Source: an uncultured Planctomycetota bacterium (lineage in GTDB: Bacteria; Planctomycetota; Planctomycetia; Gemmatales; HRBIN36). Taken from it: a stretch of DNA of 64,000 nucleotides. The notes beneath the pieces are model-generated. The model was given only the letters and a program-made list of their open reading frames with translations. It had not been told where the DNA came from and did not search any database. Location of the stretch: the NCBI GenBank assembly GCA_937944855.1, contig CALFAY010000003.1:64470-128469 (forward strand). The letters run 5' to 3'. Made by a program: the position numbers and the translations under genes. Shown here one piece after another: positions 1 to 64,000 of the stretch; position 1 is the stretch's first letter; every line of letters starts with the position of its first letter.

Positions 1-1
1 C

Positions 2-247
2 GAAAACCAGACAGATCGTTTGTTCTTCGATCTCGACAACGCCCACTGGATCGCCGAGTGCCTGCCCTCCGAAGTGGTTCCCTTCCGCACCGAGGGGAAG
101 GTGACGGACCTGTGGGACAAAGGCATCACGCTTTTCGCTCACCTGGAACATCCCGACGACGCCTCCGGCCCGCCGTGGGCTTTGGTCTGGCTCGTCACGC
201 TGTTGGGCGGCGAGTGGCTGACGCGGAAACTCCTGAAACTTGCTTGA
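2..247 (+). CDS. C-terminal end of a gene starting upstream of the window (hypothetical envelope/membrane protein)
   Basis: Frame is open from nt 2 with no stop. It ends ...LVTLLGGEWLTRKLLKLA with TGA at 245-247. It runs in the same direction as, and directly abuts, the next gene. Confidence 0.5.
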   Translation, partial: ENQTDRLFFDLDNAHWIAECLPSEVVPFRTEGKVTDLWDKGITLFAHLEHPDDASGPPWALVWLVTLLGGEWLTRKLLKLA

Positions 248-275
248 GCGATACGCGAACCGTACGGTGGACGAT

Positions 276-3200
276 ATGGCGACCGCAATTCCTCCCGCAG
301 CAACCCGAGCGGATCGGTTTCTGAACTTCGAGCAACCGCTCCGGCAACTGGGTCAGGCGATTCGCACGTATGTGATTTTCGAAGGCATCGCCCTAGCCGT
401 GATCTTCGTGGCCGCCTGGATCGGCACGGTGTTACTGCTCGACTGGGGAACCTTCGCTCTGTTCGGCATCGACTTCCTGCGGGAAGTGCCCGAGAGCCTG
501 CATCTGGGCGTTCGCTGGGTCTTTCTGGGCATTCTGCTGGCTGGACTGGCCTTCGTCCTGGGCTACAAGGTCGCTTACCGCTTGTTGGTGCCGTTTCGTC
601 CCGCGGCGTTGGCCCTGCTGTTGGAACGGCGTTTTCCCCAGGTGCTCCAGGACCGCCTCGTAACCGCCGTCGAGTTGGCAGACCTCGGCGCTGTTGCTGA
701 GATGGGCTACTCGCCGGAGATGGTCGCGGCCACGGCCCGCAGCGCGGCTGCCAAAGTGGAGGAAGTGCCGCTGCTTCGGGTCTTCAACTGGACGCGGCTG
801 CAACGCCTGATGTCCGTGGCGGCGGTCGGAACGGCCGGGGTCTTGGTCCTGGCTCTGTTGGCCACCGATACCTTCGCCCGCTTCGTCGAGCGCGATCTGA
901 TGCTTCGCTCCGTGTACTGGCCGCAGCCCATCATGCTTGACGTGGTCGGCTTCGCCCAGAGCGAGCGGAAGGCCGTCCCGCATGGCGGCGATCTGCGGAT
1001 CACTGTGCGGGCCTACCGTTTCGTTGTTGCTGATGCTTCGCATCCTGAAGGCTGGCGTCCCCTGGCCTGGCCGGATGTAATCCCGGACCTGGGCGACGGC
1101 AGGACGTCCTCGCCTCCGTGGGAACTGCGACGATTGGCTGTCTCTCGGGAACTGTGGCAGTCGTTGCCGGACGCTTGGCGGTCCCTGACTCTCGACGAGT
1201 TGGCCTCCCGTGTGCATGGCACGGGTCAGGCGTCCGAAGAGGATTCCCCTGCTGCCGTCGATGCCGAACTTGGTTTCGTCCTGATTGACCACCTTCGAGA
1301 CCGGCTTGGCAGCTCCTTAACCGGCGCCGCAGAGCCGCTTGACCCTGAATTGCAGGCGTTCCTACCGGAAGCTTGGCGGACCCTTCCTGGCGAGGAAGCT
1401 GGCGAACTGCTCCGGGCCGTAAAGACTCTCAAGCCTGCCGAAGCCGCTCGACTGATCACTCTGCTTCGGGGAACGGCCTGGACGGCGGCGGACGGCGTGC
1501 AGTTGCTCAACGCCGCACTGGGTCTCGGGGTGCCTCCGGTCGTGACGGCTGGGACCGCGCAGGAGATCCTCCAGCGGCTCGATCCGCAGGCTAGGCCCTT
1601 GCTTCTGAGCGACAGCGACCTGGAATTGCTGCCCAAGTCGTGGCGGAATCTGTCCGGCGGAGAGATCGAGGATCGCCTGGTCGCGTTCGTCGGGGAACAC
1701 ACGCTGGAGTCCTTCGGCGCTCGGATGCGGCACCGCCTGAGCCGATTGGTTGACGACCTGCAAGCGTGTGCCAACCTCTCCCACATTGGACGCCGACGCT
1801 ACTTCCGGACCTTGCGAATCCCCGACGAGGTCACGGTCGAGTTCGAACAGCTGCTCACGGAGGAGGAACGAGGGCAGCTCAAGCCGCGTCTGGGCAAACC
1901 CCGGGTCCGTCGTCAGTTGCACAGCAATGAGTTCCTGTACGAGTTCAAAAAGATCGACAGGCCGATGCGGTTCCGCGTCGTGGCGGATTCAGTGGCCACT
2001 GCCTGGAGACGGATCGACGTCAAGGAGCTTCCCGCCCTGCGGAGACTGACGCGGACGCAGAAAGAACTTGGTTACCTGCACGGCAGCAATGCGCGGGTTC
2101 CCGTCGGCCCCTTGCCCGTATCGCTGGAGGGCGAGGAATCGCTGATCGAAGTTCCCAGCGGAACGTTGATCGAGTTTGAGGGCGTCAGTCAAAAACCCCT
2201 CCGTTGGGTTCGCATCGCGCTGCCGGGACAGGCGGAACATCAGACCTGGAGCAAGTGTGCCGCGACGGCCCTGGCCTCGGTGACGCTCGGCCCTGCTGCT
2301 CCGCCAGCCGTTGTGGGGGGCCTCGGGCTGACCTCCTTCATGGAACGGAGCAATCCCTTCGTCCGCTCCCTGGAACACGTGCCCGCGGCGGCGGATTTTC
2401 GCTTTGCCCTGCACGAACTGGCGGCCGACGATTTGAAACTCGAGATCCAGTTCGAGGACGAGGACGGCATCGTGGCCGGACGTCGGCTCCTGCTTCGCGT
2501 CGTCACCGACCGCGAGCCGGAGTTCAAACGCGCCCAACCCGAAATCGTCCGCCGAAAGATGATAACCCCCTTGGCCGTGATTCCCTTCAGCGGACATCTC
2601 CACGACGATCACGGATTGCTGTCCGCGGCCTACGAAGTCACCGTGGAGCAGGTGGATCGCAAGGTCGTTAAGAAGGAATCGTTCCCGATGCGGCGTTTCC
2701 GTCCGCTGCGGTTGCCGGACGAGCCGCCCGATGATCTGGTCTTCGAAAAGCGAGCCGACGTCAGACCAGCACGCTTGCTTCTCGGCCCCTGGGGAGAACA
2801 ACTGACCACCGCTCGAACCGTGGCGCTTTTGCCCCTGGCAGGACCGCTGGTCTTCGCTCAACCTCCGGTCCTCGAAACTGTTCAGGACTATGTCTTCGAG
2901 TTTCAGGTCCGTTCCGGCACCGAGCCGGTGCTCGTTCCCGACGATGAGTTCTTCGACACCCTTCTGCTGCGGGAACAGCCGAACTTCGCGGTGCCGGCTG
3001 AGTCCAGTCCCGCTCCCTTGTCAGTCCCGTATCGGCTGACGGTGAGGCTGATCGCCCAGGACAACCGAGTGCTCACGGGACCCGACGGCCGACCGCAAGC
3101 CGCTCCCCAGCAGGGACGCAGCGCGGAGACGTTCGACTTCCTGGTCGTTTCCGAGGAAGAACTGCTCATCGAAAACAACAAGCGCGAGGAGGATCTGCGC

Positions 3201-3785
3201 GACCGCTGCGAAACCATTATCGCCGCCATCCAGAAGGGCCGGATGTCGATCCTGAAACGCTTGCGCGACGATTTCGACGCGGAATTCAAAATTGGCGACC
3301 GGGTTTACGACTTCCGCCGAGCGGCTGCCGATGCCTCCGACATGCAAAAGCTGCTGCTCGAAAACCAACTGGCGCTGGATGTCGAGGTTTCCAAGGCCTT
3401 CCGCGAGATTTATCGGGAACTGGTGCTGAACCGCTGCAAAGAGCAGGTGGTGGACCGGATCGACAAGCGGATCTGTCGGCCCCTGGAAAGCATCGTCCTG
3501 CCCGGGCAGCACTTCGACCGCGCTCAGAGAAGCTGCGAGGAGTTGGCCCGACGGCTCCAGAGCGAAACCTCGGCGACGCCGCGGGCTGCGGTCGAAGAGG
3601 CCATCGAGCGAACGGATCAGCTGGTGCAGAGATTGGAGGAGATCCTGGCCGAGATGCGGAAGCTCATCGAGTTCAATCAGGCCCTGAAAGTCCTCCAGGA
3701 AATCATCGACAAGCAGCGGGAGATCCTGGAGGCGATCCGCAAAAAGGAACGGGAAGAGCGGTTGAGGGAGCTTCAGGACAAGTGA
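276..3785 (+). CDS. large (about 1170 aa) N-terminally membrane-anchored hypothetical protein, DUF4175-like architecture
   Basis: First ATG of ORF 240..3785. Two hydrophobic helices lie near the N-terminus (IFEGIALAVIFVAAWIGTVLLL, VFLGILLAGLAFVLGY), followed by the LALLLERRFPQVLQDRLVTAVEL segment. The C-terminus is charged coiled-coil (EILAEMRKLIEFNQALKVLQEIIDKQREILEAIRKKEREE). The family name is from memory and tentative. Confidence 0.75.
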   Translation: MATAIPPAATRADRFLNFEQPLRQLGQAIRTYVIFEGIALAVIFVAAWIGTVLLLDWGTFALFGIDFLREVPESLHLGVRWVFLGILLAGLAFVLGYKVAYRLLVPFRPAALALLLERRFPQVLQDRLVTAVELADLGAVAEMGYSPEMVAATARSAAAKVEEVPLLRVFNWTRLQRLMSVAAVGTAGVLVLALLATDTFARFVERDLMLRSVYWPQPIMLDVVGFAQSERKAVPHGGDLRITVRAYRFVVADASHPEGWRPLAWPDVIPDLGDGRTSSPPWELRRLAVSRELWQSLPDAWRSLTLDELASRVHGTGQASEEDSPAAVDAELGFVLIDHLRDRLGSSLTGAAEPLDPELQAFLPEAWRTLPGEEAGELLRAVKTLKPAEAARLITLLRGTAWTAADGVQLLNAALGLGVPPVVTAGTAQEILQRLDPQARPLLLSDSDLELLPKSWRNLSGGEIEDRLVAFVGEHTLESFGARMRHRLSRLVDDLQACANLSHIGRRRYFRTLRIPDEVTVEFEQLLTEEERGQLKPRLGKPRVRRQLHSNEFLYEFKKIDRPMRFRVVADSVATAWRRIDVKELPALRRLTRTQKELGYLHGSNARVPVGPLPVSLEGEESLIEVPSGTLIEFEGVSQKPLRWVRIALPGQAEHQTWSKCAATALASVTLGPAAPPAVVGGLGLTSFMERSNPFVRSLEHVPAAADFRFALHELAADDLKLEIQFEDEDGIVAGRRLLLRVVTDREPEFKRAQPEIVRRKMITPLAVIPFSGHLHDDHGLLSAAYEVTVEQVDRKVVKKESFPMRRFRPLRLPDEPPDDLVFEKRADVRPARLLLGPWGEQLTTARTVALLPLAGPLVFAQPPVLETVQDYVFEFQVRSGTEPVLVPDDEFFDTLLLREQPNFAVPAESSPAPLSVPYRLTVRLIAQDNRVLTGPDGRPQAAPQQGRSAETFDFLVVSEEELLIENNKREEDLRDRCETIIAAIQKGRMSILKRLRDDFDAEFKIGDRVYDFRRAAADASDMQKLLLENQLALDVEVSKAFREIYRELVLNRCKEQVVDRIDKRICRPLESIVLPGQHFDRAQRSCEELARRLQSETSATPRAAVEEAIERTDQLVQRLEEILAEMRKLIEFNQALKVLQEIIDKQREILEAIRKKEREERLRELQDK

Positions 3786-3861
3786 TCGGCCCAGGAACGA
3801 TGGGCCGAGGACGGTTGGCTTTAAGAAACTTTTCCCGGAAAAGGTTGTTTGAAGACTGGGG

Positions 3862-3906
3862 GAATGCCGTTTACAGTTAGAAGAGGGAACGGCGTTCGTC
3901 TTTGTG
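3862..3906 (+). terminator. hairpin plus U-rich tail between the first two genes of the array (possible attenuator/terminator)
   Basis: GAATGCCGTT (3862-3871) pairs with AACGGCGTTC (3888-3897) in a 10-bp stem with one G-U pair and a 16-nt loop, followed by GTCTTTGTG. Confidence 0.3.
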
Positions 3907-4000
3907 AGCGTGGGGCTTGTGGACGGTTCCCTGGCGGGTGTCGGGGTTCGCAGGGCAGTTGACGACTGGCACGAGAACCTTGGGTTCGGAGGTTGTGACG

Positions 4001-5674
4001 ATGATCCCTCGGCTTGCGGGTGCATGGCTGATCCTGACGGCCGGAATCGTGCTGGTGGCGTATGCCCAGGATCCGGCCCGGCCTGTTGCTGCGGACGGAA
4101 ACCAACCGACCGCGACCACGCCTTCCGCAGAGCAAGCCCAGCTTGCCAGCCGATACCGACAACTCGAAGAAACCCTTCTGCGGATCGCCCAGAAATTGGA
4201 AAAGCGGGGACCTGAAGACCGCAACAAGGCCCGTCTGATCTATCGTGCCCTCCGCGAGGCCAAGGAGAAAGGCATCGCCGTCAACCTCGCCGAGTTGGCA
4301 GAAGACCTCAAGAAGCCCGCCCTGAAAGACCTCTCCGCCGCCATTGCTAAGGGAACGATTGTCGAAGAGGATTTGCGTCGCATCCTTAACCTGCTTCTGG
4401 CTGACGAGGAGGAAGACAGCAACAAGAAGGAAATCGAGTTCCTCAAGGAACTGGTCAAGGACCTGGAAAAGGCGATCCGGGACCAGAAGACCGCCATCGC
4501 TAAAAACGCCAGCCCCAGCGTGGATAACGAGGCCGCCGGCAAAGCCCAACAGGTCGCTACCCGCCAGGCCGAGGACATCCTCAAGAAGATCAAGAGATTC
4601 GAGGATGCCAAGAAGGGCGCCCAAACCAAGGCCGATGGTGCCAAGCCCTCCGACCGGAATCAGGGCGAGGGCAAAGGTCAGGGTGAAGGCAAAGGTGAGG
4701 GCAAAGGCGAAGGCAAGGGGGAAGGCGAAGGGAAGGGAGAAGGTAAAGGCGAGGGGAAAGGCCAGGGCGAGGGCCAAGGTGAAGGAAAAGGCCAAGGTCA
4801 GGGACAGGGCCAGGGTCAAGGTCAGGGCCAGGGGCAGGAGGGTGAAGGCGGCTTTCCGGGTCGGGAAAAGATCCAGGATGCCAACGATTACCAGAAGCGA
4901 GCCGAAGACAAGATCGCCAAGAATCAACGCCCCGATGCCGGCAACGACCAGCAGGAGGCCAAGGACCGCCTGGAACAAGCCAAGAAGCGGCTGGAAGAAA
5001 TCCTCCGGCAGATGCGCGAGGAAGAGCAGGAACGCATCCTGGCCGACCTGCTCCAGCGTTGTGAGAAGATGCTCCAGATGCAGGAGATCGTTTACGACAA
5101 CACCAAGAAAATCCATGAACGCATCGAAGCCACGTCGGACAAGAAGCCGTCGCGGGAAGAGGAAATCGCGGCCCGCCGTCAGTCCGACAAGGAGGACGAA
5201 ATCGTCCTCGAAGCGGACAAGGCCCTGACGCTGCTGGAAACCGAGGGCACTTCCGTAGCATTCGTCGAGGTGTTGCAGCAGGTCCGCAACGATATGGTCC
5301 ATGTTTCCCGCCGCCTGGCCAAGGCCGACGTCGGCCCCGAAACCCAGACCATCGAGGAAGACATCATCGCTACGCTCAAAGAAATGATCGAAGCCCTCAA
5401 ACGTCAGCTCCAGGAGTCGCGGGAGCGACGCAACAATCCGCCGTCTCAGGGAGGAGGCGATCAGCTTCAAAGTTTGATTGACCTGCTGGCGGAATTGAAG
5501 ATGATCAAAGCGATGCAGGTGCGCGTGTACAACCGCACGGTGCTGTGGGGCAAACGCTACCAGGGCGAGTTGGCGCGCGATCCCGACATCATCACCGAAT
5601 TGAAGGACTTGGCGATCCGGCAGAACCGTATTTATCAGATCACGGATAACATCGTGAAAGGGAGAAACCGATGA
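4001..5674 (+). CDS. secreted coiled-coil protein with central (G-E/Q-G-K/Q)n low-complexity spacer
   Basis: ATG at 4001 is preceded by GGAGGT. Signal-peptide-like MIPRLAGAWLILTAGIVLVAYAQD. Long charged helical regions. The stop overlaps the next start (ATGA at 5671-5674). Confidence 0.8.
   Translation: MIPRLAGAWLILTAGIVLVAYAQDPARPVAADGNQPTATTPSAEQAQLASRYRQLEETLLRIAQKLEKRGPEDRNKARLIYRALREAKEKGIAVNLAELAEDLKKPALKDLSAAIAKGTIVEEDLRRILNLLLADEEEDSNKKEIEFLKELVKDLEKAIRDQKTAIAKNASPSVDNEAAGKAQQVATRQAEDILKKIKRFEDAKKGAQTKADGAKPSDRNQGEGKGQGEGKGEGKGEGKGEGEGKGEGKGEGKGQGEGQGEGKGQGQGQGQGQGQGQGQEGEGGFPGREKIQDANDYQKRAEDKIAKNQRPDAGNDQQEAKDRLEQAKKRLEEILRQMREEEQERILADLLQRCEKMLQMQEIVYDNTKKIHERIEATSDKKPSREEEIAARRQSDKEDEIVLEADKALTLLETEGTSVAFVEVLQQVRNDMVHVSRRLAKADVGPETQTIEEDIIATLKEMIEALKRQLQESRERRNNPPSQGGGDQLQSLIDLLAELKMIKAMQVRVYNRTVLWGKRYQGELARDPDIITELKDLAIRQNRIYQITDNIVKGRNR
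4664..4852 (+). repeat. in-frame purine-rich tandem repeat encoding GEGKGQGEGKGEGKGEGKGEGEGKGEGKGEGKGQGEGQGEGKGQGQGQGQGQGQGQEGEGG
   Basis: Imperfect 6/12-nt periodic GGC/GAG/GGC/AAA units read directly in the sequence. It lies inside CDS 4001..5674. Confidence 0.9.
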
Positions 5675-6702
5675 GCCGTCTGACTGCGTTGGCCCTGGCG
5701 GCCTGCTGTGTGGTAGGGATAGGAACAGCCCAGGTCTGGCTTGACGCGGCTCACGGGGCCGATCCGATCTTCGGCGTCATTCGCGCACCGACCCTGGAAC
5801 AGGCCAAACAACAGACCTTCGAGACTCTGACCGCGCTTAAGGCGGATGCCGCGGCCCTCCAGAAAATCGAGCCGCTGTGGAATACGCTCGACGACCGCGG
5901 CTTGCTTGACCGCGTCGCCGAGAGCTTCGCCGCCGCCGATCCCCGGGTTGCTGAGCTGCTCTTGAGCGTGCGTTCGCCGTCCTCGCCGGGCACCGTCCCG
6001 GAACTCCTGAAGGATTCCGGGCTGCCGGTGTTCTTCCGGGCCAACGTCGGCCTGGCTTACGCCCGACATCTGGTTAATCGCCGGGTCAATGAGGAAGCGC
6101 TGGAAATCCTCCGCTCCGTTCGGCCCGAACAGGTGGTCGATCCCGCAGCGTACTACTTTTACAAGGCCGTTGCTGAGAATCGCCTGCTGCTCAAGGAAGA
6201 AGGCTTGCAGTCGCTGGATCGGCTGTCGAAGACCGTGGCCGATGTGCCGGAACGCTACCTTGTCCTGGCCGATCTGATGCGCCGGGAGATGCAGAACTGG
6301 AAGGACAAGGACCTCAGCTACGTCGCCCGCCGCATGGAAGAAGTCGAAAGCCGTCTCGACAACGCCCGCGGCGGCCCCAAGACGCAGGCCAAGCAGAAGG
6401 AGATCATTGACCTGCTCGACAAGCAAATCGAGGAACTGGAAGCGCAGTGCCAGGCCATGTGTGCCTCCAGTAGCTCCGCCAATCGTTCCAACGCTCCGCT
6501 GCCGGACAGCCGCATCATGGGCGGTGCCGGTCCCGGCAACGTGGACAAGAAGAAGCTGCTGAAGACTCTCGAAGTCTGGGGCAAGCTCCCGGAGAAGGAG
6601 AAGGTCAAGGCCCTGGAGGCCATCAAGCGCGACCTGCCGCCTTATTACCAGGAGGCCATCGAAGGCTATCTCAAGGAACTGGCCCGCGGCACCCAGAAGT
6701 GA
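5671..6702 (+). CDS. secreted hypothetical protein (helical; C-terminal LPPYYQEAIEGYLKELA motif)
   Basis: Translationally coupled to the upstream gene. Signal-like MSRLTALALAACCVVGIGTAQV. Coding-like composition throughout. Confidence 0.8.
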   Translation: MSRLTALALAACCVVGIGTAQVWLDAAHGADPIFGVIRAPTLEQAKQQTFETLTALKADAAALQKIEPLWNTLDDRGLLDRVAESFAAADPRVAELLLSVRSPSSPGTVPELLKDSGLPVFFRANVGLAYARHLVNRRVNEEALEILRSVRPEQVVDPAAYYFYKAVAENRLLLKEEGLQSLDRLSKTVADVPERYLVLADLMRREMQNWKDKDLSYVARRMEEVESRLDNARGGPKTQAKQKEIIDLLDKQIEELEAQCQAMCASSSSANRSNAPLPDSRIMGGAGPGNVDKKKLLKTLEVWGKLPEKEKVKALEAIKRDLPPYYQEAIEGYLKELARGTQK

Positions 6703-6809
6703 GGCCGGCGATTGTTGTGCGTGGAGATTCCTGACAGGCCGTCCGGGGCGGCACGGCAACCGCCGTGAACCTCCCGACGGCCTGTTCCGTTTCAGAGCCT
6801 GAGTACACA

Positions 6810-8051
6810 ATGCTGTCGCTGTCGCTTTGCCTGGCATCGCTGATCTTTCTTGCCGATCCCGACCCTGCCTCTGACCGGGGTGCCGTTCACACCCTGACCC
6901 GGCTAGACGGGACCGTGCAACGCCTCGAAGTCCTCGAACTGGGAGCGCAGCGGCTCCGGGTTCGGCAAGATGGACAAGAAACCCACACCGAAACCACGGA
7001 CCTGCTCGCCGTCGTTTTGCAACCGGCCCATCCGACGCCCTTCGCCGGGCCGTACCTCGAAGTCCGCCTTGTGGACGACGCCTTTTTCCGCTGTGCCGCC
7101 GTCGGTTTCCGCGGCAAACAGGTCGAACTGCGTTTGTTCAATGGGCTGAAAGTCGAATGCCCTCTGGATGCGCTGCGGAGCCTGCTGTGCGATGCTCAGG
7201 ACGAAGCCAATCGGGCCGAGTTCAAACAGCTCATGGAACGCAACACGCCTTTCGACCGGCTCCGGCTGGCCAGTCGGGACGGTACGACGATCAACACCTT
7301 CGAGGGCATCGTCGGGGATGCCGACGAAGAGGGCCGCTCGATCCGCTTTAAGACCGAGGATACGACGGCCAACATCGCTTTGAATCGTGTCCGGGGGATC
7401 ATCTTCCATCGCCGCATCGAACCAGGCGCGTTTCAGCCGGTGTGCCGAATTGTGGATGTGTTCCAGAACGTCATTCCGGCCAAAGAGATCAGCCAGAGCA
7501 GTGAGGTGCTGCATGTGACGACCCCGGCAGGCGTTCGAGTGGTCCTGCCCGTGGAGCTGGTGCAGCAGGTGGATTACAGCCCTGGCAAGCTGGCCTATTT
7601 GTCCGATCTGGAACCGACGCTCAAGGAGTTCCGTTTCGGGGTGAAGGAGGACCTGCTGCGTTCGCTGCCGGAGAAATACGGGCGGGACACCACGCTGTTT
7701 GCCGGTCAGAATGGCTCCTCCCGGCAGATTCGCATCGGCGGTCGGATCTTCGCCAGGGGCCTCAACGTCCATTCGCCGACCGTTCTGGAATTCGACGTCA
7801 CCGGCTATAAGTGGTTCCGCTGCGTTCTGGGCATGGATGACGGCGTGGCGCGACCGGGCCGGGCGGGGGTGCGGATCGAAGGCGACGGTCGGGAATTGTT
7901 CAGCACCCTTGTTGCCGGCGGCGACAGGCCGAAAGAGTTGGAAATCAAGATCACGGGAGTTCGCCGTCTGCGGCTGGTCGTGGATCGCGGCGACGATGAC
8001 GACGAACTGGGCGATCACGTCAGCTTCGGCGATGCCCGGGTCACCAAATAA
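6810..8051 (+). CDS. secreted protein with C-terminal NPCBM/NEW2-like domain
   Basis: ATG at 6810 gives the signal-like MLSLSLCLASLIFLA. The C-terminus GRIFARGLNVHSPTVLEFDVTGYKWFRCVLGMDDGV...VRIEGDGRELF...RRLRLVVDRGDDDDELGDHVSFGDARV matches the NPCBM pattern (G..vha.s...y.l.g.y..F.a.vG.DD...V.F.V..DG...L.L.v....g...D...w..A.l). Confidence 0.7.
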   Translation: MLSLSLCLASLIFLADPDPASDRGAVHTLTRLDGTVQRLEVLELGAQRLRVRQDGQETHTETTDLLAVVLQPAHPTPFAGPYLEVRLVDDAFFRCAAVGFRGKQVELRLFNGLKVECPLDALRSLLCDAQDEANRAEFKQLMERNTPFDRLRLASRDGTTINTFEGIVGDADEEGRSIRFKTEDTTANIALNRVRGIIFHRRIEPGAFQPVCRIVDVFQNVIPAKEISQSSEVLHVTTPAGVRVVLPVELVQQVDYSPGKLAYLSDLEPTLKEFRFGVKEDLLRSLPEKYGRDTTLFAGQNGSSRQIRIGGRIFARGLNVHSPTVLEFDVTGYKWFRCVLGMDDGVARPGRAGVRIEGDGRELFSTLVAGGDRPKELEIKITGVRRLRLVVDRGDDDDELGDHVSFGDARVTK

Positions 8052-8078
8052 CCCTGTGCCACGAAGGATACCGCTGCT

Positions 8079-9914
8079 ATGAAAGCGTGGACGTTTGCGA
8101 CTCTGTCCGCCACAGTGCTTCTGACGGCCCTGGCCGCTCGAACCGGGGCCGTGCCGCCGGTCATCGCTGAGGCCGAGGCCCGCCGTCTGGCCGCCATCGA
8201 AAAAGTCCGCGGCTCGGTGGTGGCGATCTTCGGTCGGGGCGGAGGCGGAGGCGGTTCCGGCGTGCTCATCTCTCCGGACGGCTACGCTTTGACCAATTTC
8301 CACGTCGTGCAACCGGCGGGGAAGTTCATGAAGTGCGGCCTGGCCGACGGCGTGCTCTACGATGCCGTCTTGGTCGGACTGGATCCGGTCGGCGACGTCG
8401 CCCTCATCAAGCTCTTGCCCCAAGAGCCGAACAAGCCGTTCCCCTTCGCCGCCATGGGCGACAGCGACAAGGTCCGCATCGGCGATTGGGTCCTGGCGAT
8501 GGGCAATCCGTTCCTGTTGGCCACGGATTTCACGCCTACCATCACCTACGGCCTGGTCAGCGGAGTCAATCGCTACCAGTACCCCGCCGGCACGATCCTG
8601 GAGTACACCGACTGCATCCAGATCGACGCCTCGATCAACCCGGGCAACAGCGGTGGCCCGCTCTTCAATCTCGACGGGGAAATCATCGGGATCAACGGCC
8701 GCGGCTCGTTCGAGAAGCGTGGACGGGTCAACTCTGGCGTCGGCTACGCGATCTCGATCAACCAGATCAAGAACTTTCTGGGGCACCTCAAGGGCGGGCT
8801 GCTGGTGGACCATGCCACGCTCGGGGCCGTCGTCCGCACCGACGAAGAAGGCCGGCTCGTCGTCCGGCAGATCCTGGAGAGCAGCGACGCCCATCGGCGC
8901 GGTCTGGACGTGGACGATGAGTTGGTTTCCTTCGCCGGTCGGCCCATGACCAGCGTGAACCAGTTCAAGAACGTGCTGGGAATCTATCCCAAGGGCTGGC
9001 GGTTGCCTCTGGTCTATCGGCGGACCGACGAGGAGCGAAACACCACGACGACGCACCAGGTGTTGGTTCGGTTGCTCGGCGTCGGCGTGGATCGGCAATT
9101 GGAAGAGCGCCAGCCGCGACCCATTCCAGGTCAGCCTCCCGAGCCGCCTCAACCAGGCCAGCCGCGTCGGCCTCCCGGCCAGCCGCCCACGCCGCCCGAA
9201 GATGCCGAGGACAAGCCGGAGGAGAAAGCGCCAAGCCCGGCTGCCAAGTTCTACGAGGAAAAGAAGGGCTTCGCCAATTACTACTTCAACCGCCTGGAAC
9301 GGGACCGGCTGATGGCCGAGGTCAAGAAACTCGGCGACTTCAGCGGAGTCGGCGAAGCTTGGCGGATCGAAGGCGAGCGCGTGCAACCGGTCAAGGACGC
9401 CTTCGCCGCCGTCGTCCGGCAAGGTCAGGTCCGGTTGACCCTGGGCGAGCAGGAATACGCTCTGGAACCGCTCAAGCCGGGCGAATCGCTGACCAATCTC
9501 CGTGAACCCCGCGACAGCGGCGGGTTGATGGCCGCGCTGTACGTCTGGCGTCGCTTCCTGGAAAAGGGACCGGAGGGCTTTGAGATCGACTTCCATTACG
9601 GCGGTTACGAGCCGTTCTACTCGGACGGCACGGCTCCCAGCCGCGTCGATTGCGAAGTGCTTGTTGCCGAACATGGTCCGTTCTACGCCAAGTGGTATTT
9701 CCGCCGCACTGACGGCCAGTTGATCGGCATGGAAACCTATACGGAAAAGGACCATGATCCCTGCGAGATCACTTTCAGCGACTACCGGGATGTCGATGGC
9801 CGCAAATTGCCGCATCGCCTCGAAGTCCGTCATGCGGGGAAGGATTTCGGCATCTTCGTCATCAAGTCCCATGACCTTAAGACGGCATCTGATTCCAAGG
9901 AGAAGCAGCCTTGA
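8079..9914 (+). CDS. HtrA/DegP-like S1C serine protease with PDZ domain and Pro-rich linker plus unknown C-terminal domain; catalytic triad intact
   Basis: Signal peptide present. His in GYALTNFHVV, Asp in GDVALIKL, Ser in NPGNSGGPLFN. PDZ-like VVRQILESSDAHRRGLDVDDELVSFAG. Confidence 0.9.
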   Translation: MKAWTFATLSATVLLTALAARTGAVPPVIAEAEARRLAAIEKVRGSVVAIFGRGGGGGGSGVLISPDGYALTNFHVVQPAGKFMKCGLADGVLYDAVLVGLDPVGDVALIKLLPQEPNKPFPFAAMGDSDKVRIGDWVLAMGNPFLLATDFTPTITYGLVSGVNRYQYPAGTILEYTDCIQIDASINPGNSGGPLFNLDGEIIGINGRGSFEKRGRVNSGVGYAISINQIKNFLGHLKGGLLVDHATLGAVVRTDEEGRLVVRQILESSDAHRRGLDVDDELVSFAGRPMTSVNQFKNVLGIYPKGWRLPLVYRRTDEERNTTTTHQVLVRLLGVGVDRQLEERQPRPIPGQPPEPPQPGQPRRPPGQPPTPPEDAEDKPEEKAPSPAAKFYEEKKGFANYYFNRLERDRLMAEVKKLGDFSGVGEAWRIEGERVQPVKDAFAAVVRQGQVRLTLGEQEYALEPLKPGESLTNLREPRDSGGLMAALYVWRRFLEKGPEGFEIDFHYGGYEPFYSDGTAPSRVDCEVLVAEHGPFYAKWYFRRTDGQLIGMETYTEKDHDPCEITFSDYRDVDGRKLPHRLEVRHAGKDFGIFVIKSHDLKTASDSKEKQP

Positions 9915-10990
9915 CCAGGCCCATACCGATCCTATTTGCCGTGGTGGGATGGCTGGCCGCCGCGACGGCCATTCGGGCCGATGTCTCTTTCGCCGAGGTC
10001 GTCCGTAAGACCAATCCCAAGATCGTCAAGGTGTACGGTGCGGGCGGTTTCCGCGGCATCACGGCGTACTGCTCTGGCGTCCTCATTTCCCCGGACGGGT
10101 ACATCCTGACGGTGTACAGCCCGACGCTGGACACGCGCGAATTGCGCGTCCACTTGTACGACGGCACCCGCCATGCGTGCGAACTGGTCGCCGCCGAACC
10201 CCAGCTTGATGTCGCTCTGATCCGCATCAAGGATCGGGAACGCTTCAAGGATTTGCCCCTGGAGCATTTCGATTTGAGCCAGCCGCCGCCGGAAATGAAG
10301 GTCGGCGATTGGGTGCTGGCGTTCAGCAATCTGTTCGAGATCGCCACGCGGGACGAGCCAGTGTCGGTGCAGCGCGGCGTGATCTCGGCCATCACGCCGT
10401 TCGCAGGCCGACGCGGCATCCACGAGGCGGCATACAGGGGCAAGGCGATCATCGTGGACGCCATCACCAACAATCCGGGGGCACACGGCGGGGCGTTGAC
10501 GACGCGCAAGGGCGAACTCATCGGCATCATCGGCAAGGAACTGAAGAACGCCCTGTCCGAAACCTGGGTCAACTACGCCATGCCGATCACGGAACTGCGG
10601 GACTTCGCCTTGCGGGCCATGCGCGGCGACTACAAACCGCTGGACCGGCCCGAGACCCGTCAGGTCGTGGACAAGAAACCCTACCACGGCCTTGTCCTCG
10701 TCCCCGACATCCTTGACCGCACGCCGCCGTATGTCGAGGAAGTTATCCCCGGCTCTCCCGCGGCACGAGCCGGTCTGCGGCCCGATGATCTCATCGTCTT
10801 CATTCGTGCTCCGCGTCCCGACTCTCCGGGCGAGTTGGAAGAGCGGGTCATCGCCAGTTGCAAAGCGTTCAAGGAAACTCTGGCCGGACTCGACCCCGGC
10901 ATGACCATCAAGGTCATCGTGCGCCGGGGAGGCCAACTGCTCAGTCTCGACCTGACCCTGGAGCCGCCTCCGCCGGCAGCCACCAAATGA
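9911..10990 (+). CDS. HtrA-like paralog with non-canonical triad (His->Ser and Ser->His) plus PDZ domain
   Basis: TTG start overlaps the upstream stop (TTGA at 9911-9914). GVLISPDGYILTVYSPT aligns without gaps to GVLISPDGYALTNFHVV. LDVALIRI keeps the Asp. NPGAHGGAL replaces NPGNSGGPL. PDZ-like VEEVIPGSPAARAGLRPDDLIV. Confidence 0.85.
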   Translation: MTRPIPILFAVVGWLAAATAIRADVSFAEVVRKTNPKIVKVYGAGGFRGITAYCSGVLISPDGYILTVYSPTLDTRELRVHLYDGTRHACELVAAEPQLDVALIRIKDRERFKDLPLEHFDLSQPPPEMKVGDWVLAFSNLFEIATRDEPVSVQRGVISAITPFAGRRGIHEAAYRGKAIIVDAITNNPGAHGGALTTRKGELIGIIGKELKNALSETWVNYAMPITELRDFALRAMRGDYKPLDRPETRQVVDKKPYHGLVLVPDILDRTPPYVEEVIPGSPAARAGLRPDDLIVFIRAPRPDSPGELEERVIASCKAFKETLAGLDPGMTIKVIVRRGGQLLSLDLTLEPPPPAATK

Positions 10991-13128
10991 GGCCTGATTC
11001 GATGCGACACTCCATAATGCGTTTTGCAATGCTGATGCGGCTTGTGCTTGCTGTCGGGTGCCTCCTCCAAGCGGCTTCGATGACGGTTTCCGCGAAGGAA
11101 GATGTGGATGCCGCTCTGGAACAGGCGACCAAGGCTGCTCTGGACCGCATCTCTCCGGTCGTGGTCCAGATTCGCACCGTCGGCGGCCTGGAGGTCGTCA
11201 GCGGCGTCCGGAAGGGACTGGGACCGACCACCGGCGTCATCGTGGACCCGGACGGCTACATCATTTCCAGTTCGTTCAACTTCGCCAGCAAACCCTCGGC
11301 CATCGCCGTTTCGCTGCCCGGTCGTCAGGAGCCGCTTAACGCTCAGGTCGTAGCTCAGGACCAGACCCGGATGCTGACCTTGCTCAAGGTCGAGGCCAAT
11401 AACTTGCCCACGCCCGCCTTCGTGCCGAAATCGGAGATCCGGCTCGGCCAATGGGCCTTGGCTGTCGGACGCACCTGGGCCGACGTGTATGCCGGACCGC
11501 CTTCGGTCAGCGTCGGCATCATCAGTGCCAAGGACCGCATCTGGGGCAAGGCCCTTCAGACCGATGCCAAGGTGTCTCCGGTCAACTACGGTGGACCGCT
11601 CATCGACCTCGAAGGCCGCGTTCTGGGCATTCTCGTCCCCCTCTCTCCCCAGCGGGATGACGAGACCGCCGGGGTCGAGTGGTATGACGGGGGTATCGGC
11701 TTCGCCATTCCGATGGAGGACATCCTCGCCGTCCTGCCAAAACTGAAGCAGGGAACCAATCTCACCCGCGGGTTGCTCGGCATCCGCATGAAGAGCCGAG
11801 ATCAGTTCTCCGCCCCGCCGGTCATCGGCGAAGTAGGACCGGGCACAGCCGCGGCCAAGGCGGGCTTGCTGCCGGGCGATCTGATCATCGAAGTGGACGG
11901 CAAACCCGTCAGCCGATACGCCCAGATTCAGCACATTCTCGGCGTCAAGTACGCCGGCGACCGCGTGAGCCTGAAGGTGAAACGCGGCGATCAGGTGCTC
12001 GATTTCCCCAACATCGAACTGACCGGACCGCCCCAAGCCACCGCACTGGCGTTTCTCGGCATTCTGCCGATGCGGGACGATCCCGAAGCTGGGGTCGCGG
12101 TTCGGTATCTCTTTCCCAACGGCCCAGCGCGGCAGGCGGGAATCCGACCTGGGGACCGGATCGTGCGGCTCAACGACCAACCGATCCTCAACCGCCTGCA
12201 TCTCAGTCAGGTTGTCTCCCGACTGGCTCCGCAGTCCGAAGTCACACTCGATGTGAAACGCAAGGACGCCGACAAAACCGACAAGATCAAGGTCCGCCTG
12301 GCGGAACTGACCCCCGAATTGCCCGAAGATGAGCTTCCCGAAGGGACGTTGAAACAAGCCCTGGCACCACAACAGCCCTTGGTCCTGCCCGGCGGCGGTC
12401 CCGGCGGGCAACCGCGCCCCGGTCCCATGCCGCAGCCGCGTCCGATGGGTCAGCCTCCTCGGCCGCGTCCCGGACGCGATAAGCAACCTCAGCCGAAGCC
12501 GGAGGTCCCCAAAGGCGTGATTCAGCATACCGACCCCGCGACGGGCCACGCCTACTGGCTGTACGTCCCGGAAAACTACGATCCGAACATCTCGCACGGC
12601 CTGATCATCTGGCTGCATCCGGCTGGTGACACGATGGAACAGGCCATGCTGCGGTTGTGGCAAGACCTGTGCAAGAAGCATCATCTGATCCTGTACGGTC
12701 CCAAGGCCGAAAACCCGACCGGCTGGCTGACCAGCGAAGCCGATCTGATCCGGGAAGACCTGCGCAAGATCGCCGCGGAGTACACTCTCGACCGCTCCCG
12801 CATCGTGACTCACGGCCTCGGGCAGGGAGCCAGCTTTGCCCTGTATCTGGCCTTCGACGCCCGTGACCAGGTCCGAGGCGCGGCGGTGTTCGGCGGTGCG
12901 CTGCCGAATCTGCCCCGCGACCTGAGCGGGCCTCCGCTTTCGTTCTTCCTCGTCGGCGGCGGTCGGGATCCTGAGATCGAGGCCTTTCGCGCCGTCAAAC
13001 CCGCCCTGGAGGAGCGCAAGTTTCCGGTCAACTACCGCGAGTTGCCGGAGCATGGCAATGGCTACGTCACCGATCCCGGAGTCCTCCGGACATTGATGAG
13101 CTGGATTGAAGGACTGGACCGCATTTAG
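10987..13128 (+). CDS. HtrA-like pseudoprotease (all three triad residues replaced) with two PDZ domains, Pro-rich linker and esterase-like domain lacking the Ser nucleophile
   Basis: ATG overlaps the upstream stop (ATGA at 10987-10990). Signal-like MRFAMLMRLVLAVGCLLQAASMTVSA. GYIISSSFNF (no His), RMLTLLKV (no Asp), SPVNYGGPL (Ser->Tyr). PDZ-like GEVGPGTAAAKAGLLPGDLIIEVDG and LFPNGPARQAGIRPGDRIVRLN. C-terminal LIIWLHPAGD...RIVTHGLGQGASFALYLAF has GLGQG where an esterase has GxSxG. Confidence 0.85.
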   Translation: MRPDSMRHSIMRFAMLMRLVLAVGCLLQAASMTVSAKEDVDAALEQATKAALDRISPVVVQIRTVGGLEVVSGVRKGLGPTTGVIVDPDGYIISSSFNFASKPSAIAVSLPGRQEPLNAQVVAQDQTRMLTLLKVEANNLPTPAFVPKSEIRLGQWALAVGRTWADVYAGPPSVSVGIISAKDRIWGKALQTDAKVSPVNYGGPLIDLEGRVLGILVPLSPQRDDETAGVEWYDGGIGFAIPMEDILAVLPKLKQGTNLTRGLLGIRMKSRDQFSAPPVIGEVGPGTAAAKAGLLPGDLIIEVDGKPVSRYAQIQHILGVKYAGDRVSLKVKRGDQVLDFPNIELTGPPQATALAFLGILPMRDDPEAGVAVRYLFPNGPARQAGIRPGDRIVRLNDQPILNRLHLSQVVSRLAPQSEVTLDVKRKDADKTDKIKVRLAELTPELPEDELPEGTLKQALAPQQPLVLPGGGPGGQPRPGPMPQPRPMGQPPRPRPGRDKQPQPKPEVPKGVIQHTDPATGHAYWLYVPENYDPNISHGLIIWLHPAGDTMEQAMLRLWQDLCKKHHLILYGPKAENPTGWLTSEADLIREDLRKIAAEYTLDRSRIVTHGLGQGASFALYLAFDARDQVRGAAVFGGALPNLPRDLSGPPLSFFLVGGGRDPEIEAFRAVKPALEERKFPVNYRELPEHGNGYVTDPGVLRTLMSWIEGLDRI

Positions 13129-13145
13129 GTTCCCCGAAATCAGGC

Positions 13146-14129
13146 TCAGCGGTATCGCTCCGGGAAGCCAAGCTGTTCCAGGTGCTCGCGCAACATTCTC
13201 TCCTGTTCCGCAGTCAGATCCGCCAACGGGGGCCGAACGGGACCGCAATCCACACCCAGAATCGCCATAACCCGTTTGGCCGCTGGGAGAAAGCCGAAGC
13301 GACTCAGACACGAGATCAGCTCGTTGGCCTGATGCTGGAGTTGCCGGGCGTGGTCCAGGTCGCCTTCCGCAAAGGCTTGCAGTAAGCGGAGATACAGTCC
13401 TGAAGCATAGTTGTAGTTGGTCCCGACGGCCCCTCGGACGCCCAGGGCCGCGGCGGGCAGCAGCATCTCGTCCAGCCCAAAGAGGACGTCGAACCGGCCC
13501 TCGTCCCACCGCAGGCAGCGCAACAAATCCATCAGATCGGGATGTGAAAACTTCGCCCCGGCCAGCGATGGAACTTGCGCCGCGGCTTCGCGCAACAAAT
13601 CGCTGACCGGAATCGTCACGCCGGTGCGCATCGGAATGTGATAGTAGTAAAACGGCAAGTCGGGGGCGGCCTCGGCCACCCGACGGCAGAAGGCGACCAG
13701 GTCGGCGACCGAGTACGGCTTGTAATAGCTTGGCGCGAAGCAACTTATGGCTGAGGCACCGATCTGTTGCGCGTGCCCGGCCAGTTCTCGACAATCCTCA
13801 AGGCTCTCACTGCCGACATGAACCATGACATTCAAGTCCACTTCTGAGGCAATCGCGCACCATCGCCGCGCAACATTTTTGCGTTCATCCACGCTGAGCG
13901 AAGGTCCTTCGCCGGTGGTGCCGTTGATGAACACCGTCTGAATCCCAACCGATTGCAGCCATTGGGCTTGTGCGTCAATTCCGGCAAGGTTCAGGGAGCC
14001 GTCGGCGTGGAACGGAGTGAAAGTGGCCGCGATCAGGCCGGTGTAGCGATTCACGACTATGAGCCTCGGATGCAGTTCCAGATGCGGAAACAGATCTAGT
14101 CTAAACGGTGCCTCCTGGCTGCGCAACAT
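13146..14129 (-). CDS. dihydrodipicolinate synthase / N-acetylneuraminate lyase family class I aldolase
   Basis: GLIAATFTPFHADGSLNL, INGTTGEGPSLS, GAKFSHPD and an overall DapA-family layout. The start codon is uncertain because the N-terminal 25 aa are not family-like. Confidence 0.8.
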   Translation of the reverse strand: MLRSQEAPFRLDLFPHLELHPRLIVVNRYTGLIAATFTPFHADGSLNLAGIDAQAQWLQSVGIQTVFINGTTGEGPSLSVDERKNVARRWCAIASEVDLNVMVHVGSESLEDCRELAGHAQQIGASAISCFAPSYYKPYSVADLVAFCRRVAEAAPDLPFYYYHIPMRTGVTIPVSDLLREAAAQVPSLAGAKFSHPDLMDLLRCLRWDEGRFDVLFGLDEMLLPAAALGVRGAVGTNYNYASGLYLRLLQAFAEGDLDHARQLQHQANELISCLSRFGFLPAAKRVMAILGVDCGPVRPPLADLTAEQERMLREHLEQLGFPERYR

Positions 14130-14279
14130 TTTTTACCCAAGTCAGCCCCTGCGGTTGGAGGCGTGAATCCATGATTCTCGGCACTTCCCCTTGACGGGCC
14201 AATGCCACCAAGGATGCCCTCCCTTGCAGTATGGATATATGAACATTTGAACATTTCCTGAACGTGCCGTCGAGGTGCG

Positions 14280-14308
14280 TTGACCCATATCGACAGGCGG
14301 CTTAGAAT
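14280..14308 (+). promoter_or_regulatory. sigma70-like promoter candidate for the dksA-like/lspA unit
   Basis: TTGACC (14280-14285), 17-nt spacer, TAGAAT (14303-14308), 30 nt upstream of the ORF. A tandem GAACATTT GAACATTT lies just upstream (about 14241-14256). Confidence 0.4.
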
Positions 14309-14337
14309 AGACGAATTGAAGATCAGACACCCTTCGG

Positions 14338-14730
14338 ATGGACAGCGAGGATGGCATGAAGAGCAGCGAATTGGCTCGCTTCAAGGAACGACTACTCGCT
14401 CTGCGTGCCCGTTGCACCGGCGATGTCAATCAACTGGCCGATGAAGGTCTGCGACGCGGTGAGGACGGCGTGGCCGGCAATCTGTCCAATCTCCCGCTGC
14501 ATCTGGCGGATGTCGGGTCGGACAACTTTGAGCAGGAGTTCACCCTGAGTCTGCTCCAGAACGAGGGGAAGCTGCTGGCGGAGATTGACGCCGCCCTGGG
14601 TCGCATTGCCAAGGGCACTTACGGCATCTGCGAGCAGTGCGGGGCCGCTATTCCCAAGGAACGGCTCAAAGCGGTACCTTACACCGCCTATTGCGTCAAT
14701 TGTGCACGGAAGCTGGAAGAGCGATCATGA
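14338..14730 (+). CDS. DksA/TraR-family C4 zinc-finger protein
   Basis: C-terminal CEQCGAAIPKERLKAVPYTAYCVNC four-Cys finger preceded by a coiled-coil. The alternative start at 14356 (MKSSEL...) has the better SD (GAGGA). Confidence 0.85.
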   Translation: MDSEDGMKSSELARFKERLLALRARCTGDVNQLADEGLRRGEDGVAGNLSNLPLHLADVGSDNFEQEFTLSLLQNEGKLLAEIDAALGRIAKGTYGICEQCGAAIPKERLKAVPYTAYCVNCARKLEERS

Positions 14731-15353
14731 GCGACTCGCCGATCCCCGGCAAATCCTGGTCTTGGCTTTTTGTGGTGCTCGCGGTTGCAGGATTCGTCGC
14801 TGATCTGGGTTCCAAGTACGCGGTCAATGCGTGGCTGGACCAGGATCGGCATCACATCACTGTCGGCGGCTTCGTACACAAGGGTTACGAGATCGTTCCC
14901 GGCATGTTCAGCTTGGTGCGCCAGGAGGGTTTGAACCGGGGAGCGCTGTTCGGCCTAGGCAATCATCCTGAGCACGGAGACAAGGCGAATCTGCTTTTCG
15001 CCGGGATCAGCGCCGCCGCGGCCGTGCTCATCGTCCTGTGGAGCTTCCGCCGAAGCGTGGTTTCTTCCGGGGCGCTGAGTCTGGCTCTGGGTCTGATTCT
15101 GGCCGGGGCCTTGGGCAATCTCTACGATCGGCTGGTGTTCGGCGGCGTCCGCGATTTCATCTGGGTGTACTACCAGAGTGCGGACGACGGCCGCTTGCTC
15201 TTCAATTACCCGGTCTTCAATCTCGCTGACACGTTCCTGTGCATCGGGGCGGCGGTGCTGGTGCTGCGCACGATCTTCGCGCCGTCGGATCGGAGGGCGG
15301 ACGCGGCCCGTTCGCCGAACCCGCCTGCCGAGGCCGCCCGCTCCGCGGGTTAA
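14727..15353 (+). CDS. lspA: lipoprotein signal peptidase (signal peptidase II)
   Basis: ATGA overlap with the upstream stop. LGSKYAV, NRGALFGLG, GNLYDRLVFGGVRDFI and FNLADTFLCIGA are LspA signature segments. Confidence 0.9.
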   Translation: MSDSPIPGKSWSWLFVVLAVAGFVADLGSKYAVNAWLDQDRHHITVGGFVHKGYEIVPGMFSLVRQEGLNRGALFGLGNHPEHGDKANLLFAGISAAAAVLIVLWSFRRSVVSSGALSLALGLILAGALGNLYDRLVFGGVRDFIWVYYQSADDGRLLFNYPVFNLADTFLCIGAAVLVLRTIFAPSDRRADAARSPNPPAEAARSAG

Positions 15354-17509
15354 TCCACCTTGGCTTCCTGCAGAGTCAGCCCGAGGTAAGTGCTCTTGTC
15401 GCGTCGGGCCAGGACCTCCCACGGCGTGCCGGGATGTTCCTTGATGATGCGGTCAAGGATCTCCTGCCGCTGCTTCTCCCAGTTACGCGTGTCCTTCTGC
15501 TGGAGCCGTTCCGACGGAACGATCAGCCAACCATTGTTCTGCGGATTGGTAATGATCGGACTGTCCTTGCGGAGCTTGTTGCCCAGGACGAAGTTGTACT
15601 CCATGATGGCAATGCGGCGGGCGAGCATCTGGGAGAACACATAGTCGAAGTGGGCCTGCCAGCGTTTGGTTTCCTTGTCCCGATCCGCTGCTGCTTTTTC
15701 CATCGCCTCCATGATCTCTTCCAACTCCTGGTTCAGACGGGCCGGCTGCTGTTGCTTGCGTTCGATGGACGCTTTGAACTGGGCATCGTTGGCCTCGGCC
15801 TTGATGCTTTTCTCCGCGTTGAAGCGTTTGTCGATGTCGAGCAGCTTGTTGATCGTGTCCAAGGTGACTTGCCGCAGCGGGTGCTTCTCGGGATCGGGAT
15901 CCCGATCAACGGGCGTCAGGTACGGTTCGAGGGCCTTGGCGAAGAAAGGCGGCAAGCTCTGCGAGCCGGCCTCGACGATGCCGAGTTCATGGATGATCTC
16001 GTCCACGACCCGGGGCTCGGCCAGCGGCTCGGAGCCTAGCGGCTCGACGATCTTGACCGGAGGCGGTGGAGCGTCGGAGACATCGTCCGGGGGTTTCATG
16101 GCCACGCCGAGAACCCTGGGCGTCTGCACGGCGTTCCAGCGATCCTTGACATACTTGGTCACTTCGTCATTGACCTGGGAAGCGAAGAACAACAGCGGCA
16201 AAGACTCCTCGGCGAACCCCGGCTGCTTCTTGATCTCCAGCCGTTTCTTCGGATCGGCCAGGTCACGGGCGTAGCTGTGCAGATAGTGCATAAACACACT
16301 ACCGATGAAGCCCGAGCTGGCAAACTCGTAGGAATGCTCGCCGGACGAACAACTGAGCCACACCTGCACGCCATCGGGCACCTTGCGGAGCTGGGCCGCC
16401 AGCTTCTCGCCGAGCTTCTCGCCGCCGGAACGGGCCAGGCCCTGTTCCGGATCGAGATGGGCGATGTCGAGGATGAGCAGCTTGCGATGGGCCTTGCACT
16501 TTTCCAGTTGCTCATAGAGCCAGCCGATCGGGATCAAATCCTCCTTTTTCGTGAATTCTCCCTCCAGCGGCACAAGATAACCCTGGTCCTCCAGCTCCAC
16601 CGCATGGCCGACATAGACGAGCACGACGCGGTCCTGCGGCCGGGAATCTTCGAGGAAGACACGGATGGTCGCCTGGACCGTCGGCTTCAGAGGCGAAACG
16701 GGCTTTTCCTCGGCGACATCGCTGAGTTCCTTGACCTGCGACGGGTCGAAACGCAGACCCTCGATCAAAGCTTTCTTAAGATGGTGCAGGCCGAGCGGAT
16801 CCCGGGTCAGCGAATTGTCGGGACGGTAACCGGGATTGATCGGGTTGGCGTACAGGTAATTGCGGATGCCGACGAGCAAGGCCCGGCCGGGATAGCGTTT
16901 GTGCCATTCGACGGTGGCAACGGGCGGGGTCGGGAGCGGATTCGAGGTTTGTCCCTCGGAGGGCGAGGCCGTCGGTTTGTCTGGCGGCATGGGCGTGTCG
17001 GGATCGGCCTTGGCGACTTGGACCGGCTCCTTGGTCTCCGCCGGTTTGGCTTCCCCCGGCTGCGACGGCCGAGCCACGTTGGGCGGCGGCCGGTCCTTGC
17101 TCGGCGTCAGCACTTCCTCCTTGTTCGACTCGGCCAGCGCAGTCGTGGTCTCCTGCCGGTTCTCCTTCTTGAGCGAGGCCAGCATCTCCTGCCCGCGCTG
17201 GATCAGCGGCCTGCCGGCGATGAGCAGTGTCAATGCGATGACAATGACGAGAGCGGCGGTGATCGCCGACTTGACATAGAACCGGCGTCGGCGACGGGCC
17301 TTGAATTCGGCCACCAGCGAGAGATCGCCGTCGCCGCGACCATCGGCCCCTGGTTTTCCCTGCGGCGCGGGCTGGAAGGCGATCCTGGTCCCCGCCATCT
17401 TGAGCGTGGCTCCGCATGACTTGCAACGAAACAGCGACTCTTTCCACCCGGCGGGAATCACCAACGCCTTGCGGCACTTCGGGCAGGCGGCTTGAACGAC
17501 CTGACTCAT
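15350..17509 (-). CDS. zinc-ribbon / single-TM / Pro-rich linker / caspase-like (C14-like) domain protein lacking the catalytic Cys, plus unknown C-terminal domain
   Basis: ATG at 17509 has GGAGG upstream. CPKCRKAL...CKSCGATL ribbon. TM segment AITAALVIVIALTLLIA. RALLVGIRNYLY...VVLVYVGHAVELEDQGYLVP...KLLILDIAHLD...VWLSCSSGEHSYE follows the caspase fold order. Confidence 0.75.
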   Translation of the reverse strand: MSQVVQAACPKCRKALVIPAGWKESLFRCKSCGATLKMAGTRIAFQPAPQGKPGADGRGDGDLSLVAEFKARRRRRFYVKSAITAALVIVIALTLLIAGRPLIQRGQEMLASLKKENRQETTTALAESNKEEVLTPSKDRPPPNVARPSQPGEAKPAETKEPVQVAKADPDTPMPPDKPTASPSEGQTSNPLPTPPVATVEWHKRYPGRALLVGIRNYLYANPINPGYRPDNSLTRDPLGLHHLKKALIEGLRFDPSQVKELSDVAEEKPVSPLKPTVQATIRVFLEDSRPQDRVVLVYVGHAVELEDQGYLVPLEGEFTKKEDLIPIGWLYEQLEKCKAHRKLLILDIAHLDPEQGLARSGGEKLGEKLAAQLRKVPDGVQVWLSCSSGEHSYEFASSGFIGSVFMHYLHSYARDLADPKKRLEIKKQPGFAEESLPLLFFASQVNDEVTKYVKDRWNAVQTPRVLGVAMKPPDDVSDAPPPPVKIVEPLGSEPLAEPRVVDEIIHELGIVEAGSQSLPPFFAKALEPYLTPVDRDPDPEKHPLRQVTLDTINKLLDIDKRFNAEKSIKAEANDAQFKASIERKQQQPARLNQELEEIMEAMEKAAADRDKETKRWQAHFDYVFSQMLARRIAIMEYNFVLGNKLRKDSPIITNPQNNGWLIVPSERLQQKDTRNWEKQRQEILDRIIKEHPGTPWEVLARRDKSTYLGLTLQEAKVD

Positions 17510-17679
17510 CGGGTATGCCTCCGAATGGGGAGGGAGCATGGCGGCCAAGTTGCGGACCTCAGTTTATTCTAACAGACGACGAACTGCTTCCGACAGATGA
17601 CGTCCCCGGAAAGTGGAAATCATGAGGGCGGGCAGGTTCAGGCAGCGGCCCGTTGCGGTGCGACGTCGGGAGTCACATC

Positions 17680-17907
17680 TCAATAAGGGGCATAACAGGG
17701 CCGCTCCGGATCGCGGCAGGCATCCAGGGAGACTTCGCCGCCGTCGGGTCCGAGCGCCCGGTTGGTGTGCAGGCACCAGAAGTCCATCGCCCCCGCCTGG
17801 TACTCGGGATCCTGCTCGAAGTCTTCGCCGTACACCAGCATCGCCTTGCAACGCAGGTGCATGCAGCGGGGCACAAACGGCGTTTCTGGGGTCGGATTCG
17901 ACGACAT
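17680..17907 (-). CDS. small Cys-rich hypothetical protein (about 75 aa)
   Basis: MSSNPTPETPFVPRCMHLRCKAMLVYGEDFEQDPEYQAGAMDFWCLHTNRALGPDGGEVSLDACRDPERPCYAPY. Five Cys. Co-oriented, about 90 nt downstream of the oxidoreductase FAD subunit. An alternative ATG is at 17934. Confidence 0.55.
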   Translation of the reverse strand: MSSNPTPETPFVPRCMHLRCKAMLVYGEDFEQDPEYQAGAMDFWCLHTNRALGPDGGEVSLDACRDPERPCYAPY

Positions 17908-17996
17908 GGCGAAACTCGGGCCCTTCTCGGCCATACGGGTGCCAGAACCCGCCCTCTCCCCTCGTGAGGGGAGAGGGGCGGAGTGACGGAGAGCAG

Positions 17997-18998
17997 TCAT
18001 TCCCAGTATGGTTTAGCTCCGGCAGCTAGCAAGGCGGCGCGTTTGACGGCCACCTCGATGAGCTTGACCTTGTAGGCATTGTCGCTGAGAGGCCGAGCGC
18101 CCTCGGTGGCTGCCTTGCCGGCGGCAGCGGCCGTCTCGTCCGTGACGCGCTTGCCTTCCAGCGTCTTGGCCGCGGATTCCGCGAGGTGCGGCGTCGGGGC
18201 GACGTGGCCGAGCACCACGCGGACGTTGCGGGCCGTTCCGCCGTCGAGGTCGAACGCCACCGCGGCCTGGACCAGCGGCCAGTCGTAGGACTGCTTGTGC
18301 CGCACTTCGTAGCTGGCATTGCGCGGCCCGGCCTTGAGTGTCACCTTGGTGACAATCTCGTTGGCGGCGAGGACGTGTTCCCGGTGTTCGGCGGACTCCG
18401 GAGCGCGAAAGAACTTGTCCAGCGGTACGGTGCGTTTGCCCCTTGGGCCTTGGACTTCGGCCTCGGCCCTGAGAGCGATGAGGACCGGAGCGAGCGTGGA
18501 CGGATTGACGATCACGCACTTATGGCCGGTGGTGAAGACCGCATGATAGCGGTTGTCGCCGTCGGTGGCGTAGCACTTCCGTCCGCCCTTGAGCAGGCAG
18601 GAGACGGTTTCATCGCGGAAATACCAGCAACGGTTGCGCTGGCACAGGTTTCCGCCGAGCGTGCCCATGTTGCGGATCTGGGGTCCGCCAATTTCGCCCG
18701 CCGCCGTGGTCAGGCCGGGGAACAGTTCCCGCAGGTCCTTGTGCTCGGCGATGTCGGCCAGCGTCGCCCCCGCGCCGATCTCGACGGAAGGCGGATTGCC
18801 GCCTCTCATCGTGATCTTGCGGAACTCAGCACCCAGCCCGCTGAGGCTGATAACCTTATCGGGCTGAGCGATGTATTCCTTCTGGAGGTCGAGCAGATCG
18901 GTGCCGCCGGCCAGCAATTCGCTGGCCCCGTAGGTGGCGTCGAGCAGAGCGACAGCGGCTTCGAGGGAAGTCGGTCGGTAGTAGGTGAAGTTCTTCAT
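17997..18998 (-). CDS. xanthine dehydrogenase-family FAD-binding subunit (PaoB/CoxM-like)
   Basis: MKNFTYYRPTSLEAAVALL...LLAGGTDLLDL...IRNMGTLGGNLCQ is a typical FAD_binding_5 / CO-dehydrogenase flavoprotein pattern. Confidence 0.9.
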   Translation of the reverse strand: MKNFTYYRPTSLEAAVALLDATYGASELLAGGTDLLDLQKEYIAQPDKVISLSGLGAEFRKITMRGGNPPSVEIGAGATLADIAEHKDLRELFPGLTTAAGEIGGPQIRNMGTLGGNLCQRNRCWYFRDETVSCLLKGGRKCYATDGDNRYHAVFTTGHKCVIVNPSTLAPVLIALRAEAEVQGPRGKRTVPLDKFFRAPESAEHREHVLAANEIVTKVTLKAGPRNASYEVRHKQSYDWPLVQAAVAFDLDGGTARNVRVVLGHVAPTPHLAESAAKTLEGKRVTDETAAAAGKAATEGARPLSDNAYKVKLIEVAVKRAALLAAGAKPYWE

Positions 18999-19001
18999 GG
19001 T

Positions 19002-21188
19002 TTACGCACCGCCTTTCTGTGCGAGCGCAGCCAGCACGTTCATGGGAGAGAACGGCGTCCTCGGGACACGGACGCCCAGGGCGTTGCAGATGGCGTTGCC
19101 GATGGCTGCGGCCGTACTGATCGTCGGCGGCTCGCCGATGCCGATCACGCCGCGCTCCGGCATGTCCATCATGTGCACGTGAATTTCCGGAATGTCCTTC
19201 ATGCCAGCGAGCTTGTAGAACTCCATGTCCGCGTTGAGAGGACGGCCGGTGTTGTCGTCCATCAGCCGTTCCTCGAACATGGCGTAGTGGATGCCCATGA
19301 TGATCCCACCGGCGACTTGCGACTCGCAGGCCAGCTTGTTGATGACCAGGCCGCAATCCTGCACGGCCCAGAAGTTCTTGAGATGCACGATGCCGGTTTC
19401 GGTATCGACCCAGCATTCGCAGACCTGGACGCCGCCGACGCCCTGACTGGACAGGGACTGGTCTCCGGGGTGGTCGCCGATGCCGACGACTGTATCCATC
19501 CCCAGGCGGGCACAGGCTTCCTTCCAGGTCCACTCCTTGTCCCCGGCCACGATCTTGCCCGGTTTTTCGGGGTCGATCTTGAGGTCATCCTTATTGACTC
19601 CCAGCCGCGGAGCGAGTTTGGCGAACAGATCGTCCCTGGCCCGATGGGCGGCGATCAGAGCCGCCGGGGCGGTGCCGGGACAAGTCGTGCTGCCGCCGGA
19701 GCCTGTGGATCGGCCGAATTGGCTTTCGCCGATTTCCGAGGTCACGTCTTTGACGTTCAGCCCGAGCACTTCGGCGACGACAATCGCCAGCACGGTGCGT
19801 TCGCCGGTGCCGAGGTCCTGCGTGGAGCACTGGACCAGCACGCTGCCGTCGGATTTGATGGCGACCCGCACGTCGTTGTTGGGCCGACCGCCACCGCCCC
19901 AGGTGTGCAGACCGAGGCCGAGGCCGTGCTTGAGCGGTCCCTTGCTCGGCCCCTGGCCCGGCGGATGCCAGCGTTTCTTCCAGTCGCACATCTCGGCGAC
20001 GATCTTGAGCTGCTCCTCGTAGATCGGCCTCTTGAAGGCGTTGGGCAGGTCGGTGGGCAGATTGGCCCGTCGCACTTCGAGGGGGTCGAGACTGAGCTTG
20101 TTGGCCAGGTCGTCCACCGCCGATTCGGTCAGGAAACACGCCTGGGGATGGCCGGGAGCGCGGAACGCCTGCCGGTCGCCAGTGTTGAGCCGAATCGTGC
20201 GGTTGACAGTGCGGATATTGGGAATCGAGGTGTACACGTAGGGCACGAGTTGATGATAGGCATCCACAGCCCCGGCTCCTGCTCCGCCGCCCGGCGTGCC
20301 GTAGATGTCGGCCTGGAAGGCCGTGATCTTGCCGTCCTTAGTGCCCGCGATCTTGACCGTGGCCGTCGCCGACGGCCGATTGCCCGCGCTGATCTGCTCC
20401 TCGAAGCGGTCGAGGAACAGCTTGACGGGGGCTTTGGTCATGAAGGCCAGTTCCGAGCAGGCGATACCAGTCGGCCCGGGAATGAACTTGCTTCCGTAGC
20501 CGCCGCCCATGTAGTGGGTGATGCAGCGGCACTTGACGTCGGGAACGCGATTGCGGAACTGGGCTTCGAGCATGCCGGCGATGCCGGTGGTGGCCTGCGT
20601 CGAGCACCAGACGGTGAGATTGTTGCCCTGCCACTCGGCGACCATGCCGTGCGGTTCGAGGCAGCAGTGACACTGCACCGGCACACTGTAGGTGCCCTCC
20701 ACGACAGCGTCAGCCTTGCCTAAGGCGTCTTCGACGTTGCCGACGCTCCGCTGTCCTGAAGGCCGCACGTTGCCTTGGCCAGGGTTGGGCACCGTGCCCT
20801 TGCCCGGCTCCTTGAGAGCTGCTTCCTCGTTCACGACGAAGGGCAGCGGCTCGTACTCGATGCGGACCAGACGCAGGCAGTCGTGGCAATGTTCCTCGGT
20901 GTCGGCGGCGATGGCGAGGATCTCATCGCCAACATAGAAGACTTCCTGCCCCTGCCGTTTGAAATGGAAAATGCCGCGGAAGCCGGGGTGCTTTTCGGCG
21001 GCAGACACGTCCACGGTCTTGAGTCGGCCATGCGGCACGTTGCTGCAAAGGATCATGGCGTGCAACATGCCGCGGCGATTGATGTCGAAGCCGTAACGGG
21101 CCAGGCCGGTCGCCTTGTCCGGCCCGTCCACCCGCGGAACCTTGGTGCCGATGACGCGACGCTGCTGGGGCCATTTGATCTCAGCCAT
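19002..21188 (-). CDS. xanthine dehydrogenase-family molybdopterin-binding large subunit (PaoC/CoxL-like)
   Basis: 728 aa. N-terminal VIGTKVPRVDGPDKATGLARYGFDI and MGGGYGSK are aldehyde oxidase/XDH a/b-hammerhead and Moco-domain patterns. Confidence 0.9.
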   Translation of the reverse strand: MAEIKWPQQRRVIGTKVPRVDGPDKATGLARYGFDINRRGMLHAMILCSNVPHGRLKTVDVSAAEKHPGFRGIFHFKRQGQEVFYVGDEILAIAADTEEHCHDCLRLVRIEYEPLPFVVNEEAALKEPGKGTVPNPGQGNVRPSGQRSVGNVEDALGKADAVVEGTYSVPVQCHCCLEPHGMVAEWQGNNLTVWCSTQATTGIAGMLEAQFRNRVPDVKCRCITHYMGGGYGSKFIPGPTGIACSELAFMTKAPVKLFLDRFEEQISAGNRPSATATVKIAGTKDGKITAFQADIYGTPGGGAGAGAVDAYHQLVPYVYTSIPNIRTVNRTIRLNTGDRQAFRAPGHPQACFLTESAVDDLANKLSLDPLEVRRANLPTDLPNAFKRPIYEEQLKIVAEMCDWKKRWHPPGQGPSKGPLKHGLGLGLHTWGGGGRPNNDVRVAIKSDGSVLVQCSTQDLGTGERTVLAIVVAEVLGLNVKDVTSEIGESQFGRSTGSGGSTTCPGTAPAALIAAHRARDDLFAKLAPRLGVNKDDLKIDPEKPGKIVAGDKEWTWKEACARLGMDTVVGIGDHPGDQSLSSQGVGGVQVCECWVDTETGIVHLKNFWAVQDCGLVINKLACESQVAGGIIMGIHYAMFEERLMDDNTGRPLNADMEFYKLAGMKDIPEIHVHMMDMPERGVIGIGEPPTISTAAAIGNAICNALGVRVPRTPFSPMNVLAALAQKGGA

Positions 21189-21191
21189 CGG

Positions 21192-21902
21192 TTAGCCCTC
21201 CTTTCCGTGGTGACAGCACCCGGCGCTCAGACTCGCCGCGGCCAAGGTCTGGATTGGCTGTCCGTTGTGCTGAGCCATCTTCTTGCACAGGGAACGGATG
21301 GCGTCACGCATCTGCTGGTAGGTTCCACAGCGACAGATGTTGCCGCTGACCGCCGCTTCGAGTTCTTCGGGAGTCGCCTTGGGATTGCGGTCCAGAGCGG
21401 CCTTGATGGCCATGACGAAGCCCGGCGTGCAGAAGCCGCACTGCTGGGCGTCGAATTGGACGAAGGCGGCGGGGACGGCGTGCAAGGAGCCTTCGGCGTG
21501 CAGGGCTTCCGCTGTCTCGATGCGTCGGCCCATCGCTTCCAGAGCCAGGCAGGTGCAGGCATAGATCGGCTTGCCGTCCAACAGCACCGTGCAGGCCCCG
21601 CAGGTGCCGCGGTCGCAGACCCGCTTCGGGCCGGTGACATCCACATAGTTCCGCAGCGCGTCCAGCAGCGTCACGCGCGGTTCGACTTCAGTCGTCACCT
21701 TGGCTCCGTTGACGGTCAATTCCAGTTTGACCGGCCCTGGACCGAAGCCGGGCGTGGCTGCCCTGGCATTTTGAGCCGCTTGTGCGGGACCGCTTTCCAA
21801 CAGCGGCGTGCTGGCCAAGGCGGTCGCGGCGGTGAGACCGGTTCCTTTGAGGAACTGGCGGCGCGACAACCCCGACCGGGGTTTGTCCTCGTGGCTGTTC
21901 AT
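21192..21902 (-). CDS. [2Fe-2S]-binding small subunit with Tat signal (PaoA-like)
   Basis: Twin-arginine SRRQFLKGTGLTAATALA. CDRGTCGACTV and QCGFCTPG...CRCGTY are ferredoxin-type Cys clusters. Confidence 0.9.
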   Translation of the reverse strand: MNSHEDKPRSGLSRRQFLKGTGLTAATALASTPLLESGPAQAAQNARAATPGFGPGPVKLELTVNGAKVTTEVEPRVTLLDALRNYVDVTGPKRVCDRGTCGACTVLLDGKPIYACTCLALEAMGRRIETAEALHAEGSLHAVPAAFVQFDAQQCGFCTPGFVMAIKAALDRNPKATPEELEAAVSGNICRCGTYQQMRDAIRSLCKKMAQHNGQPIQTLAAASLSAGCCHHGKEG

Positions 21903-22080
21903 CGGGAATGACCCTCCCTCGTGGCTGATGCTTGCCGTCGGCGAACCCGGGCGCAGGTCCCTCGATACACCGGCCCGATTGTAAACAGCCGGAAAGCAAG
22001 GTCAAGCAACTGACGGAAAGATGAGAAAGGAGGGTTACTCGTGGACTTTTGCTGCGTCTTGGGCTGCCGATCCACGACGC

Positions 22081-22437
22081 TTACTTCTTCGACTTTCTGG
22101 GCAAGGACCGTTTCGAGATTGGTCTTTGCCTGGGGAGAACGGAAGCCCGCTTGGCGAGCCATCGGCGGAAGGATTTGGGGCTGTCTCCCAATGGTTGACC
22201 GAGCAGAAGGTTCTCCAGGCTTATATCCTCGTCGATCAGCGGCCAATGAATCCCTTGTCCCTGACCGATGATTTGCCACTGGTTACGCTCACCCGTCGTT
22301 GCATGGACAAGTCGCGGATACCAGTCCAGAGGTACTTCAATTCTGCGGCCGTCGTTTAATTCGGCGGCAAGCTTGGAATGGCCCACATGTGCTTGAGTGA
22401 TTAGCGGCTGACGAGTTTTCTTTGCCGAAGTAGTCAC
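22081..22437 (-). CDS. DUF2442 domain protein
   Basis: LNDGRRIEVPLDWYPRLVHATTGERNQWQIIGQGQGIHWPLIDEDISLENLL matches the DUF2442 pattern. GTG start. Visibly AT-richer than the flanks. Confidence 0.75.
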   Translation of the reverse strand: MTTSAKKTRQPLITQAHVGHSKLAAELNDGRRIEVPLDWYPRLVHATTGERNQWQIIGQGQGIHWPLIDEDISLENLLLGQPLGDSPKSFRRWLAKRASVLPRQRPISKRSLPRKSKK

Positions 22438-22645
22438 TCCAGGCCTCCAACAACCGTTCCCGGTTCTTTCGAATCAACCTTTCAATTCTTTGGATTTCGG
22501 GTGTTCTGAACCCAGCCCCCTGCTCAGGAGCCACTGTATGCCGGCCCCTTGGGTCGGCATGCCACGACAACAGCAATGAGGAGTATCTGGTGAAGTTGCG
22601 ACTATCGTTCTGCGCGAAAAAAAGCCTCGGGGGGCGGAAGAGCAA
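22337..22645 (-). CDS. DUF4160-like protein, diverged (possibly decaying)
   Basis: The C-terminal half GFRTPEIQRIERLIRKNRERLLEAWSDYFG is a good DUF4160 match. The N-terminal half (RLFFAQNDSRNFTRYSS) lacks the usual PPHxHV motif. TTG start only. A 101-nt overlap extends into the DUF2442 ORF. Confidence 0.5.
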   Translation of the reverse strand: MLFRPPRLFFAQNDSRNFTRYSSLLLSWHADPRGRHTVAPEQGAGFRTPEIQRIERLIRKNRERLLEAWSDYFGKENSSAANHSSTCGPFQACRRIKRRPQN

Positions 22646-22705
22646 CTCCCCACCCCCCGATGCGCGGAATAGGAATTGCGATCCGACTCGCCTCGCGATC
22701 TGGAA

Positions 22706-24055
22706 TCAGAATCGCAGAGCGACGCCGAAGTTCATGCCGTGAGCGTAGAAGTCGTTGCTCTTCATCAGGACGGTCGGCACCTGGGGACCGCCAGGCACGC
22801 CGAATTGCCCGATCGGAGCTGTGGGCAGGATGGCGGGGTTGACCCGCAGGTCGATCTGCTCGCCGGGCCGCAGCACGTCGCTCCAGTACAGGAACGTGTA
22901 GCCGGCGAAGAGGCGGATGCGGGGCGTGACGTGCCAGCCGATATTCACCGACGCTTCGGGCACGGCCGAGAACTCATCCCGGCTGGTCGTGCCGATGTTC
23001 GTAGTCAGAGCGAGCAAGCCGCCTGGAGTGGCATCGGCCAAGGTGTTATTGGCGAACAGCGAGGTGCGGCCATCCACGGCGACTTCCTGACTGTTGACGC
23101 CCAGGGCCACCTTCATCTTGCCGAGGACATAGAAGGTGCCGAAGCGGTATTCGAGCCGGGCGCCGATCTGACCGCCGTAGAAGCGGTTGCGGGTTTCGAA
23201 GATGTCGGTGCGGTTGATTCCCCGACCGTCCGGCTGGGCGTCGCCGTTGTAGAATCCCACACCGCCGGGCAGGATCAGGAAGGTGTCGGTGACGGTGATG
23301 CTCTCTTCCAGGTTGAGGAACCGACCGCCGATGAGGAAATCCATGCTCACGCAGTCGATGCGGAAGAGGTTCCGGACCAGGTTGATTTCACCGCCCCACA
23401 GTTCGCTGGTGGTTTCGACAGTGACGCCGCCGGTGAACGCGCCGGGGAACGCTTGAAGGGCGGCGGCTCCCGTGCCATTGACGGCATCCGTGTACGGCCG
23501 AGCGAGGATACCCGAGGGAACCTGATCGCCGTTTACCCGGAAAATGTCGGACTGCTGGGCCAGCCAGAAACCGCTACCTTCCAAAGCCCAGACCTTGTTT
23601 TCGTCCAGCATGAATCCGCCGGTCAGGCGGGCGCCGACGAAGGCGTTGTGTTCCACCTCGGTGTTGCCGAACACCACCGCCGTGCTCGGTTCTCCCAAGA
23701 CGGGCAGGGTGAATGGGTCATTGGAGGTGGTGATGAGCGGGACATTGATGCGGCCGTCCTTCAGCCACCACACCAGCGTTTCGCCGCTGAGGAACATGCG
23801 GTTGTGGATCCTGAACGGAGCGTCTTCCTGAATCGGCGGATTGTAGGGCAAACACGGCAGGCATGGATCGGTGACGGCCGGGAGATGCCCGGGCTTTGGC
23901 TTGTCGTCGCAGCAGGAAGCCGGTTTGACTTCCTGTTCGGCCACTGCTTCCTTGGTCTCCTCCACGGCAGCGGGAGGGTTGGCCCACACTTGACCGCAGG
24001 CCATGCCGGCCGCTGTCAGGACAGCGCTGACCGAGCCGAGTAAACGCTTTCTCAT
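22706..24055 (-). CDS. BBP7-family outer-membrane beta-barrel protein
   Basis: Signal peptide, Cys/Pro-rich neck (CCDDKPKPGH...PCLPCLPYNPP), alternating beta-strand pattern, terminal ...HGMNFGVALRF. Confidence 0.8.
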   Translation of the reverse strand: MRKRLLGSVSAVLTAAGMACGQVWANPPAAVEETKEAVAEQEVKPASCCDDKPKPGHLPAVTDPCLPCLPYNPPIQEDAPFRIHNRMFLSGETLVWWLKDGRINVPLITTSNDPFTLPVLGEPSTAVVFGNTEVEHNAFVGARLTGGFMLDENKVWALEGSGFWLAQQSDIFRVNGDQVPSGILARPYTDAVNGTGAAALQAFPGAFTGGVTVETTSELWGGEINLVRNLFRIDCVSMDFLIGGRFLNLEESITVTDTFLILPGGVGFYNGDAQPDGRGINRTDIFETRNRFYGGQIGARLEYRFGTFYVLGKMKVALGVNSQEVAVDGRTSLFANNTLADATPGGLLALTTNIGTTSRDEFSAVPEASVNIGWHVTPRIRLFAGYTFLYWSDVLRPGEQIDLRVNPAILPTAPIGQFGVPGGPQVPTVLMKSNDFYAHGMNFGVALRF

Positions 24056-24320
24056 GGCGGACTCCTATTCCGCAGCTGACCCCTGTTTCCTTTGCCGATA
24101 TCGCCTCCACAAGCGGCTTCCGCTGACGCGGTTCCGCCGGCGTGGCAATCCATGAAAGGATTCGGATGATTACGCGGATTGCATCAGGCGACGTGCCTGT
24201 ACCGGACGGTTGCTTCCTGAAGGCGGCCGCTGCCGTCGCCACTTCCGGCGCAGTCCTCCCCATCTTCCGTCCGACGGGACAAAGCAGGCAAACTGTACGG
24301 GCAGCTGCGCGGCTTGTTCC

Positions 24321-25316
24321 TCAGGGCGTCAGCACGATCTTGCCGACCAGTGTGCCCGCCTTGCCGATGGTGTTGGCTTCCTGGAGCCGATGAGCCTCGG
24401 CGGTTTCTCCCAGCCTGAAACGCCGTCCGATGGGAATGTCCAACTGCCCCGAGGCCAGCCAGCGGTTGATGTCCTCGGCACAGCGACGCTGCTCCTCGGG
24501 CGATGCGTTGAACATGGCGTAGCCGTGCAGCGTCAGGTCCTTGACGTAGAACGGCCCTTGCGGAAACGGAGGACGAGCGGCCCGACCGGCGATCACGACC
24601 ATGCGGCCGCGCATCGCCGTCAGTTCCACCATCCGGTCGTAGTCCGGCTCCCGCAGCGGTTCGTACCAGACCTGCACGCCCTGGTTGTTCGTGAAATCCT
24701 TGACCCGAGCGGGCACGTCGTCGGTCTTGTAGTTGAGGACCAAGTCCGCTCCCCAGCGCCGGCACAATTCCGCCTTTTCCGACGAACCCACGGTGGTGAT
24801 GACGACCGCTCCGACCGCTTTGGCCATCTGCACCACAGCCGCTCCGACTCCGCCGGTTCCCCCGTTGACGAACAAGACCTCGCCGGCTTTCAGTCCAGCC
24901 CGCTGAAACAGACCGAGATGGGCCGTGATGCTCACCAGTGCCGCCGCTGCCGCACGTTCCTCGGACACGTTGTCGGGGATCGGATACAACCAGTCCTGGT
25001 GCACCGCGGCATACTCAGCGAAAGTGCCCTGACGGCCCTTCAACCCCTGATTGCTGCCCCAGACCCGTTCGCCCGGCTGGAAGCGATCCACCCCGGGACC
25101 GATCTCCGCGATGGTCCCCGCCAGGTCGCAGCCGACAATGAACGGCCTGGGCAACGGAAAGGCCACGGTCCCGGCGCGGATGTAGGTGTCGATGGGATTG
25201 ACGGCCACGGCGGCGACCTTGACCAACACTTCCTCCGGCTGCAACTTCGGGATCGGCAAATCGCCGTACTGGATGACCTCGGGTCCGCCGGTGCTCTCGA
25301 TGTACGCCGCCTTCAT
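24321..25316 (-). CDS. NADPH:quinone oxidoreductase (zeta-crystallin-like MDR)
   Basis: MKAAYIESTGGPEVIQYGDLPIPKL..VLVKVAAVAVNPIDTYIRAG...NGGTGGVGAAVVQMAK. Confidence 0.85.
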   Translation of the reverse strand: MKAAYIESTGGPEVIQYGDLPIPKLQPEEVLVKVAAVAVNPIDTYIRAGTVAFPLPRPFIVGCDLAGTIAEIGPGVDRFQPGERVWGSNQGLKGRQGTFAEYAAVHQDWLYPIPDNVSEERAAAAALVSITAHLGLFQRAGLKAGEVLFVNGGTGGVGAAVVQMAKAVGAVVITTVGSSEKAELCRRWGADLVLNYKTDDVPARVKDFTNNQGVQVWYEPLREPDYDRMVELTAMRGRMVVIAGRAARPPFPQGPFYVKDLTLHGYAMFNASPEEQRRCAEDINRWLASGQLDIPIGRRFRLGETAEAHRLQEANTIGKAGTLVGKIVLTP

Positions 25317-25387
25317 GGTTCGACTCTCCCCCCCATCTTTGGCCAGTAGTCTCCGCATCATGGTCCATGCCGAGTGTCCGAGTCAAG

Positions 25388-26218
25388 TCACTCGAACAAT
25401 CCGCGTTGTGTCGGCGGAGGGAGAGCGAAGGGGGGGACGACTCGCAGTTCCGGGGCCAGTTCCCGCAGCAACTGGGCGAACCGCAAAGCGTTCGCCGCCG
25501 CCTGCCCCCGCTGGCAGTTGTTGAACAGAACCAAGGCCCGCGAACTTCGACCCTGGGCCGACCGCAGCGCTTCGATCCATTCAGCCATCTCCGCCTCGGA
25601 GTACGAGTAGTCATAGCGTTCCTTGTCCGATTCGTACCACGACCAGGCCCTGCGGGAATGCAGCCGGACGTAGATCAGGTCGCTGGACCGAACCAGACCG
25701 CGGGGAAACAGAGCGGGAATGTCGGGCACATCCACCGAGACCAGATGCAGACCGAGAGTCGCCAGCCACGCCGGGATGTCCGGTCCGGCCCAGGAGAGGT
25801 GGCGGAATTCGACGGCGAGCTGATGATCGGCAAACTTCTCGGCCAGGCGGGCGACGAAGTCCCGATTTGGCCCGTCATCGTGGAACCGCTGCGGGAATTG
25901 AGCCAGCAGGCCGAGCAATTGCTGACGTTCCCGCAGCCCGGCCAGACTTTCGAGAAACGCGGGCACGTCGCCGAGGTCGAGGTCGTGGCTGACCGACTGC
26001 GGCAGTTTGACGAGGAACTGGAATCCGTGGGGCGTCTTGTCGGCGATGCGGTCCAAATCTCGCCGCGTCGGAAGGCGGTAGAAGGTGAAGTTCAGTTCGG
26101 CCAGGGGGAAGTGGGCGACGTAATGGGTCAGCATCCGTTCCGGTCTGGTTCCGGGCGGATAGAAGACCCCCACCCAGTCGGCGTACAAATATCCCGACGT
26201 GCCTACCCAGACTTGCAT
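25388..26218 (-). CDS. DUF72 domain protein
   Basis: MQVWVGTSGYLYADWVGVFYPPG...AELNFTFYRLP matches the DUF72 N-terminal signature. Start moved to the internal ATG at 26218. Confidence 0.85.
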   Translation of the reverse strand: MQVWVGTSGYLYADWVGVFYPPGTRPERMLTHYVAHFPLAELNFTFYRLPTRRDLDRIADKTPHGFQFLVKLPQSVSHDLDLGDVPAFLESLAGLRERQQLLGLLAQFPQRFHDDGPNRDFVARLAEKFADHQLAVEFRHLSWAGPDIPAWLATLGLHLVSVDVPDIPALFPRGLVRSSDLIYVRLHSRRAWSWYESDKERYDYSYSEAEMAEWIEALRSAQGRSSRALVLFNNCQRGQAAANALRFAQLLRELAPELRVVPPFALPPPTQRGLFE

Positions 26219-26443
26219 AATCCCCGCCCTGTGCCCGATGACTGCCACCTTGTCATTCTGACTTATTTTCGCAGAGCGATTCACACTGGGAAATTGGTGC
26301 GGGAGTGGAATTCGTGATGCCTTGCAAAAGGTTTCCGCGGCTTGCCAACTCGCTCGTTTCCTCTCCGTTTCAACTAACCGTTGCAGGCAGTCATGAAGCA
26401 CGCGGGAAGGTCGTTTTTTTGCCTTTCGGCGCGTGTCGCCGCA

Positions 26444-26472
26444 TTGACACTGCTTTAGACCAAAAGTAGACT
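26444..26472 (+). promoter_or_regulatory. sigma70-like promoter candidate upstream of the esterase gene
   Basis: TTGACA (26444-26449), 17-nt spacer, TAGACT (26467-26472), in a 368-nt divergent intergenic region. Confidence 0.3.
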
Positions 26473-26585
26473 TGGCGGGTCAACTTGAGGGGAAGTTGTC
26501 GCAAGGTCTTGGCAGATCGTTTGTTGGGTCACAAACCTTGCACGACCGCTAGGGCCAATACAACCGCTAAGTTCGGGTCACGACC

Positions 26586-27305
26586 ATGTACAGTGTCCGC
26601 TTGCTCACAAGACCTTCCGAAGGGTTCTACGCCTCAGCGGTCGATTCTCCGCGGCGGTTGCCGGTGCTGACCTTCTTGCCGGGCGGCTACGAACCGAACT
26701 ACGCTTATCCGTTGGTGCTGTTTTTCCACGGACAAGGCTCCAGCGAGCAGCAGATCCTGCGACTGGCCCCGCGACTCAGCCGCCGGAACTACATCTGCAT
26801 GGCCCTGCGCGGCCCGGAGGTCACCGTTCGTTATCAGGACGGCACTCTGGGGTACTCCTGGAATGACGACCTCCGCACCGACGCCTTCGCCGAGGAGTAC
26901 GCCTTCCAGGCCATCGAACAGGCCTGTTCCACCTACAGTATCCATCCGCAGCGCATCTACCTTGCGGGATTCTGCGAAGGGGCCTCACAAGCCTATCGGC
27001 TCGGCCTGGCGTTTCCGACACGCTTCGCCGGCATCATCGCCATGAACGGGCAACTGCCAAGCAACACTCCGCTGCTCCGCTGGCCGGAAGCCCGCAGGCT
27101 CCGCGTCCTCATGGGCCACGGCATCGCCAATTCGATCATTCCGCTGTCGGCTGCTCGGCGGATGCACCGCCTTCTTTACACGGCCGGTCTCGATGTGCAG
27201 TTCCTCACCTACCCGACCACGCACCGCATCCATGCCGACATGCTCCGCGACATGAACCGCTGGATCATGCACGCTGTCACCGGACAGAATCCTTCCGCCA
27301 AGTGA
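26586..27305 (+). CDS. phospholipase/carboxylesterase-family alpha/beta hydrolase with Cys at the nucleophile elbow
   Basis: LVLFFHGQGSS...RIYLAGFCEGASQAY...MGHGIANSIIP...TTHRIH. GFCEG sits where GxSxG is expected. Confidence 0.75.
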   Translation: MYSVRLLTRPSEGFYASAVDSPRRLPVLTFLPGGYEPNYAYPLVLFFHGQGSSEQQILRLAPRLSRRNYICMALRGPEVTVRYQDGTLGYSWNDDLRTDAFAEEYAFQAIEQACSTYSIHPQRIYLAGFCEGASQAYRLGLAFPTRFAGIIAMNGQLPSNTPLLRWPEARRLRVLMGHGIANSIIPLSAARRMHRLLYTAGLDVQFLTYPTTHRIHADMLRDMNRWIMHAVTGQNPSAK

Positions 27306-27338
27306 CGCTCCCCAGCGCCAGCCGTCTCGCCGACCGTC

Positions 27339-28667
27339 TCACAGGATGAACCGGCCCAGGTCTTCCTTCTTGAGCACGTCCGCCAATCGGCCCCGCACAT
27401 AGGCAGCATCGACGCGGACGTGCTTGTTCGGCAAATCCGGTCCCTCGAAGCTGACCTCTTCCACGACCCGTTCCAGCACCGTGTGCAGCCGTCGCGCGCC
27501 GATGTTCTGCATCGTCCGGTTCACGTCAAAAGCGATGTCGGCAATCGCTTCCAGACCATCCGGCGTGAACTCCAGGTCCACGCCCTCCGTGGCCATCAAT
27601 TCGACGTACTGCTTGATGAGCGAATGCTTCGGTTCCTGGAGAATGCGGAGGAAGTCGTCCCGTTTCAGGTCGGCCAGTTCGACACGGATGGGGAAGCGGC
27701 CCTGCAATTCGGGCATGAGGTCCGACGGCTTCGAGAGGTGGAACGCCCCGGCGGCGATGAACAGGATGTGGTCGCTGCGGACTGGGCCGTAGCGGGTCTG
27801 GGTCGTGGTGCCCTCGACGATCGGCAGCAAGTCCCGCTGCACACCCTGCCGGGACACGTCCGGGCCGTGCGTCGAGGCGGGACCACAGATCTTGTCCAAC
27901 TCGTCGATGAAGATGATGCCCTGGTTCTCGGTCAGTTCGACCGCTTTTTCCATCACGACTTGTTTGTCGATGAGGGCATCGGTTTCCTGTTCCAGAAGCA
28001 CCTTGCGGGCTTCGCGGACGGTCATTTGCCGTTGCTGGGCCTGACGCGGCAAGATCTTCTCGAACATGTTCTGGAAGTCCACGTCCATCTGCTCCATGCC
28101 CAGGCTGGAGAAGATCTGCACCGGCACCATCTTCTGCTCGACGTGGATTTCGACGAGCCGATCTTCCATTTCGCCGGCCTCCAGCCGCGCCCGCAGCTTG
28201 GCCCTGGCTCGATCCCGGCGTTCAGCTTCCTCGTCATCGTCGTAATCCGAACCGCCGGGCAGAAGCAGGTCGAGCAGCCGTTCCGTGACCCGTTCCTTGG
28301 CCTGAGTCTCGACCAGCTGGCGTTGCTCAGCCCGAATCATGCCGACGGCCACTTCGGTGAGATCGCGGATCATGCTCTCGACGTCCCGGCCGTGGTAGCC
28401 GACCTCCGTGTACTTGGTTGCTTCGACTTTCAGGAACGGAGCGCCGACCAGCTGGGCCAGCCGCCGGGCGATCTCGGTTTTGCCCACGCCGGTGGGACCG
28501 ATCATGATGATGTTCTTGGGGGTGACGTCCTTACGCAGTTCGGGCGGCAATTGCTGACGCCGCCAGCGATTGCGGATGGCCACGGCAACGGCCCGCTTGG
28601 CCGCCGTCTGCCCGATGATGTATTTGTCCAGTTCGGAAACGATCTGCCGCGGTGTCAATTCAGCCAC
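27339..28667 (-). CDS. hslU: ATP-dependent protease ATPase subunit HslU
   Basis: MAELTPRQIVSELDKYIIGQTAAKRAVAVAIRNRWRR, Walker A GPTGVGKTEIARRLA, FIDELDKI. Confidence 0.97.
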   Translation of the reverse strand: MAELTPRQIVSELDKYIIGQTAAKRAVAVAIRNRWRRQQLPPELRKDVTPKNIIMIGPTGVGKTEIARRLAQLVGAPFLKVEATKYTEVGYHGRDVESMIRDLTEVAVGMIRAEQRQLVETQAKERVTERLLDLLLPGGSDYDDDEEAERRDRARAKLRARLEAGEMEDRLVEIHVEQKMVPVQIFSSLGMEQMDVDFQNMFEKILPRQAQQRQMTVREARKVLLEQETDALIDKQVVMEKAVELTENQGIIFIDELDKICGPASTHGPDVSRQGVQRDLLPIVEGTTTQTRYGPVRSDHILFIAAGAFHLSKPSDLMPELQGRFPIRVELADLKRDDFLRILQEPKHSLIKQYVELMATEGVDLEFTPDGLEAIADIAFDVNRTMQNIGARRLHTVLERVVEEVSFEGPDLPNKHVRVDAAYVRGRLADVLKKEDLGRFIL

Positions 28668-28688
28668 ACCATTCTCCCGTTGTATAAC

Positions 28689-29231
28689 TCACGCCAATTC
28701 TTCGACTTCGATATGCCGGTTGGTATAGATGCACAGATCGCCGGCGATTTCCAGGGACCGGCGGACGATCTGGGCGGCGGTCAGATCGGAATGGGCGATC
28801 AAGGCCCGGGCGGCGGCGAGGGCATAGGGGCCGCCGGAGCCGATCCCGAGCACGCCGTCGCTGGGCATGATGACGTCGCCGGTGCCGCTGATGAGCAGGA
28901 TCACCTCCCGATCCATCGCCACCAGCATCGCTTCCAGCCGGCGCAGCACCCGGTCGGTCCGCCAGTCCTTGGCCAGCTCGGTCGCCGCCCGGGGCACGCT
29001 GCCCTGGTGGTCGTTGAGCTTGGCCTCGAAGCGTTCCATCAGGGCGAAAGCATCGGCAGCCGCGCCGGCGAAGCCGACCAGCACGCGGTCCTGGTACAAC
29101 CGCCGCACCTTGCGGGCATCCGCCTTCATCACCGTCGTGCCCAGGGTGACTTGCCCATCGCCGCCCAGGGCCGCCTGGCCCTTGTGGCGCACGGCCAGGA
29201 TCGTCGTCCCGTGGAATCTGGACCGAGGCAT
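28689..29231 (-). CDS. hslV: ATP-dependent protease subunit HslV
   Basis: [31 protein letters not shown]. Start moved to the ATG at 29231. Located immediately upstream of hslU. Confidence 0.95.
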
Positions 29232-29320
29232 AGGACCTCGCTTCGCTGTCAAGCTGTTCGGGGAAGCCGCTGACCCCTGATACAATACTATCCGTGGACC
29301 GAGTCCAAAAGGAGGACAGG

Positions 29321-29821
29321 ATGCCGTTAAGCACGCCGGAACTGTGCCTGTTCTGCCGTCGCCTCCACGCCTGGGACGACGCTACCTCGCCTTCGCGGGG
29401 AGCTGATCCGGATCTGATCTGGCGATTTCCCCATTCGGTCGTGGTGCTGGGTTCGTGGCAATACTTTCATGGTTACTGCGTCCTCGTCAGCCGGACTCAT
29501 GCCGAGGAACTCAGCCAGCTGGAACGGACGACCCGCGAGGCGTTTCTCGCGGAGATGTGTCTGCTCGCCGAAGCGCTGGAACAGGAGTTTCGGCCTCGCA
29601 AGCTCAATTACGAACTTCTCGGCAATCAGGTGCCGCATCTGCACTGGCATCTGTTTCCGCGTTACGCGGAGGATCCCGGGCATCTCAAGCCGGTCTGGGT
29701 GGCCATCGACCAGGCCGAAGGCAATGCCGGGGAACAGGCCCGACTGACGACAGGTCCGTGTCCGCGCGAGGAGACAGCCCGGCGGATCGCACGGCGTTTA
29801 CAGGAATTGACAGGCCGTTGA
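29321..29821 (+). CDS. HIT-family (histidine triad) protein
   Basis: AGGAGG precedes the ATG at 29321. CLFCR near the N-terminus and the HLHWHLFPR histidine triad. Confidence 0.85.
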
Positions 29822-29837
29822 CAGGCAGACCCTGCCC

Positions 29838-30746
29838 ATGAATCCTCTGCGGATCGCCACTCGGGGCAGCAAGTTGGCCTTGTGGCAGGCGGAGCATGTC
29901 GCCGCACTGCTGCGGCCCGTCCTGGCGCCGAGGCCGGTCGAACTGGTGATCGTGCAGACGACTGGCGACCGGGTGCAGGACCGCTCCTTGAGCGTTCTGG
30001 GCGGTCAAGGGGCATTCACCAAAGAAATCCAGCAGGCGGTGTTGGACGGCCGAGCGGATGTCGCGGTGCACAGCCTCAAGGATCTGCCGACGCAGCCGGT
30101 GCCGGGACTGGTGCTGGCTGCCACGCCGCCTCGCGCCGCCGTGCAGGACGCCTTCGTTTCTGTCAAGTATCGCCGCTTCGACGATCTGCCCGAAGGGGCA
30201 ACCCTCGCCACCGGCAGCCTGCGGCGTCGTGCCCAGCTTCTGCATCGCCGACCCGATCTGCGTCTGGCGGACATGCGAGGGAATGTCGAAACCCGCCTGC
30301 GCAAAATGCATGAGCAGGGATTGGACGGCATGATTCTCGCCGTGGCCGGCTTGGAGCGTCTCGGCTTGGCCGATCAAGTCGCCGAGGTGCTTTCCGAAGA
30401 GTGGATGCTTCCCGCGGTCGGTCAAGGGGCCCTGGGCGTGGAATGTCGGGCGGATGACGCCGACACCCGGGCCGTGTTGGAACGGATCAATCATCGGGAG
30501 ACTTTTCTGGCAGTGCTGGCCGAGCGGGCTTTTCTGCGGGCCTTGGGCGGCGGCTGCCTGGTGCCGATCGCGGGGTTGGGGCGGCTCGACCACGGAGACT
30601 TGCTCGTGCAGGGGATGGTGTGCAGCCCCGATGGTTCCCGCCGCATCGCCGCCGCGGTCTCCGGGTCCGCTCACGACGCCGAGCCGCTGGGGGAACGGCT
30701 GGCCGAACGCCTCAGGCAACTGGGAGCCGAGGAGATTCTCCGGTGA
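29838..30746 (+). CDS. hemC: hydroxymethylbilane synthase (porphobilinogen deaminase)
   Basis: LRIATRGSKLALWQAEHV...TTGDRVQD...FTKEIQQAVLDGRADVAVHSLKDLP. Confidence 0.95.
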   Translation: MNPLRIATRGSKLALWQAEHVAALLRPVLAPRPVELVIVQTTGDRVQDRSLSVLGGQGAFTKEIQQAVLDGRADVAVHSLKDLPTQPVPGLVLAATPPRAAVQDAFVSVKYRRFDDLPEGATLATGSLRRRAQLLHRRPDLRLADMRGNVETRLRKMHEQGLDGMILAVAGLERLGLADQVAEVLSEEWMLPAVGQGALGVECRADDADTRAVLERINHRETFLAVLAERAFLRALGGGCLVPIAGLGRLDHGDLLVQGMVCSPDGSRRIAAAVSGSAHDAEPLGERLAERLRQLGAEEILR

Positions 30747-30824
30747 TTGCTCCCGCCGCTGCCCTGCGGTATCTTCTCTCTCACCAGGTCCGTAGCAGAA
30801 TCGCGGTTGATCGGAGTACGCACT

Positions 30825-31769
30825 ATGCGGCAGGCATTGTGGCTGAGTGGGTTCGGAATGGTCCTCGTCACGGCAGTCCTCGCGGCCCAATCGCCGCGGG
30901 AGGTCAAGGCCCACAGTGCCCCGGCTTATACCCTGGCCTTCAGCCCAGATGGCAAGCTGCTGGCCACGGGCGGCTTCGACAACGTCATCAAAGTCTGGCA
31001 GTTTCCGGAGTTCACGCTGGTCAAGGAGCTGACGGGCCATGCCGGGCCGGTTTATTGCGTTGCTTTCAGTCCAGATGGGAGCAGGATCGCATCGTCGAGC
31101 CAGGACGGCACCATTCGGCTGTGGTCGGTCGAAACCGGCATGCAGGAGAAAGAGTTGAAGGGGCACAATGGCATCGTGGATAGCATCGCCTGGAGTCCGG
31201 ACGGCAAGTTACTGGCCTCCGCCGGGGCTGACAAGACCGTCCGTCTGTGGAATCCCGAAGAGGGCAAGGAAGTGAAAAACCTCGGCCAGCACGGCGGCAG
31301 CGTGTACACGGTGGTGTTCAGCCCCGACGGCAAGTTGCTCGCCACGGCCAGTCAGGACAAGACCGTCAAGCTCTGGGACGTGACCGGGCAGAAGGAACAG
31401 GCCACGCTCAAAGGCCACGAGGATGCCGTCACCAGCGTCGTCTTCACGGCCGACAGCACCGCCGTCATCTCGGTCGGCATGGTGGATCGCCAGCCCCGCA
31501 TCTGGAACGTCGCCGACGGCTCCGAACGCAAGAAACTTGATCCGACCCCGGACGACATCTACGCCGTCACCCTCTCTCCCGACGGCAAGACGGCGGCGAC
31601 CAGCGGTTACGGCGGCTACCTGACGCTGTGGGACGTGGCCGAGGGGAAGGTCGTCAAGAGCTTCAAACTGCCCAAGTTCGGGGCCTACTGCGTTCGGTTC
31701 ACGCCGGACGGGAAACAAGTGGTGACAGGACACGACAACGGCATGTGCTACGTCACGCCGCTGGAATGA
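30825..31769 (+). CDS. secreted WD40-repeat protein
   Basis: Signal-like MRQALWLSGFGMVLVTAVLAAQSP, then about 7 repeats of the type GHxGxVxxVAFSPDGKLLAT...DKTV(K/R)LW. Confidence 0.9.
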   Translation: MRQALWLSGFGMVLVTAVLAAQSPREVKAHSAPAYTLAFSPDGKLLATGGFDNVIKVWQFPEFTLVKELTGHAGPVYCVAFSPDGSRIASSSQDGTIRLWSVETGMQEKELKGHNGIVDSIAWSPDGKLLASAGADKTVRLWNPEEGKEVKNLGQHGGSVYTVVFSPDGKLLATASQDKTVKLWDVTGQKEQATLKGHEDAVTSVVFTADSTAVISVGMVDRQPRIWNVADGSERKKLDPTPDDIYAVTLSPDGKTAATSGYGGYLTLWDVAEGKVVKSFKLPKFGAYCVRFTPDGKQVVTGHDNGMCYVTPLE

Positions 31770-31773
31770 CCGC

Positions 31774-32421
31774 TCAGCCTTGCACGAAGGGATTGGTTCG
31801 CCTTTCGACCCCGATGGTCGTCGTCGGGCCGTGGCCGGGATACACGACGGTATCGTCCGGCAGGGTGTAGAGCTTGGTCCGGATGCCGTGGGCGAGGAGT
31901 CGGCCATCGCTGCCGGGAAAGTCGTACCGGCCGACGCTGCCCTGGAAGAGCACGTCTCCTCCGAAGACCCGGATCGGCTGCGTCCGCAAAACGTAAACGA
32001 TGTGGCCGGGCGAGTGACCGGGCACGTCCAGGACCTCGAAGCGCAGTCCTGCCGCCTCAACCACGTCGCCTTCCCGCACGGTCTGATCGGCCGGCGGACT
32101 GACGACCGGGACGCCGAACGGCGCGCTCATGTTGAGATGGGGATTGGTCAACAGCGGCGTCTCGTTGGCCCCGATGACGAGCGGCGCTTCGGGAAAGGCT
32201 TCCTTCAGCGCCTGATTGCCTGCGATGTGGTCGCCGTGGCCGTGCGTGTTCAGGATCGCCGCCGGGGTCAGGTCGGCCTGGTGCAGGAAGTCGAGGATCA
32301 GGTCCGGCTCCAGCCCGGGATCGATGACCACGCAATCCGATCGGTCGCTCCGCCAGACGACGTAGCTGTTTTCCTCGAAGGGCATCGACACGATGGAGCG
32401 GATGTTGACCGCAGGATTCAT
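31774..32421 (-). CDS. MBL-fold metallo-hydrolase (glyoxalase II-like)
   Basis: NTHGHGDHIAGN (HxHxDH), PGHSPGH, GRYDFPG. Confidence 0.85.
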   Translation of the reverse strand: MNPAVNIRSIVSMPFEENSYVVWRSDRSDCVVIDPGLEPDLILDFLHQADLTPAAILNTHGHGDHIAGNQALKEAFPEAPLVIGANETPLLTNPHLNMSAPFGVPVVSPPADQTVREGDVVEAAGLRFEVLDVPGHSPGHIVYVLRTQPIRVFGGDVLFQGSVGRYDFPGSDGRLLAHGIRTKLYTLPDDTVVYPGHGPTTTIGVERRTNPFVQG

Positions 32422-32422
32422 G

Positions 32423-34606
32423 TCACGGCTCGCGGAAGTGCTCGATGATTTCCTTCATGGCGGGAACGACGTACACAATCGCTCCTTCATGCGTGCAGTC
32501 ATACCACAAGATTCGCGGTCGGCCGGTCGCCTCCCAAAGGCGTTCCAGAGCGCTCGGCGGCACGATCTCGTCCCGTTTGGCTCCGATCAAAAGCAACTTG
32601 CGGTCTTTGAGGTTCTGGGCACAGGTGAGCGGATCGGCACACGCCAGGCGTTCGGCCAGCTTCTCCCGGTTGCCGCCCAGGGCCTGCCAGGCGAGGCGGA
32701 TCGGCCACGCTTCGGGCCGGTCGTAGAACGCCTCGATCAACCCGCCGCCTCCGAGCAGGACCGCCACCCGCTGAAAACGCGGCTCCATCTCGGCGGTCAG
32801 AGTGCCCATGAAACTGCCCAGACTGGTGCCCATGATTCCCAACCGATCCTTGTCCACCTCGGGCCGCGATTCCAGCCACGCTCCCGCACGGCGGACATCG
32901 AGGACGCATTGCCGCACCGCTTCGAGGCTGTGTTCCAGGTTCGGCGAGACGATACGGGCGGCAGGCTGATTCGCCGGGCGTCTTGGCCCGTAGTACGGCA
33001 TCTGCACGAACAGTGCCGCCACCCCCTGCTGGGCGAGAAATGTCGCTTGCAGTCGGGAGAGCGTCTGATCGCCGCCGAGAATGTCGAGGACGACTACGGC
33101 CGGAAACGGGCCTTTTCCCTTGGGCCAGTAGTATTCCGCATGGACCGTGTTGTTGACGGGGTACTTGCTGACCACCGGCGAAGGGAAGGTCAGGTGCCAG
33201 ATTTCCATGTCGATGCCGGCGAAGTCGTGGAGCAGCTTCAGTTGGTAGGGGAACTCGTGCGGCTCGAGCCTGTAGCGTTCAGGAATCCGGCTTTGGTCCC
33301 CGACTGGCCGGAAAGTCACGGTGCCCTCCTCGACCGGAGGCTCGCCGTTGCGAGGCGGCTCCTTGTATTCGATGAGCAGGTCCTTGTCGGCAGGCTCCCC
33401 GGCGAGCAAGGAGCGGAGATTGTAGCGGTAGAACGGCTGGCTTTGTGCTCCGGCCCAGCGAGTCTTCCGCGGATCGGCGGCATGAGCGACCCACAAGGTC
33501 AGATCGGTCGGGCAAAAGACCGCTTGATGCAGACACGGAATCTGCGGCGGATACAGCCGTAACATGCGGATCAGGAGCCGGTCGTCGAGCTTGCCGTGGT
33601 TCTGCCGCAGCCATTGCGTCAGCAACTCGTAGCCGATGATGCTGGCCGGGTTGTCGTGCCGCGGGTCGTACTCCTTGCGCTGGGTCCGTGCGGTGGCTTC
33701 GCCGATAAAGTGGTTGACGCGGCGGACGCAATGGGGCAACGCACAGTGCGGCCCGAGGTTCTCCGCCGGATCGCCCGGGGCGAATTCGAGCATGAGCGAC
33801 CGGGTAACTTCGATGGCCCGCGCGTCGGGAATCTTGCCGTCGGCGATGATGAAGTTGTAGCCGCAGGTCCGGGGGCCTCTGCGGAAGACGGCGAGCGCTT
33901 CGTGGAGCGTCCCGGCCTGTCGCAGGGCTTCGCGCATCAGGAAAATCATCGGAATCCCGGCGTAGTCTTCGTCGTCGCACTGCGAACCCATCTCGCCGAT
34001 GCTGATACCCTGTGCGTTCATGCCGGTGACGCAGCCGATGAAACCCGACCATCCAACCACGGCATGAGCGTGGCCGTCGGTCGGCTGATAAACGACGAGC
34101 AGGGCGTTTTCCTGGACCCGCTTGGTGTTGCCGATGTCGAGGGCGTAGTCGAGGCTGCGGGTGTGATAGAGCTTGCCGTCCCGGGTCGCCGGTCCCATAG
34201 CCGCTGCTCCGGTGCAATGAAAGCGTTCCGGAATGGCATGCACCAGCCGCAGCTTCTCCAGGGGCACGCCGGAGCCTTCCGCCAGCCCTTCCAGCTCGTC
34301 CTTGTAGCGCTGCGGCAAAAACGGCTCGGAGGCGTTCCATATTTTTTGCAGCGTTTCCAGCTTCTCCCGACCGCCGCCCAGGCACCAATGGTCGAGAAAC
34401 GCCTCTGCGTTCTCGGCCACCTCCTGGGCCAGCATCTTGCCGTGAGCGAAGCCCATCTCGCGGTAGCTGCCTTTGAGCACCAGGACCCGTTGCTGGCCGA
34501 CCTGCTCCAACCGACAGGCTCCGTGCCGGGCCAAGACTTCGGCCCGGGCTACCGACGCCATCCCGCCCAGAAGCAGCACTGTCAACAGCCAGCGGTTCGC
34601 GTGCAT
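32423..34606 (-). CDS. secreted fusion of a C45-family (acyl-CoA:6-APA acyltransferase-like Ntn) domain and an alpha/beta hydrolase
   Basis: Signal peptide. GSYREMGFAHG...FHCTGAAAMGPATRDGKLYHTRSLDY...GWSGFIGCVTGMNAQGISIG is the C45 pattern. The C-terminal half has GIMGTSLGSFMG (GxSxG), KRDEIVP and CTHEG. Confidence 0.75.
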   Translation of the reverse strand: MHANRWLLTVLLLGGMASVARAEVLARHGACRLEQVGQQRVLVLKGSYREMGFAHGKMLAQEVAENAEAFLDHWCLGGGREKLETLQKIWNASEPFLPQRYKDELEGLAEGSGVPLEKLRLVHAIPERFHCTGAAAMGPATRDGKLYHTRSLDYALDIGNTKRVQENALLVVYQPTDGHAHAVVGWSGFIGCVTGMNAQGISIGEMGSQCDDEDYAGIPMIFLMREALRQAGTLHEALAVFRRGPRTCGYNFIIADGKIPDARAIEVTRSLMLEFAPGDPAENLGPHCALPHCVRRVNHFIGEATARTQRKEYDPRHDNPASIIGYELLTQWLRQNHGKLDDRLLIRMLRLYPPQIPCLHQAVFCPTDLTLWVAHAADPRKTRWAGAQSQPFYRYNLRSLLAGEPADKDLLIEYKEPPRNGEPPVEEGTVTFRPVGDQSRIPERYRLEPHEFPYQLKLLHDFAGIDMEIWHLTFPSPVVSKYPVNNTVHAEYYWPKGKGPFPAVVVLDILGGDQTLSRLQATFLAQQGVAALFVQMPYYGPRRPANQPAARIVSPNLEHSLEAVRQCVLDVRRAGAWLESRPEVDKDRLGIMGTSLGSFMGTLTAEMEPRFQRVAVLLGGGGLIEAFYDRPEAWPIRLAWQALGGNREKLAERLACADPLTCAQNLKDRKLLLIGAKRDEIVPPSALERLWEATGRPRILWYDCTHEGAIVYVVPAMKEIIEHFREP

Positions 34607-34666
34607 CTTCGGGTTTCCCCCCTCACCTTCGTCGCATCGCTCTCATCCAGAGTCGCCGTCGGGCGA

Positions 34667-34837
34667 TCACCCTCCACGCCGGGCTTCAAGAATGGCCAGG
34701 CGCCGGACCACTTCCGTCAGTTGCCTGTGGAGCCGTAGTAGTCCTGCATACTGATAAAACGATACGACCAGAAACGCCAGGGCAAACAGATACAAGACAA
34801 CATCAGCCCCACGACCGATTCCCAGCCAGATCGCCAC
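34667..34837 (-). pseudogene. DUF2304-like C-terminal fragment (possible gene remnant or mini-protein)
   Basis: (V)AIWLGIGRGADVVLYLFALAFLVVSFYQYAGLLRLHRQLTEVVRRLAILE resembles the second half of DUF2304 membrane proteins. The ORF-track N-terminus overlaps apbE and is not membrane-like. Only a GTG start (34837) is available after the apbE stop. Confidence 0.25.
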
Positions 34838-34919
34838 CTGTTGGACCGTTCCGTCTGTGCCTGGGCTTCGGGCGGCGCGGGCGTGGTGGACGATGCAGCT
34901 TGCGCGAGCGGATTCGGTT

Positions 34920-36038
34920 TCACGGTTTCGTACTCGACTCGGTGCTGGGCCAGCGGGAGGAACGGTACTCATTGTCCCCGGTTGATTCGCGGACAACGAT
35001 CAATGCGGCGGCCCCCTCGGTTGCCTCGACCAGTTTCAATCCCTCGTTCGGCTTGAGAACGCTGATGGCCGTGGCCAGGCTGTCCGAAAGCGTCCCGTTC
35101 GGAGCGATCACGGTCACGCTCTGCCGACCGATCAAGCCCAAGCCAGTCTTCGGGTCGAGGATGTGCGAATAGCGAACGCCGTTGATCTCCACGAACTGTT
35201 CTGCGTCGCCGGAGGTGGAGACGGCCGCGTTTTTCAGCCAGAGAAACTTGGTGGGCGGGCCGTCGGGATCGTCCAGCGGGGCGATGCCGATCCGCCAGGC
35301 CAAAGCGTCCGGCGGAGCGTCGCTGACTACGAGGTCTCCCCCGGCGGCGACCAGGGCGGAGCAGATGCCGTGCCTCCGCAGCACTCTCTGGGCTTCGTCG
35401 GCGGCGAAACCCTTGGCGATGCCGCCCAGGTCGAGGAGCATCCCGGGTTGCGTCAGGCGGACGGTTTGCCGCTCGGCATCAAGCATGAGCTTCTCATACC
35501 CGACCAGCGAGCGGGCCTGTTCCAGCCGCTGGGGGGAGGGGAGTTCGCGTTGTCTCCGGGTACGCCGCCACAGGCGGGACAAAGGGCCAATGGTGACGTC
35601 GAACGCTCCGCGGCTCCGTCGGGCCATTTCCTGAGCAGCAGCCAGGACAGTGAAGAGATCGTCGCTGACCGCGACCGGCTCGCCCCCGGCCTGCCGACAC
35701 AGCCGCATCAGCTCGCTGTCTTCCCGATAATCGCTCAGTTTGGCGTCCAGTTCGGAGATACGGGCGAAGGCGGCGTCGGCAGCACGACGAGCCTCGGCTT
35801 CGTCGGCAGCGTACAGAACCGTGCGGAACTGCGTGCCCATGTGCGGCTGGGCAAACTCGAAACGTTTCGGTTTGGGTGAATCGCAGGGCGGAGCGGCTGA
35901 AACGGGAAAACAGCCCAAGGCCAGGACCAGCAATGCCTTTGCCAGAACGAAATGCTTCCGCAAGCCGGTCCAGGCGGCAAGGTCGAGGAAGTTGGGGACG
36001 AAAACCGCCCGGGGTTTGCCGGGGTGGGTCATTGTCAA
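34920..36038 (-). CDS. apbE: FAD:protein FMN transferase (ApbE family)
   Basis: Lipobox-like LALGCF. FAQPHMGTQFRTVLYA...ISELDAKLSDYREDSEL...DLGGIAKGFAADEA are ApbE signatures. Confidence 0.9.
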   Translation of the reverse strand: MTMTHPGKPRAVFVPNFLDLAAWTGLRKHFVLAKALLVLALGCFPVSAAPPCDSPKPKRFEFAQPHMGTQFRTVLYAADEAEARRAADAAFARISELDAKLSDYREDSELMRLCRQAGGEPVAVSDDLFTVLAAAQEMARRSRGAFDVTIGPLSRLWRRTRRQRELPSPQRLEQARSLVGYEKLMLDAERQTVRLTQPGMLLDLGGIAKGFAADEAQRVLRRHGICSALVAAGGDLVVSDAPPDALAWRIGIAPLDDPDGPPTKFLWLKNAAVSTSGDAEQFVEINGVRYSHILDPKTGLGLIGRQSVTVIAPNGTLSDSLATAISVLKPNEGLKLVEATEGAAALIVVRESTGDNEYRSSRWPSTESSTKP

Positions 36039-36112
36039 AGGCCCTTCGCGGCTTTAGGATGTTTGCAAGTTGAGTACTTCCGTTGCGTGATTTCCCCTGC
36101 CAGGGAACCAGC

Positions 36113-37180
36113 ATGCCGATCGCTTCCGTGCTGCCTCGCGGTTGTCGCTATTGTATCGTAGGGCTGTCAGTGCTCCTGCTCGCTGCCGTGAGCATGGTCG
36201 TTCTGCCGACCGCTCCCGACGCCGAATCCGCAGCTGCCGAGGAGAGGAAGCCCTACGTCGAGACCATCCCCGGCAGCAACGTGAAATTCGAGATGGTCCC
36301 CATCCCCGGCGGCACCTACGTCCGCGGCAGTCCGGAGAGCGAGGAAGGCCGCAACGACGACGAAGGCCCACAGCATCCCATTGAAATCAAGCCGTTCTGG
36401 ATGGGCAAGTACGAAGTGACCTGGGACGAGTTCGACCTGTTTGCGGAAGCCGACGTGCTCAAGGACGAGGTCGAAAAGCTCAAGGACCGCAAACTCGAAC
36501 TCGACGGCATCACCCGCCCGACCCCGCCGTACACGGACATGACCTTCGGCTTCGGCAAATACGGCTACCCCGCGATCTGCATGACGCACCATGCGGCGAT
36601 GGAGTACTGCCGCTGGCTGTCGGCCAAGACGGGCAAGCACTACCGCCTGCCGACCGAGGCGGAATGGGAATACGCCTGCCGGGCAGGAGCCAAGACCGCC
36701 TACTTCTTCGGGGACGATCCGGAGAAGCTGGGCGAGTATGCTTGGTATCTCGACAACGCGGACGGCAAGCCGCATCCGGTCGGCAAGAAGAAGCCGAACC
36801 CGTGGGGCCTGTACGACATGCACGGCAACGTCTCCGAGTGGTGTCTGGACCATTACGACAAGAACGCCTACCGCAAACTGCCGGCCGACCGGGTGTCGCT
36901 GAATCCCTTCGTCCCTCCCACGGACAGGCGTTTTCCGCATGTGGTACGCGGCGGTTCCTGGGACGAGGAGGCGACGGCTTGTCGCTGCGCTTCACGAAGG
37001 GCTTCGCACCGGGAATGGCTGCGGCAGGATCCGCAAAGACCCCAGAGCATCTGGTGGCTCACTGAGGGCGTCTTTGTCGGCTTCCGGGTGGTCCGGCCGC
37101 TCGATGATCCCGAGCCGCTCCGCAAAGTCCGTTCGCTGGTGACGAAGGAAAGCCGTTACGTCTGGACGCCGGACCAGTAG
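36113..37180 (+). CDS. formylglycine-generating-enzyme (SUMF1/FGE-sulfatase) domain protein, secreted
   Basis: YRLPTEAEWEYACRAG...NPWGLYDMHGNVSEWCLD...VVRGGSW. Confidence 0.9.
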   Translation: MPIASVLPRGCRYCIVGLSVLLLAAVSMVVLPTAPDAESAAAEERKPYVETIPGSNVKFEMVPIPGGTYVRGSPESEEGRNDDEGPQHPIEIKPFWMGKYEVTWDEFDLFAEADVLKDEVEKLKDRKLELDGITRPTPPYTDMTFGFGKYGYPAICMTHHAAMEYCRWLSAKTGKHYRLPTEAEWEYACRAGAKTAYFFGDDPEKLGEYAWYLDNADGKPHPVGKKKPNPWGLYDMHGNVSEWCLDHYDKNAYRKLPADRVSLNPFVPPTDRRFPHVVRGGSWDEEATACRCASRRASHREWLRQDPQRPQSIWWLTEGVFVGFRVVRPLDDPEPLRKVRSLVTKESRYVWTPDQ

Positions 37181-37235
37181 CGGCCCACGGTGTTTCCAGT
37201 AGTATTTCCAGGCATTAAGAGATGGAGAGGAATCC

Positions 37236-38591
37236 ATGACTGCGAATTCCCAAGGCGACACGCGACGCGCGTTTCTCAAGACGACGACGGCTGCGGCCAT
37301 TGGAGCGGCGGTCAGCGGACTGGGGTGGGTTCCGCCGGTCCATGCCGACGGCAGCGACAGCATCAAGGTCGGCATCATCGGCTGCGGCGGTCGTGGCTCC
37401 GGCGCGGGAGAGAACGTCCTCCAGGCCGCCAAGGGGGTCGAGATCGTCGCCCTGGGCGACTATTTTGAGAGCAACGCTTACGCCCTCAAGGACCGGCTCC
37501 GGGCGTTCGCCGAGGAAGATGCCAAGGTCAAGGAACTGGGCAATAAGTGCGTCGATCCGGCCGTGTACAGCGGTCTGGACGCTTACAAGAAGGTGATCGA
37601 CACCCCGGGTCTCAACTATGTGATACTGGCCACGCCGCCGGGCTTCCGACCGCTGCACATCCAGGCTGCGGTCGCCGCCGGCAAGCACGTCTTCACGGAA
37701 AAGCCGGTGGCCGTGGACGGGCCGGGCGTCCGCACCTGCTTCGCCGTTTACGAGGAGGCCCAGAAGAAGGGCCTGGGCATCGCATCCGGCACGCAGCGGC
37801 GGCACCAGGCGACCTACATCGAAATGGCCAAGATGCTGCACGATGGCAAGATCGGCGACATCGTCGCGGGCCGCTGCTACTGGAACAACACTGGCGACAT
37901 CTGGTTCCGCCGCCGCAAGCCGGGCATGAACGACCTCGATTATCAGATTTACAATTGGTACCACTTCCTGTGGCTGTGCGGCGATCACATCGTCGAGCAG
38001 CACGTCCACAACATTGACGTCATCAACTGGTTCCTGCGAGCCCGTCCGCTGCGGGCCTTGGGCATGGGCGGGCGCGTGGCTCCGTGCAACAATCCCAATG
38101 AAGACGGCAACAAGTACAACTTTTTCTCCGTGGAATTCGAGTATCCCAACGGCGTGCGGGTCCAAAGCATGTGCCGCCAGTGCCCGAACGTGGACGGCAA
38201 CTTCCCCGGGGTCAGCGGCGTCTCGGAAGCGGTGGTCGGGACCAAAGGCACCTGCTACACGACCGACGGCCGACGGCCCACTGACTACCTCATCAACGGC
38301 CAGCCAGCCCTCGACCGCGACTTGGTCCGCAACTTCCCAAATCCGTATGTTCAGGAACACACGAACCTGATCGAAAGCATTCGCGCCGGCAAGCCGATCA
38401 ACGAATTGAAGAATGTCACCGAGAGCACCTTGGCCGCGATTATGGGGCGCATGTCGGCTTATACCGGCAAGGTCGTGACCTGGGAGCGGGCCCTCAATTC
38501 CAAGGAAAAAACGATGCCGGAGCGGCTCGATCCCAGCAGCGTCGTCCCGGTGCCGCCCGTGCCGGTTCCCGGCAAGACGCCGCTGGTGTGA
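37236..38591 (+). CDS. Gfo/Idh/MocA-family oxidoreductase with Tat signal
   Basis: TRRAFLKTTTAAAIGAAV twin-arginine leader. IKVGIIGCGGRGSG Rossmann motif. EKPVAVD. Confidence 0.9.
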   Translation: MTANSQGDTRRAFLKTTTAAAIGAAVSGLGWVPPVHADGSDSIKVGIIGCGGRGSGAGENVLQAAKGVEIVALGDYFESNAYALKDRLRAFAEEDAKVKELGNKCVDPAVYSGLDAYKKVIDTPGLNYVILATPPGFRPLHIQAAVAAGKHVFTEKPVAVDGPGVRTCFAVYEEAQKKGLGIASGTQRRHQATYIEMAKMLHDGKIGDIVAGRCYWNNTGDIWFRRRKPGMNDLDYQIYNWYHFLWLCGDHIVEQHVHNIDVINWFLRARPLRALGMGGRVAPCNNPNEDGNKYNFFSVEFEYPNGVRVQSMCRQCPNVDGNFPGVSGVSEAVVGTKGTCYTTDGRRPTDYLINGQPALDRDLVRNFPNPYVQEHTNLIESIRAGKPINELKNVTESTLAAIMGRMSAYTGKVVTWERALNSKEKTMPERLDPSSVVPVPPVPVPGKTPLV

Positions 38592-38772
38592 TCGCAGCGA
38601 GAACTTTTCATCCGCACAAAGGGCCGGCAGACGCCGAGCCGCCCCTGGCTGCGTTTCGCCGATGCGGCTGCGGCATCCGCCCAAAAAATTGCTGTGTTAG
38701 ATGGGCATGTGGCCTGACAGAAATTCGCCCTGATGCAAGTTCCTAATTGTGTCAAAAGGAGGTTGAGACTCT

Positions 38773-39876
38773 GTGCCTAAGGCGATGATCTTCATTGACG
38801 GGACGTGGTTGTACTCCAACACTCCGAAACTGGCGGAGACCTACAGCAAACCGGACTATCATGTGGACTTCGGCAAACTGCCCCGCGTCCTGGCTCAGCA
38901 GGTGTCGGAGCAGATGGGCGGCAGCGAGGTGGACGTGGTGCGGACCTACCTGTTCGGCAGTTATGCCACCAATTACGCATCCCAGGATGAGGAAGCCGTC
39001 CAACGCCGCCTCGACTTCTACTCCATGCTCAAAGAGGAGTACCATTACGAAGTCGAAACCTTTCCGATCAACTTCCGTGGCCGCCGCCTTCGCCGGGCCG
39101 ACCGCGACCCCTACGACACGTTCGAACCTAAGGAAAAGTGCGTGGACATCGCCCTGGCTGCGTCGATCCTGTTCTACGCCGCCATTCCTTACGCCTTCGA
39201 CATCGCCATCTGCGTGCTGGGCGACCAGGACTTCAAGCCGGTGCTCCAGTACGCGCGCCGGCTCGGCAAACGCATTGCCATCGTCAGCATCAAGGGCAGT
39301 TGCGCTCCGGAGTTCGCCGACTATCGGGACGAAGCCCGCGTCAAGGACTTCGACACGATCTGGCTCGATGATCTCGTCGATCAGCTGGAATTGAAGTACG
39401 AGAAGCATCAGTTGCGCTGCGAGTCGCCCAACCACGTCGGCGACCGCATGGTCTGGACGACCTTCCATCCCCGCAAGGGCCAGCGTTTCTACTGCGACGA
39501 GTGCCGGGCCGCCTTCGCCCGTCAGAGTCAGCAGGCCGAGGAAGAGGCCGTGGGTCGGCCCGTCCAGTCCGCGACTTTTTCCTCGACTTCCGCTCCCGTC
39601 GTCCTCACCGGCGAACTGAAGAAGAAAGTCGCCGACCGCGGCTACGGCTTCATCCAGGCCAGCGACGGCAAGGACTACTTCTTCCACCTCTCCGACCTCG
39701 AAGACGGTCTCGACTTCGACACGCTGGAGGAAGGTTTCCCGCTCCGCTTCGAGGTCCGGCGGGAACCGACCGTCGAGAAGGCCGGAGCGGCCATGCACGT
39801 CCGCCGGGCTAACAGCGAAACGAGAGCGCAGCGTTTTCAGGGCTACAGCGACCGCGATTCCTGGGGCAACCGTTGA
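38773..39876 (+). CDS. NYN (LabA-like) nuclease domain / zinc-ribbon / cold-shock domain fusion protein
   Basis: AGGAGG lies 10 nt upstream of the GTG at 38773. IFIDGTWLY...EKCVDIALAASIL...ICVLGDQDFKPVLQYARRLGKRIAIVS is the NYN pattern. C..(H)...C..C segment RCESPNHVGD...FYCDECRAAF. C-terminal GELKKKVADRGYGFIQASDGKDYFFHLSDL is CSD-like. Confidence 0.8.
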   Translation: MPKAMIFIDGTWLYSNTPKLAETYSKPDYHVDFGKLPRVLAQQVSEQMGGSEVDVVRTYLFGSYATNYASQDEEAVQRRLDFYSMLKEEYHYEVETFPINFRGRRLRRADRDPYDTFEPKEKCVDIALAASILFYAAIPYAFDIAICVLGDQDFKPVLQYARRLGKRIAIVSIKGSCAPEFADYRDEARVKDFDTIWLDDLVDQLELKYEKHQLRCESPNHVGDRMVWTTFHPRKGQRFYCDECRAAFARQSQQAEEEAVGRPVQSATFSSTSAPVVLTGELKKKVADRGYGFIQASDGKDYFFHLSDLEDGLDFDTLEEGFPLRFEVRREPTVEKAGAAMHVRRANSETRAQRFQGYSDRDSWGNR

Positions 39877-39895
39877 GGGAGGCAGAGCAACCCCC

Positions 39896-40732
39896 ATGTT
39901 CATCCTCTCCGCCTTCGCCGACGAAATCGACCCTGACCCTGACGTGCAACTCGACGTGCTGGAGCGATGCGGCGTCCGGCACATCGAGCTTCGCTCGGCA
40001 TGGAAAACGAACGTCCTGGATCTTTCGGATGAACAGGTGGCGGACCTCAAACGCCGTTTCGACGCCCGCGGCCTTCGGCTCAGTGCCATCGGCTCGCCCA
40101 TCGGCAAGATCAAGATCACCGATCCCTTCGAGCCGCATCTGGCTCGCTTCCGCCGGGCCGTGGACCTGTGCAGGGTCTTCGACACGCCGAACATCCGCCT
40201 GTTCAGTTACTACCCGCCCGACGACGACGAGTGGGATCACTGCAAGGACCAGTACCGCGACGAAGTCCTGCGGCGGATGCGGATCAAGATCGATCTGGCC
40301 GCCCAAGCCGGCATCCGCCTCCTGCACGAGAACGAATACCGCATTTACGGCCAACCCCCGGATCGGGTCGTCGATCTGCTGACCAGCCTGAACAGTCCGC
40401 ATTTCCAGGCCATCTGCGATCCGGCCAACTACGTTCATGGCGGTCATGACCCGTGGGAAGGCTGGCAGAAAACCAAAGCCTGGACCGTCCATTTCCACAT
40501 CAAGGATTGGGTTCACGGCGAGCACCGCGGTCGGGTGGCCGGGGAAGGACACGGCCGCATCGCCGACATTCTGGCCGACGCTCACCGCTCGGGTTTCAAC
40601 GGCTTCGCCACTCTCGAGCCGCATCTGCTTGGAGGCGGACCGACCGGCGGGGTCACGGGACCGGAACAGTTTCCCAAAGCGGTGGCCGCTTTGACGCAGA
40701 TCCTTGACCGAATCGGGGCTTCGTACACTTGA
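39896..40732 (+). CDS. sugar phosphate isomerase/epimerase (xylose isomerase-like TIM barrel)
   Basis: FADEIDPDPDVQLDVLERCGVRHIELR...IRLLHENE...HIKD pattern. Confidence 0.8.
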   Translation: MFILSAFADEIDPDPDVQLDVLERCGVRHIELRSAWKTNVLDLSDEQVADLKRRFDARGLRLSAIGSPIGKIKITDPFEPHLARFRRAVDLCRVFDTPNIRLFSYYPPDDDEWDHCKDQYRDEVLRRMRIKIDLAAQAGIRLLHENEYRIYGQPPDRVVDLLTSLNSPHFQAICDPANYVHGGHDPWEGWQKTKAWTVHFHIKDWVHGEHRGRVAGEGHGRIADILADAHRSGFNGFATLEPHLLGGGPTGGVTGPEQFPKAVAALTQILDRIGASYT

Positions 40733-40742
40733 GGTGAGTGCG

Positions 40743-41894
40743 ATGGTGGGGCGGGAAGTGGATCGTCGGGCTTTTCTGGGGGTGGCCGCGGCATCGCTGC
40801 TGGCTTCCCGGTCCTGGAGCCAGGATTCCAACAGCCCGTCGCCTCCTTCCCGAATCGTCCGCGAATTCGAGCCTCAGAACCTGGAATCGCCGCTCAGCGT
40901 CATCGAGCAGGCCATCACGCCCACCGCCCTGCATTTCGTCCGGGGCCACTTCCCGACGCCGCGGCTCAACGCCGAAACCTGGCGGTTGTGGATCGAAGGT
41001 GCGGTTTCCCGGCCGATGGAGCTTGACCTGGCATCCTTGCAGCGTCTTCCCGTGGTGGAACGGGCCGTCACCCTCGAATGCGCCGGCAACGGACGGGTCT
41101 TCCTCACGCCGACCGAACGGGGTTTGCAGTGGGACCAGGGCGCGGTCGGCACCGCGAAATGGGCCGGCGTACCGCTGTCGGTAGTGCTGGAGCGGGCCGG
41201 TTTGAAAGCGGAGGCGGTCGAGGTTGTGCTTGAAGGGGCCGATGTCGGCGAGGTTCGTGATCCCAAATCGCCTGGACCCATCGCTTTCGCCCGCAGCGTT
41301 CCTGTGCAAAAAGCCCGCTCCGACGAGGTTCTTCTGGCTTATGCCATGAACGGCGAGCCGCTGCCGGTCGCCCACGGCTTTCCCCTGCGGGCCGTCGTGG
41401 CCGGCTGGTACGGCATGGCGTCCATCAAGTGGCTGAAGCGGATCGTGGTCACGGATCGGCCGTTTCACGGTTTTTACCAGATGTTCGACTACTCCTACTG
41501 GGATCGTTCCGACGGCGTGCCGACGCTGCGGCCGATCACCCGGATGCAGGCCAAAGCGGTCATCTCGCGCCCTGTTCGCGGGCAGCGCATCGCCGCTGGA
41601 AGCACCACGGAAATCCGGGGGGCGGCCTGGGCCGGTGAAGAGAAGATCGCCAAGGTCGAGGTTAGCACGGATGAGGGCAAGACCTGGCAGCACGCCGCCC
41701 TGGCATCCAGACCGGAACGGTTCGTCTGGACGCAGTGGCACTACCGCTGGCAGGCGCCGAATCAGCCGGGACCGGTCAAGCTGCTGGCCCGCGCCACCGA
41801 CGACGCCGGGCGGACCCAGCCCCTGCACCGCAACCCCGACTTCCGTTCCTACATGATCCACCACCTCATCCCGGTCGAGGTCGTGGTTCGCTGA
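40743..41894 (+). CDS. sulfite-oxidase-family molybdopterin oxidoreductase with Tat signal
   Basis: DRRAFLGVAAASLLA leader. HFVRGHFPTP...LECAGNGR (Mo-ligand Cys context)...FPLRAVVAGWYGMASIKWLKRI. Confidence 0.9.
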   Translation: MVGREVDRRAFLGVAAASLLASRSWSQDSNSPSPPSRIVREFEPQNLESPLSVIEQAITPTALHFVRGHFPTPRLNAETWRLWIEGAVSRPMELDLASLQRLPVVERAVTLECAGNGRVFLTPTERGLQWDQGAVGTAKWAGVPLSVVLERAGLKAEAVEVVLEGADVGEVRDPKSPGPIAFARSVPVQKARSDEVLLAYAMNGEPLPVAHGFPLRAVVAGWYGMASIKWLKRIVVTDRPFHGFYQMFDYSYWDRSDGVPTLRPITRMQAKAVISRPVRGQRIAAGSTTEIRGAAWAGEEKIAKVEVSTDEGKTWQHAALASRPERFVWTQWHYRWQAPNQPGPVKLLARATDDAGRTQPLHRNPDFRSYMIHHLIPVEVVVR

Positions 41895-41897
41895 CGG

Positions 41898-42650
41898 TCA
41901 ATCTCCCGCATAGATGGTCCGTCCCCCATCCACCGGAAGGCACACGCCCGTGAGGAAGTCGTTGTCCAGGAAGAACAGAACGGTTTGAACAATATGCTCC
42001 GGATTGCCTTCGCGCTTGACGAGGGTAGCCCGGACGACCTCTGCCCGCTCCTGCGGCGTCATGTCTTCGGGGAGCATCACCGGGCCGGGTAGGATGCAGT
42101 TGACGCGAACTTTCGGATTGCGAGTTCCCAATTCGACGGCCAAGCTGCGGGTCAAAGCCGGGATCGCACCTTTGGACGGAAAATACGCGGCATAATCGAG
42201 GTAGGGGCGGACGACGGCCCAGTCGCCGATGGTGATGATGTTCCCGCCGCTGGCTTGAGCGACCATGCGTAAACCGACCGTTCGAGAACAGACGAACGTG
42301 CCCACGGTGTTGATTTCTAGATGGCGGCGAAGATCGGCAGCCGTGATCTCTTCCAGGCGTTTGCGTTCCCAGATGGCGGCGGTGTTGACGAGCACATCGA
42401 CCCGGCCGAAGCGGTCCACGATCTGGGCCGCCATGCGTTCCACGGCCGACTCATCGCTCAAGTCCGCCTGGAAAGCTGCGGCTTGAAAGCCTTGCTGCGT
42501 GAGCAGAGCGACGTTCTCTTGCGCCTCGCTTGCCGACCGATTGTAGTGGATGGCCACGGCGTAGCCCCGCCGGGCCAGGGCCTGCACGACATGCCAGCCG
42601 ATCCGCTTCCGTCCCGCCCCAGTGACCAGCGCAGTATGCGTGTCCGACAC
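41898..42650 (-). CDS. short-chain dehydrogenase/reductase (SDR)
   Basis: ALVTGAGRKRIG glycine motif, NTAA, YAAYFPSKGA (YxxxK). Confidence 0.85.
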   Translation of the reverse strand: MSDTHTALVTGAGRKRIGWHVVQALARRGYAVAIHYNRSASEAQENVALLTQQGFQAAAFQADLSDESAVERMAAQIVDRFGRVDVLVNTAAIWERKRLEEITAADLRRHLEINTVGTFVCSRTVGLRMVAQASGGNIITIGDWAVVRPYLDYAAYFPSKGAIPALTRSLAVELGTRNPKVRVNCILPGPVMLPEDMTPQERAEVVRATLVKREGNPEHIVQTVLFFLDNDFLTGVCLPVDGGRTIYAGD

Positions 42651-42735
42651 CGATGGTCTCCTGCTGTACTCTCAGCCGAAATCCAAAAGCATTGTAGCAC
42701 GTCGCGCGGATCAGCTTCCCGGAATCGCACGGCAG

Positions 42736-45105
42736 TTAGAATCGGACCTCGACCCCGACGGTCCAGGTGAAGCCCGGCTCCCGGACGAAACCCAGGGTGC
42801 GGGTCAGGGGGTTGGCGATGACCAGCGATCCAAGCTCAGCATAGTCTCTATCAAAGAGGTTTTCGATGCTGGTCCTGAAGCGCAGCGAGTCATTCCACTG
42901 ATAATAGCCGTAGATGTTAAAGACCGTAAAACCTGGCGTCGTTAATTCACCTAGACTATCCGCAACATAGTACTGTCCATTGACCATGCGGGTGACACAC
43001 TCGATGCTCCATCGGCCCTGACCATCCTTCTCCGCAGGGTCGAAGATTCGCACGCCGATCTGCCCATTGAGCGGATAGATGTTCGGAAGCGCCTCGGCCC
43101 CTTTGACCGGCACATAAACCCGTAAGGCCTCGATAAAACGAATGGGGTCATGGTTGGTGCCCTTGACGTAAGCGAGCGATCCATTGAGGCCAAGCCAACG
43201 GCAAAGTCTGATCTCCCCAGCGAGTTCTCCCCCGTAAAAACTTGCGCGATTGATATTTGTATATTGATAGGCAAGCTGATGCGTGGAGGCAGCCAGATTG
43301 ACATTCGGCTCGTTGGCGAACGGGCGAAAGGCGGAAATGTCCCGCTGAAGGTTCGTGATAGCGTCCACTCCCAAAGGCACGCCGTCGCCGAACGTGGACG
43401 GTACGGCGAGAATGTAGTCGTACACTGTTGCATAAAACGCCGCGGCCGAGAAGTTAAAGGCCTCCCACTCCCCGCGCACGCCAAGATCGCATTGCAGGTT
43501 GGTCTCGGGAATCAAGCGGGAATTGCCATCCACAAAACTGTTTCCGAAACGGCCCAGGGGCACATACGGTTCATCGCTGTACAGCTCGGCGATGTTCGGC
43601 ATCCGTTGCGCCATGCCGACCGAGGCGCTAAGGGTCCAATGATCGGCCGGTTTCACCTCGGACGTTGCGTATAACATGCCGAGCACATTTGCAGGTTGCT
43701 CGAAGCCCGGCCGGTAGCCTCCGATGAAGTCCGACCGAAGTACGACAATATCGTCTCGGTCGATATAGCTTGTCACATAGTCGAGGCGGCCGCCTAGGGT
43801 GAGCTTTAGTGCAGGATCGACAGGGAATGCCCAGTGGGCCAAAACCCCTATGTCTTCCTGGCTGGCGCAGGGAATGCCGAAGAAGTCTCCACCAAAGCCG
43901 ATTTCGCCGTCGGCTCGGATATTGACCTCCTGATAACGCTGAGCATAACGCCGCCAGTCCAGGCCGACTGTCAGTTGGGGAGTGCAGCGCTCTCCCAGCG
44001 TCGCCAGGGCACGAAAGCCGCTGGATTCGGAAACGCCGTTGGAAAGCAGGGTTCCGCCGGTTAACGCCGGCACGGCTTCCCAAATCAAAAACGCGCTAAA
44101 GGATTGCTGCTTGGCAAGGCGGCTCGAATCGCCATCATAACGGGTGCGAGCATGCCAGAATTGTAATACCAGTTGCTCCGGACCGGAAGGGTCAGCCTGA
44201 CGTACCAAGCGGACATTGAACTGATCGGTCTCCTGCCCATTGATGTCATAAGCAACGCCGGGCAGTTCAACATTGTAAAGATTAAGCCTGAGATAATTGA
44301 AATCCACGCGGTGGCAGGACGTCAAATCCTGCGAATAGGCGAAGTAAACGTCGTCCTGGCGGTAGGAGGCGGGGATGCGCAACTGACCGGGATCGCCGCC
44401 GGAGCGATAGTCCTCACCGGTCCGCAAACCATAGCTGACATCGAAGCCCCAATCGGCATCGCCGCCCCACAGCCGCTCCCGGTTATAGATTTGTCGTCCG
44501 TTGTTGGCGAACCAGAAATTCAAGGATCCGTGGAACTCCGATCCGTGCTGGTAGCGTTGCGGGGCGACCAGCTCTGCCCGCAGGAAAGCGAAACCGGGTC
44601 CGTACAGGGAAGTGTAGGGGCCGGCGATTATTTCCAGACTCTGCACATTGCCCGGGTCGATTTGGCTGAATTGGGAATCAATGTCGATGCGGGTCTTTAA
44701 TTGGGTCATGCCGTTGGCGTTCGCGTTGATCTGGCTTGGGTTGAAGCCGCGCACTCGCGGATCGAGATTGATGGCCGAGGTTCGACGCACGGAAACGCTG
44801 GGGGCCCGTTCCAGAAGTTCTCCCGTCGTGGTAACAGAAGCGGCGTCGCTTCCCGGCAGCATGGTGCTGCCAGAAGTGGTTGGCGTGGCGGAGACGGATC
44901 CACGCGTTGCCGGGGCCGCAGGCACGTTAAGCAGTTGCTCCAGATTCAGTTCGCCCAAGTCCGGCTGTCGACTTTGGGGCGCGGGTGCCGCAGGCCGTTC
45001 GGAGTCTGGAGTCGCTTCCGGAGGCTGGCCCAACCCCGGACCTGCCAGGATGAGCAGGACCACAGCCGATTGTGCAGCCATGCGCAGCAGGCTTGGGCAG
45101 CGCAT
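42736..45105 (-). CDS. TonB-dependent-receptor-like outer-membrane protein
   Basis: Signal peptide. Plug-like ERAPSVSVRRTSAINLDPRVRGFNPSQI...IEIIAGPYTSLYGPG. Long beta-barrel ending ...FTWTVGVEVRF. Visibly AT-richer than neighbouring genes. Confidence 0.8.
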   Translation of the reverse strand: MRCPSLLRMAAQSAVVLLILAGPGLGQPPEATPDSERPAAPAPQSRQPDLGELNLEQLLNVPAAPATRGSVSATPTTSGSTMLPGSDAASVTTTGELLERAPSVSVRRTSAINLDPRVRGFNPSQINANANGMTQLKTRIDIDSQFSQIDPGNVQSLEIIAGPYTSLYGPGFAFLRAELVAPQRYQHGSEFHGSLNFWFANNGRQIYNRERLWGGDADWGFDVSYGLRTGEDYRSGGDPGQLRIPASYRQDDVYFAYSQDLTSCHRVDFNYLRLNLYNVELPGVAYDINGQETDQFNVRLVRQADPSGPEQLVLQFWHARTRYDGDSSRLAKQQSFSAFLIWEAVPALTGGTLLSNGVSESSGFRALATLGERCTPQLTVGLDWRRYAQRYQEVNIRADGEIGFGGDFFGIPCASQEDIGVLAHWAFPVDPALKLTLGGRLDYVTSYIDRDDIVVLRSDFIGGYRPGFEQPANVLGMLYATSEVKPADHWTLSASVGMAQRMPNIAELYSDEPYVPLGRFGNSFVDGNSRLIPETNLQCDLGVRGEWEAFNFSAAAFYATVYDYILAVPSTFGDGVPLGVDAITNLQRDISAFRPFANEPNVNLAASTHQLAYQYTNINRASFYGGELAGEIRLCRWLGLNGSLAYVKGTNHDPIRFIEALRVYVPVKGAEALPNIYPLNGQIGVRIFDPAEKDGQGRWSIECVTRMVNGQYYVADSLGELTTPGFTVFNIYGYYQWNDSLRFRTSIENLFDRDYAELGSLVIANPLTRTLGFVREPGFTWTVGVEVRF

Positions 45106-45285
45106 CCGTTACGCTCCAGGAGGAAAGTCGGGATCTCATAAATCCCTGCCATTTGTATCGGAATACTGGGTCGGGCCGTAATGAAAGGTTCACCTGGCCG
45201 GTTCAGCAGATGGAAGGCTGCACTTCATGCCCTAGGAAAACGTCGTACTTTCCGCATGGTTACCCATCCGTCACATCCGACAGGA

Positions 45286-45330
45286 CCAGAAAAGGACGCA
45301 GACCAGGCACAAAGCACCGCCTGGTCTGCG
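45286..45330 (-). terminator. intrinsic terminator downstream of the RTX-repeat gene
   Basis: Perfect 11-bp inverted repeat CGCAGACCAGG (45297-45307) / CCTGGTCTGCG (45320-45330) with a 12-nt loop. On the minus strand it is followed by UCCUUUUCUGG. Confidence 0.6.
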
Positions 45331-45356
45331 GAGTTTACGGTCTTTCCAGAACCTGT

Positions 45357-47048
45357 TCAGCGGTCGATGATCGTTTCCACGTTCTTGACGATCTCGTTCA
45401 GGAAGGCCTCGAAGTCGCGGACCTCGTCGTAGCCCAGCCCACCGTCGAATCGGTCGCGGTCGTCGCCGCCGAACATGATGTCGTCGCCGTCGCCGCCGAA
45501 GAGTCGGTCTTCGCCGGCATCGCCGGTGATGGTGTCGTTGCCCGTGTCGCCGTAGAGCCAGTCGTTGCCCCGACCGCCGGAGATATTGTCGAAGCCGGTG
45601 CCGCCGAAAATGGTATCGTCGCCGTCCTCGCCGAAGAGGTGGTCGTTGCCGTCGCCGCCGTCGATGGAGTCGTTGCCCAGGCCGCCGTAGATGTAGTCGG
45701 GCAAGAAGCCGACGCCGCCCAGCAAAGTATCGTTGCCCGTTCCGCCATAGATGGTGTCGCTGCCGTCGCCCCCATCCACAGAATCATTGCCGCCGCCGCC
45801 GTCGATGGAATCAGCACCGACGCCGCCGAAGATACTGTCATTGCCGGCCCCGCCGAAGACGGTATCGTTGCCTTCGCCGCCTTCGAGCCGGTCGCGTCCG
45901 GCCTCGCCGTAGATGACATCGTTGCCGTCGCCGCCGAAGACGGTGTCGTTGCCATCCCCGCCGTACAGGTTCAGATCGTCGCCGCCGTCCCCGTTCAGAA
46001 CGTCATTGCCCGCCTCGCCGAACAACCAGTCGTTGTCGCTGCCGCCCGATCCGCTGCCGTCGTGGCCGAAGAGGACGTCATCCCCCTCGCCGCCGTAGAT
46101 CGTGTCGGACCCACCGCCGCCGGCCAAGGTGTCATTGCCTAGCCCTCCTTGGATCGCGTCGTTGCCGTCCCCGCCGAAGGCCCGATCATTGCCATTGCCG
46201 CAGTCGAGGATGTCGTCGCCGCCGTCGCCGAAGATGGTGTCGTTGCCATCCCCGCCGTAGATGTAATCCGTTTCGAAACCGGCGGTGTCGGAGCCGTCGT
46301 GGCCCATGAGGAGGTCGTTGCCGGCATCGCCGCGGATCATGTCGAAGCCGGCCCCGCCGAGGATCGTGTCGTTGCCCAAGCCGCCAAAGAGTCCGTCGTT
46401 GCCGTCGCCGCCGTGGAGCAAATCGTCACCGTCATCCCCGTAGATGGTGTCGTCGGCGTCGTCAGGCCCGCCGAGGAGCGTGTCGTTGCCTGCATTCCCG
46501 CGAATAAAGTCAGCATCCTCGCCGCCGTCGATGGAGTCGTTGCCCAGGCCGCCTTCGAGGATGTCGTCGCCTTTGCCGCCGAAAATGCTATCGTTGCCGT
46601 CCCCCCCGTTGATGATGTCCCGGAAGTCGCTGCCAATGATGTAGTCATGACCACCGCCGGCCAGCACGACGATGCGGGGCGAACCGAAGCCGTTGCTCGG
46701 CTTCACTTCGCTGAGGTCGATGCGGTCCCGCCCATTGGAACCGAAGACCCGAATCGAAGTTACCTGCGAGGCGAAAGGCAGGAACGGTCCGCTGATCGGT
46801 ATTTCGCCGCCGTTGACCTCGACCAGCGATCCGGACACGCCGATCACTACCTCCTGTCCGCCGCGGAGGATGTCGATGCGCAGCACGCCGGTGCCTTCGA
46901 CGTTGAAGGTCGCCAGGACGGCCGGAGCACGACGCTCTTCCAGCCATTCCAGATGGGGGCGGACCTTGCGATGCGAATGGAAAGATCGGCGAGAACGCAG
47001 CTTGTCGAGCCAGACTTTGAAACGGAACATACGGGGCCACTCCCTCAT
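45357..47048 (-). CDS. RTX-type (hemolysin-type calcium-binding) repeat protein with N-terminal LEWLEERR motif
   Basis: About 45 nonapeptide GGxGxDxhx repeats (e.g. GGDGNDSIFGGKGDDILEGGLGNDSIDGG). N-terminus MREWPRMFRFKVWLDKLRSRRSFHSHRKVRPHLEWLEERRAPA. Confidence 0.9.
   Translation of the reverse strand: MREWPRMFRFKVWLDKLRSRRSFHSHRKVRPHLEWLEERRAPAVLATFNVEGTGVLRIDILRGGQEVVIGVSGSLVEVNGGEIPISGPFLPFASQVTSIRVFGSNGRDRIDLSEVKPSNGFGSPRIVVLAGGGHDYIIGSDFRDIINGGDGNDSIFGGKGDDILEGGLGNDSIDGGEDADFIRGNAGNDTLLGGPDDADDTIYGDDGDDLLHGGDGNDGLFGGLGNDTILGGAGFDMIRGDAGNDLLMGHDGSDTAGFETDYIYGGDGNDTIFGDGGDDILDCGNGNDRAFGGDGNDAIQGGLGNDTLAGGGGSDTIYGGEGDDVLFGHDGSGSGGSDNDWLFGEAGNDVLNGDGGDDLNLYGGDGNDTVFGGDGNDVIYGEAGRDRLEGGEGNDTVFGGAGNDSIFGGVGADSIDGGGGNDSVDGGDGSDTIYGGTGNDTLLGGVGFLPDYIYGGLGNDSIDGGDGNDHLFGEDGDDTIFGGTGFDNISGGRGNDWLYGDTGNDTITGDAGEDRLFGGDGDDIMFGGDDRDRFDGGLGYDEVRDFEAFLNEIVKNVETIIDR
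45428..46667 (-). repeat. 27-nt-periodic coding repeats (RTX nonapeptides)
   Basis: Repetitive GGC/GAC-rich units. They generate long shadow ORFs on the plus strand (45072..46142, 46149..47081). Confidence 0.85.
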
Positions 47049-47415
47049 GCGAGATCAGGAGCCAATGCGCTTCGGAACTAGGCAAACGGAACCGGGCGGC
47101 TGCCGGATCGGACGGCAACGTTGACGTGGCTTGGGAGTGGCGTCAAGCTGCTCTTCTCTGGACCGCTCCGCAGCCGCGGATGGCTTGGAATCCTCCCGGC
47201 CTGACGGAAACCGTGCCCGGCCGGGATTTTCCTTTTGTACCACAGCACGGTGTCGGCGTCAAAGGCTCTGCCGGGACCATTTCCGCGTTTTCCGCCCGCT
47301 TGTGCCGCACAAACCGTCGTGCTATATTGGTGTCGCCTTCTGTCAGCCCGCCTCGATGGCTTGAAACGACCGAAACCGATTCCTTCCGAAACTCTCTCGC
47401 CTTTCGGGGGATGCC

Positions 47416-48852
47416 ATGAACGGGTTCGACCATCCGGTATTGGATCGGCGTGTGGCCTTGCAAGCGGGGGCCGTCGGCTTTCTCGGTCTGGGATTGGGTC
47501 ATGTCCCGATGCTGCGAGGCTTGGCGTCTTCCCTTGACCAGCCTTCTTCCCGCCGGGCCAAAGCCGTCATTTTCATCTTTCTGTCCGGCGGTCTGAGCCA
47601 GCACGAGAGCTTCGATCCGAAGCCGGAAGCCCCCGACACCATTCGGGGCGAGTTTGGCGTCACTCCTACCCGGACAGCGGGCCTGTTCATCTGCGAACAC
47701 TTGCCGCAACTGGCCAATTGCTCCCACCTGTGGACGGTGGTCCGGTCCCTGACCCATCCGTCCAACGATCACTCGGCCGGGCATCACATCATGCTGACGG
47801 GTAGGAGCGATCTGCCGATCGGCTTCAATCCCGACAAGCCGCAGCCGACCGACCACCCCAGCATCGCCGCTCTGGCCGGCACGCTGACCCGAGCGCGCAA
47901 CAACTTGCCCCCGGCCATCGTCCTGCCAGAGAAGTTGATCCACACCACAGGCCGGGTCATTCCGGGCCAGTTCGCGGGCATTCTTGGTCGCAACCGGGAT
48001 CCGTGGTTTCTTGAAGCCAGCCCGTTCGAACCGCGGGCTTACGGTGCCTATCCGCAGTACGAATTCGATCACCAGCAACGCAGCTATCAGCCCAAGCGGC
48101 AGCATTTCGTCATCCCCGATTTGAGTTTGCCGCAGGACGTGGACGGCGGACGGTTCCGGGATCGTTTGGCTTTGCTCCGCCACGTGGACGCTCAGCGGCG
48201 GGCTTTGGAAAGAACGGCCTCCGTAGCCAATTTCGGCAAACCCTGGTCGGACGCGGTCAATCTGCTGACCCAGGAGCGGGTCCGGGCGGCTTTCGATTTG
48301 CGGAAGGCGACGCCGAGGGAATTGGAAAACTACGGCGACAACTCGTTCGGCTGGTCGCTGTGGATCGCTGCCCGTCTGGTCGAGGCCGGGGTCAGTCTCG
48401 TGCAGGTGAACCTGGGCAATAACGAGACGTGGGACACCCACGGCAACGCCTTCCCCCACCTGAAGGAGAAACTGCTGCCGCCGATGGACCGTTCCGTGTC
48501 GGCCCTGCTAGTGGATTTGCAAGAGCGCGGCCTGCTGGCCGACACGCTGGTTGTGCTCGCCAGTGAATTCGGTCGGACGCCGAAAATCAGCACGCTGACC
48601 CAATTCTACAAGGGACCGGGACGCGACCACTGGGGAGCGGTGCAGAGCGTCTTGCTGGCGGGGATGGGTTTCGGCGGAAAAGTGATCGGTGCCTCCGACC
48701 GCATCGGAGGTTATCCGATCGAATCGCCCTGCACTCCGGAGAACCTGGCCGCGACGATCTACTCCGCCCTCGGACTGCCGCGGACCCTCGAGTACCACGA
48801 CAGCCTGGGCCGTCCGTTCGCTCTGTACCACGGCGATCCGATTCCCGCCTGA
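47416..48852 (+). CDS. DUF1501 domain protein (sulfatase-like fold, Tat-type leader)
   Basis: LDRRVALQAGAVGFLGLGLG leader. IFIFLSGGLSQHESFDPKPEAPDTIRGEF...EFGRTPKI...GRDHW. Confidence 0.9.
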   Translation: MNGFDHPVLDRRVALQAGAVGFLGLGLGHVPMLRGLASSLDQPSSRRAKAVIFIFLSGGLSQHESFDPKPEAPDTIRGEFGVTPTRTAGLFICEHLPQLANCSHLWTVVRSLTHPSNDHSAGHHIMLTGRSDLPIGFNPDKPQPTDHPSIAALAGTLTRARNNLPPAIVLPEKLIHTTGRVIPGQFAGILGRNRDPWFLEASPFEPRAYGAYPQYEFDHQQRSYQPKRQHFVIPDLSLPQDVDGGRFRDRLALLRHVDAQRRALERTASVANFGKPWSDAVNLLTQERVRAAFDLRKATPRELENYGDNSFGWSLWIAARLVEAGVSLVQVNLGNNETWDTHGNAFPHLKEKLLPPMDRSVSALLVDLQERGLLADTLVVLASEFGRTPKISTLTQFYKGPGRDHWGAVQSVLLAGMGFGGKVIGASDRIGGYPIESPCTPENLAATIYSALGLPRTLEYHDSLGRPFALYHGDPIPA

Positions 48853-48864
48853 TTCCGCGCTCGT

Positions 48865-49716
48865 TCAAGCCTTCTCAGGCAACTCGAATCGTCGGAGGAA
48901 GTCCCGGGCACGTCGGGCGGCATTCACGGCGTCATGACTGTGGCGGCTCAGTTCGACCGTGACTCCGTGGCGGTAGTCGATCCGCTTCAGGACGTCGAAC
49001 ACGGGGACGAAGTCGAGTTCGCCCTCCCCAAACTGAAGATGCTCATGCACGCCGCGGCGCATGTCCTCGATGTGGATATTCCAGATCAACCGGCCCCAGG
49101 TCAGCAGTTTGTCGGCGAGCGGTGTTTCTCCCTGGCAGTGCAGATGGCCGATGTCCACCGTCAGGCCGAAGGCGGGGTGACGAATCCGAGCCTCCAACTC
49201 GGCGAAGTCGTCGAGTGTGGCGACGAACATGCCCGGCTCCGGCTCGAAGGCCAGGCGCACGCCCAGGTTGGCCGCGCGGTCGGCCAGACAACGGCACTCG
49301 TCGGCCAGGCGTTGCATCGAAGTTTCCCGGTCTTCATTGCTGCGCGCGGTGCCGGACCAGAGACTGACCACCTCGCTGCCCAACCCTCGGGCCGTCTCCA
49401 GGGCACGACATAGGAAATCCCGCCTTCGCTCGCGCTTGCTGTCGTCCGGGTCCAGGAGCGTCGGCTGATGCTTGTGCCAGGGATCGAGCAGAAAGCGGGC
49501 GCCAGTTTCGATCACGGAGTGCAAGTGCAACTGGTCCAGCAGCGTGCGGACCGCTTCGACTTGGCGAAGGTGGTCGGGAGCATAAGGGTCGAGGGTGTGG
49601 TAATCCAGGGTGACGGCGACCCCTTGATAACCCAGATCAGCCAGGACGCGCAGGGCGTCCTCGAGCCGGTGATAAGTGAAGCCGTTGGTGTTGTAGCCGA
49701 TCCACATCGGTCCCAT
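48865..49716 (-). CDS. sugar phosphate isomerase/epimerase (TIM barrel)
   Basis: IGYNTNGFTYHRLEDALRVLADLGYQGVAV...LAFEPEPG...HIEDM pattern. Confidence 0.8.
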   Translation of the reverse strand: MGPMWIGYNTNGFTYHRLEDALRVLADLGYQGVAVTLDYHTLDPYAPDHLRQVEAVRTLLDQLHLHSVIETGARFLLDPWHKHQPTLLDPDDSKRERRRDFLCRALETARGLGSEVVSLWSGTARSNEDRETSMQRLADECRCLADRAANLGVRLAFEPEPGMFVATLDDFAELEARIRHPAFGLTVDIGHLHCQGETPLADKLLTWGRLIWNIHIEDMRRGVHEHLQFGEGELDFVPVFDVLKRIDYRHGVTVELSRHSHDAVNAARRARDFLRRFELPEKA

Positions 49717-49846
49717 CCGTTGCCCTGGAGAAATCAGTCAAGCTATCGCCATTGACCGGAAAGCGCGTAAGCGGTACCAAGGGGATCGCACCCCGGCTGC
49801 GCCACCGTCTGATCGGTAAACCACGAAGGCTCACTCCGTCCCGACC

Positions 49847-51289
49847 ATGCTGTTTCTGACGTTCAAGTTCTTCGTCTTCTTCTGCGTCGTCTTCGCCGTG
49901 TACTGGGGCCTGTCGCTCGTGACGGCGATCTGGCACCGATGGCACGAGCAGCGGGTGCATCGTCTCCGCATGGGCTGGCTGCTGCTGGCCAGCTGCTATT
50001 TCTACCTGAGTTGGAACCCAGTCTTCATTCTGCTCATTCTGTTTTCCGCGTCCGTGGATTACGTCTCCGCACGGCTGATGCTTCACACCCAGACCGTGTG
50101 GAAGCGACGCGCCTTGCTGATCCTGAGCATCAGCGTGAACCTGGGTCTGCTGGCGTTTTTCAAGTACACGAATTTCCTTCTTGGAACGGCCATCGGTACG
50201 CTCAACCTGTTCGGCTTCGAGAACGACCCCGTCGTTGTAAACATCATCCTACCCCTGGGCATCTCCTTTTACACCTTCGAGACCATCAGCTACATCGTGG
50301 ATGTTTACCAGGGCAAGATCAAGCCGGTGAGAAACCTGCTCGACTACGCTTTGTACATCATGTTCTTCCCGCACCTGGTGGCGGGGCCGATTGTGCGGCC
50401 GCACGAGTTCCTGCCGCAGATCGCCCAGATCAAGCGATGGAACTGGGACCGCCTGCAACTGGGCATGCAGTTCTTCGTACTCGGGCTGTTCAAGAAAGCC
50501 GCCATCGCCGACCAGCTGGCGAAGATCGTGGATCCGATCTTCGCTCATCCAGCGGAGTACGCCTCGGCAACGGTGTGGCTGGGAGTACTGTGCTACGCGG
50601 CCCAGATCTACTGCGATTTCTCCGGGTACAGCGACATGGCCGTGGGACTGGCGCACATGCTCGGCTTCAAGCTGCCCAGGAACTTCAACCTGCCTTACCT
50701 GGCCGACAGCATCACCGATTTCTGGCGGCGCTGGCACATCACGCTATCAAGCTGGCTGCGCGACTACCTGTACATTCCGCTGGGCGGCAACCGCTACGGG
50801 GCATGGAAGACGTACCGCAATCTGCTTGTGACGATGCTCCTGGGGGGGCTGTGGCACGGGGCGAACTGGACGTTCGTCGTCTGGGGGTTGTACCACGGCA
50901 CATTGCTGTCCTTGCATCGAGCCATTCCCTGGCCGCGCTGGACAGGGGCGCTAGTTCTCAAGCCGTTGTTCTGCGTGGGGACGTTCCTTCTGGTCAGCGT
51001 CGGATGGGTCTTTTTCCGCGCTCAGACGTTTGCCGATGCCGCGGTCGTCCTGCGAAAGATGGTCTGGCCCGAAGTCGGTAAGACGTTGGAACCAGCGGTC
51101 TTCGTCCTGGGACTGTCAGCTCTGGCGTTTTTGCTGACAGCCTGGTTGCTGGCCTCCTGGCTGGACCTGAAACGGATCGAGCGGCGCATCCCGGCTCCGC
51201 TTCTTGGGGCGGCGATGGCGGCTGCGTTCGTCCTGGCACAGATACTCATGCCGGAAGATGGCCGGGCGTTTATCTACTTCCAGTTCTGA
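49847..51289 (+). CDS. MBOAT-family membrane O-acyltransferase (AlgI/DltB-like)
   Basis: Multi-TM protein. PLGISFYTFETISYIVDVY, FWRRWHITLSSWLRDYLYIPLGGNR, GLWHGANWTFVVWGLYHG (conserved His). Confidence 0.92.
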   Translation: MLFLTFKFFVFFCVVFAVYWGLSLVTAIWHRWHEQRVHRLRMGWLLLASCYFYLSWNPVFILLILFSASVDYVSARLMLHTQTVWKRRALLILSISVNLGLLAFFKYTNFLLGTAIGTLNLFGFENDPVVVNIILPLGISFYTFETISYIVDVYQGKIKPVRNLLDYALYIMFFPHLVAGPIVRPHEFLPQIAQIKRWNWDRLQLGMQFFVLGLFKKAAIADQLAKIVDPIFAHPAEYASATVWLGVLCYAAQIYCDFSGYSDMAVGLAHMLGFKLPRNFNLPYLADSITDFWRRWHITLSSWLRDYLYIPLGGNRYGAWKTYRNLLVTMLLGGLWHGANWTFVVWGLYHGTLLSLHRAIPWPRWTGALVLKPLFCVGTFLLVSVGWVFFRAQTFADAAVVLRKMVWPEVGKTLEPAVFVLGLSALAFLLTAWLLASWLDLKRIERRIPAPLLGAAMAAAFVLAQILMPEDGRAFIYFQF

Positions 51290-51298
51290 GCGATCGCC

Positions 51299-52441
51299 AT
51301 GCGGAACCGACGCGACAACTTCCAGGTCCGAGGCTGGCGCACGCTGGGGTGGGCCTTGGCGACTTTCTTTGCGGTTCATCTGATCGGCGGATTGCTGTTG
51401 GACTACCACTGGCCGCACCTCCGCTTTCCCTCCGCCGATGCCACGCTCAAAACCCTGACCAAGCAACCGCGTTCTCCCGACGTGATCTGCCTGGGCAGTT
51501 CTCGCTTCGGGGCCGGATTCGTCCAGGAAGAGGTCCGTCAGCGGCTTCAGGAGGCCAGCAACGATTCCGAAGTGATTGTCTTCAATGCTGCGATCGAAGC
51601 CGGGGATCTGATTACGGCCGAGTTTGTGCTCGATGGAGCACTCAAACAAGGCGTTCGGCCAAGGCTGATCGTGGTGGAGATCAGTCCGGAAACGCTGGCT
51701 TGCCGCAGCGAGTGGATGGGCCAGCACGTTCTGCGACAACTGACCTGGAGCGAACTTGCCGAGCACGCCGAGGCGATCTGGTTATCGGGCAACCTTGTGC
51801 GCACCGTGTCCGCGCGGCTGTTGCCGCTTCACGTTCACCGCCACCAGATCGGCTTGCGGATCCGGGACGAGATCGCCCGCTGGCTCGCGTCCTTGGAGCG
51901 GTCCTCCGACCCGGCCAGGAAGCGCTCCACGAAGCAGAAGAAGCAACCGCCCAGCGCCCCGGACCACGGCGTGCCTTGGGAGGTTTTTCAGGAGTTGGCA
52001 TCCGACCGGCACGACCCGGCCCGCATCGAGGCAGGACTGCCGGCAATCCGACGCTGGCTGAAGGACTACCGGCCCGGCGGCAGCGCCGCCCGGTCGTTGG
52101 AACGACTCCTGACGCTGGCCAAGGACCACGGAGCCGAAGTGATCCTGGTCGGCGTCCCCGTGGCCGAGGCACATCGCCGCCTCTATACGCCCCAAATCGA
52201 GCAGGCGTTTCTGGAGCACATCCAGTCGGTGTGCAGCCGCCGCCGCTGCCTGTTCGTGGATTACCGCCATCGGATTCCGGATGAACTCTTTCAGGACAAT
52301 CATCATCTGACGCGCGCTGGCGGTACGCTCTTCAGTCGGCTGCTCACGGAGGAAGTGCTGCTGCCGACGTGGCGGCAACGGCAGGCGGTAACGCTGGGCG
52401 AATCGGGAAATTCGCCTGCCGACCACGGCAAACTACGCTGA
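51299..52441 (+). CDS. membrane-anchored accessory protein of the MBOAT gene (DUF1574/AlgJ-like, tentative)
   Basis: N-terminal TM segment WALATFFAVHLIGGLLL. VICLGSSRFGAGF resembles SGNH block I. 10 nt downstream of the MBOAT gene. The family name is tentative. Confidence 0.6.
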   Translation: MRNRRDNFQVRGWRTLGWALATFFAVHLIGGLLLDYHWPHLRFPSADATLKTLTKQPRSPDVICLGSSRFGAGFVQEEVRQRLQEASNDSEVIVFNAAIEAGDLITAEFVLDGALKQGVRPRLIVVEISPETLACRSEWMGQHVLRQLTWSELAEHAEAIWLSGNLVRTVSARLLPLHVHRHQIGLRIRDEIARWLASLERSSDPARKRSTKQKKQPPSAPDHGVPWEVFQELASDRHDPARIEAGLPAIRRWLKDYRPGGSAARSLERLLTLAKDHGAEVILVGVPVAEAHRRLYTPQIEQAFLEHIQSVCSRRRCLFVDYRHRIPDELFQDNHHLTRAGGTLFSRLLTEEVLLPTWRQRQAVTLGESGNSPADHGKLR

Positions 52442-52487
52442 CGGCGGGCAGTTCAACCAGATTTGGGCAGCGGCAGCGCAAAGAAAG

Positions 52488-52511
52488 ACCCGCGTCGGGG
52501 GAGACGCGGGT
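52488..52511. terminator. perfect 9-bp GC hairpin, candidate bidirectional terminator
   Basis: ACCCGCGTC (52488-52496) / GACGCGGGT (52503-52511) with a 6-nt loop. The minus-strand reading is followed by CUUUCUUUG. The plus-strand reading has no U tract. Confidence 0.4.
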
Positions 52512-52923
52512 TCGCGGGGGAGGAAACGCTGCCGATGGGCAATCTGGTTGGGAATCGGGCCAGGGGTCGGGCTGGCCCGGGGGAGTCTGAGGAAGGCGTG
52601 CGCGGGGAAACGCCTGCCTCTGGGGGAGTTTCCTTCCGAGGGCTGGTCGGTCGGGCACGGCCCGGGCGGAACTCCGGGCCATGCCTGACGGCCTCCTCCA
52701 TTCCAGCCCCATCGTCGCTCCAGGTGTTCCTCTCGTTGTGCTTTCCTACGGAGCAAGCGTCGTGCCAAAAACTGCGAACTGCTCCGTTGTAGAGTTGCAA
52801 CCCTATGCCTGATATAGCCTTGTGCTGTCCGTTAGCGGCGCAGGCCGACCGTGGCAACCGGCTTCGGAGTGGGAACAATTACAATTGGATCGGAAAGTTC
52901 TACAAATCCTGTCACAAATCGGA

Positions 52924-54261
52924 TCAGGTGAGCAGAACGCGCAGGTCCATGACGTTGGTCTGAGTCAGTCCGCAGCGAATCAGACCGCCGACTTGGTCGA
53001 AGAAGTGGTACGAGTCGTGGCGGTTCAGAAAGTCCCCAAGATCGAGGCCGAGCCGGGCAGCTTCGGTCAGGGTGTCGCCATCGGCAACGGCCCCGGCAGC
53101 GTCGGTCGGCCCATCTTCCCCGTCGGTGCCGCCGCTCAACAGGGTGATGTTGGGGGCGCGTCCGAGAACCGACCGCAGATGCACCAGGCAGGCCAGGACG
53201 AACTCCTGGTTGCGGCCGCCCAGTCCGTGGTCGGGGGGCAGTCGGACCGTGGTTTCGCCGCCGCTGAGAATGCAGACGTTGTCCGGCTGACCGCGGGCGA
53301 TGTCGCCCAGCACCTCGGCGGTCGTCTGCGTATCGCCGCCCAGGCACGAGCCGAGCGCCAGGACGCGATACCCGCGGGCCATCGCCTCTGTGGCGGCAGC
53401 TTCGAGGGCCAGGCCGTTGTTGGCCACGATCAGATTGTGGACCCGGGGCCGGCCTTCAGGGTCGGTCGGCAGAGCCTTGAGCGTTTCTGGAACCAACCCG
53501 GAAACTCCGCTTCGGAGGTAATCAAGGACCGCGGCGGGGACTTCGGAGGAAAGGCGATATTTGTCGAGCACGGCGAGGGCGTCGGCAAAGGTGGTCGGGT
53601 CTTCGGCCGTGGGACCGGAGGCGATAACGTCCAGCGGATCACCGATCACATCGGAAATGATGAGGCTGACGACCCGGCTTCCCGAGAAGTGTCGCACCAA
53701 TCCGCCGCCCTTGATGCGGGACAGGTGCTTGCGAACCGTGTTCATTTCCTGAATCGTTGCCCCGCACCGATGCAGCAGGCCAGTGACAGCCTGCTTGTCC
53801 GCCAAGGATATGCCCGGCACCGGGGCGGGAAGCAGGGCCGAGCCTCCGCCGGAAATCAGGCAGAGCATCACGTCCTCGGATCGCGCTGAGGAAGCCAATG
53901 CGAGGATGCGTTCGGTCCCTTCTACCGCCTGGGCGGTGGGGGAATTGACGCCGGCCGGTCGAGCAGGCCACAACGTGACCCCCTCGACCGATTCGACCTC
54001 CTCTCCGGGAACGTTCACCCAACCGACAATCCGGTCGGAAGCAACGCCGCGTCGGATCAGTTCGGCATGGACGACCCGAGCCATCGCCGCCCCCGCCTTG
54101 CCTCCGCCGAGGATCAACACGCGGGATCGCGCGGTCGGTTGGAACACTTCGGGAAGCAGAGCGACGATTCGTTCCATCGCGGCGGGCAAACACTTCTCCG
54201 GCCGCACGGCTTCGACCCCCGCCTGCCAGATCGCCAAGGCTTCCTTCCGCTTCGCTTTCAT
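52924..54261 (-). CDS. glycerate 2-kinase / hydroxypyruvate reductase-like protein (DUF4147 + MOFRL)
   Basis: ALAIWQAGVEAVRPEKCL...VLILGGGKAGAAMA...ISGGGSALL...LLSGGTDGEDGPTDAAGA. Confidence 0.85.
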   Translation of the reverse strand: MKAKRKEALAIWQAGVEAVRPEKCLPAAMERIVALLPEVFQPTARSRVLILGGGKAGAAMARVVHAELIRRGVASDRIVGWVNVPGEEVESVEGVTLWPARPAGVNSPTAQAVEGTERILALASSARSEDVMLCLISGGGSALLPAPVPGISLADKQAVTGLLHRCGATIQEMNTVRKHLSRIKGGGLVRHFSGSRVVSLIISDVIGDPLDVIASGPTAEDPTTFADALAVLDKYRLSSEVPAAVLDYLRSGVSGLVPETLKALPTDPEGRPRVHNLIVANNGLALEAAATEAMARGYRVLALGSCLGGDTQTTAEVLGDIARGQPDNVCILSGGETTVRLPPDHGLGGRNQEFVLACLVHLRSVLGRAPNITLLSGGTDGEDGPTDAAGAVADGDTLTEAARLGLDLGDFLNRHDSYHFFDQVGGLIRCGLTQTNVMDLRVLLT

Positions 54262-54503
54262 GTGGATTCACTCCCGAACTTCGGACAACAGCATAGCAAC
54301 CAACCTCCGCAACGAGGAAGAGTCGGCTCAGACTCGAAATCGCTCCAATTCTCCCCTGGGGCGTCATCTGGCCTGAACGCATTTTGTGACCTAAATTTGC
54401 GTGCCTCCTAGGAACGGGAGCAGAGGAAGGGACGCTCTGCCCCCAGGGAATTCCCGTCCACGCGGCAGTCCCTGCCGGAAGTTCAACAGTTGGAGCGGGC
54501 AGC

Positions 54504-64000: not shown

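Follow-up and report, generated by a model that had tools for sequence, protein, structure and literature searches.

Gene content of the locus

The window analyzed here, a stretch of 64,000 nucleotides from an uncultured planctomycete of the Gemmatales (contig CALFAY010000003.1), contains a plus-strand row at 2-13128 that ORF listing and translation resolved directly into eight genes, named g0 to g7, of which the first is present only as its 3' end and the other seven are complete:

..2-247, plus strand: g0, C-terminus (81 aa) of a vWA protein, gene start upstream of the window
276-3785, plus strand: g1, 1169 aa, inner-membrane-anchored protein
4001-5674, plus strand: g2, 557 aa, secreted all-alpha protein
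4660-4838, plus strand: imperfect tandem repeat in g2 (12/18/36-nt; Tandem Repeats Finder), encoding a GEGKGQ low-complexity linker
5671-6702, plus strand: g3, 343 aa, secreted helical protein
6810-8051, plus strand: g4, 413 aa, secreted protein with a C-terminal NPCBM (CBM51-type) module
8079-9914, plus strand: g5, 611 aa, HtrA/DegP-type serine protease
9911-10990, plus strand: g6, 359 aa, HtrA-like pseudoprotease with PDZ
11017-13128, plus strand: g7, 703 aa, HtrA-like pseudoprotease with two PDZ and an esterase-like C-terminal domain

The GC3>GC1>GC2 coding signature favored the plus-strand frames over long antisense ORFs. The start of g1 matched the gene calls of the close relatives P0001 and P0002 (1169 and 1168 aa, respectively), and that of g7 matched a 703-aa gene call in the relative L086. 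From g0 to g7 the junctions measured, in order, +28, +215, -4, +107, +27, -4, and -4/+26 nt, the first of the last two values referring to an alternative ATG of g7 at 10987 that gives a 4-nt overlap with g6. The ORF listing, the translation and the coding signature thus confirmed the co-directional row described in a first-pass annotation of this DNA, whose gap and overlap figures were right within 1 nt. For the N-termini, visual inspection was combined with a Kyte-Doolittle scan, which revealed three hydrophobic segments in g1 (27-63, 74-105, and 175-201) and classical signal-peptide h-regions in g2, g3, g6, and g7; those of g4 and g5 were shorter (14-15 aa) and signal-peptide-like by eye, in line with the export or membrane N-terminus claimed earlier for every product.

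Conservation of the gene order in Gemmatales

The truncated first gene, already suspected to begin upstream of the window, is predicted to encode the C-terminal part of a BatB-like membrane vWA protein of ~1000 aa. The fragment aligned end-to-end with the C-termini of orthologs (93% to L001/L004; 54-65% to L002 and L006-L009), the full-length orthologs keep the MIDAS motif D.S.S...TN.G...DG, and one of them gave a weak Pfam VWA match (E 2.7e-4). The genes further upstream (MoxR, DUF58, and BatA) were read in relatives, the contig of the closest relative ending inside g0. The earlier suggestion to look for MoxR-AAA/DUF58/vWA genes ahead of the array proved fruitful, as MoxR (AAA_3), DUF58, BatA/TIGR02226 and the vWA gene g0 were located upstream of g1 in 36 of the 37 metagenome loci with enough upstream flank, and g0 preceded g1 in 59/59 loci. 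The cluster MoxR matched best AAA_3 (8.6e-61) and secondarily bpMoxR (6.6e-10), BatA matched PF07584 and TIGR02226, and both BatA and g0, at ~1000 aa, carry additional beta-sandwich domains (CARDB, for example).

Downstream of g1, the g2-g7 module (scored by g2) followed in 36 of 48 loci anchored on g1, and g2 to g6 followed in 13 of the 19 loci with at least 9 kb of flank. Anchoring on g3 recovered the complete g1-g7 row in 24 of 40 species-level loci; all of g4-g7 were downstream of g3 in 41/54 loci, and g4 followed g3 in 53/74. Even in the distant full array L003, every gene was homologous pairwise, at 29-40% identity. Loss of synteny in relatives had been named as the result that would speak against the array, and what the relatives displayed was a conserved order. 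Dozens of species-level genomes and metagenome contigs share the row, with protein identities as low as ~30-40%, so that the arrangement is more than chance. The array forms the distal two-thirds, at the back end, of an envelope cluster that in Gemmatales is conserved, co-directional and at least 12 genes long.

The modularity of this cluster was also observed directly. Seven of the 40 species-level loci hold g2-g7 without g1, which makes g2-g7 a separable module; the upstream neighbor there is on the opposite strand, and therefore g2 heads an operon at these loci. MoxR to g1 occurred without g2-g7 in 12 of 48 loci, and L002 and the P0008 contig also end without g2. The single array first proposed is thus a real conserved co-directional unit, but not an indivisible one. 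The g1-g2 gap was the widest of the array (215 nt here, with a median of 165 nt in relatives); the g2/g3 junction had a median of -4 nt in 59 loci, and the other junctions within g2-g7 had medians of 12-38 nt in relatives. The width of this gap and the separate occurrence of each part would suit two independent neighboring operons. In that case g2-g7 would be transcribed from a promoter of its own, located between g1 and g2, as an autonomous HtrA/scaffold operon of the periplasm, and its place behind the MoxR/Bat cluster would be an inherited accident of the lineage without functional coupling. We consider this unlikely, although worth serious weight, as the same order and orientation were found in ~75% of loci from either anchor, to ~28-40% identity, and neutral adjacency would rarely outlast such divergence. 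A scan of the array gaps, uninformative for this phylum, returned no consensus terminator.

Predicted products of g1 to g7

The g1 protein, with homologs P0001-P0020, had no Pfam or NCBIfam match. Besides TM helices, it has a helical juxtamembrane region with the conserved sequence ALALLLERRFP..DRLVTAVELAD, an insert that varies, beta-sandwich domains in tandem and, at the C-terminus, a helical bundle; the variable middle holds a WD40 propeller in some relatives. Structure prediction, which the first-pass annotation had advised for both g1 (276-3785) and g2 (4001-5674), yielded for g1 an AF2 model with a mean pLDDT of 78, and Foldseek against the PDB retrieved only generic Ig-like/MG-domain arrays (E~1e-4, TM-scores below 0.2). 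For g2, the model was all-alpha (pLDDT 75, above 90 in the C-terminal bundle), with no significant match of the fold in the PDB. The g2 protein has N-terminal helices, a G/E/K/Q low-complexity linker, which contains the tandem repeat and is predicted to be disordered in the AF2 model, and, at residues ~288-552, a helical C-terminal bundle that is highly conserved and ends in AELKMI..MQ.RV..RT. At E<=1e-3 its family comprises 3242 clusters of 50% identity, and the linker is highly variable in length, with orthologs of 519 to 865 aa.

DUF4175/TIGR02302 proteins, which are membrane proteins of large size and low complexity, end MoxR-DUF58-vWA clusters in alphaproteobacteria, a position that would resemble that of g1 and g2. 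The earlier label of g1 as DUF4175-like was unsupported, as none of 35 sequences (the window protein, even at E<=10, and 34 orthologs) matched DUF4175 (PF13779); g2 and g3 of the window also gave no match to the model at E<=10. Among g2 relatives, DUF4175 was the only recurring Pfam family, below threshold, in 7 of 128 proteins (3/53 and 4/75; best E 1.5e-6). The only characterized DUF4175 protein found, AdvA of Acinetobacter, is a cell-division protein from a different context (PMC7481262).

The g3 gene starts inside the end of g2, with an overlap of 4 nt. None of the 391+ proteins of the g3 family had a Pfam domain, and no sequence relative of g3 was found in the PDB. Alignment A1 revealed a conserved C-terminal motif, WGKLPEKE..A...RDLPP.Y.E.IE.Y.K.LA, and across all loci retrieved its HMM matched no ORFs other than those of the g3 family. 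The C-terminal motifs that the first-pass annotation ascribed to Bat/MoxR-vWA clusters do co-occur with such clusters, but as g2 and g3 family signatures rather than cluster-wide features; their recurrence there reflects nothing more than the usual location of g2 and g3 behind MoxR/Bat clusters in Gemmatales.

A few g2 relatives weakly matched bpX0 and TCAD2, which are domains of the MoxR-vWA 'ternary' biological-conflict or anti-phage systems (Kaur et al. 2020). Together with the secondary bpMoxR match and the variable, in some relatives propeller-bearing middle of g1, these matches could indicate a system of that type with the protease as effector. Such an assignment is highly improbable, given that the best MoxR match is the generic AAA_3, followed by DUF58 and BatA in the MRP/Bat pattern; that PADLOC returned no system-specific match, but a generic trypsin-domain match (g5) and a weak DolB match (E 1.4e-4, MoxR of L003); that the products are all exported or membrane proteins, with a fixed gene content and no swapped effectors; and that the described beta-propeller system bears the propeller on its vWA protein, which is not so here.

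The NPCBM call for g4 was upheld by Pfam (E 1.6e-22, residues 296-412) and agreed with its PDB relatives 7js4, 2vmh, and 2vmg, which are NPCBM/CBM51-type modules; the N-terminal ~290 aa matched no known family. Trypsin_2 plus PDZ were identified by Pfam in g5, g6, and g7, with four PDZ domains across the three. In g5 (Trypsin_2 E 1.1e-31; TIGR02037 E 1e-59), an intact His-Asp-Ser triad is followed by one PDZ, a Pro-rich linker and a C-terminal domain of ~230 aa for which no PDB relative and no family were found; the triad was kept in orthologs (H 54/54, D 54/54, S 52/54). Alignments of g6 (Trypsin_2 E 1.5e-19) to g5 and DegQ revealed His replaced by Ser and Ser by His (NPGAHGG), with Asp kept, and in 48 orthologs the His column was never His (S 30, N 15) and the nucleophile column was Ser only once. 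In g7 (Trypsin_2 E 3.5e-19; PDZ_2 E 5.3e-28; Abhydrolase_2 E 1.8e-5), His is changed to Ala, Asp to Met (Met in 39/44 orthologs) and Ser to Tyr (Tyr in 40/44), followed by two PDZ, a Pro-rich linker and an esterase-like alpha/beta-hydrolase domain without nucleophile (GLGQG), where Gly replaces the GFSFG serine of the feruloyl esterase 8jh8, as in 29/44 orthologs. Catalytic residues were lost in about 98-100% of g6 and g7 orthologs. Judged by these columns, g5 is predicted to be catalytically competent and g6 and g7 to be long-dead pseudoproteases in fixed order, and the protease/pseudoprotease trio recognized earlier was both correct and evolutionarily fixed.

The genuine CBM51/NPCBM module of g4, the esterase-like fold of g7, which without its nucleophile could still serve in binding, and the resemblance of the g1 beta-sandwich array to periplasm-spanning or surface-directed stalks (PrgB Ig domains, GldM, PorU) might point to cell-surface or cell-wall remodeling rather than quality control. 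NPCBM and the dead esterase domain would then recognize a specific envelope glycan (for example peptidoglycan, LPS, capsule or holdfast polysaccharide), and the protease would process surface proteins, e.g., during budding division or attachment. This appears improbable, since the array has no glycoside hydrolase, transglycosylase, amidase or secretion-system component and the g1 fold matches are generic.

Relation to known systems and proposed mechanism

The closest known systems are the Bat/MRP MoxR-DUF58-vWA operons (BatA-E of B. fragilis; Leptospira, Borrelia BB0170-0176, and Riemerella), which likewise have MoxR (AAA_3) at the head, then DUF58, a double-TM BatA/TIGR02226 protein and a membrane vWA protein with MIDAS, in addition to further helical or large membrane proteins, all products being envelope-directed. 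In contrast to these operons, g1 has no Pfam BatD match, g2 and g3 have no TPR or SH3 match, BatA and g0 are enlarged as described above, and the Gemmatales cluster adds g1-g3, the NPCBM protein and three HtrA paralogs. No description of these additions to any Bat operon was found in the searchable literature, nor of the overall combination of a MoxR-vWA system with scaffolds, NPCBM and one live and two dead HtrA, in agreement with the first-pass annotation, which could not attribute it to a described system. Reported functions of Bat operons are inconsistent, with an oxidative-stress phenotype in Riemerella and none in Leptospira.

Like DegP, DegQ, and DegS, the trio combines trypsin-like S1C and PDZ domains, DegQ and DegP are the best PDB relatives, and g5 keeps the triad; however, all scores were below equivalog cut-offs, g6 and g7 are predicted to be inactive, and g5 has one PDZ besides its C-terminal domain. 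The HtrA oligomers known so far are homo-oligomers. An active and a catalytically degenerate HtrA encoded in one dedicated envelope cluster are also found in MamE/MamO of magnetotactic bacteria (PMC4794232). The weak NCBIfam matches to MamE and MamO stem from the shared S1C fold (42-105 bits against a cut-off of 800), and the present locus differs in having no magnetosome context and two distinct, fixed pseudoproteases, one with a dead esterase domain. A conserved link between MoxR/DUF58/vWA genes and secreted envelope peptidases is likewise found in mycobacteria, where the operon adjoins ripAB and MoxR1 interacts with RipA and is reported as a chaperone of its export (PMC12067865). Those peptidases, however, hydrolyze peptidoglycan (NlpC/P60) and are encoded by a bicistronic operon of their own, and moxR1/ripAB has no HtrA, NPCBM, g1, g2 or g3 homologs.

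With moderate confidence, we propose that a MoxR-vWA machine of the Bat/MRP type in the inner membrane is coupled to a scaffold in the periplasm, a protein that binds glycans and a heteromer of HtrA paralogs; their physical interactions, compartment and physiological role we infer from the features above. Module A would consist of the cytoplasmic MoxR AAA+ ATPase, DUF58, BatA/TIGR02226, the MIDAS-bearing g0 and the 3-TM g1, with the beta-sandwich array and helical tip of g1 projecting into the periplasm, which the Bat-type vWA domain of Borrelia BB0173 also faces (PMC5700661). Module B (g2-g7) would be a separable periplasmic set, with g2 and g3 as translationally coupled helical scaffolds and g5-g7 as a hetero-oligomer having a single type of active site; the two inactive subunits, together with the PDZ and esterase-like domains they carry, may sense substrates or ligands and serve as gates. 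The functions of the two modules need not be coupled, because the g1-g2 gap is wide and each module occurs alone. In the proposed mechanism, g4 would target the HtrA complex to an envelope layer rich in glycans, g2 and g3 would dock it on the periplasmic end of g1, and the MoxR-vWA machine would remodel or assemble it using ATP, so that overall the cluster would process envelope proteins in a regulated way or control their quality.

The gene row and its upstream neighbours

Open reading frame listing and translation placed the genes of the row on the plus strand as follows.

Genes of the row (window positions, strand, description)
2-247, plus strand: 3' end of g0, a vWA membrane protein
276-3785, plus strand: g1, a large membrane protein, complete
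4001-5674, plus strand: g2, a secreted helical protein, complete
5671-6702, plus strand: g3, a secreted helical protein, complete
6810-8051, plus strand: g4, the NPCBM protein, complete
8079-9914, plus strand: g5, first of the HtrA-type trio, complete
9911-10990, plus strand: g6, second of the trio, complete
11017-13128 (alternative start 10987), plus strand: g7, third of the trio, complete

The junctions from g0 to g7 measure, in order, +28, +215, -4, +107, +27, -4 and -4/+26 nt, in agreement within 1 nt with the gaps and overlaps of the first-pass annotation, and the codon-position order GC3>GC1>GC2 speaks for these frames and against the long antisense ORFs that a 63% GC genome commonly contains. 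The same annotation had assigned an export or transmembrane signal to every product; by inspection, N-terminal hydrophobic segments were seen in g1-g7, with three hydrophobic segments in g1, clear signal-peptide h-regions in g2, g3, g6 and g7, and shorter h-regions in g4 and g5. The gene at 13146-14129 is convergent to g7 and its ortholog at L086, a relative's locus whose g3 is 95% identical to that of the window, is a DHDPS gene, thus indicating that the array ends at g7. By the L086 annotation, the convergent DHDPS-family gene is accompanied beyond g7 (window 13146-15353) by lspA, for signal peptidase II, and by a gene for a DksA/TraR zinc-finger protein; that lspA lies so close to genes for exported proteins may be a coincidence. 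A promoter and terminator scan of the array gave background levels, and an Rfam search of window positions 1-14500 returned nothing.

The array had also been said to continue upstream, and indeed the truncated first gene is the C-terminus of g0, since its 81 aa match, over their whole length, the C-terminal ends of proteins of about 1000 aa. A g0 ortholog stands immediately upstream of g1 in all 59 relatives with sufficient flank. As the MoxR gene lies upstream of the window, MoxR, DUF58, BatA and the body of g0 were read in relatives, and the upstream content is given by homology. Exact-sequence searches with g1 and g3 of the window returned no match, and the nearest related contigs break off within g0 or g2. 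By its homologs, the organism belongs to Gemmatales. The set MoxR+DUF58+BatA+g0 precedes g1 in 36 of the 37 metagenome loci with at least 9 kb upstream of g1, and the search for MoxR/DUF58/vWA genes ahead of the array, as proposed in the first-pass annotation, was therefore positive by homology. The MoxR of L003, a distant locus with the full array, is an AAA_3 protein (E 8.6e-61). DUF58 (PF01882) was found beside MoxR in L002, in L003 and in the contig of the g1 homolog P0008, and at the same position in 36/37 loci by tblastn. The BatA-type double-TM protein matched PF07584 (E 3.2e-13) and TIGR02226 (E 4e-13 and 1.3e-11). The MIDAS motif D.S.S...TN.G...DG is kept in 25 full-length g0 orthologs, and Pfam VWA matched one ortholog weakly, under its cut-off (E 2.7e-4). 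The upstream half of the cluster therefore shares with Bat/MRP MoxR operons the AAA_3-type MoxR, DUF58, BatA and a MIDAS-vWA membrane protein, whereas no BatC, BatD or BatE is recognisable in it. TPR, SH3 and BatD (PF13584) Pfam profiles gave no match to g1, g2 or g3 at E<=10; g3 is helical and is labelled TPR by some sources, yet no model fits.

These genes might in principle belong to a MoxR-vWA conflict system, a reading that we regard as highly improbable. The ternary systems described by Kaur et al. 2020 combine variable effectors with a third component that is VMAP, iSTAND, FtsH or a vWA-fused propeller, and these architectures do not fit the Gemmatales cluster. The MoxR protein is a generic AAA_3 accompanied by DUF58 and BatA, with bpMoxR as a secondary match only, and PADLOC returned no system-specific match: g5 matched RT-Protease_XI in its trypsin domain alone, and DolB was a weak match for the MoxR of L003 (E 1.4e-4).

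Directly before MoxR and on the same strand, a gene of about 380 aa with prenyltransferase/squalene-hopene-cyclase repeats (alpha/alpha-toroid) was present in 22/25 loci (L101:985-2133, L100:1176-2309 and L003:3-857, for instance), so that the conserved cluster may comprise 13 or more genes. At L107, positions 15689-22178 carry a second MoxR-type cluster, with DUF58, BatA and g0 homologs, convergent to the first on one and the same contig, which indicates that paralogous Bat-type clusters occur within one genome.

Conservation and modularity of the cluster

Two surveys of 80 loci each were compared, one anchored on g3 with one genome per species and all genes placed by tblastn, the other anchored on g1 in metagenome contigs. 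Synteny was counted by tblastn at E<=1e-6, bounded by the flank present at each locus, because the ORF-based gene finder fails on lower-GC loci. Counts from metagenome loci refer to contigs rather than species; L137 and L138, for example, have an identical layout.

The gene order of the array is strongly conserved. From the g3 anchor, g2 lies ahead of g3 in 50/64 loci and g4 behind it in 53/74, with a complete g4-g7 behind it in 41/54. From the g1 anchor, g2 follows g1 in 36 of 48 metagenome contigs, and g2 to g6 follow in 13 of the 19 with at least 9 kb of flank. Synteny, whose loss in relatives the first-pass annotation had named as counter-evidence, was retained: 24 of the 40 g3-anchored loci with both flanks carry the complete g1-g7 row. 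Among the same 40 loci, one had g2-g5 only, with g6 and g7 undetected in the locus, one had g2-g3 alone, and in seven a g3 paralog stood by itself in a different setting. In the distant full array of L003, homology of g1, g2, g3 and g4 was confirmed pairwise at 29-40% identity. The g2/g3 junction has a median of -4 nt over 59 loci, and the remaining medians within g2-g7 range from 12 to 38 nt.

Each half of the cluster was found without the other, and the cluster is thus modular, with a module A of MoxR, DUF58, BatA, g0 and g1 and a module B of g2-g7. Coupling of the two modules is suggested, on purely genomic grounds, by the linkage of about 75% from both anchors, the constant order and the translational coupling inside module B. 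The strongest alternative, which we consider somewhat unlikely, is that modules A and B are independent neighbours; in favour of it, g2-g7 occurs without g1 in 7/40 loci with both flanks, and the widest gap among relatives is that between g1 and g2 (median 165 nt). In loci lacking g1, an opposite-strand gene lies upstream of g2.

In a lower-GC, freshwater-type MAG sub-lineage (L067, L073, L076), g5 is separated from g6-g7 by about 5 kb of other DNA, and g6 and g7 were undetected in L063 of the same sub-lineage. Apparent g1 matches by tblastn in L032, L063 and L076 were disregarded as WD40 cross-matches from the L003 query.

Members of the g3 family were also observed off the array. A recurrent mini-operon (L035:8601-11625, and also in L028, L017, L037, L039 and L049) contains two thioredoxin-fold proteins (AhpC/TSA-Redoxin), a g3-like protein and a protein of about 185 aa without a Pfam match; this thiol-redox setting is a hint of a general adaptor role for g3-type proteins in the periplasm. 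In L021:11249-18708, L065:11154-13993, L036 and L069, g3-like genes adjoin an ABC-2 transporter with GldG-like ABC_transp_aux and DUF4340, and L065 has the g2-g3 pair in this setting instead of NPCBM and protease genes. Two adjacent g3-family ORFs, both with the C-terminal motif, form an apparent tandem duplication in L046:8646-10900 and L071:9902-12145, and the unusually long g3 match in L129 and L156 appears to be a tandem duplication of g3 too.

Features of the encoded proteins

Pfam and NCBIfam searches with the g1, g2 and g3 proteins of the window gave nothing, even at E<=10. The AF2 model of g1 (pLDDT 78) has the following parts.

Parts of g1 in the AF2 model
Residues 19-63, 73-104 and 172-208: transmembrane helices
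Juxtamembrane: conserved helical region, then a small beta unit
Residues 265-499 (window 1068-1772): helical insert
Residues 510-957: tandem beta-sandwiches
Residues 960-1168: helical bundle

Foldseek comparison of the g1 model with the PDB retrieved generic Ig-like/MG arrays only (PrgB, C3, alpha-2-macroglobulin, protocadherins), at E~1e-4 and with TM-scores below 0.2. An insert in the middle of g1 can be swapped: it is helical in the window and a WD40 propeller in L003 (L003:10001-14059) and a few relatives, and despite this swap the transmembrane/juxtamembrane and distal parts remain homologous. The listed g1 homologs carry no precomputed Pfam domains, the WD40 insert of P0012 excepted. Shorter g1-like proteins of about 820 aa also occur (P0013-P0020); one of them, P0016 (L084:9736-12240), stands by itself, its neighbours being DUF1501 and PSCyt2/PSD1 genes, and is not preceded by a MoxR cluster.

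The first-pass annotation had called g1 a DUF4175-like giant protein, a label that fails since PF13779 matched neither the window protein at E<=10 nor any of 34 orthologs at E<=0.1. The g2 protein of the window did not match PF13779 either; among its relatives, matches below significance were obtained for 3/53 orthologs (best E 1.5e-6) and 4/75 representatives (best E 2.1e-5), and none of the 10 most Q-rich g2 orthologs scanned contained a DUF4175-matching region. A remote relation of g2 to DUF4175 may exist.

The model of g2 is all-alpha (AF2, pLDDT 75) and gave no significant match in fold comparison. Its C-terminal bundle is very conserved, with many invariant polar residues, while a disordered G/E/K/Q linker of very variable length across orthologs derives from an imperfect 12/18/36-nt tandem repeat at window 4660-4838. 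The protein is composed of 11.8% Glu, 9.7% Lys, 9.2% Gly and 8.4% Gln, and a strong AT skew (+0.29) over window 4001-6000 coincides with the gene. The profile search for g2 covered 1.84 billion representatives, in which the matches listed are strong family members, and gave 3242 clusters at 50% identity (E<=1e-3). The g3 protein is helical and, by inspection, secreted, with a conserved C-terminal motif whose HMM matched g3-family ORFs only, across all fetched loci; a PDB sequence search with the g3 profile was empty.

For g4, the NPCBM assignment of the first reading was upheld: residues 296-412 form an NPCBM/CBM51 module (PF08305; E 1.6e-22, 80.4 bits vs a gathering cut-off of 23.9), with PDB relatives 7js4, 2vmh and 2vmg.

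The proteins g5, g6 and g7 have an HtrA/DegP-like organization, with the trypsin-like domain first (Trypsin_2 E values of 1e-31, 1.5e-19 and 3.5e-19, respectively), followed by one, one and two PDZ domains. TIGR02037 matched the three at 1e-59, 8e-29 and 4e-52, each below cut-off. The trio was aligned mutually and to DegQ, and the catalytic columns were counted in 44-54 orthologs.

Catalytic columns in the ortholog alignments
g5: His column H in 54/54; Asp column D in 54/54; Ser column S in 52/54
g6: His column S or N, never H; Asp column D in 46/48; Ser column A, H, G or N, with S in 1/48
g7: His column A, I or V; Asp column M in 39/44; Ser column Y in 40/44

The triad of HtrA (MEROPS S1C) is present in g5 only; g6 lacks His and Ser, and g7 lacks all three. 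The protease/pseudoprotease trio recognized at first sight thus extends to the family, the triad being lost in g6 and g7 across 44-48 orthologs. By the conserved columns and the constant order, one putatively active protease and two ancient pseudoproteases are a fixed feature of module B. A PDB sequence search with the g5 C-terminal domain was empty.

The C-terminal domain of g7 (window 12457-13128) is an esterase-like alpha/beta-hydrolase, with a weak Abhydrolase_2 match (25.1 bits vs a cut-off of 23) and an NF050058 match below cut-off (E 1.2e-8). The G-x-S-x-G elbow is absent, GLGQG replacing GFSFG with Gly at the position of the nucleophile Ser; among 44 orthologs, this position is Gly in 29 and Ser in 1. 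Together with the lost protease triad, this substitution points to g7 as a probable double pseudoenzyme, dead protease and dead esterase, in most orthologs.

Proposed mechanism and relation to known systems

MoxR AAA+ ATPases and their vWA/MIDAS partners act as remodelling chaperones (PMC12067865), and a Bat-type protein of Borrelia has its vWA domain on the periplasmic side (PMC5700661). In the mechanism that we propose, module A would be an inner-membrane machine of the Bat/MRP type, from which g1 would reach into the periplasm with a long beta-sandwich stalk and a helical tip. Two secreted helical proteins, g2 and g3, would attach to this tip and recruit an HtrA hetero-oligomer, in which the predicted active g5 would be joined by g6 and g7; these two, dead and rich in PDZ domains, would serve as sensors or gates. 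Glycan or acyl ligands of the envelope would be bound by the NPCBM protein g4 and the dead esterase domain of g7. The outcome would be a targeted and regulated complex for envelope protein processing or quality control. A variant, in which the cluster serves surface or cell-wall remodelling, seems to us quite unlikely.

Carried further, the proposed mechanism would make the cluster the first recognisable client/effector set of a Bat/MRP-type MoxR-vWA machine, an extension that we offer tentatively and regard, in full, as unlikely. The ATP-driven complex of MoxR, DUF58, BatA, g0 and g1 would then assemble or gate a periplasm-spanning scaffold, formed by the g1 tip, g2 and g3, that would place at the cell wall both an obligate HtrA heterotrimer (one live, two dead) and a glycan reader. 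If true, the cluster would encode a periplasmic protease of a new type, energised and spatially targeted.

Module B resembles known systems in parts only. The HtrA fold of g5-g7 is that of DegP/DegQ, the pairing of active and dead HtrA proteins recalls MamE/MamO (PMC4794232), and the mycobacterial moxR1-ripAB likewise has secreted peptidases encoded in linkage with a moxR operon (PMC12067865). No description of this gene combination was found in the open-access literature.

Many bacteria carry MRP-type MoxR/DUF58/vWA ("Bat") operons, yet neither their substrates nor their mechanism are known, and the reported phenotypes conflict. In this lineage, the linkage of such a machine, in about 75% of loci, to a defined periplasmic set provides concrete candidate partners: two scaffolds, a glycan-binding protein, and one predicted active and two fixed pseudo-HtrA proteases. 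A natural HtrA system in which one putatively active paralog stands with two that lost activity long ago, one of these with a probably dead esterase domain, bears on the regulation of oligomeric proteases by pseudoenzymes. Genomic context is also given to three large families without a Pfam model, namely g1, g3 and g2, the last with over 3000 clusters at 50% identity. The finding overturns nothing; it supplies a partner set that is unusually well defined for a functionally opaque and widespread ATPase system.

Follow-up and report, generated by a model that had tools for sequence, protein, structure and literature searches.

A conserved planctomycete gene trio predicted to pair one active HtrA protease with two catalytically dead HtrA paralogs

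Introduction

Partnerships between a pseudoenzyme and an active paralog have been well characterised in eukaryotes. To our knowledge, bacterial cases of such partnering are few, and MamO is the main example among HtrA proteins. In plants, the paralogous HtrA subunits Deg5 and Deg8 co-assemble, and both partners are catalytically competent. The LolA-like fold typically binds hydrophobic ligands, and RseB, a protein of this fold, gates DegS-dependent proteolysis. In magnetotactic bacteria, the active HtrA protease MamE requires the pseudoprotease MamO to promote its activity (PMC4794232). MoxR-vWA operons have been proposed to be membrane-proximal degradation systems that are coupled to a peptidase (PMC3495828), and the Bat proteins are described as having no settled function (PMC3557215).

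In this study, we report the analysis of a 64,000-nucleotide stretch of DNA from an uncultured Planctomycetota bacterium (the window), which contains three consecutive genes, P1, P2 and P3, encoding HtrA/S1C-type proteins. The trio ends a ~13-gene, ~23-kb cluster that comprises MoxR, DUF58, BatA-like and vWA genes and four predicted exported proteins, one of them with an NPCBM module, and that is present in both Gemmatales and Pirellulaceae. A limited literature search found no paper describing this planctomycete cluster.

Results

Catalytic residues of the three paralogs

The products of the three genes (Table 1) share the HtrA protease fold, with Pfam Trypsin_2 scores of 111 bits for P1, 71.6 for P2 and 70.4 for P3 (cutoff 27.6). 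Their best PDB matches are DegQ, DegP and DegS, and the AF2 model of P3 (pLDDT 83) matches DegP/DegQ at E ~1e-30. The original prediction had described near-identical blocks, an overstatement for protease domains that are 24-35% identical pairwise; its assignment of the catalytic columns is borne out by phmmer, six-sequence and ortholog alignments, which give His-Asp-Ser in P1, Ser-Asp-His in P2 and Phe-Met-Tyr in P3, and the corresponding codons were checked in the window DNA. P1 also scores 202.6 bits against TIGR02037, and its triad is invariant among orthologs (H in 66/66, D in 67/67, S in 68/68). With these canonical residues, P1 is the predicted sole enzyme of the trio. Since P2 and P3 lack the triad, they would be homologs of the HtrA/S1C family without being peptidases.

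Table 1. Features of the HtrA trio and the genes preceding it (window positions)
Feature	Position	Strand	Description	Basis
U0	2..247	+	3' end of vWA-type membrane protein, ending in GEWLTRKLLKLA and a stop	frame-2 translation
U1	276..3785	+	~1170 aa, N-terminal transmembrane helices	orthologs in same place, loci L001-L160
U2	3917..5674	+	predicted exported coiled-coil, GEGKG/GQ low-complexity stretch; start probably ATG 4001	position conserved
U3	5671..6702	+	predicted exported, 343 aa	position conserved
U4	6765..8051	+	predicted exported, C-terminal NPCBM (carbohydrate-binding-type)	Pfam NPCBM, 80.3 bits
P1	8079..9914	+	611 aa; signal peptide, protease domain, weak PDZ, Pro/Gln-rich linker, C-terminal domain	Trypsin_2, TIGR02037
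P1 catalytic residues	H75 at 8301, D106 at 8394, S191 at 8649	+
P1 C-terminal domain (aa 388-611)	9240..9911	+	LolA/LolB-superfamily-like, predicted	AF2 model, Foldseek
P2	9911..10990	+	359 aa; signal peptide, HtrA protease fold, one PDZ	Trypsin_2, PDZ_6
P2 triad-column residues	S70 at 10118, D100 at 10208, H192 at 10484	+
P3	10987..13128 (start maybe 11017)	+	signal peptide, HtrA fold, PDZ1, PDZ2, Pro-rich linker, alpha/beta-hydrolase domain
P3 triad-column residues	F97 at 11275, M129 at 11371, Y201 at 11587	+
P3 C-terminal domain	12499..13125	+	nucleophile-less alpha/beta-hydrolase; G612 at 12820 replaces Ser, D661 kept

The residues of P2 raise the question of a working hydrolase with a rearranged site, in which a swapped dyad or triad would use Ser70 as nucleophile and His192 as base. 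In the phmmer alignment with DegQ and DegP, S70, D100 and H192 fall in the His, Asp and Ser columns, so that all three residue types sit on triad positions in the P2 of the window; Ser or Thr in the His column is widespread (108/121 metagenome proteins and 58/81 genomes, Pirellulaceae too), and the oxyanion-position Gly (NPG) is kept. Against this, His occupies the Ser column in only 4 of 81 species genomes and 32 of 121 metagenome proteins, all of them close relatives of the window, and because of this rarity the reciprocal swap is not a conserved catalytic rearrangement. The 81 genomes have A51, G23, H4, N1, Q1 and S1 in this column; most Gemmataceae have Ala or Gly there, as do Pirellulaceae, whose ortholog reads S/A/A at the triad columns; inside the clade of the window the residue switches between His and Asn by a single-base change. 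A full H-D-S set occurs in none of the 121 metagenome proteins or 81 genomes. In chymotrypsin-fold proteases, Asp102 supports residue 57, not 195, and the oxyanion hole forms around residue 195, a placement that would leave a swapped pair without charge relay and without oxyanion hole. The His/Ser exchange, originally set apart from typical decay, is not a meaningful pattern by this comparison: we rejected the swapped triad, a highly improbable arrangement, on the non-conservation of His192 and the geometry of the fold, and His192 appears to be an incidental, lineage-restricted residue rather than part of a rebuilt active site.

The replacements in P3 behave differently from His192 in P2. Phe, Met and Tyr are kept in 63-66 of 66 orthologs, and Tyr stands at the Ser column in 148 of 149 family representatives, down to 33% identity and with Pirellulaceae included. 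This fixation over great evolutionary distance suggests that the former active site has taken on a new binding role.

Domains joined to the protease fold

Sec-type signal peptides were recognized by eye at the N-termini of P1, P2, P3 and U2-U4, and we infer that the trio is exported and periplasmic. A lipoprotein assignment of P3 was discarded, as the Cys of its LAVGC motif is not conserved and the homologs carry ordinary Sec signal peptides.

Pfam profiles agree with the proposal that P2 and P3 keep the protease fold and their PDZ domains while the catalytic residues are gone. P2 has one PDZ (PDZ_6, 31.9 bits) and P3 has two (97.6 bits), with the peptide-binding loops (xPhiGPhi) kept as HGLV in P2 and as LLGI and FLGI in P3. 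The PDZ of P1 is sub-threshold (20.7 bits, cutoff 27); it had been overlooked earlier, together with the LolA-like C-terminus of this protein.

The AF2 model of the P1 C-terminal domain (pLDDT 93.2, pTM 0.90) is consistent with an unclosed beta-barrel with a helical lid, of the LolA/LolB-like kind. The best Foldseek match is LolA3 (9tp6, E 7.7e-6), followed by 3buu, 4z48, LolB (8cm1) and 3bk5; the matches to LolA3, NE2245, DUF1329, LolB and 3bk5 have probability 1.0 and E 8e-6 to 3e-4, with TM only 0.4-0.5, and RseB ranks lower (TM ~0.24). Pfam gave no match to this domain except DUF4292 at E 0.07. The domain is also kept in the P1 of Pirellulaceae.

The carboxylesterase-like domain without a nucleophile that had been noted at the end of P3 is supported by both Pfam and esterase alignments. 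It scores 25.1 bits with Abhydrolase_2 (cutoff 23) and 34.8 bits with a PHA-depolymerase-type model, and its AF2 model shows alternating strands and helices (pLDDT ~85-94). The domain has weak matches to solved esterases. G612 aligns with the GxSxG Ser of 8jh8 (GFSFG), 3wyd (GHSMG) and 2h1i (GYSNG). The nucleophile column holds Gly in 52/66 and Ser in 1/66 genomes, and Ser in 4/149 family representatives; the Asp is kept in 61/66, and the His column is not conserved.

Conservation of the trio

Two protease domains and one esterase domain without their catalytic residues could be taken as the mark of pseudogenes decaying after duplication of P1, a reading to which we give practically no chance. 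The P2 and P3 reading frames contain no frameshifts or in-frame stops, and the ORFs are intact in ~80 genomes and hundreds of metagenome proteins. Compared with an 88%-identical relative, dN/dS is 0.089 for P1, 0.087 for P2 and 0.108 for P3, so that both dead copies are under purifying selection equal to that on the active protease; their replacement residues are conserved, and the trio is common to Gemmatales and Pirellulaceae. Random substitutions accompanied by frameshifts were not seen, and plain pseudogenisation is ruled out by the dN/dS values and the conservation. The long conservation of dead copies without decay argues for a real non-catalytic job of P2 and P3.

The three genes also travel together. 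Every locus that is covered far enough contains all of them. P1 precedes P2 in 65/65 related loci and P3 follows in 54/54, and 22/22 loci keep U2, U4, P1, P2 and P3 in this colinear order. A Pirellulaceae contig (L161) has the order vWA, U1, U2, U3, NPCBM, P1, P2, P3, with S/A/A in its P2 and F/M/Y in its P3. In three loci (L059, L065, L067), P1 and P2 are ~5 kb apart. Taken with the substitutions conserved across orders, this strict co-occurrence upholds the original view of P2 and P3 as conserved pseudoenzymes kept beside a single active protease.

Gene arrangement and the upstream cluster

The genes had been described as overlapping by 4 nt each, and both overlaps, TTGA at 9911-9914 and ATGA at 10987-10990, were found. 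The first includes the TTG start of P2, with AAGGAG at 9897-9902 just before it; the second depends on an uncertain start of P3. Because the N-termini of P3 homologs are short, and a 96%-identical homolog (P0121) begins at a position matching a Met further downstream, the true start may be ATG 11017, which would leave a 26-nt gap to P2 in place of the overlap. According to heuristic and noisy start calls, a 4-nt overlap is possible between P1 and P2 in 13/77 loci and between P2 and P3 in 11/66, and conserved translational coupling was rejected at this frequency of only ~17%. In a promoter and terminator scan of positions 1-14500, the counts did not exceed those of shuffles.

The cluster around the trio had not been remarked on before. 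U4 has PDB sequence matches to NPCBM/F5-8-type modules and keeps its position in Pirellulaceae, U2 overlaps U3 by 4 nt, and searches of Pfam, NCBIfam and PDB sequences with U1, U2 and U3 returned nothing usable and no known domain. The window holds only the last 81 codons of U0, whose translation corresponds to the C-terminal end of the protein encoded ahead of U1 in a related locus (L007); the ortholog in another (L088) gives weak VWA_2/VWA_3 matches. Related contigs (L081-L160) carry, on the same strand upstream of U1, genes for MoxR (AAA_3, 212 bits), DUF58 (157 bits), a BatA_N membrane protein and a vWA protein. The U2-P3 half is missing within 9-10 kb in 5/19 MoxR-U1 loci, so that MoxR and the trio are not invariably linked. 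An anti-phage defence system was also considered and set aside, PADLOC giving only a generic trypsin-domain match for P1.

Discussion

We lean towards a reading in which the trio supplies one catalytic subunit, P1, and two non-catalytic binding or regulatory HtrA paralogs, as an ancient co-inherited set at the end of a MoxR-DUF58-BatA-vWA cluster of Planctomycetia. P1, with its canonical protease domain, degenerate PDZ and LolA-like domain, would be the only catalyst. P2, DegS-like with one PDZ, and P3, DegP/DegQ-like with two PDZ domains and a dead esterase fold, would have lost catalysis and kept the fold, P3 presenting the fixed Phe/Met/Tyr cluster in its active-site cleft. Their role is most likely non-catalytic: they would bind substrates or ligands and target P1 or control it allosterically. 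Mixed oligomers of P1, P2 and P3 are the probable setting, because HtrA activation is normally relayed between adjacent subunits of a trimer. We infer a physical association of the three proteins, with regulation directed at P1 and with substrates among the exported proteins of the same cluster, which P1 may process or quality-control.

A stricter version, which we regard as rather unlikely, is that the three proteins form an obligate mixed trimer or oligomer in which only one site is catalytic and the dead subunits would sense an envelope lipid, glycan or peptide and switch P1 on allosterically. The PDZ domains, the F/M/Y-filled cleft, the dead esterase pocket and the LolA-like domain of P1 in cis could serve as sensor parts. 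If so, the trio would serve as the proteolytic arm of a MoxR-vWA envelope machine that predates the split between Gemmatales and Pirellulales.

The partnership with P1 has an unlikely yet credible competitor, namely that P2 and P3 are stand-alone chaperones or holdases, whose homo-oligomeric cages or trimers escort the large exported vWA and U proteins. DegP without its catalytic Ser (S210A) keeps chaperone activity, P3 has the two-PDZ plan of DegP/DegQ and matches their cage-forming structures, the PDZ loops are kept, adjacency to P1 is broken now and then, and the gene overlaps are not conserved. The presence of all three genes in every adequate locus, in an order fixed across orders, speaks for the set with P1 instead, and the fixed cleft of P3 together with its conserved dead esterase suggests a specific ligand site more than the work of a general holdase.

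One conserved gene set here combines an active HtrA with three catalytic domains that are dead, two of the protease fold and one of the esterase fold, and it offers a handle on the ~23-kb MoxR/DUF58/BatA/vWA cluster of planctomycete envelopes. Current labels of P2 are 'S1C family serine protease' or 'serine protease Do', and JGI/IMG names P3 homologs 'S1-C subfamily serine protease/predicted esterase', where NCBI has PDZ domain-containing proteins only. Judged by their residues, the protease and esterase names of P2 and P3 homologs appear to overstate activity.

The related contigs resemble Bat and other MoxR-DUF58-vWA operons in having MoxR, DUF58, a BatA_N protein and vWA in the same order; unlike the described Bat operons, they show no BatC-type TPR protein and no BatD/E, and U1-U4 and the HtrA trio are added. 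The domain plans recall the DegS-RseB-RseA and DegP/DegQ systems of E. coli, with a protease and one PDZ in P2 and P1 and a protease and two PDZ in P3, but the trio scores under the equivalog cutoffs and two of its three members lack the triad. P1 would parallel RseB in cis through its LolA-like fold, although RseB itself is a weak match; the vicinity of the trio showed neither an RseA nor a sigma-E partner. In Deg5/Deg8, unlike here, neither paralog is dead, and co-assembly of P1, P2 and P3 would join one active subunit with two dead ones. MamE/MamO likewise combines an active HtrA and a degenerate HtrA paralog in one cluster, the dead copy being kept for non-catalytic roles, and the Gly of position 193 is missing from P3 as it is from MamO. 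NCBIfam MamO/MamE models score only 23-105 bits with the trio against a cutoff of 800 (MamO NF040961, 23-47 bits), and the cluster has no magnetosome genes and, by Pfam, no TauE-type membrane domain. What sets the planctomycete locus apart from MamE/MamO is its two dead paralogs of differing architecture, one of them fused to a dead esterase, beside an active P1 that is fused to a predicted LolA-like domain.

Domain architecture and catalytic residues of the trio

The three adjacent HtrA-type proteins P1, P2 and P3 all score well over the threshold of the Pfam Trypsin_2 model (111, 71.6 and 70.4 bits, respectively), and all match the NCBIfam Do-family model under its cutoff. P2 contains one PDZ domain, P3 contains two, and P1 has only a sub-threshold PDZ. 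Phmmer alignment of P2 with solved DegQ and DegP chains assigns S70, D100 and H192 to the His, Asp and Ser columns of the catalytic triad, and the same columns are occupied by H75/D106/S191 in P1 and by F97/M129/Y201 in P3, according to paralog and ortholog alignments; the codons of these residues were verified. In the C-terminal domain of P3, G612 is aligned to the Ser of the GFSFG, GHSMG and GYSNG motifs of solved esterases, and the Asp of the esterase fold (D661) is retained. The original prediction of an active protease, a homolog with Ser and His in each other's positions, and a dead protease fused to an esterase without nucleophile is therefore correct at the residue level, since the phmmer, ortholog and esterase alignments agree with it. 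Its mention of near-identical blocks goes too far: pairwise identity between the protease domains is only 24-35%.

Both proposed 4-nt overlaps, TTGA and ATGA, are present in the sequence. The P1/P2 overlap stands, and the TTG start of P2 has AAGGAG eight bases 5'. The P2/P3 overlap depends on the ambiguous start of P3, for which ATG 11017 is as plausible as ATG 10987, since P3 homologs have short N-termini and a 96%-identical homolog (P0121) begins at a later Met; a start at ATG 11017 would abolish the overlap. Two long antisense ORFs, one opposite U4/P1 (6903-9872, minus strand, 989 aa) and one opposite P2/P3 (10681-13794, minus strand, 1037 aa), were rejected as genes, being devoid of family support and a usual artefact of high GC content (~63%).

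The last 224 residues of P1 have a confidently predicted fold (pLDDT 93, pTM 0.90), and the model matches LolA3, a LolA-superfamily protein, DUF1329, LolB and a lipoprotein-sorting domain, with RseB lower down. With TM-scores of only 0.4-0.5, these matches are consistent with a LolA-like assignment at the level of fold, not of family membership. Neither this domain nor the larger gene cluster described below was part of the original prediction.

The trio within a larger gene cluster

The trio forms the 3' end of a conserved cluster that is far larger. In the window, P1 is preceded on its own strand by U1 and U3, which have no known domain, the coiled-coil protein U2 and the NPCBM protein U4. 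Upstream of U1 on the same strand, related contigs encode, in order, MoxR (AAA_3, 212 bits), a DUF58 protein (157 bits), a BatA_N membrane protein and a vWA protein.

Genes of the cluster and its downstream neighbours in the window
Feature	Position	Strand	Remarks
C-terminus of further conserved protein	2-247	same as U1	window 5' edge
U1	276-3785	same as P1	precedes U2, U3, U4 and P1
P1	8079-9914	+	611 aa
P2	9911-10990	+	359 aa; TTG start
P3	ends 13128	+	713 aa with start at ATG 10987
DHDPS-family lyase	13146-14129	-	171 bits; downstream neighbour
DksA/TraR zinc-finger protein	14338-14730	+	55 bits; downstream neighbour
Lipoprotein signal peptidase II (LspA)	about 14727-15353	+	98.5 bits; downstream neighbour
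732-aa ORF	15350-17548	-	N-terminal CxxC...CxxC zinc-ribbon-like motif, transmembrane segment, large C-terminal region

The conserved cluster may be even longer than MoxR-P3, as a gene with weak matches to squalene-hopene-cyclase repeats (33 bits), itself sometimes preceded by a PQQ/BamB-like beta-propeller gene, regularly lies ahead of MoxR on the same strand (seen in positions 1-2309 of locus L088 and the upstream ends of L081-L160). Nineteen MoxR-U1 loci have 9 kb or more of sequence beyond U1, and of these 14 run on into P1 and five do not; U2-P3 are absent within 9-10 kb downstream of the MoxR-to-U1 half in L082, L088, L095, L106 and L140. L088 has a beta-helix protein and a UvrD-like helicase in their place. 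The exported coiled-coil protein U2 (3917-5674) is interrupted midway by about 65 low-complexity residues of GEGKG and GQ repeats (window 4650-4860), and the flanking regions are conserved in its orthologs.

The DHDPS, DksA/TraR and LspA genes are not kept beside the trio in L007 or in the Pirellulaceae contig L161, and it is probably by chance that LspA lies close to a LolA-like domain. The 732-aa ORF had no Pfam match at E <= 0.001.

Conservation of P2 and P3

With P2 as query, thousands of homologs were found, and a genome scan gave more than 580 matching stretches, with 80 loci retrieved, mostly from Gemmatales (Gemmata, Fimbriiglobus, Limnoglobus and hot-spring MAGs). Wherever sufficient sequence was available, P1 lies upstream of P2 (65/65 loci) and P3 downstream (54/54). 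Nei-Gojobori dN/dS ratios against the 88%-identical relative L001 are 0.089 for P1, 0.087 for P2 and 0.108 for P3, these being approximate because dS is near saturation (0.84-1.0). The numbers of homologs, the conserved loci and these ratios rule out that P2 and P3 are decaying copies, and the comparative evidence supports the original proposal of conserved pseudoenzymes.

An insertion of ~5 kb (about 4800-9900) splits P1 from P2-P3 in L059, L065 and L067, and gaps of 1.1-1.4 kb occur between P2 and P3 in L002 and between P1 and P2 in L003. MAGs titled Alcaligenaceae or Candidatus Kuenenia (L006, L016, L054, L059, L060 and L076) carry this Gemmatales-type cluster with 43-50% identity and are probably mislabelled or contaminated bins.

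P1 orthologs with a residue at the respective column invariably retain His (66/66), Asp (67/67) and Ser (68/68). P3 orthologs have Phe at the His column (63/66, the rest Tyr), Met at the Asp column (65/66) and Tyr at the Ser column (66/66), and have lost the Gly193 equivalent. Across 81 genomes, the P2 His column holds Ser in 58, Asn in 16, Thr in four, Gly in two and Ala in one, the Asp column holds Asp in 77, and the Ser column holds Ala in 51, Gly in 23, His in four, and Asn, Gln and Ser in one each. The Ser-Asp-His combination is restricted among genomes to the window, L001, L004 and L005; among 121 metagenome proteins, a set enriched for close relatives of the window, it occurs in 32 versus 40 with Ser-Asp-Asn at similar identity to the window. 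His-Asp-Ser was found in none of the P2 orthologs from the 81 genomes and 121 metagenome proteins.

By the known geometry of the chymotrypsin fold, the support from Asp102 goes to residue 57 and the oxyanion hole belongs to residue 195, hence a swapped His/Ser pair would have neither Asp support nor an oxyanion hole. Since the Ser is widely kept and the His is lineage-restricted and alternates with Asn, residue comparison indicates that the reciprocal exchange comprises two unrelated things. This exotic-looking part of the original finding is incidental, with His in only 4 of 81 genomes and interchangeable with Asn. In 27 of the 81 genomes, a His follows the P2 His column by one residue (motif ...ASH...; P71 in the window), and the Ser column of these proteins is always Ala or Gly; this His is either what is left of the ancestral one in a shifted position or a newly gained feature.

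A P3 profile search of 1.84 billion cluster representatives gave 4490 matches at E <= 1e-30, the best 150 of which all score at least 509 bits, are mostly 620-740 aa long and are 33-58% identical to P3 of the window. Of 149 of these best 150, 148 have Tyr at the Ser column, 124 have Phe or Tyr at the His column, and 76 have Met at the Asp column, where the others have a polar residue; only four have Ser at the esterase nucleophile. Named members of the distant clusters belong to Pirellulaceae or Pirellulales. L161 has the gene order of the window (vWA, U1, U2, U3, NPCBM, P1, P2, P3), encoding a P1' with H/D/S and the same C-terminal domain, a P2' with S/A/A, and a P3' with F/M/Y and Glu at the esterase nucleophile; this shared order indicates that the arrangement is older than the Gemmatales/Pirellulales split.

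Discussion

The trio combines a single catalytic subunit with two protease folds and one esterase fold that are dead; purifying selection acts on all of them, the PDZ binding loops are retained and synteny is strict. By inspection, each protein has a Sec-type signal peptide. The remaining interest lies in the trio itself, which is apparently undescribed: one HtrA paralog is active, two are dead in different ways, and the set is conserved in two orders or more. It includes the doubly dead protease-esterase fusion P3 and the protease-LolA-like fusion P1, and lies within a MoxR/Bat-like envelope cluster.

The main rival explanation holds P2 and P3 to be independent chaperones. DegP devoid of its catalytic Ser is still a chaperone, the gene overlaps of the trio are not conserved among related loci, and the adjacency of P1 to P2/P3 is occasionally broken. 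In HtrA trimers, activation passes between neighbouring subunits. By analogy with this property and with two other systems, the most likely role of P2 and P3 is that of binding or regulatory partners of P1. For MoxR-vWA operons, a membrane-proximal degradation system that is linked to a peptidase has been proposed (PMC3495828), and the dead HtrA protein MamO is required for promoting the activity of its active counterpart MamE (PMC4794232). As such partners, P2 and P3 might form mixed oligomers with P1, and the target of the trio would be co-encoded exported proteins.
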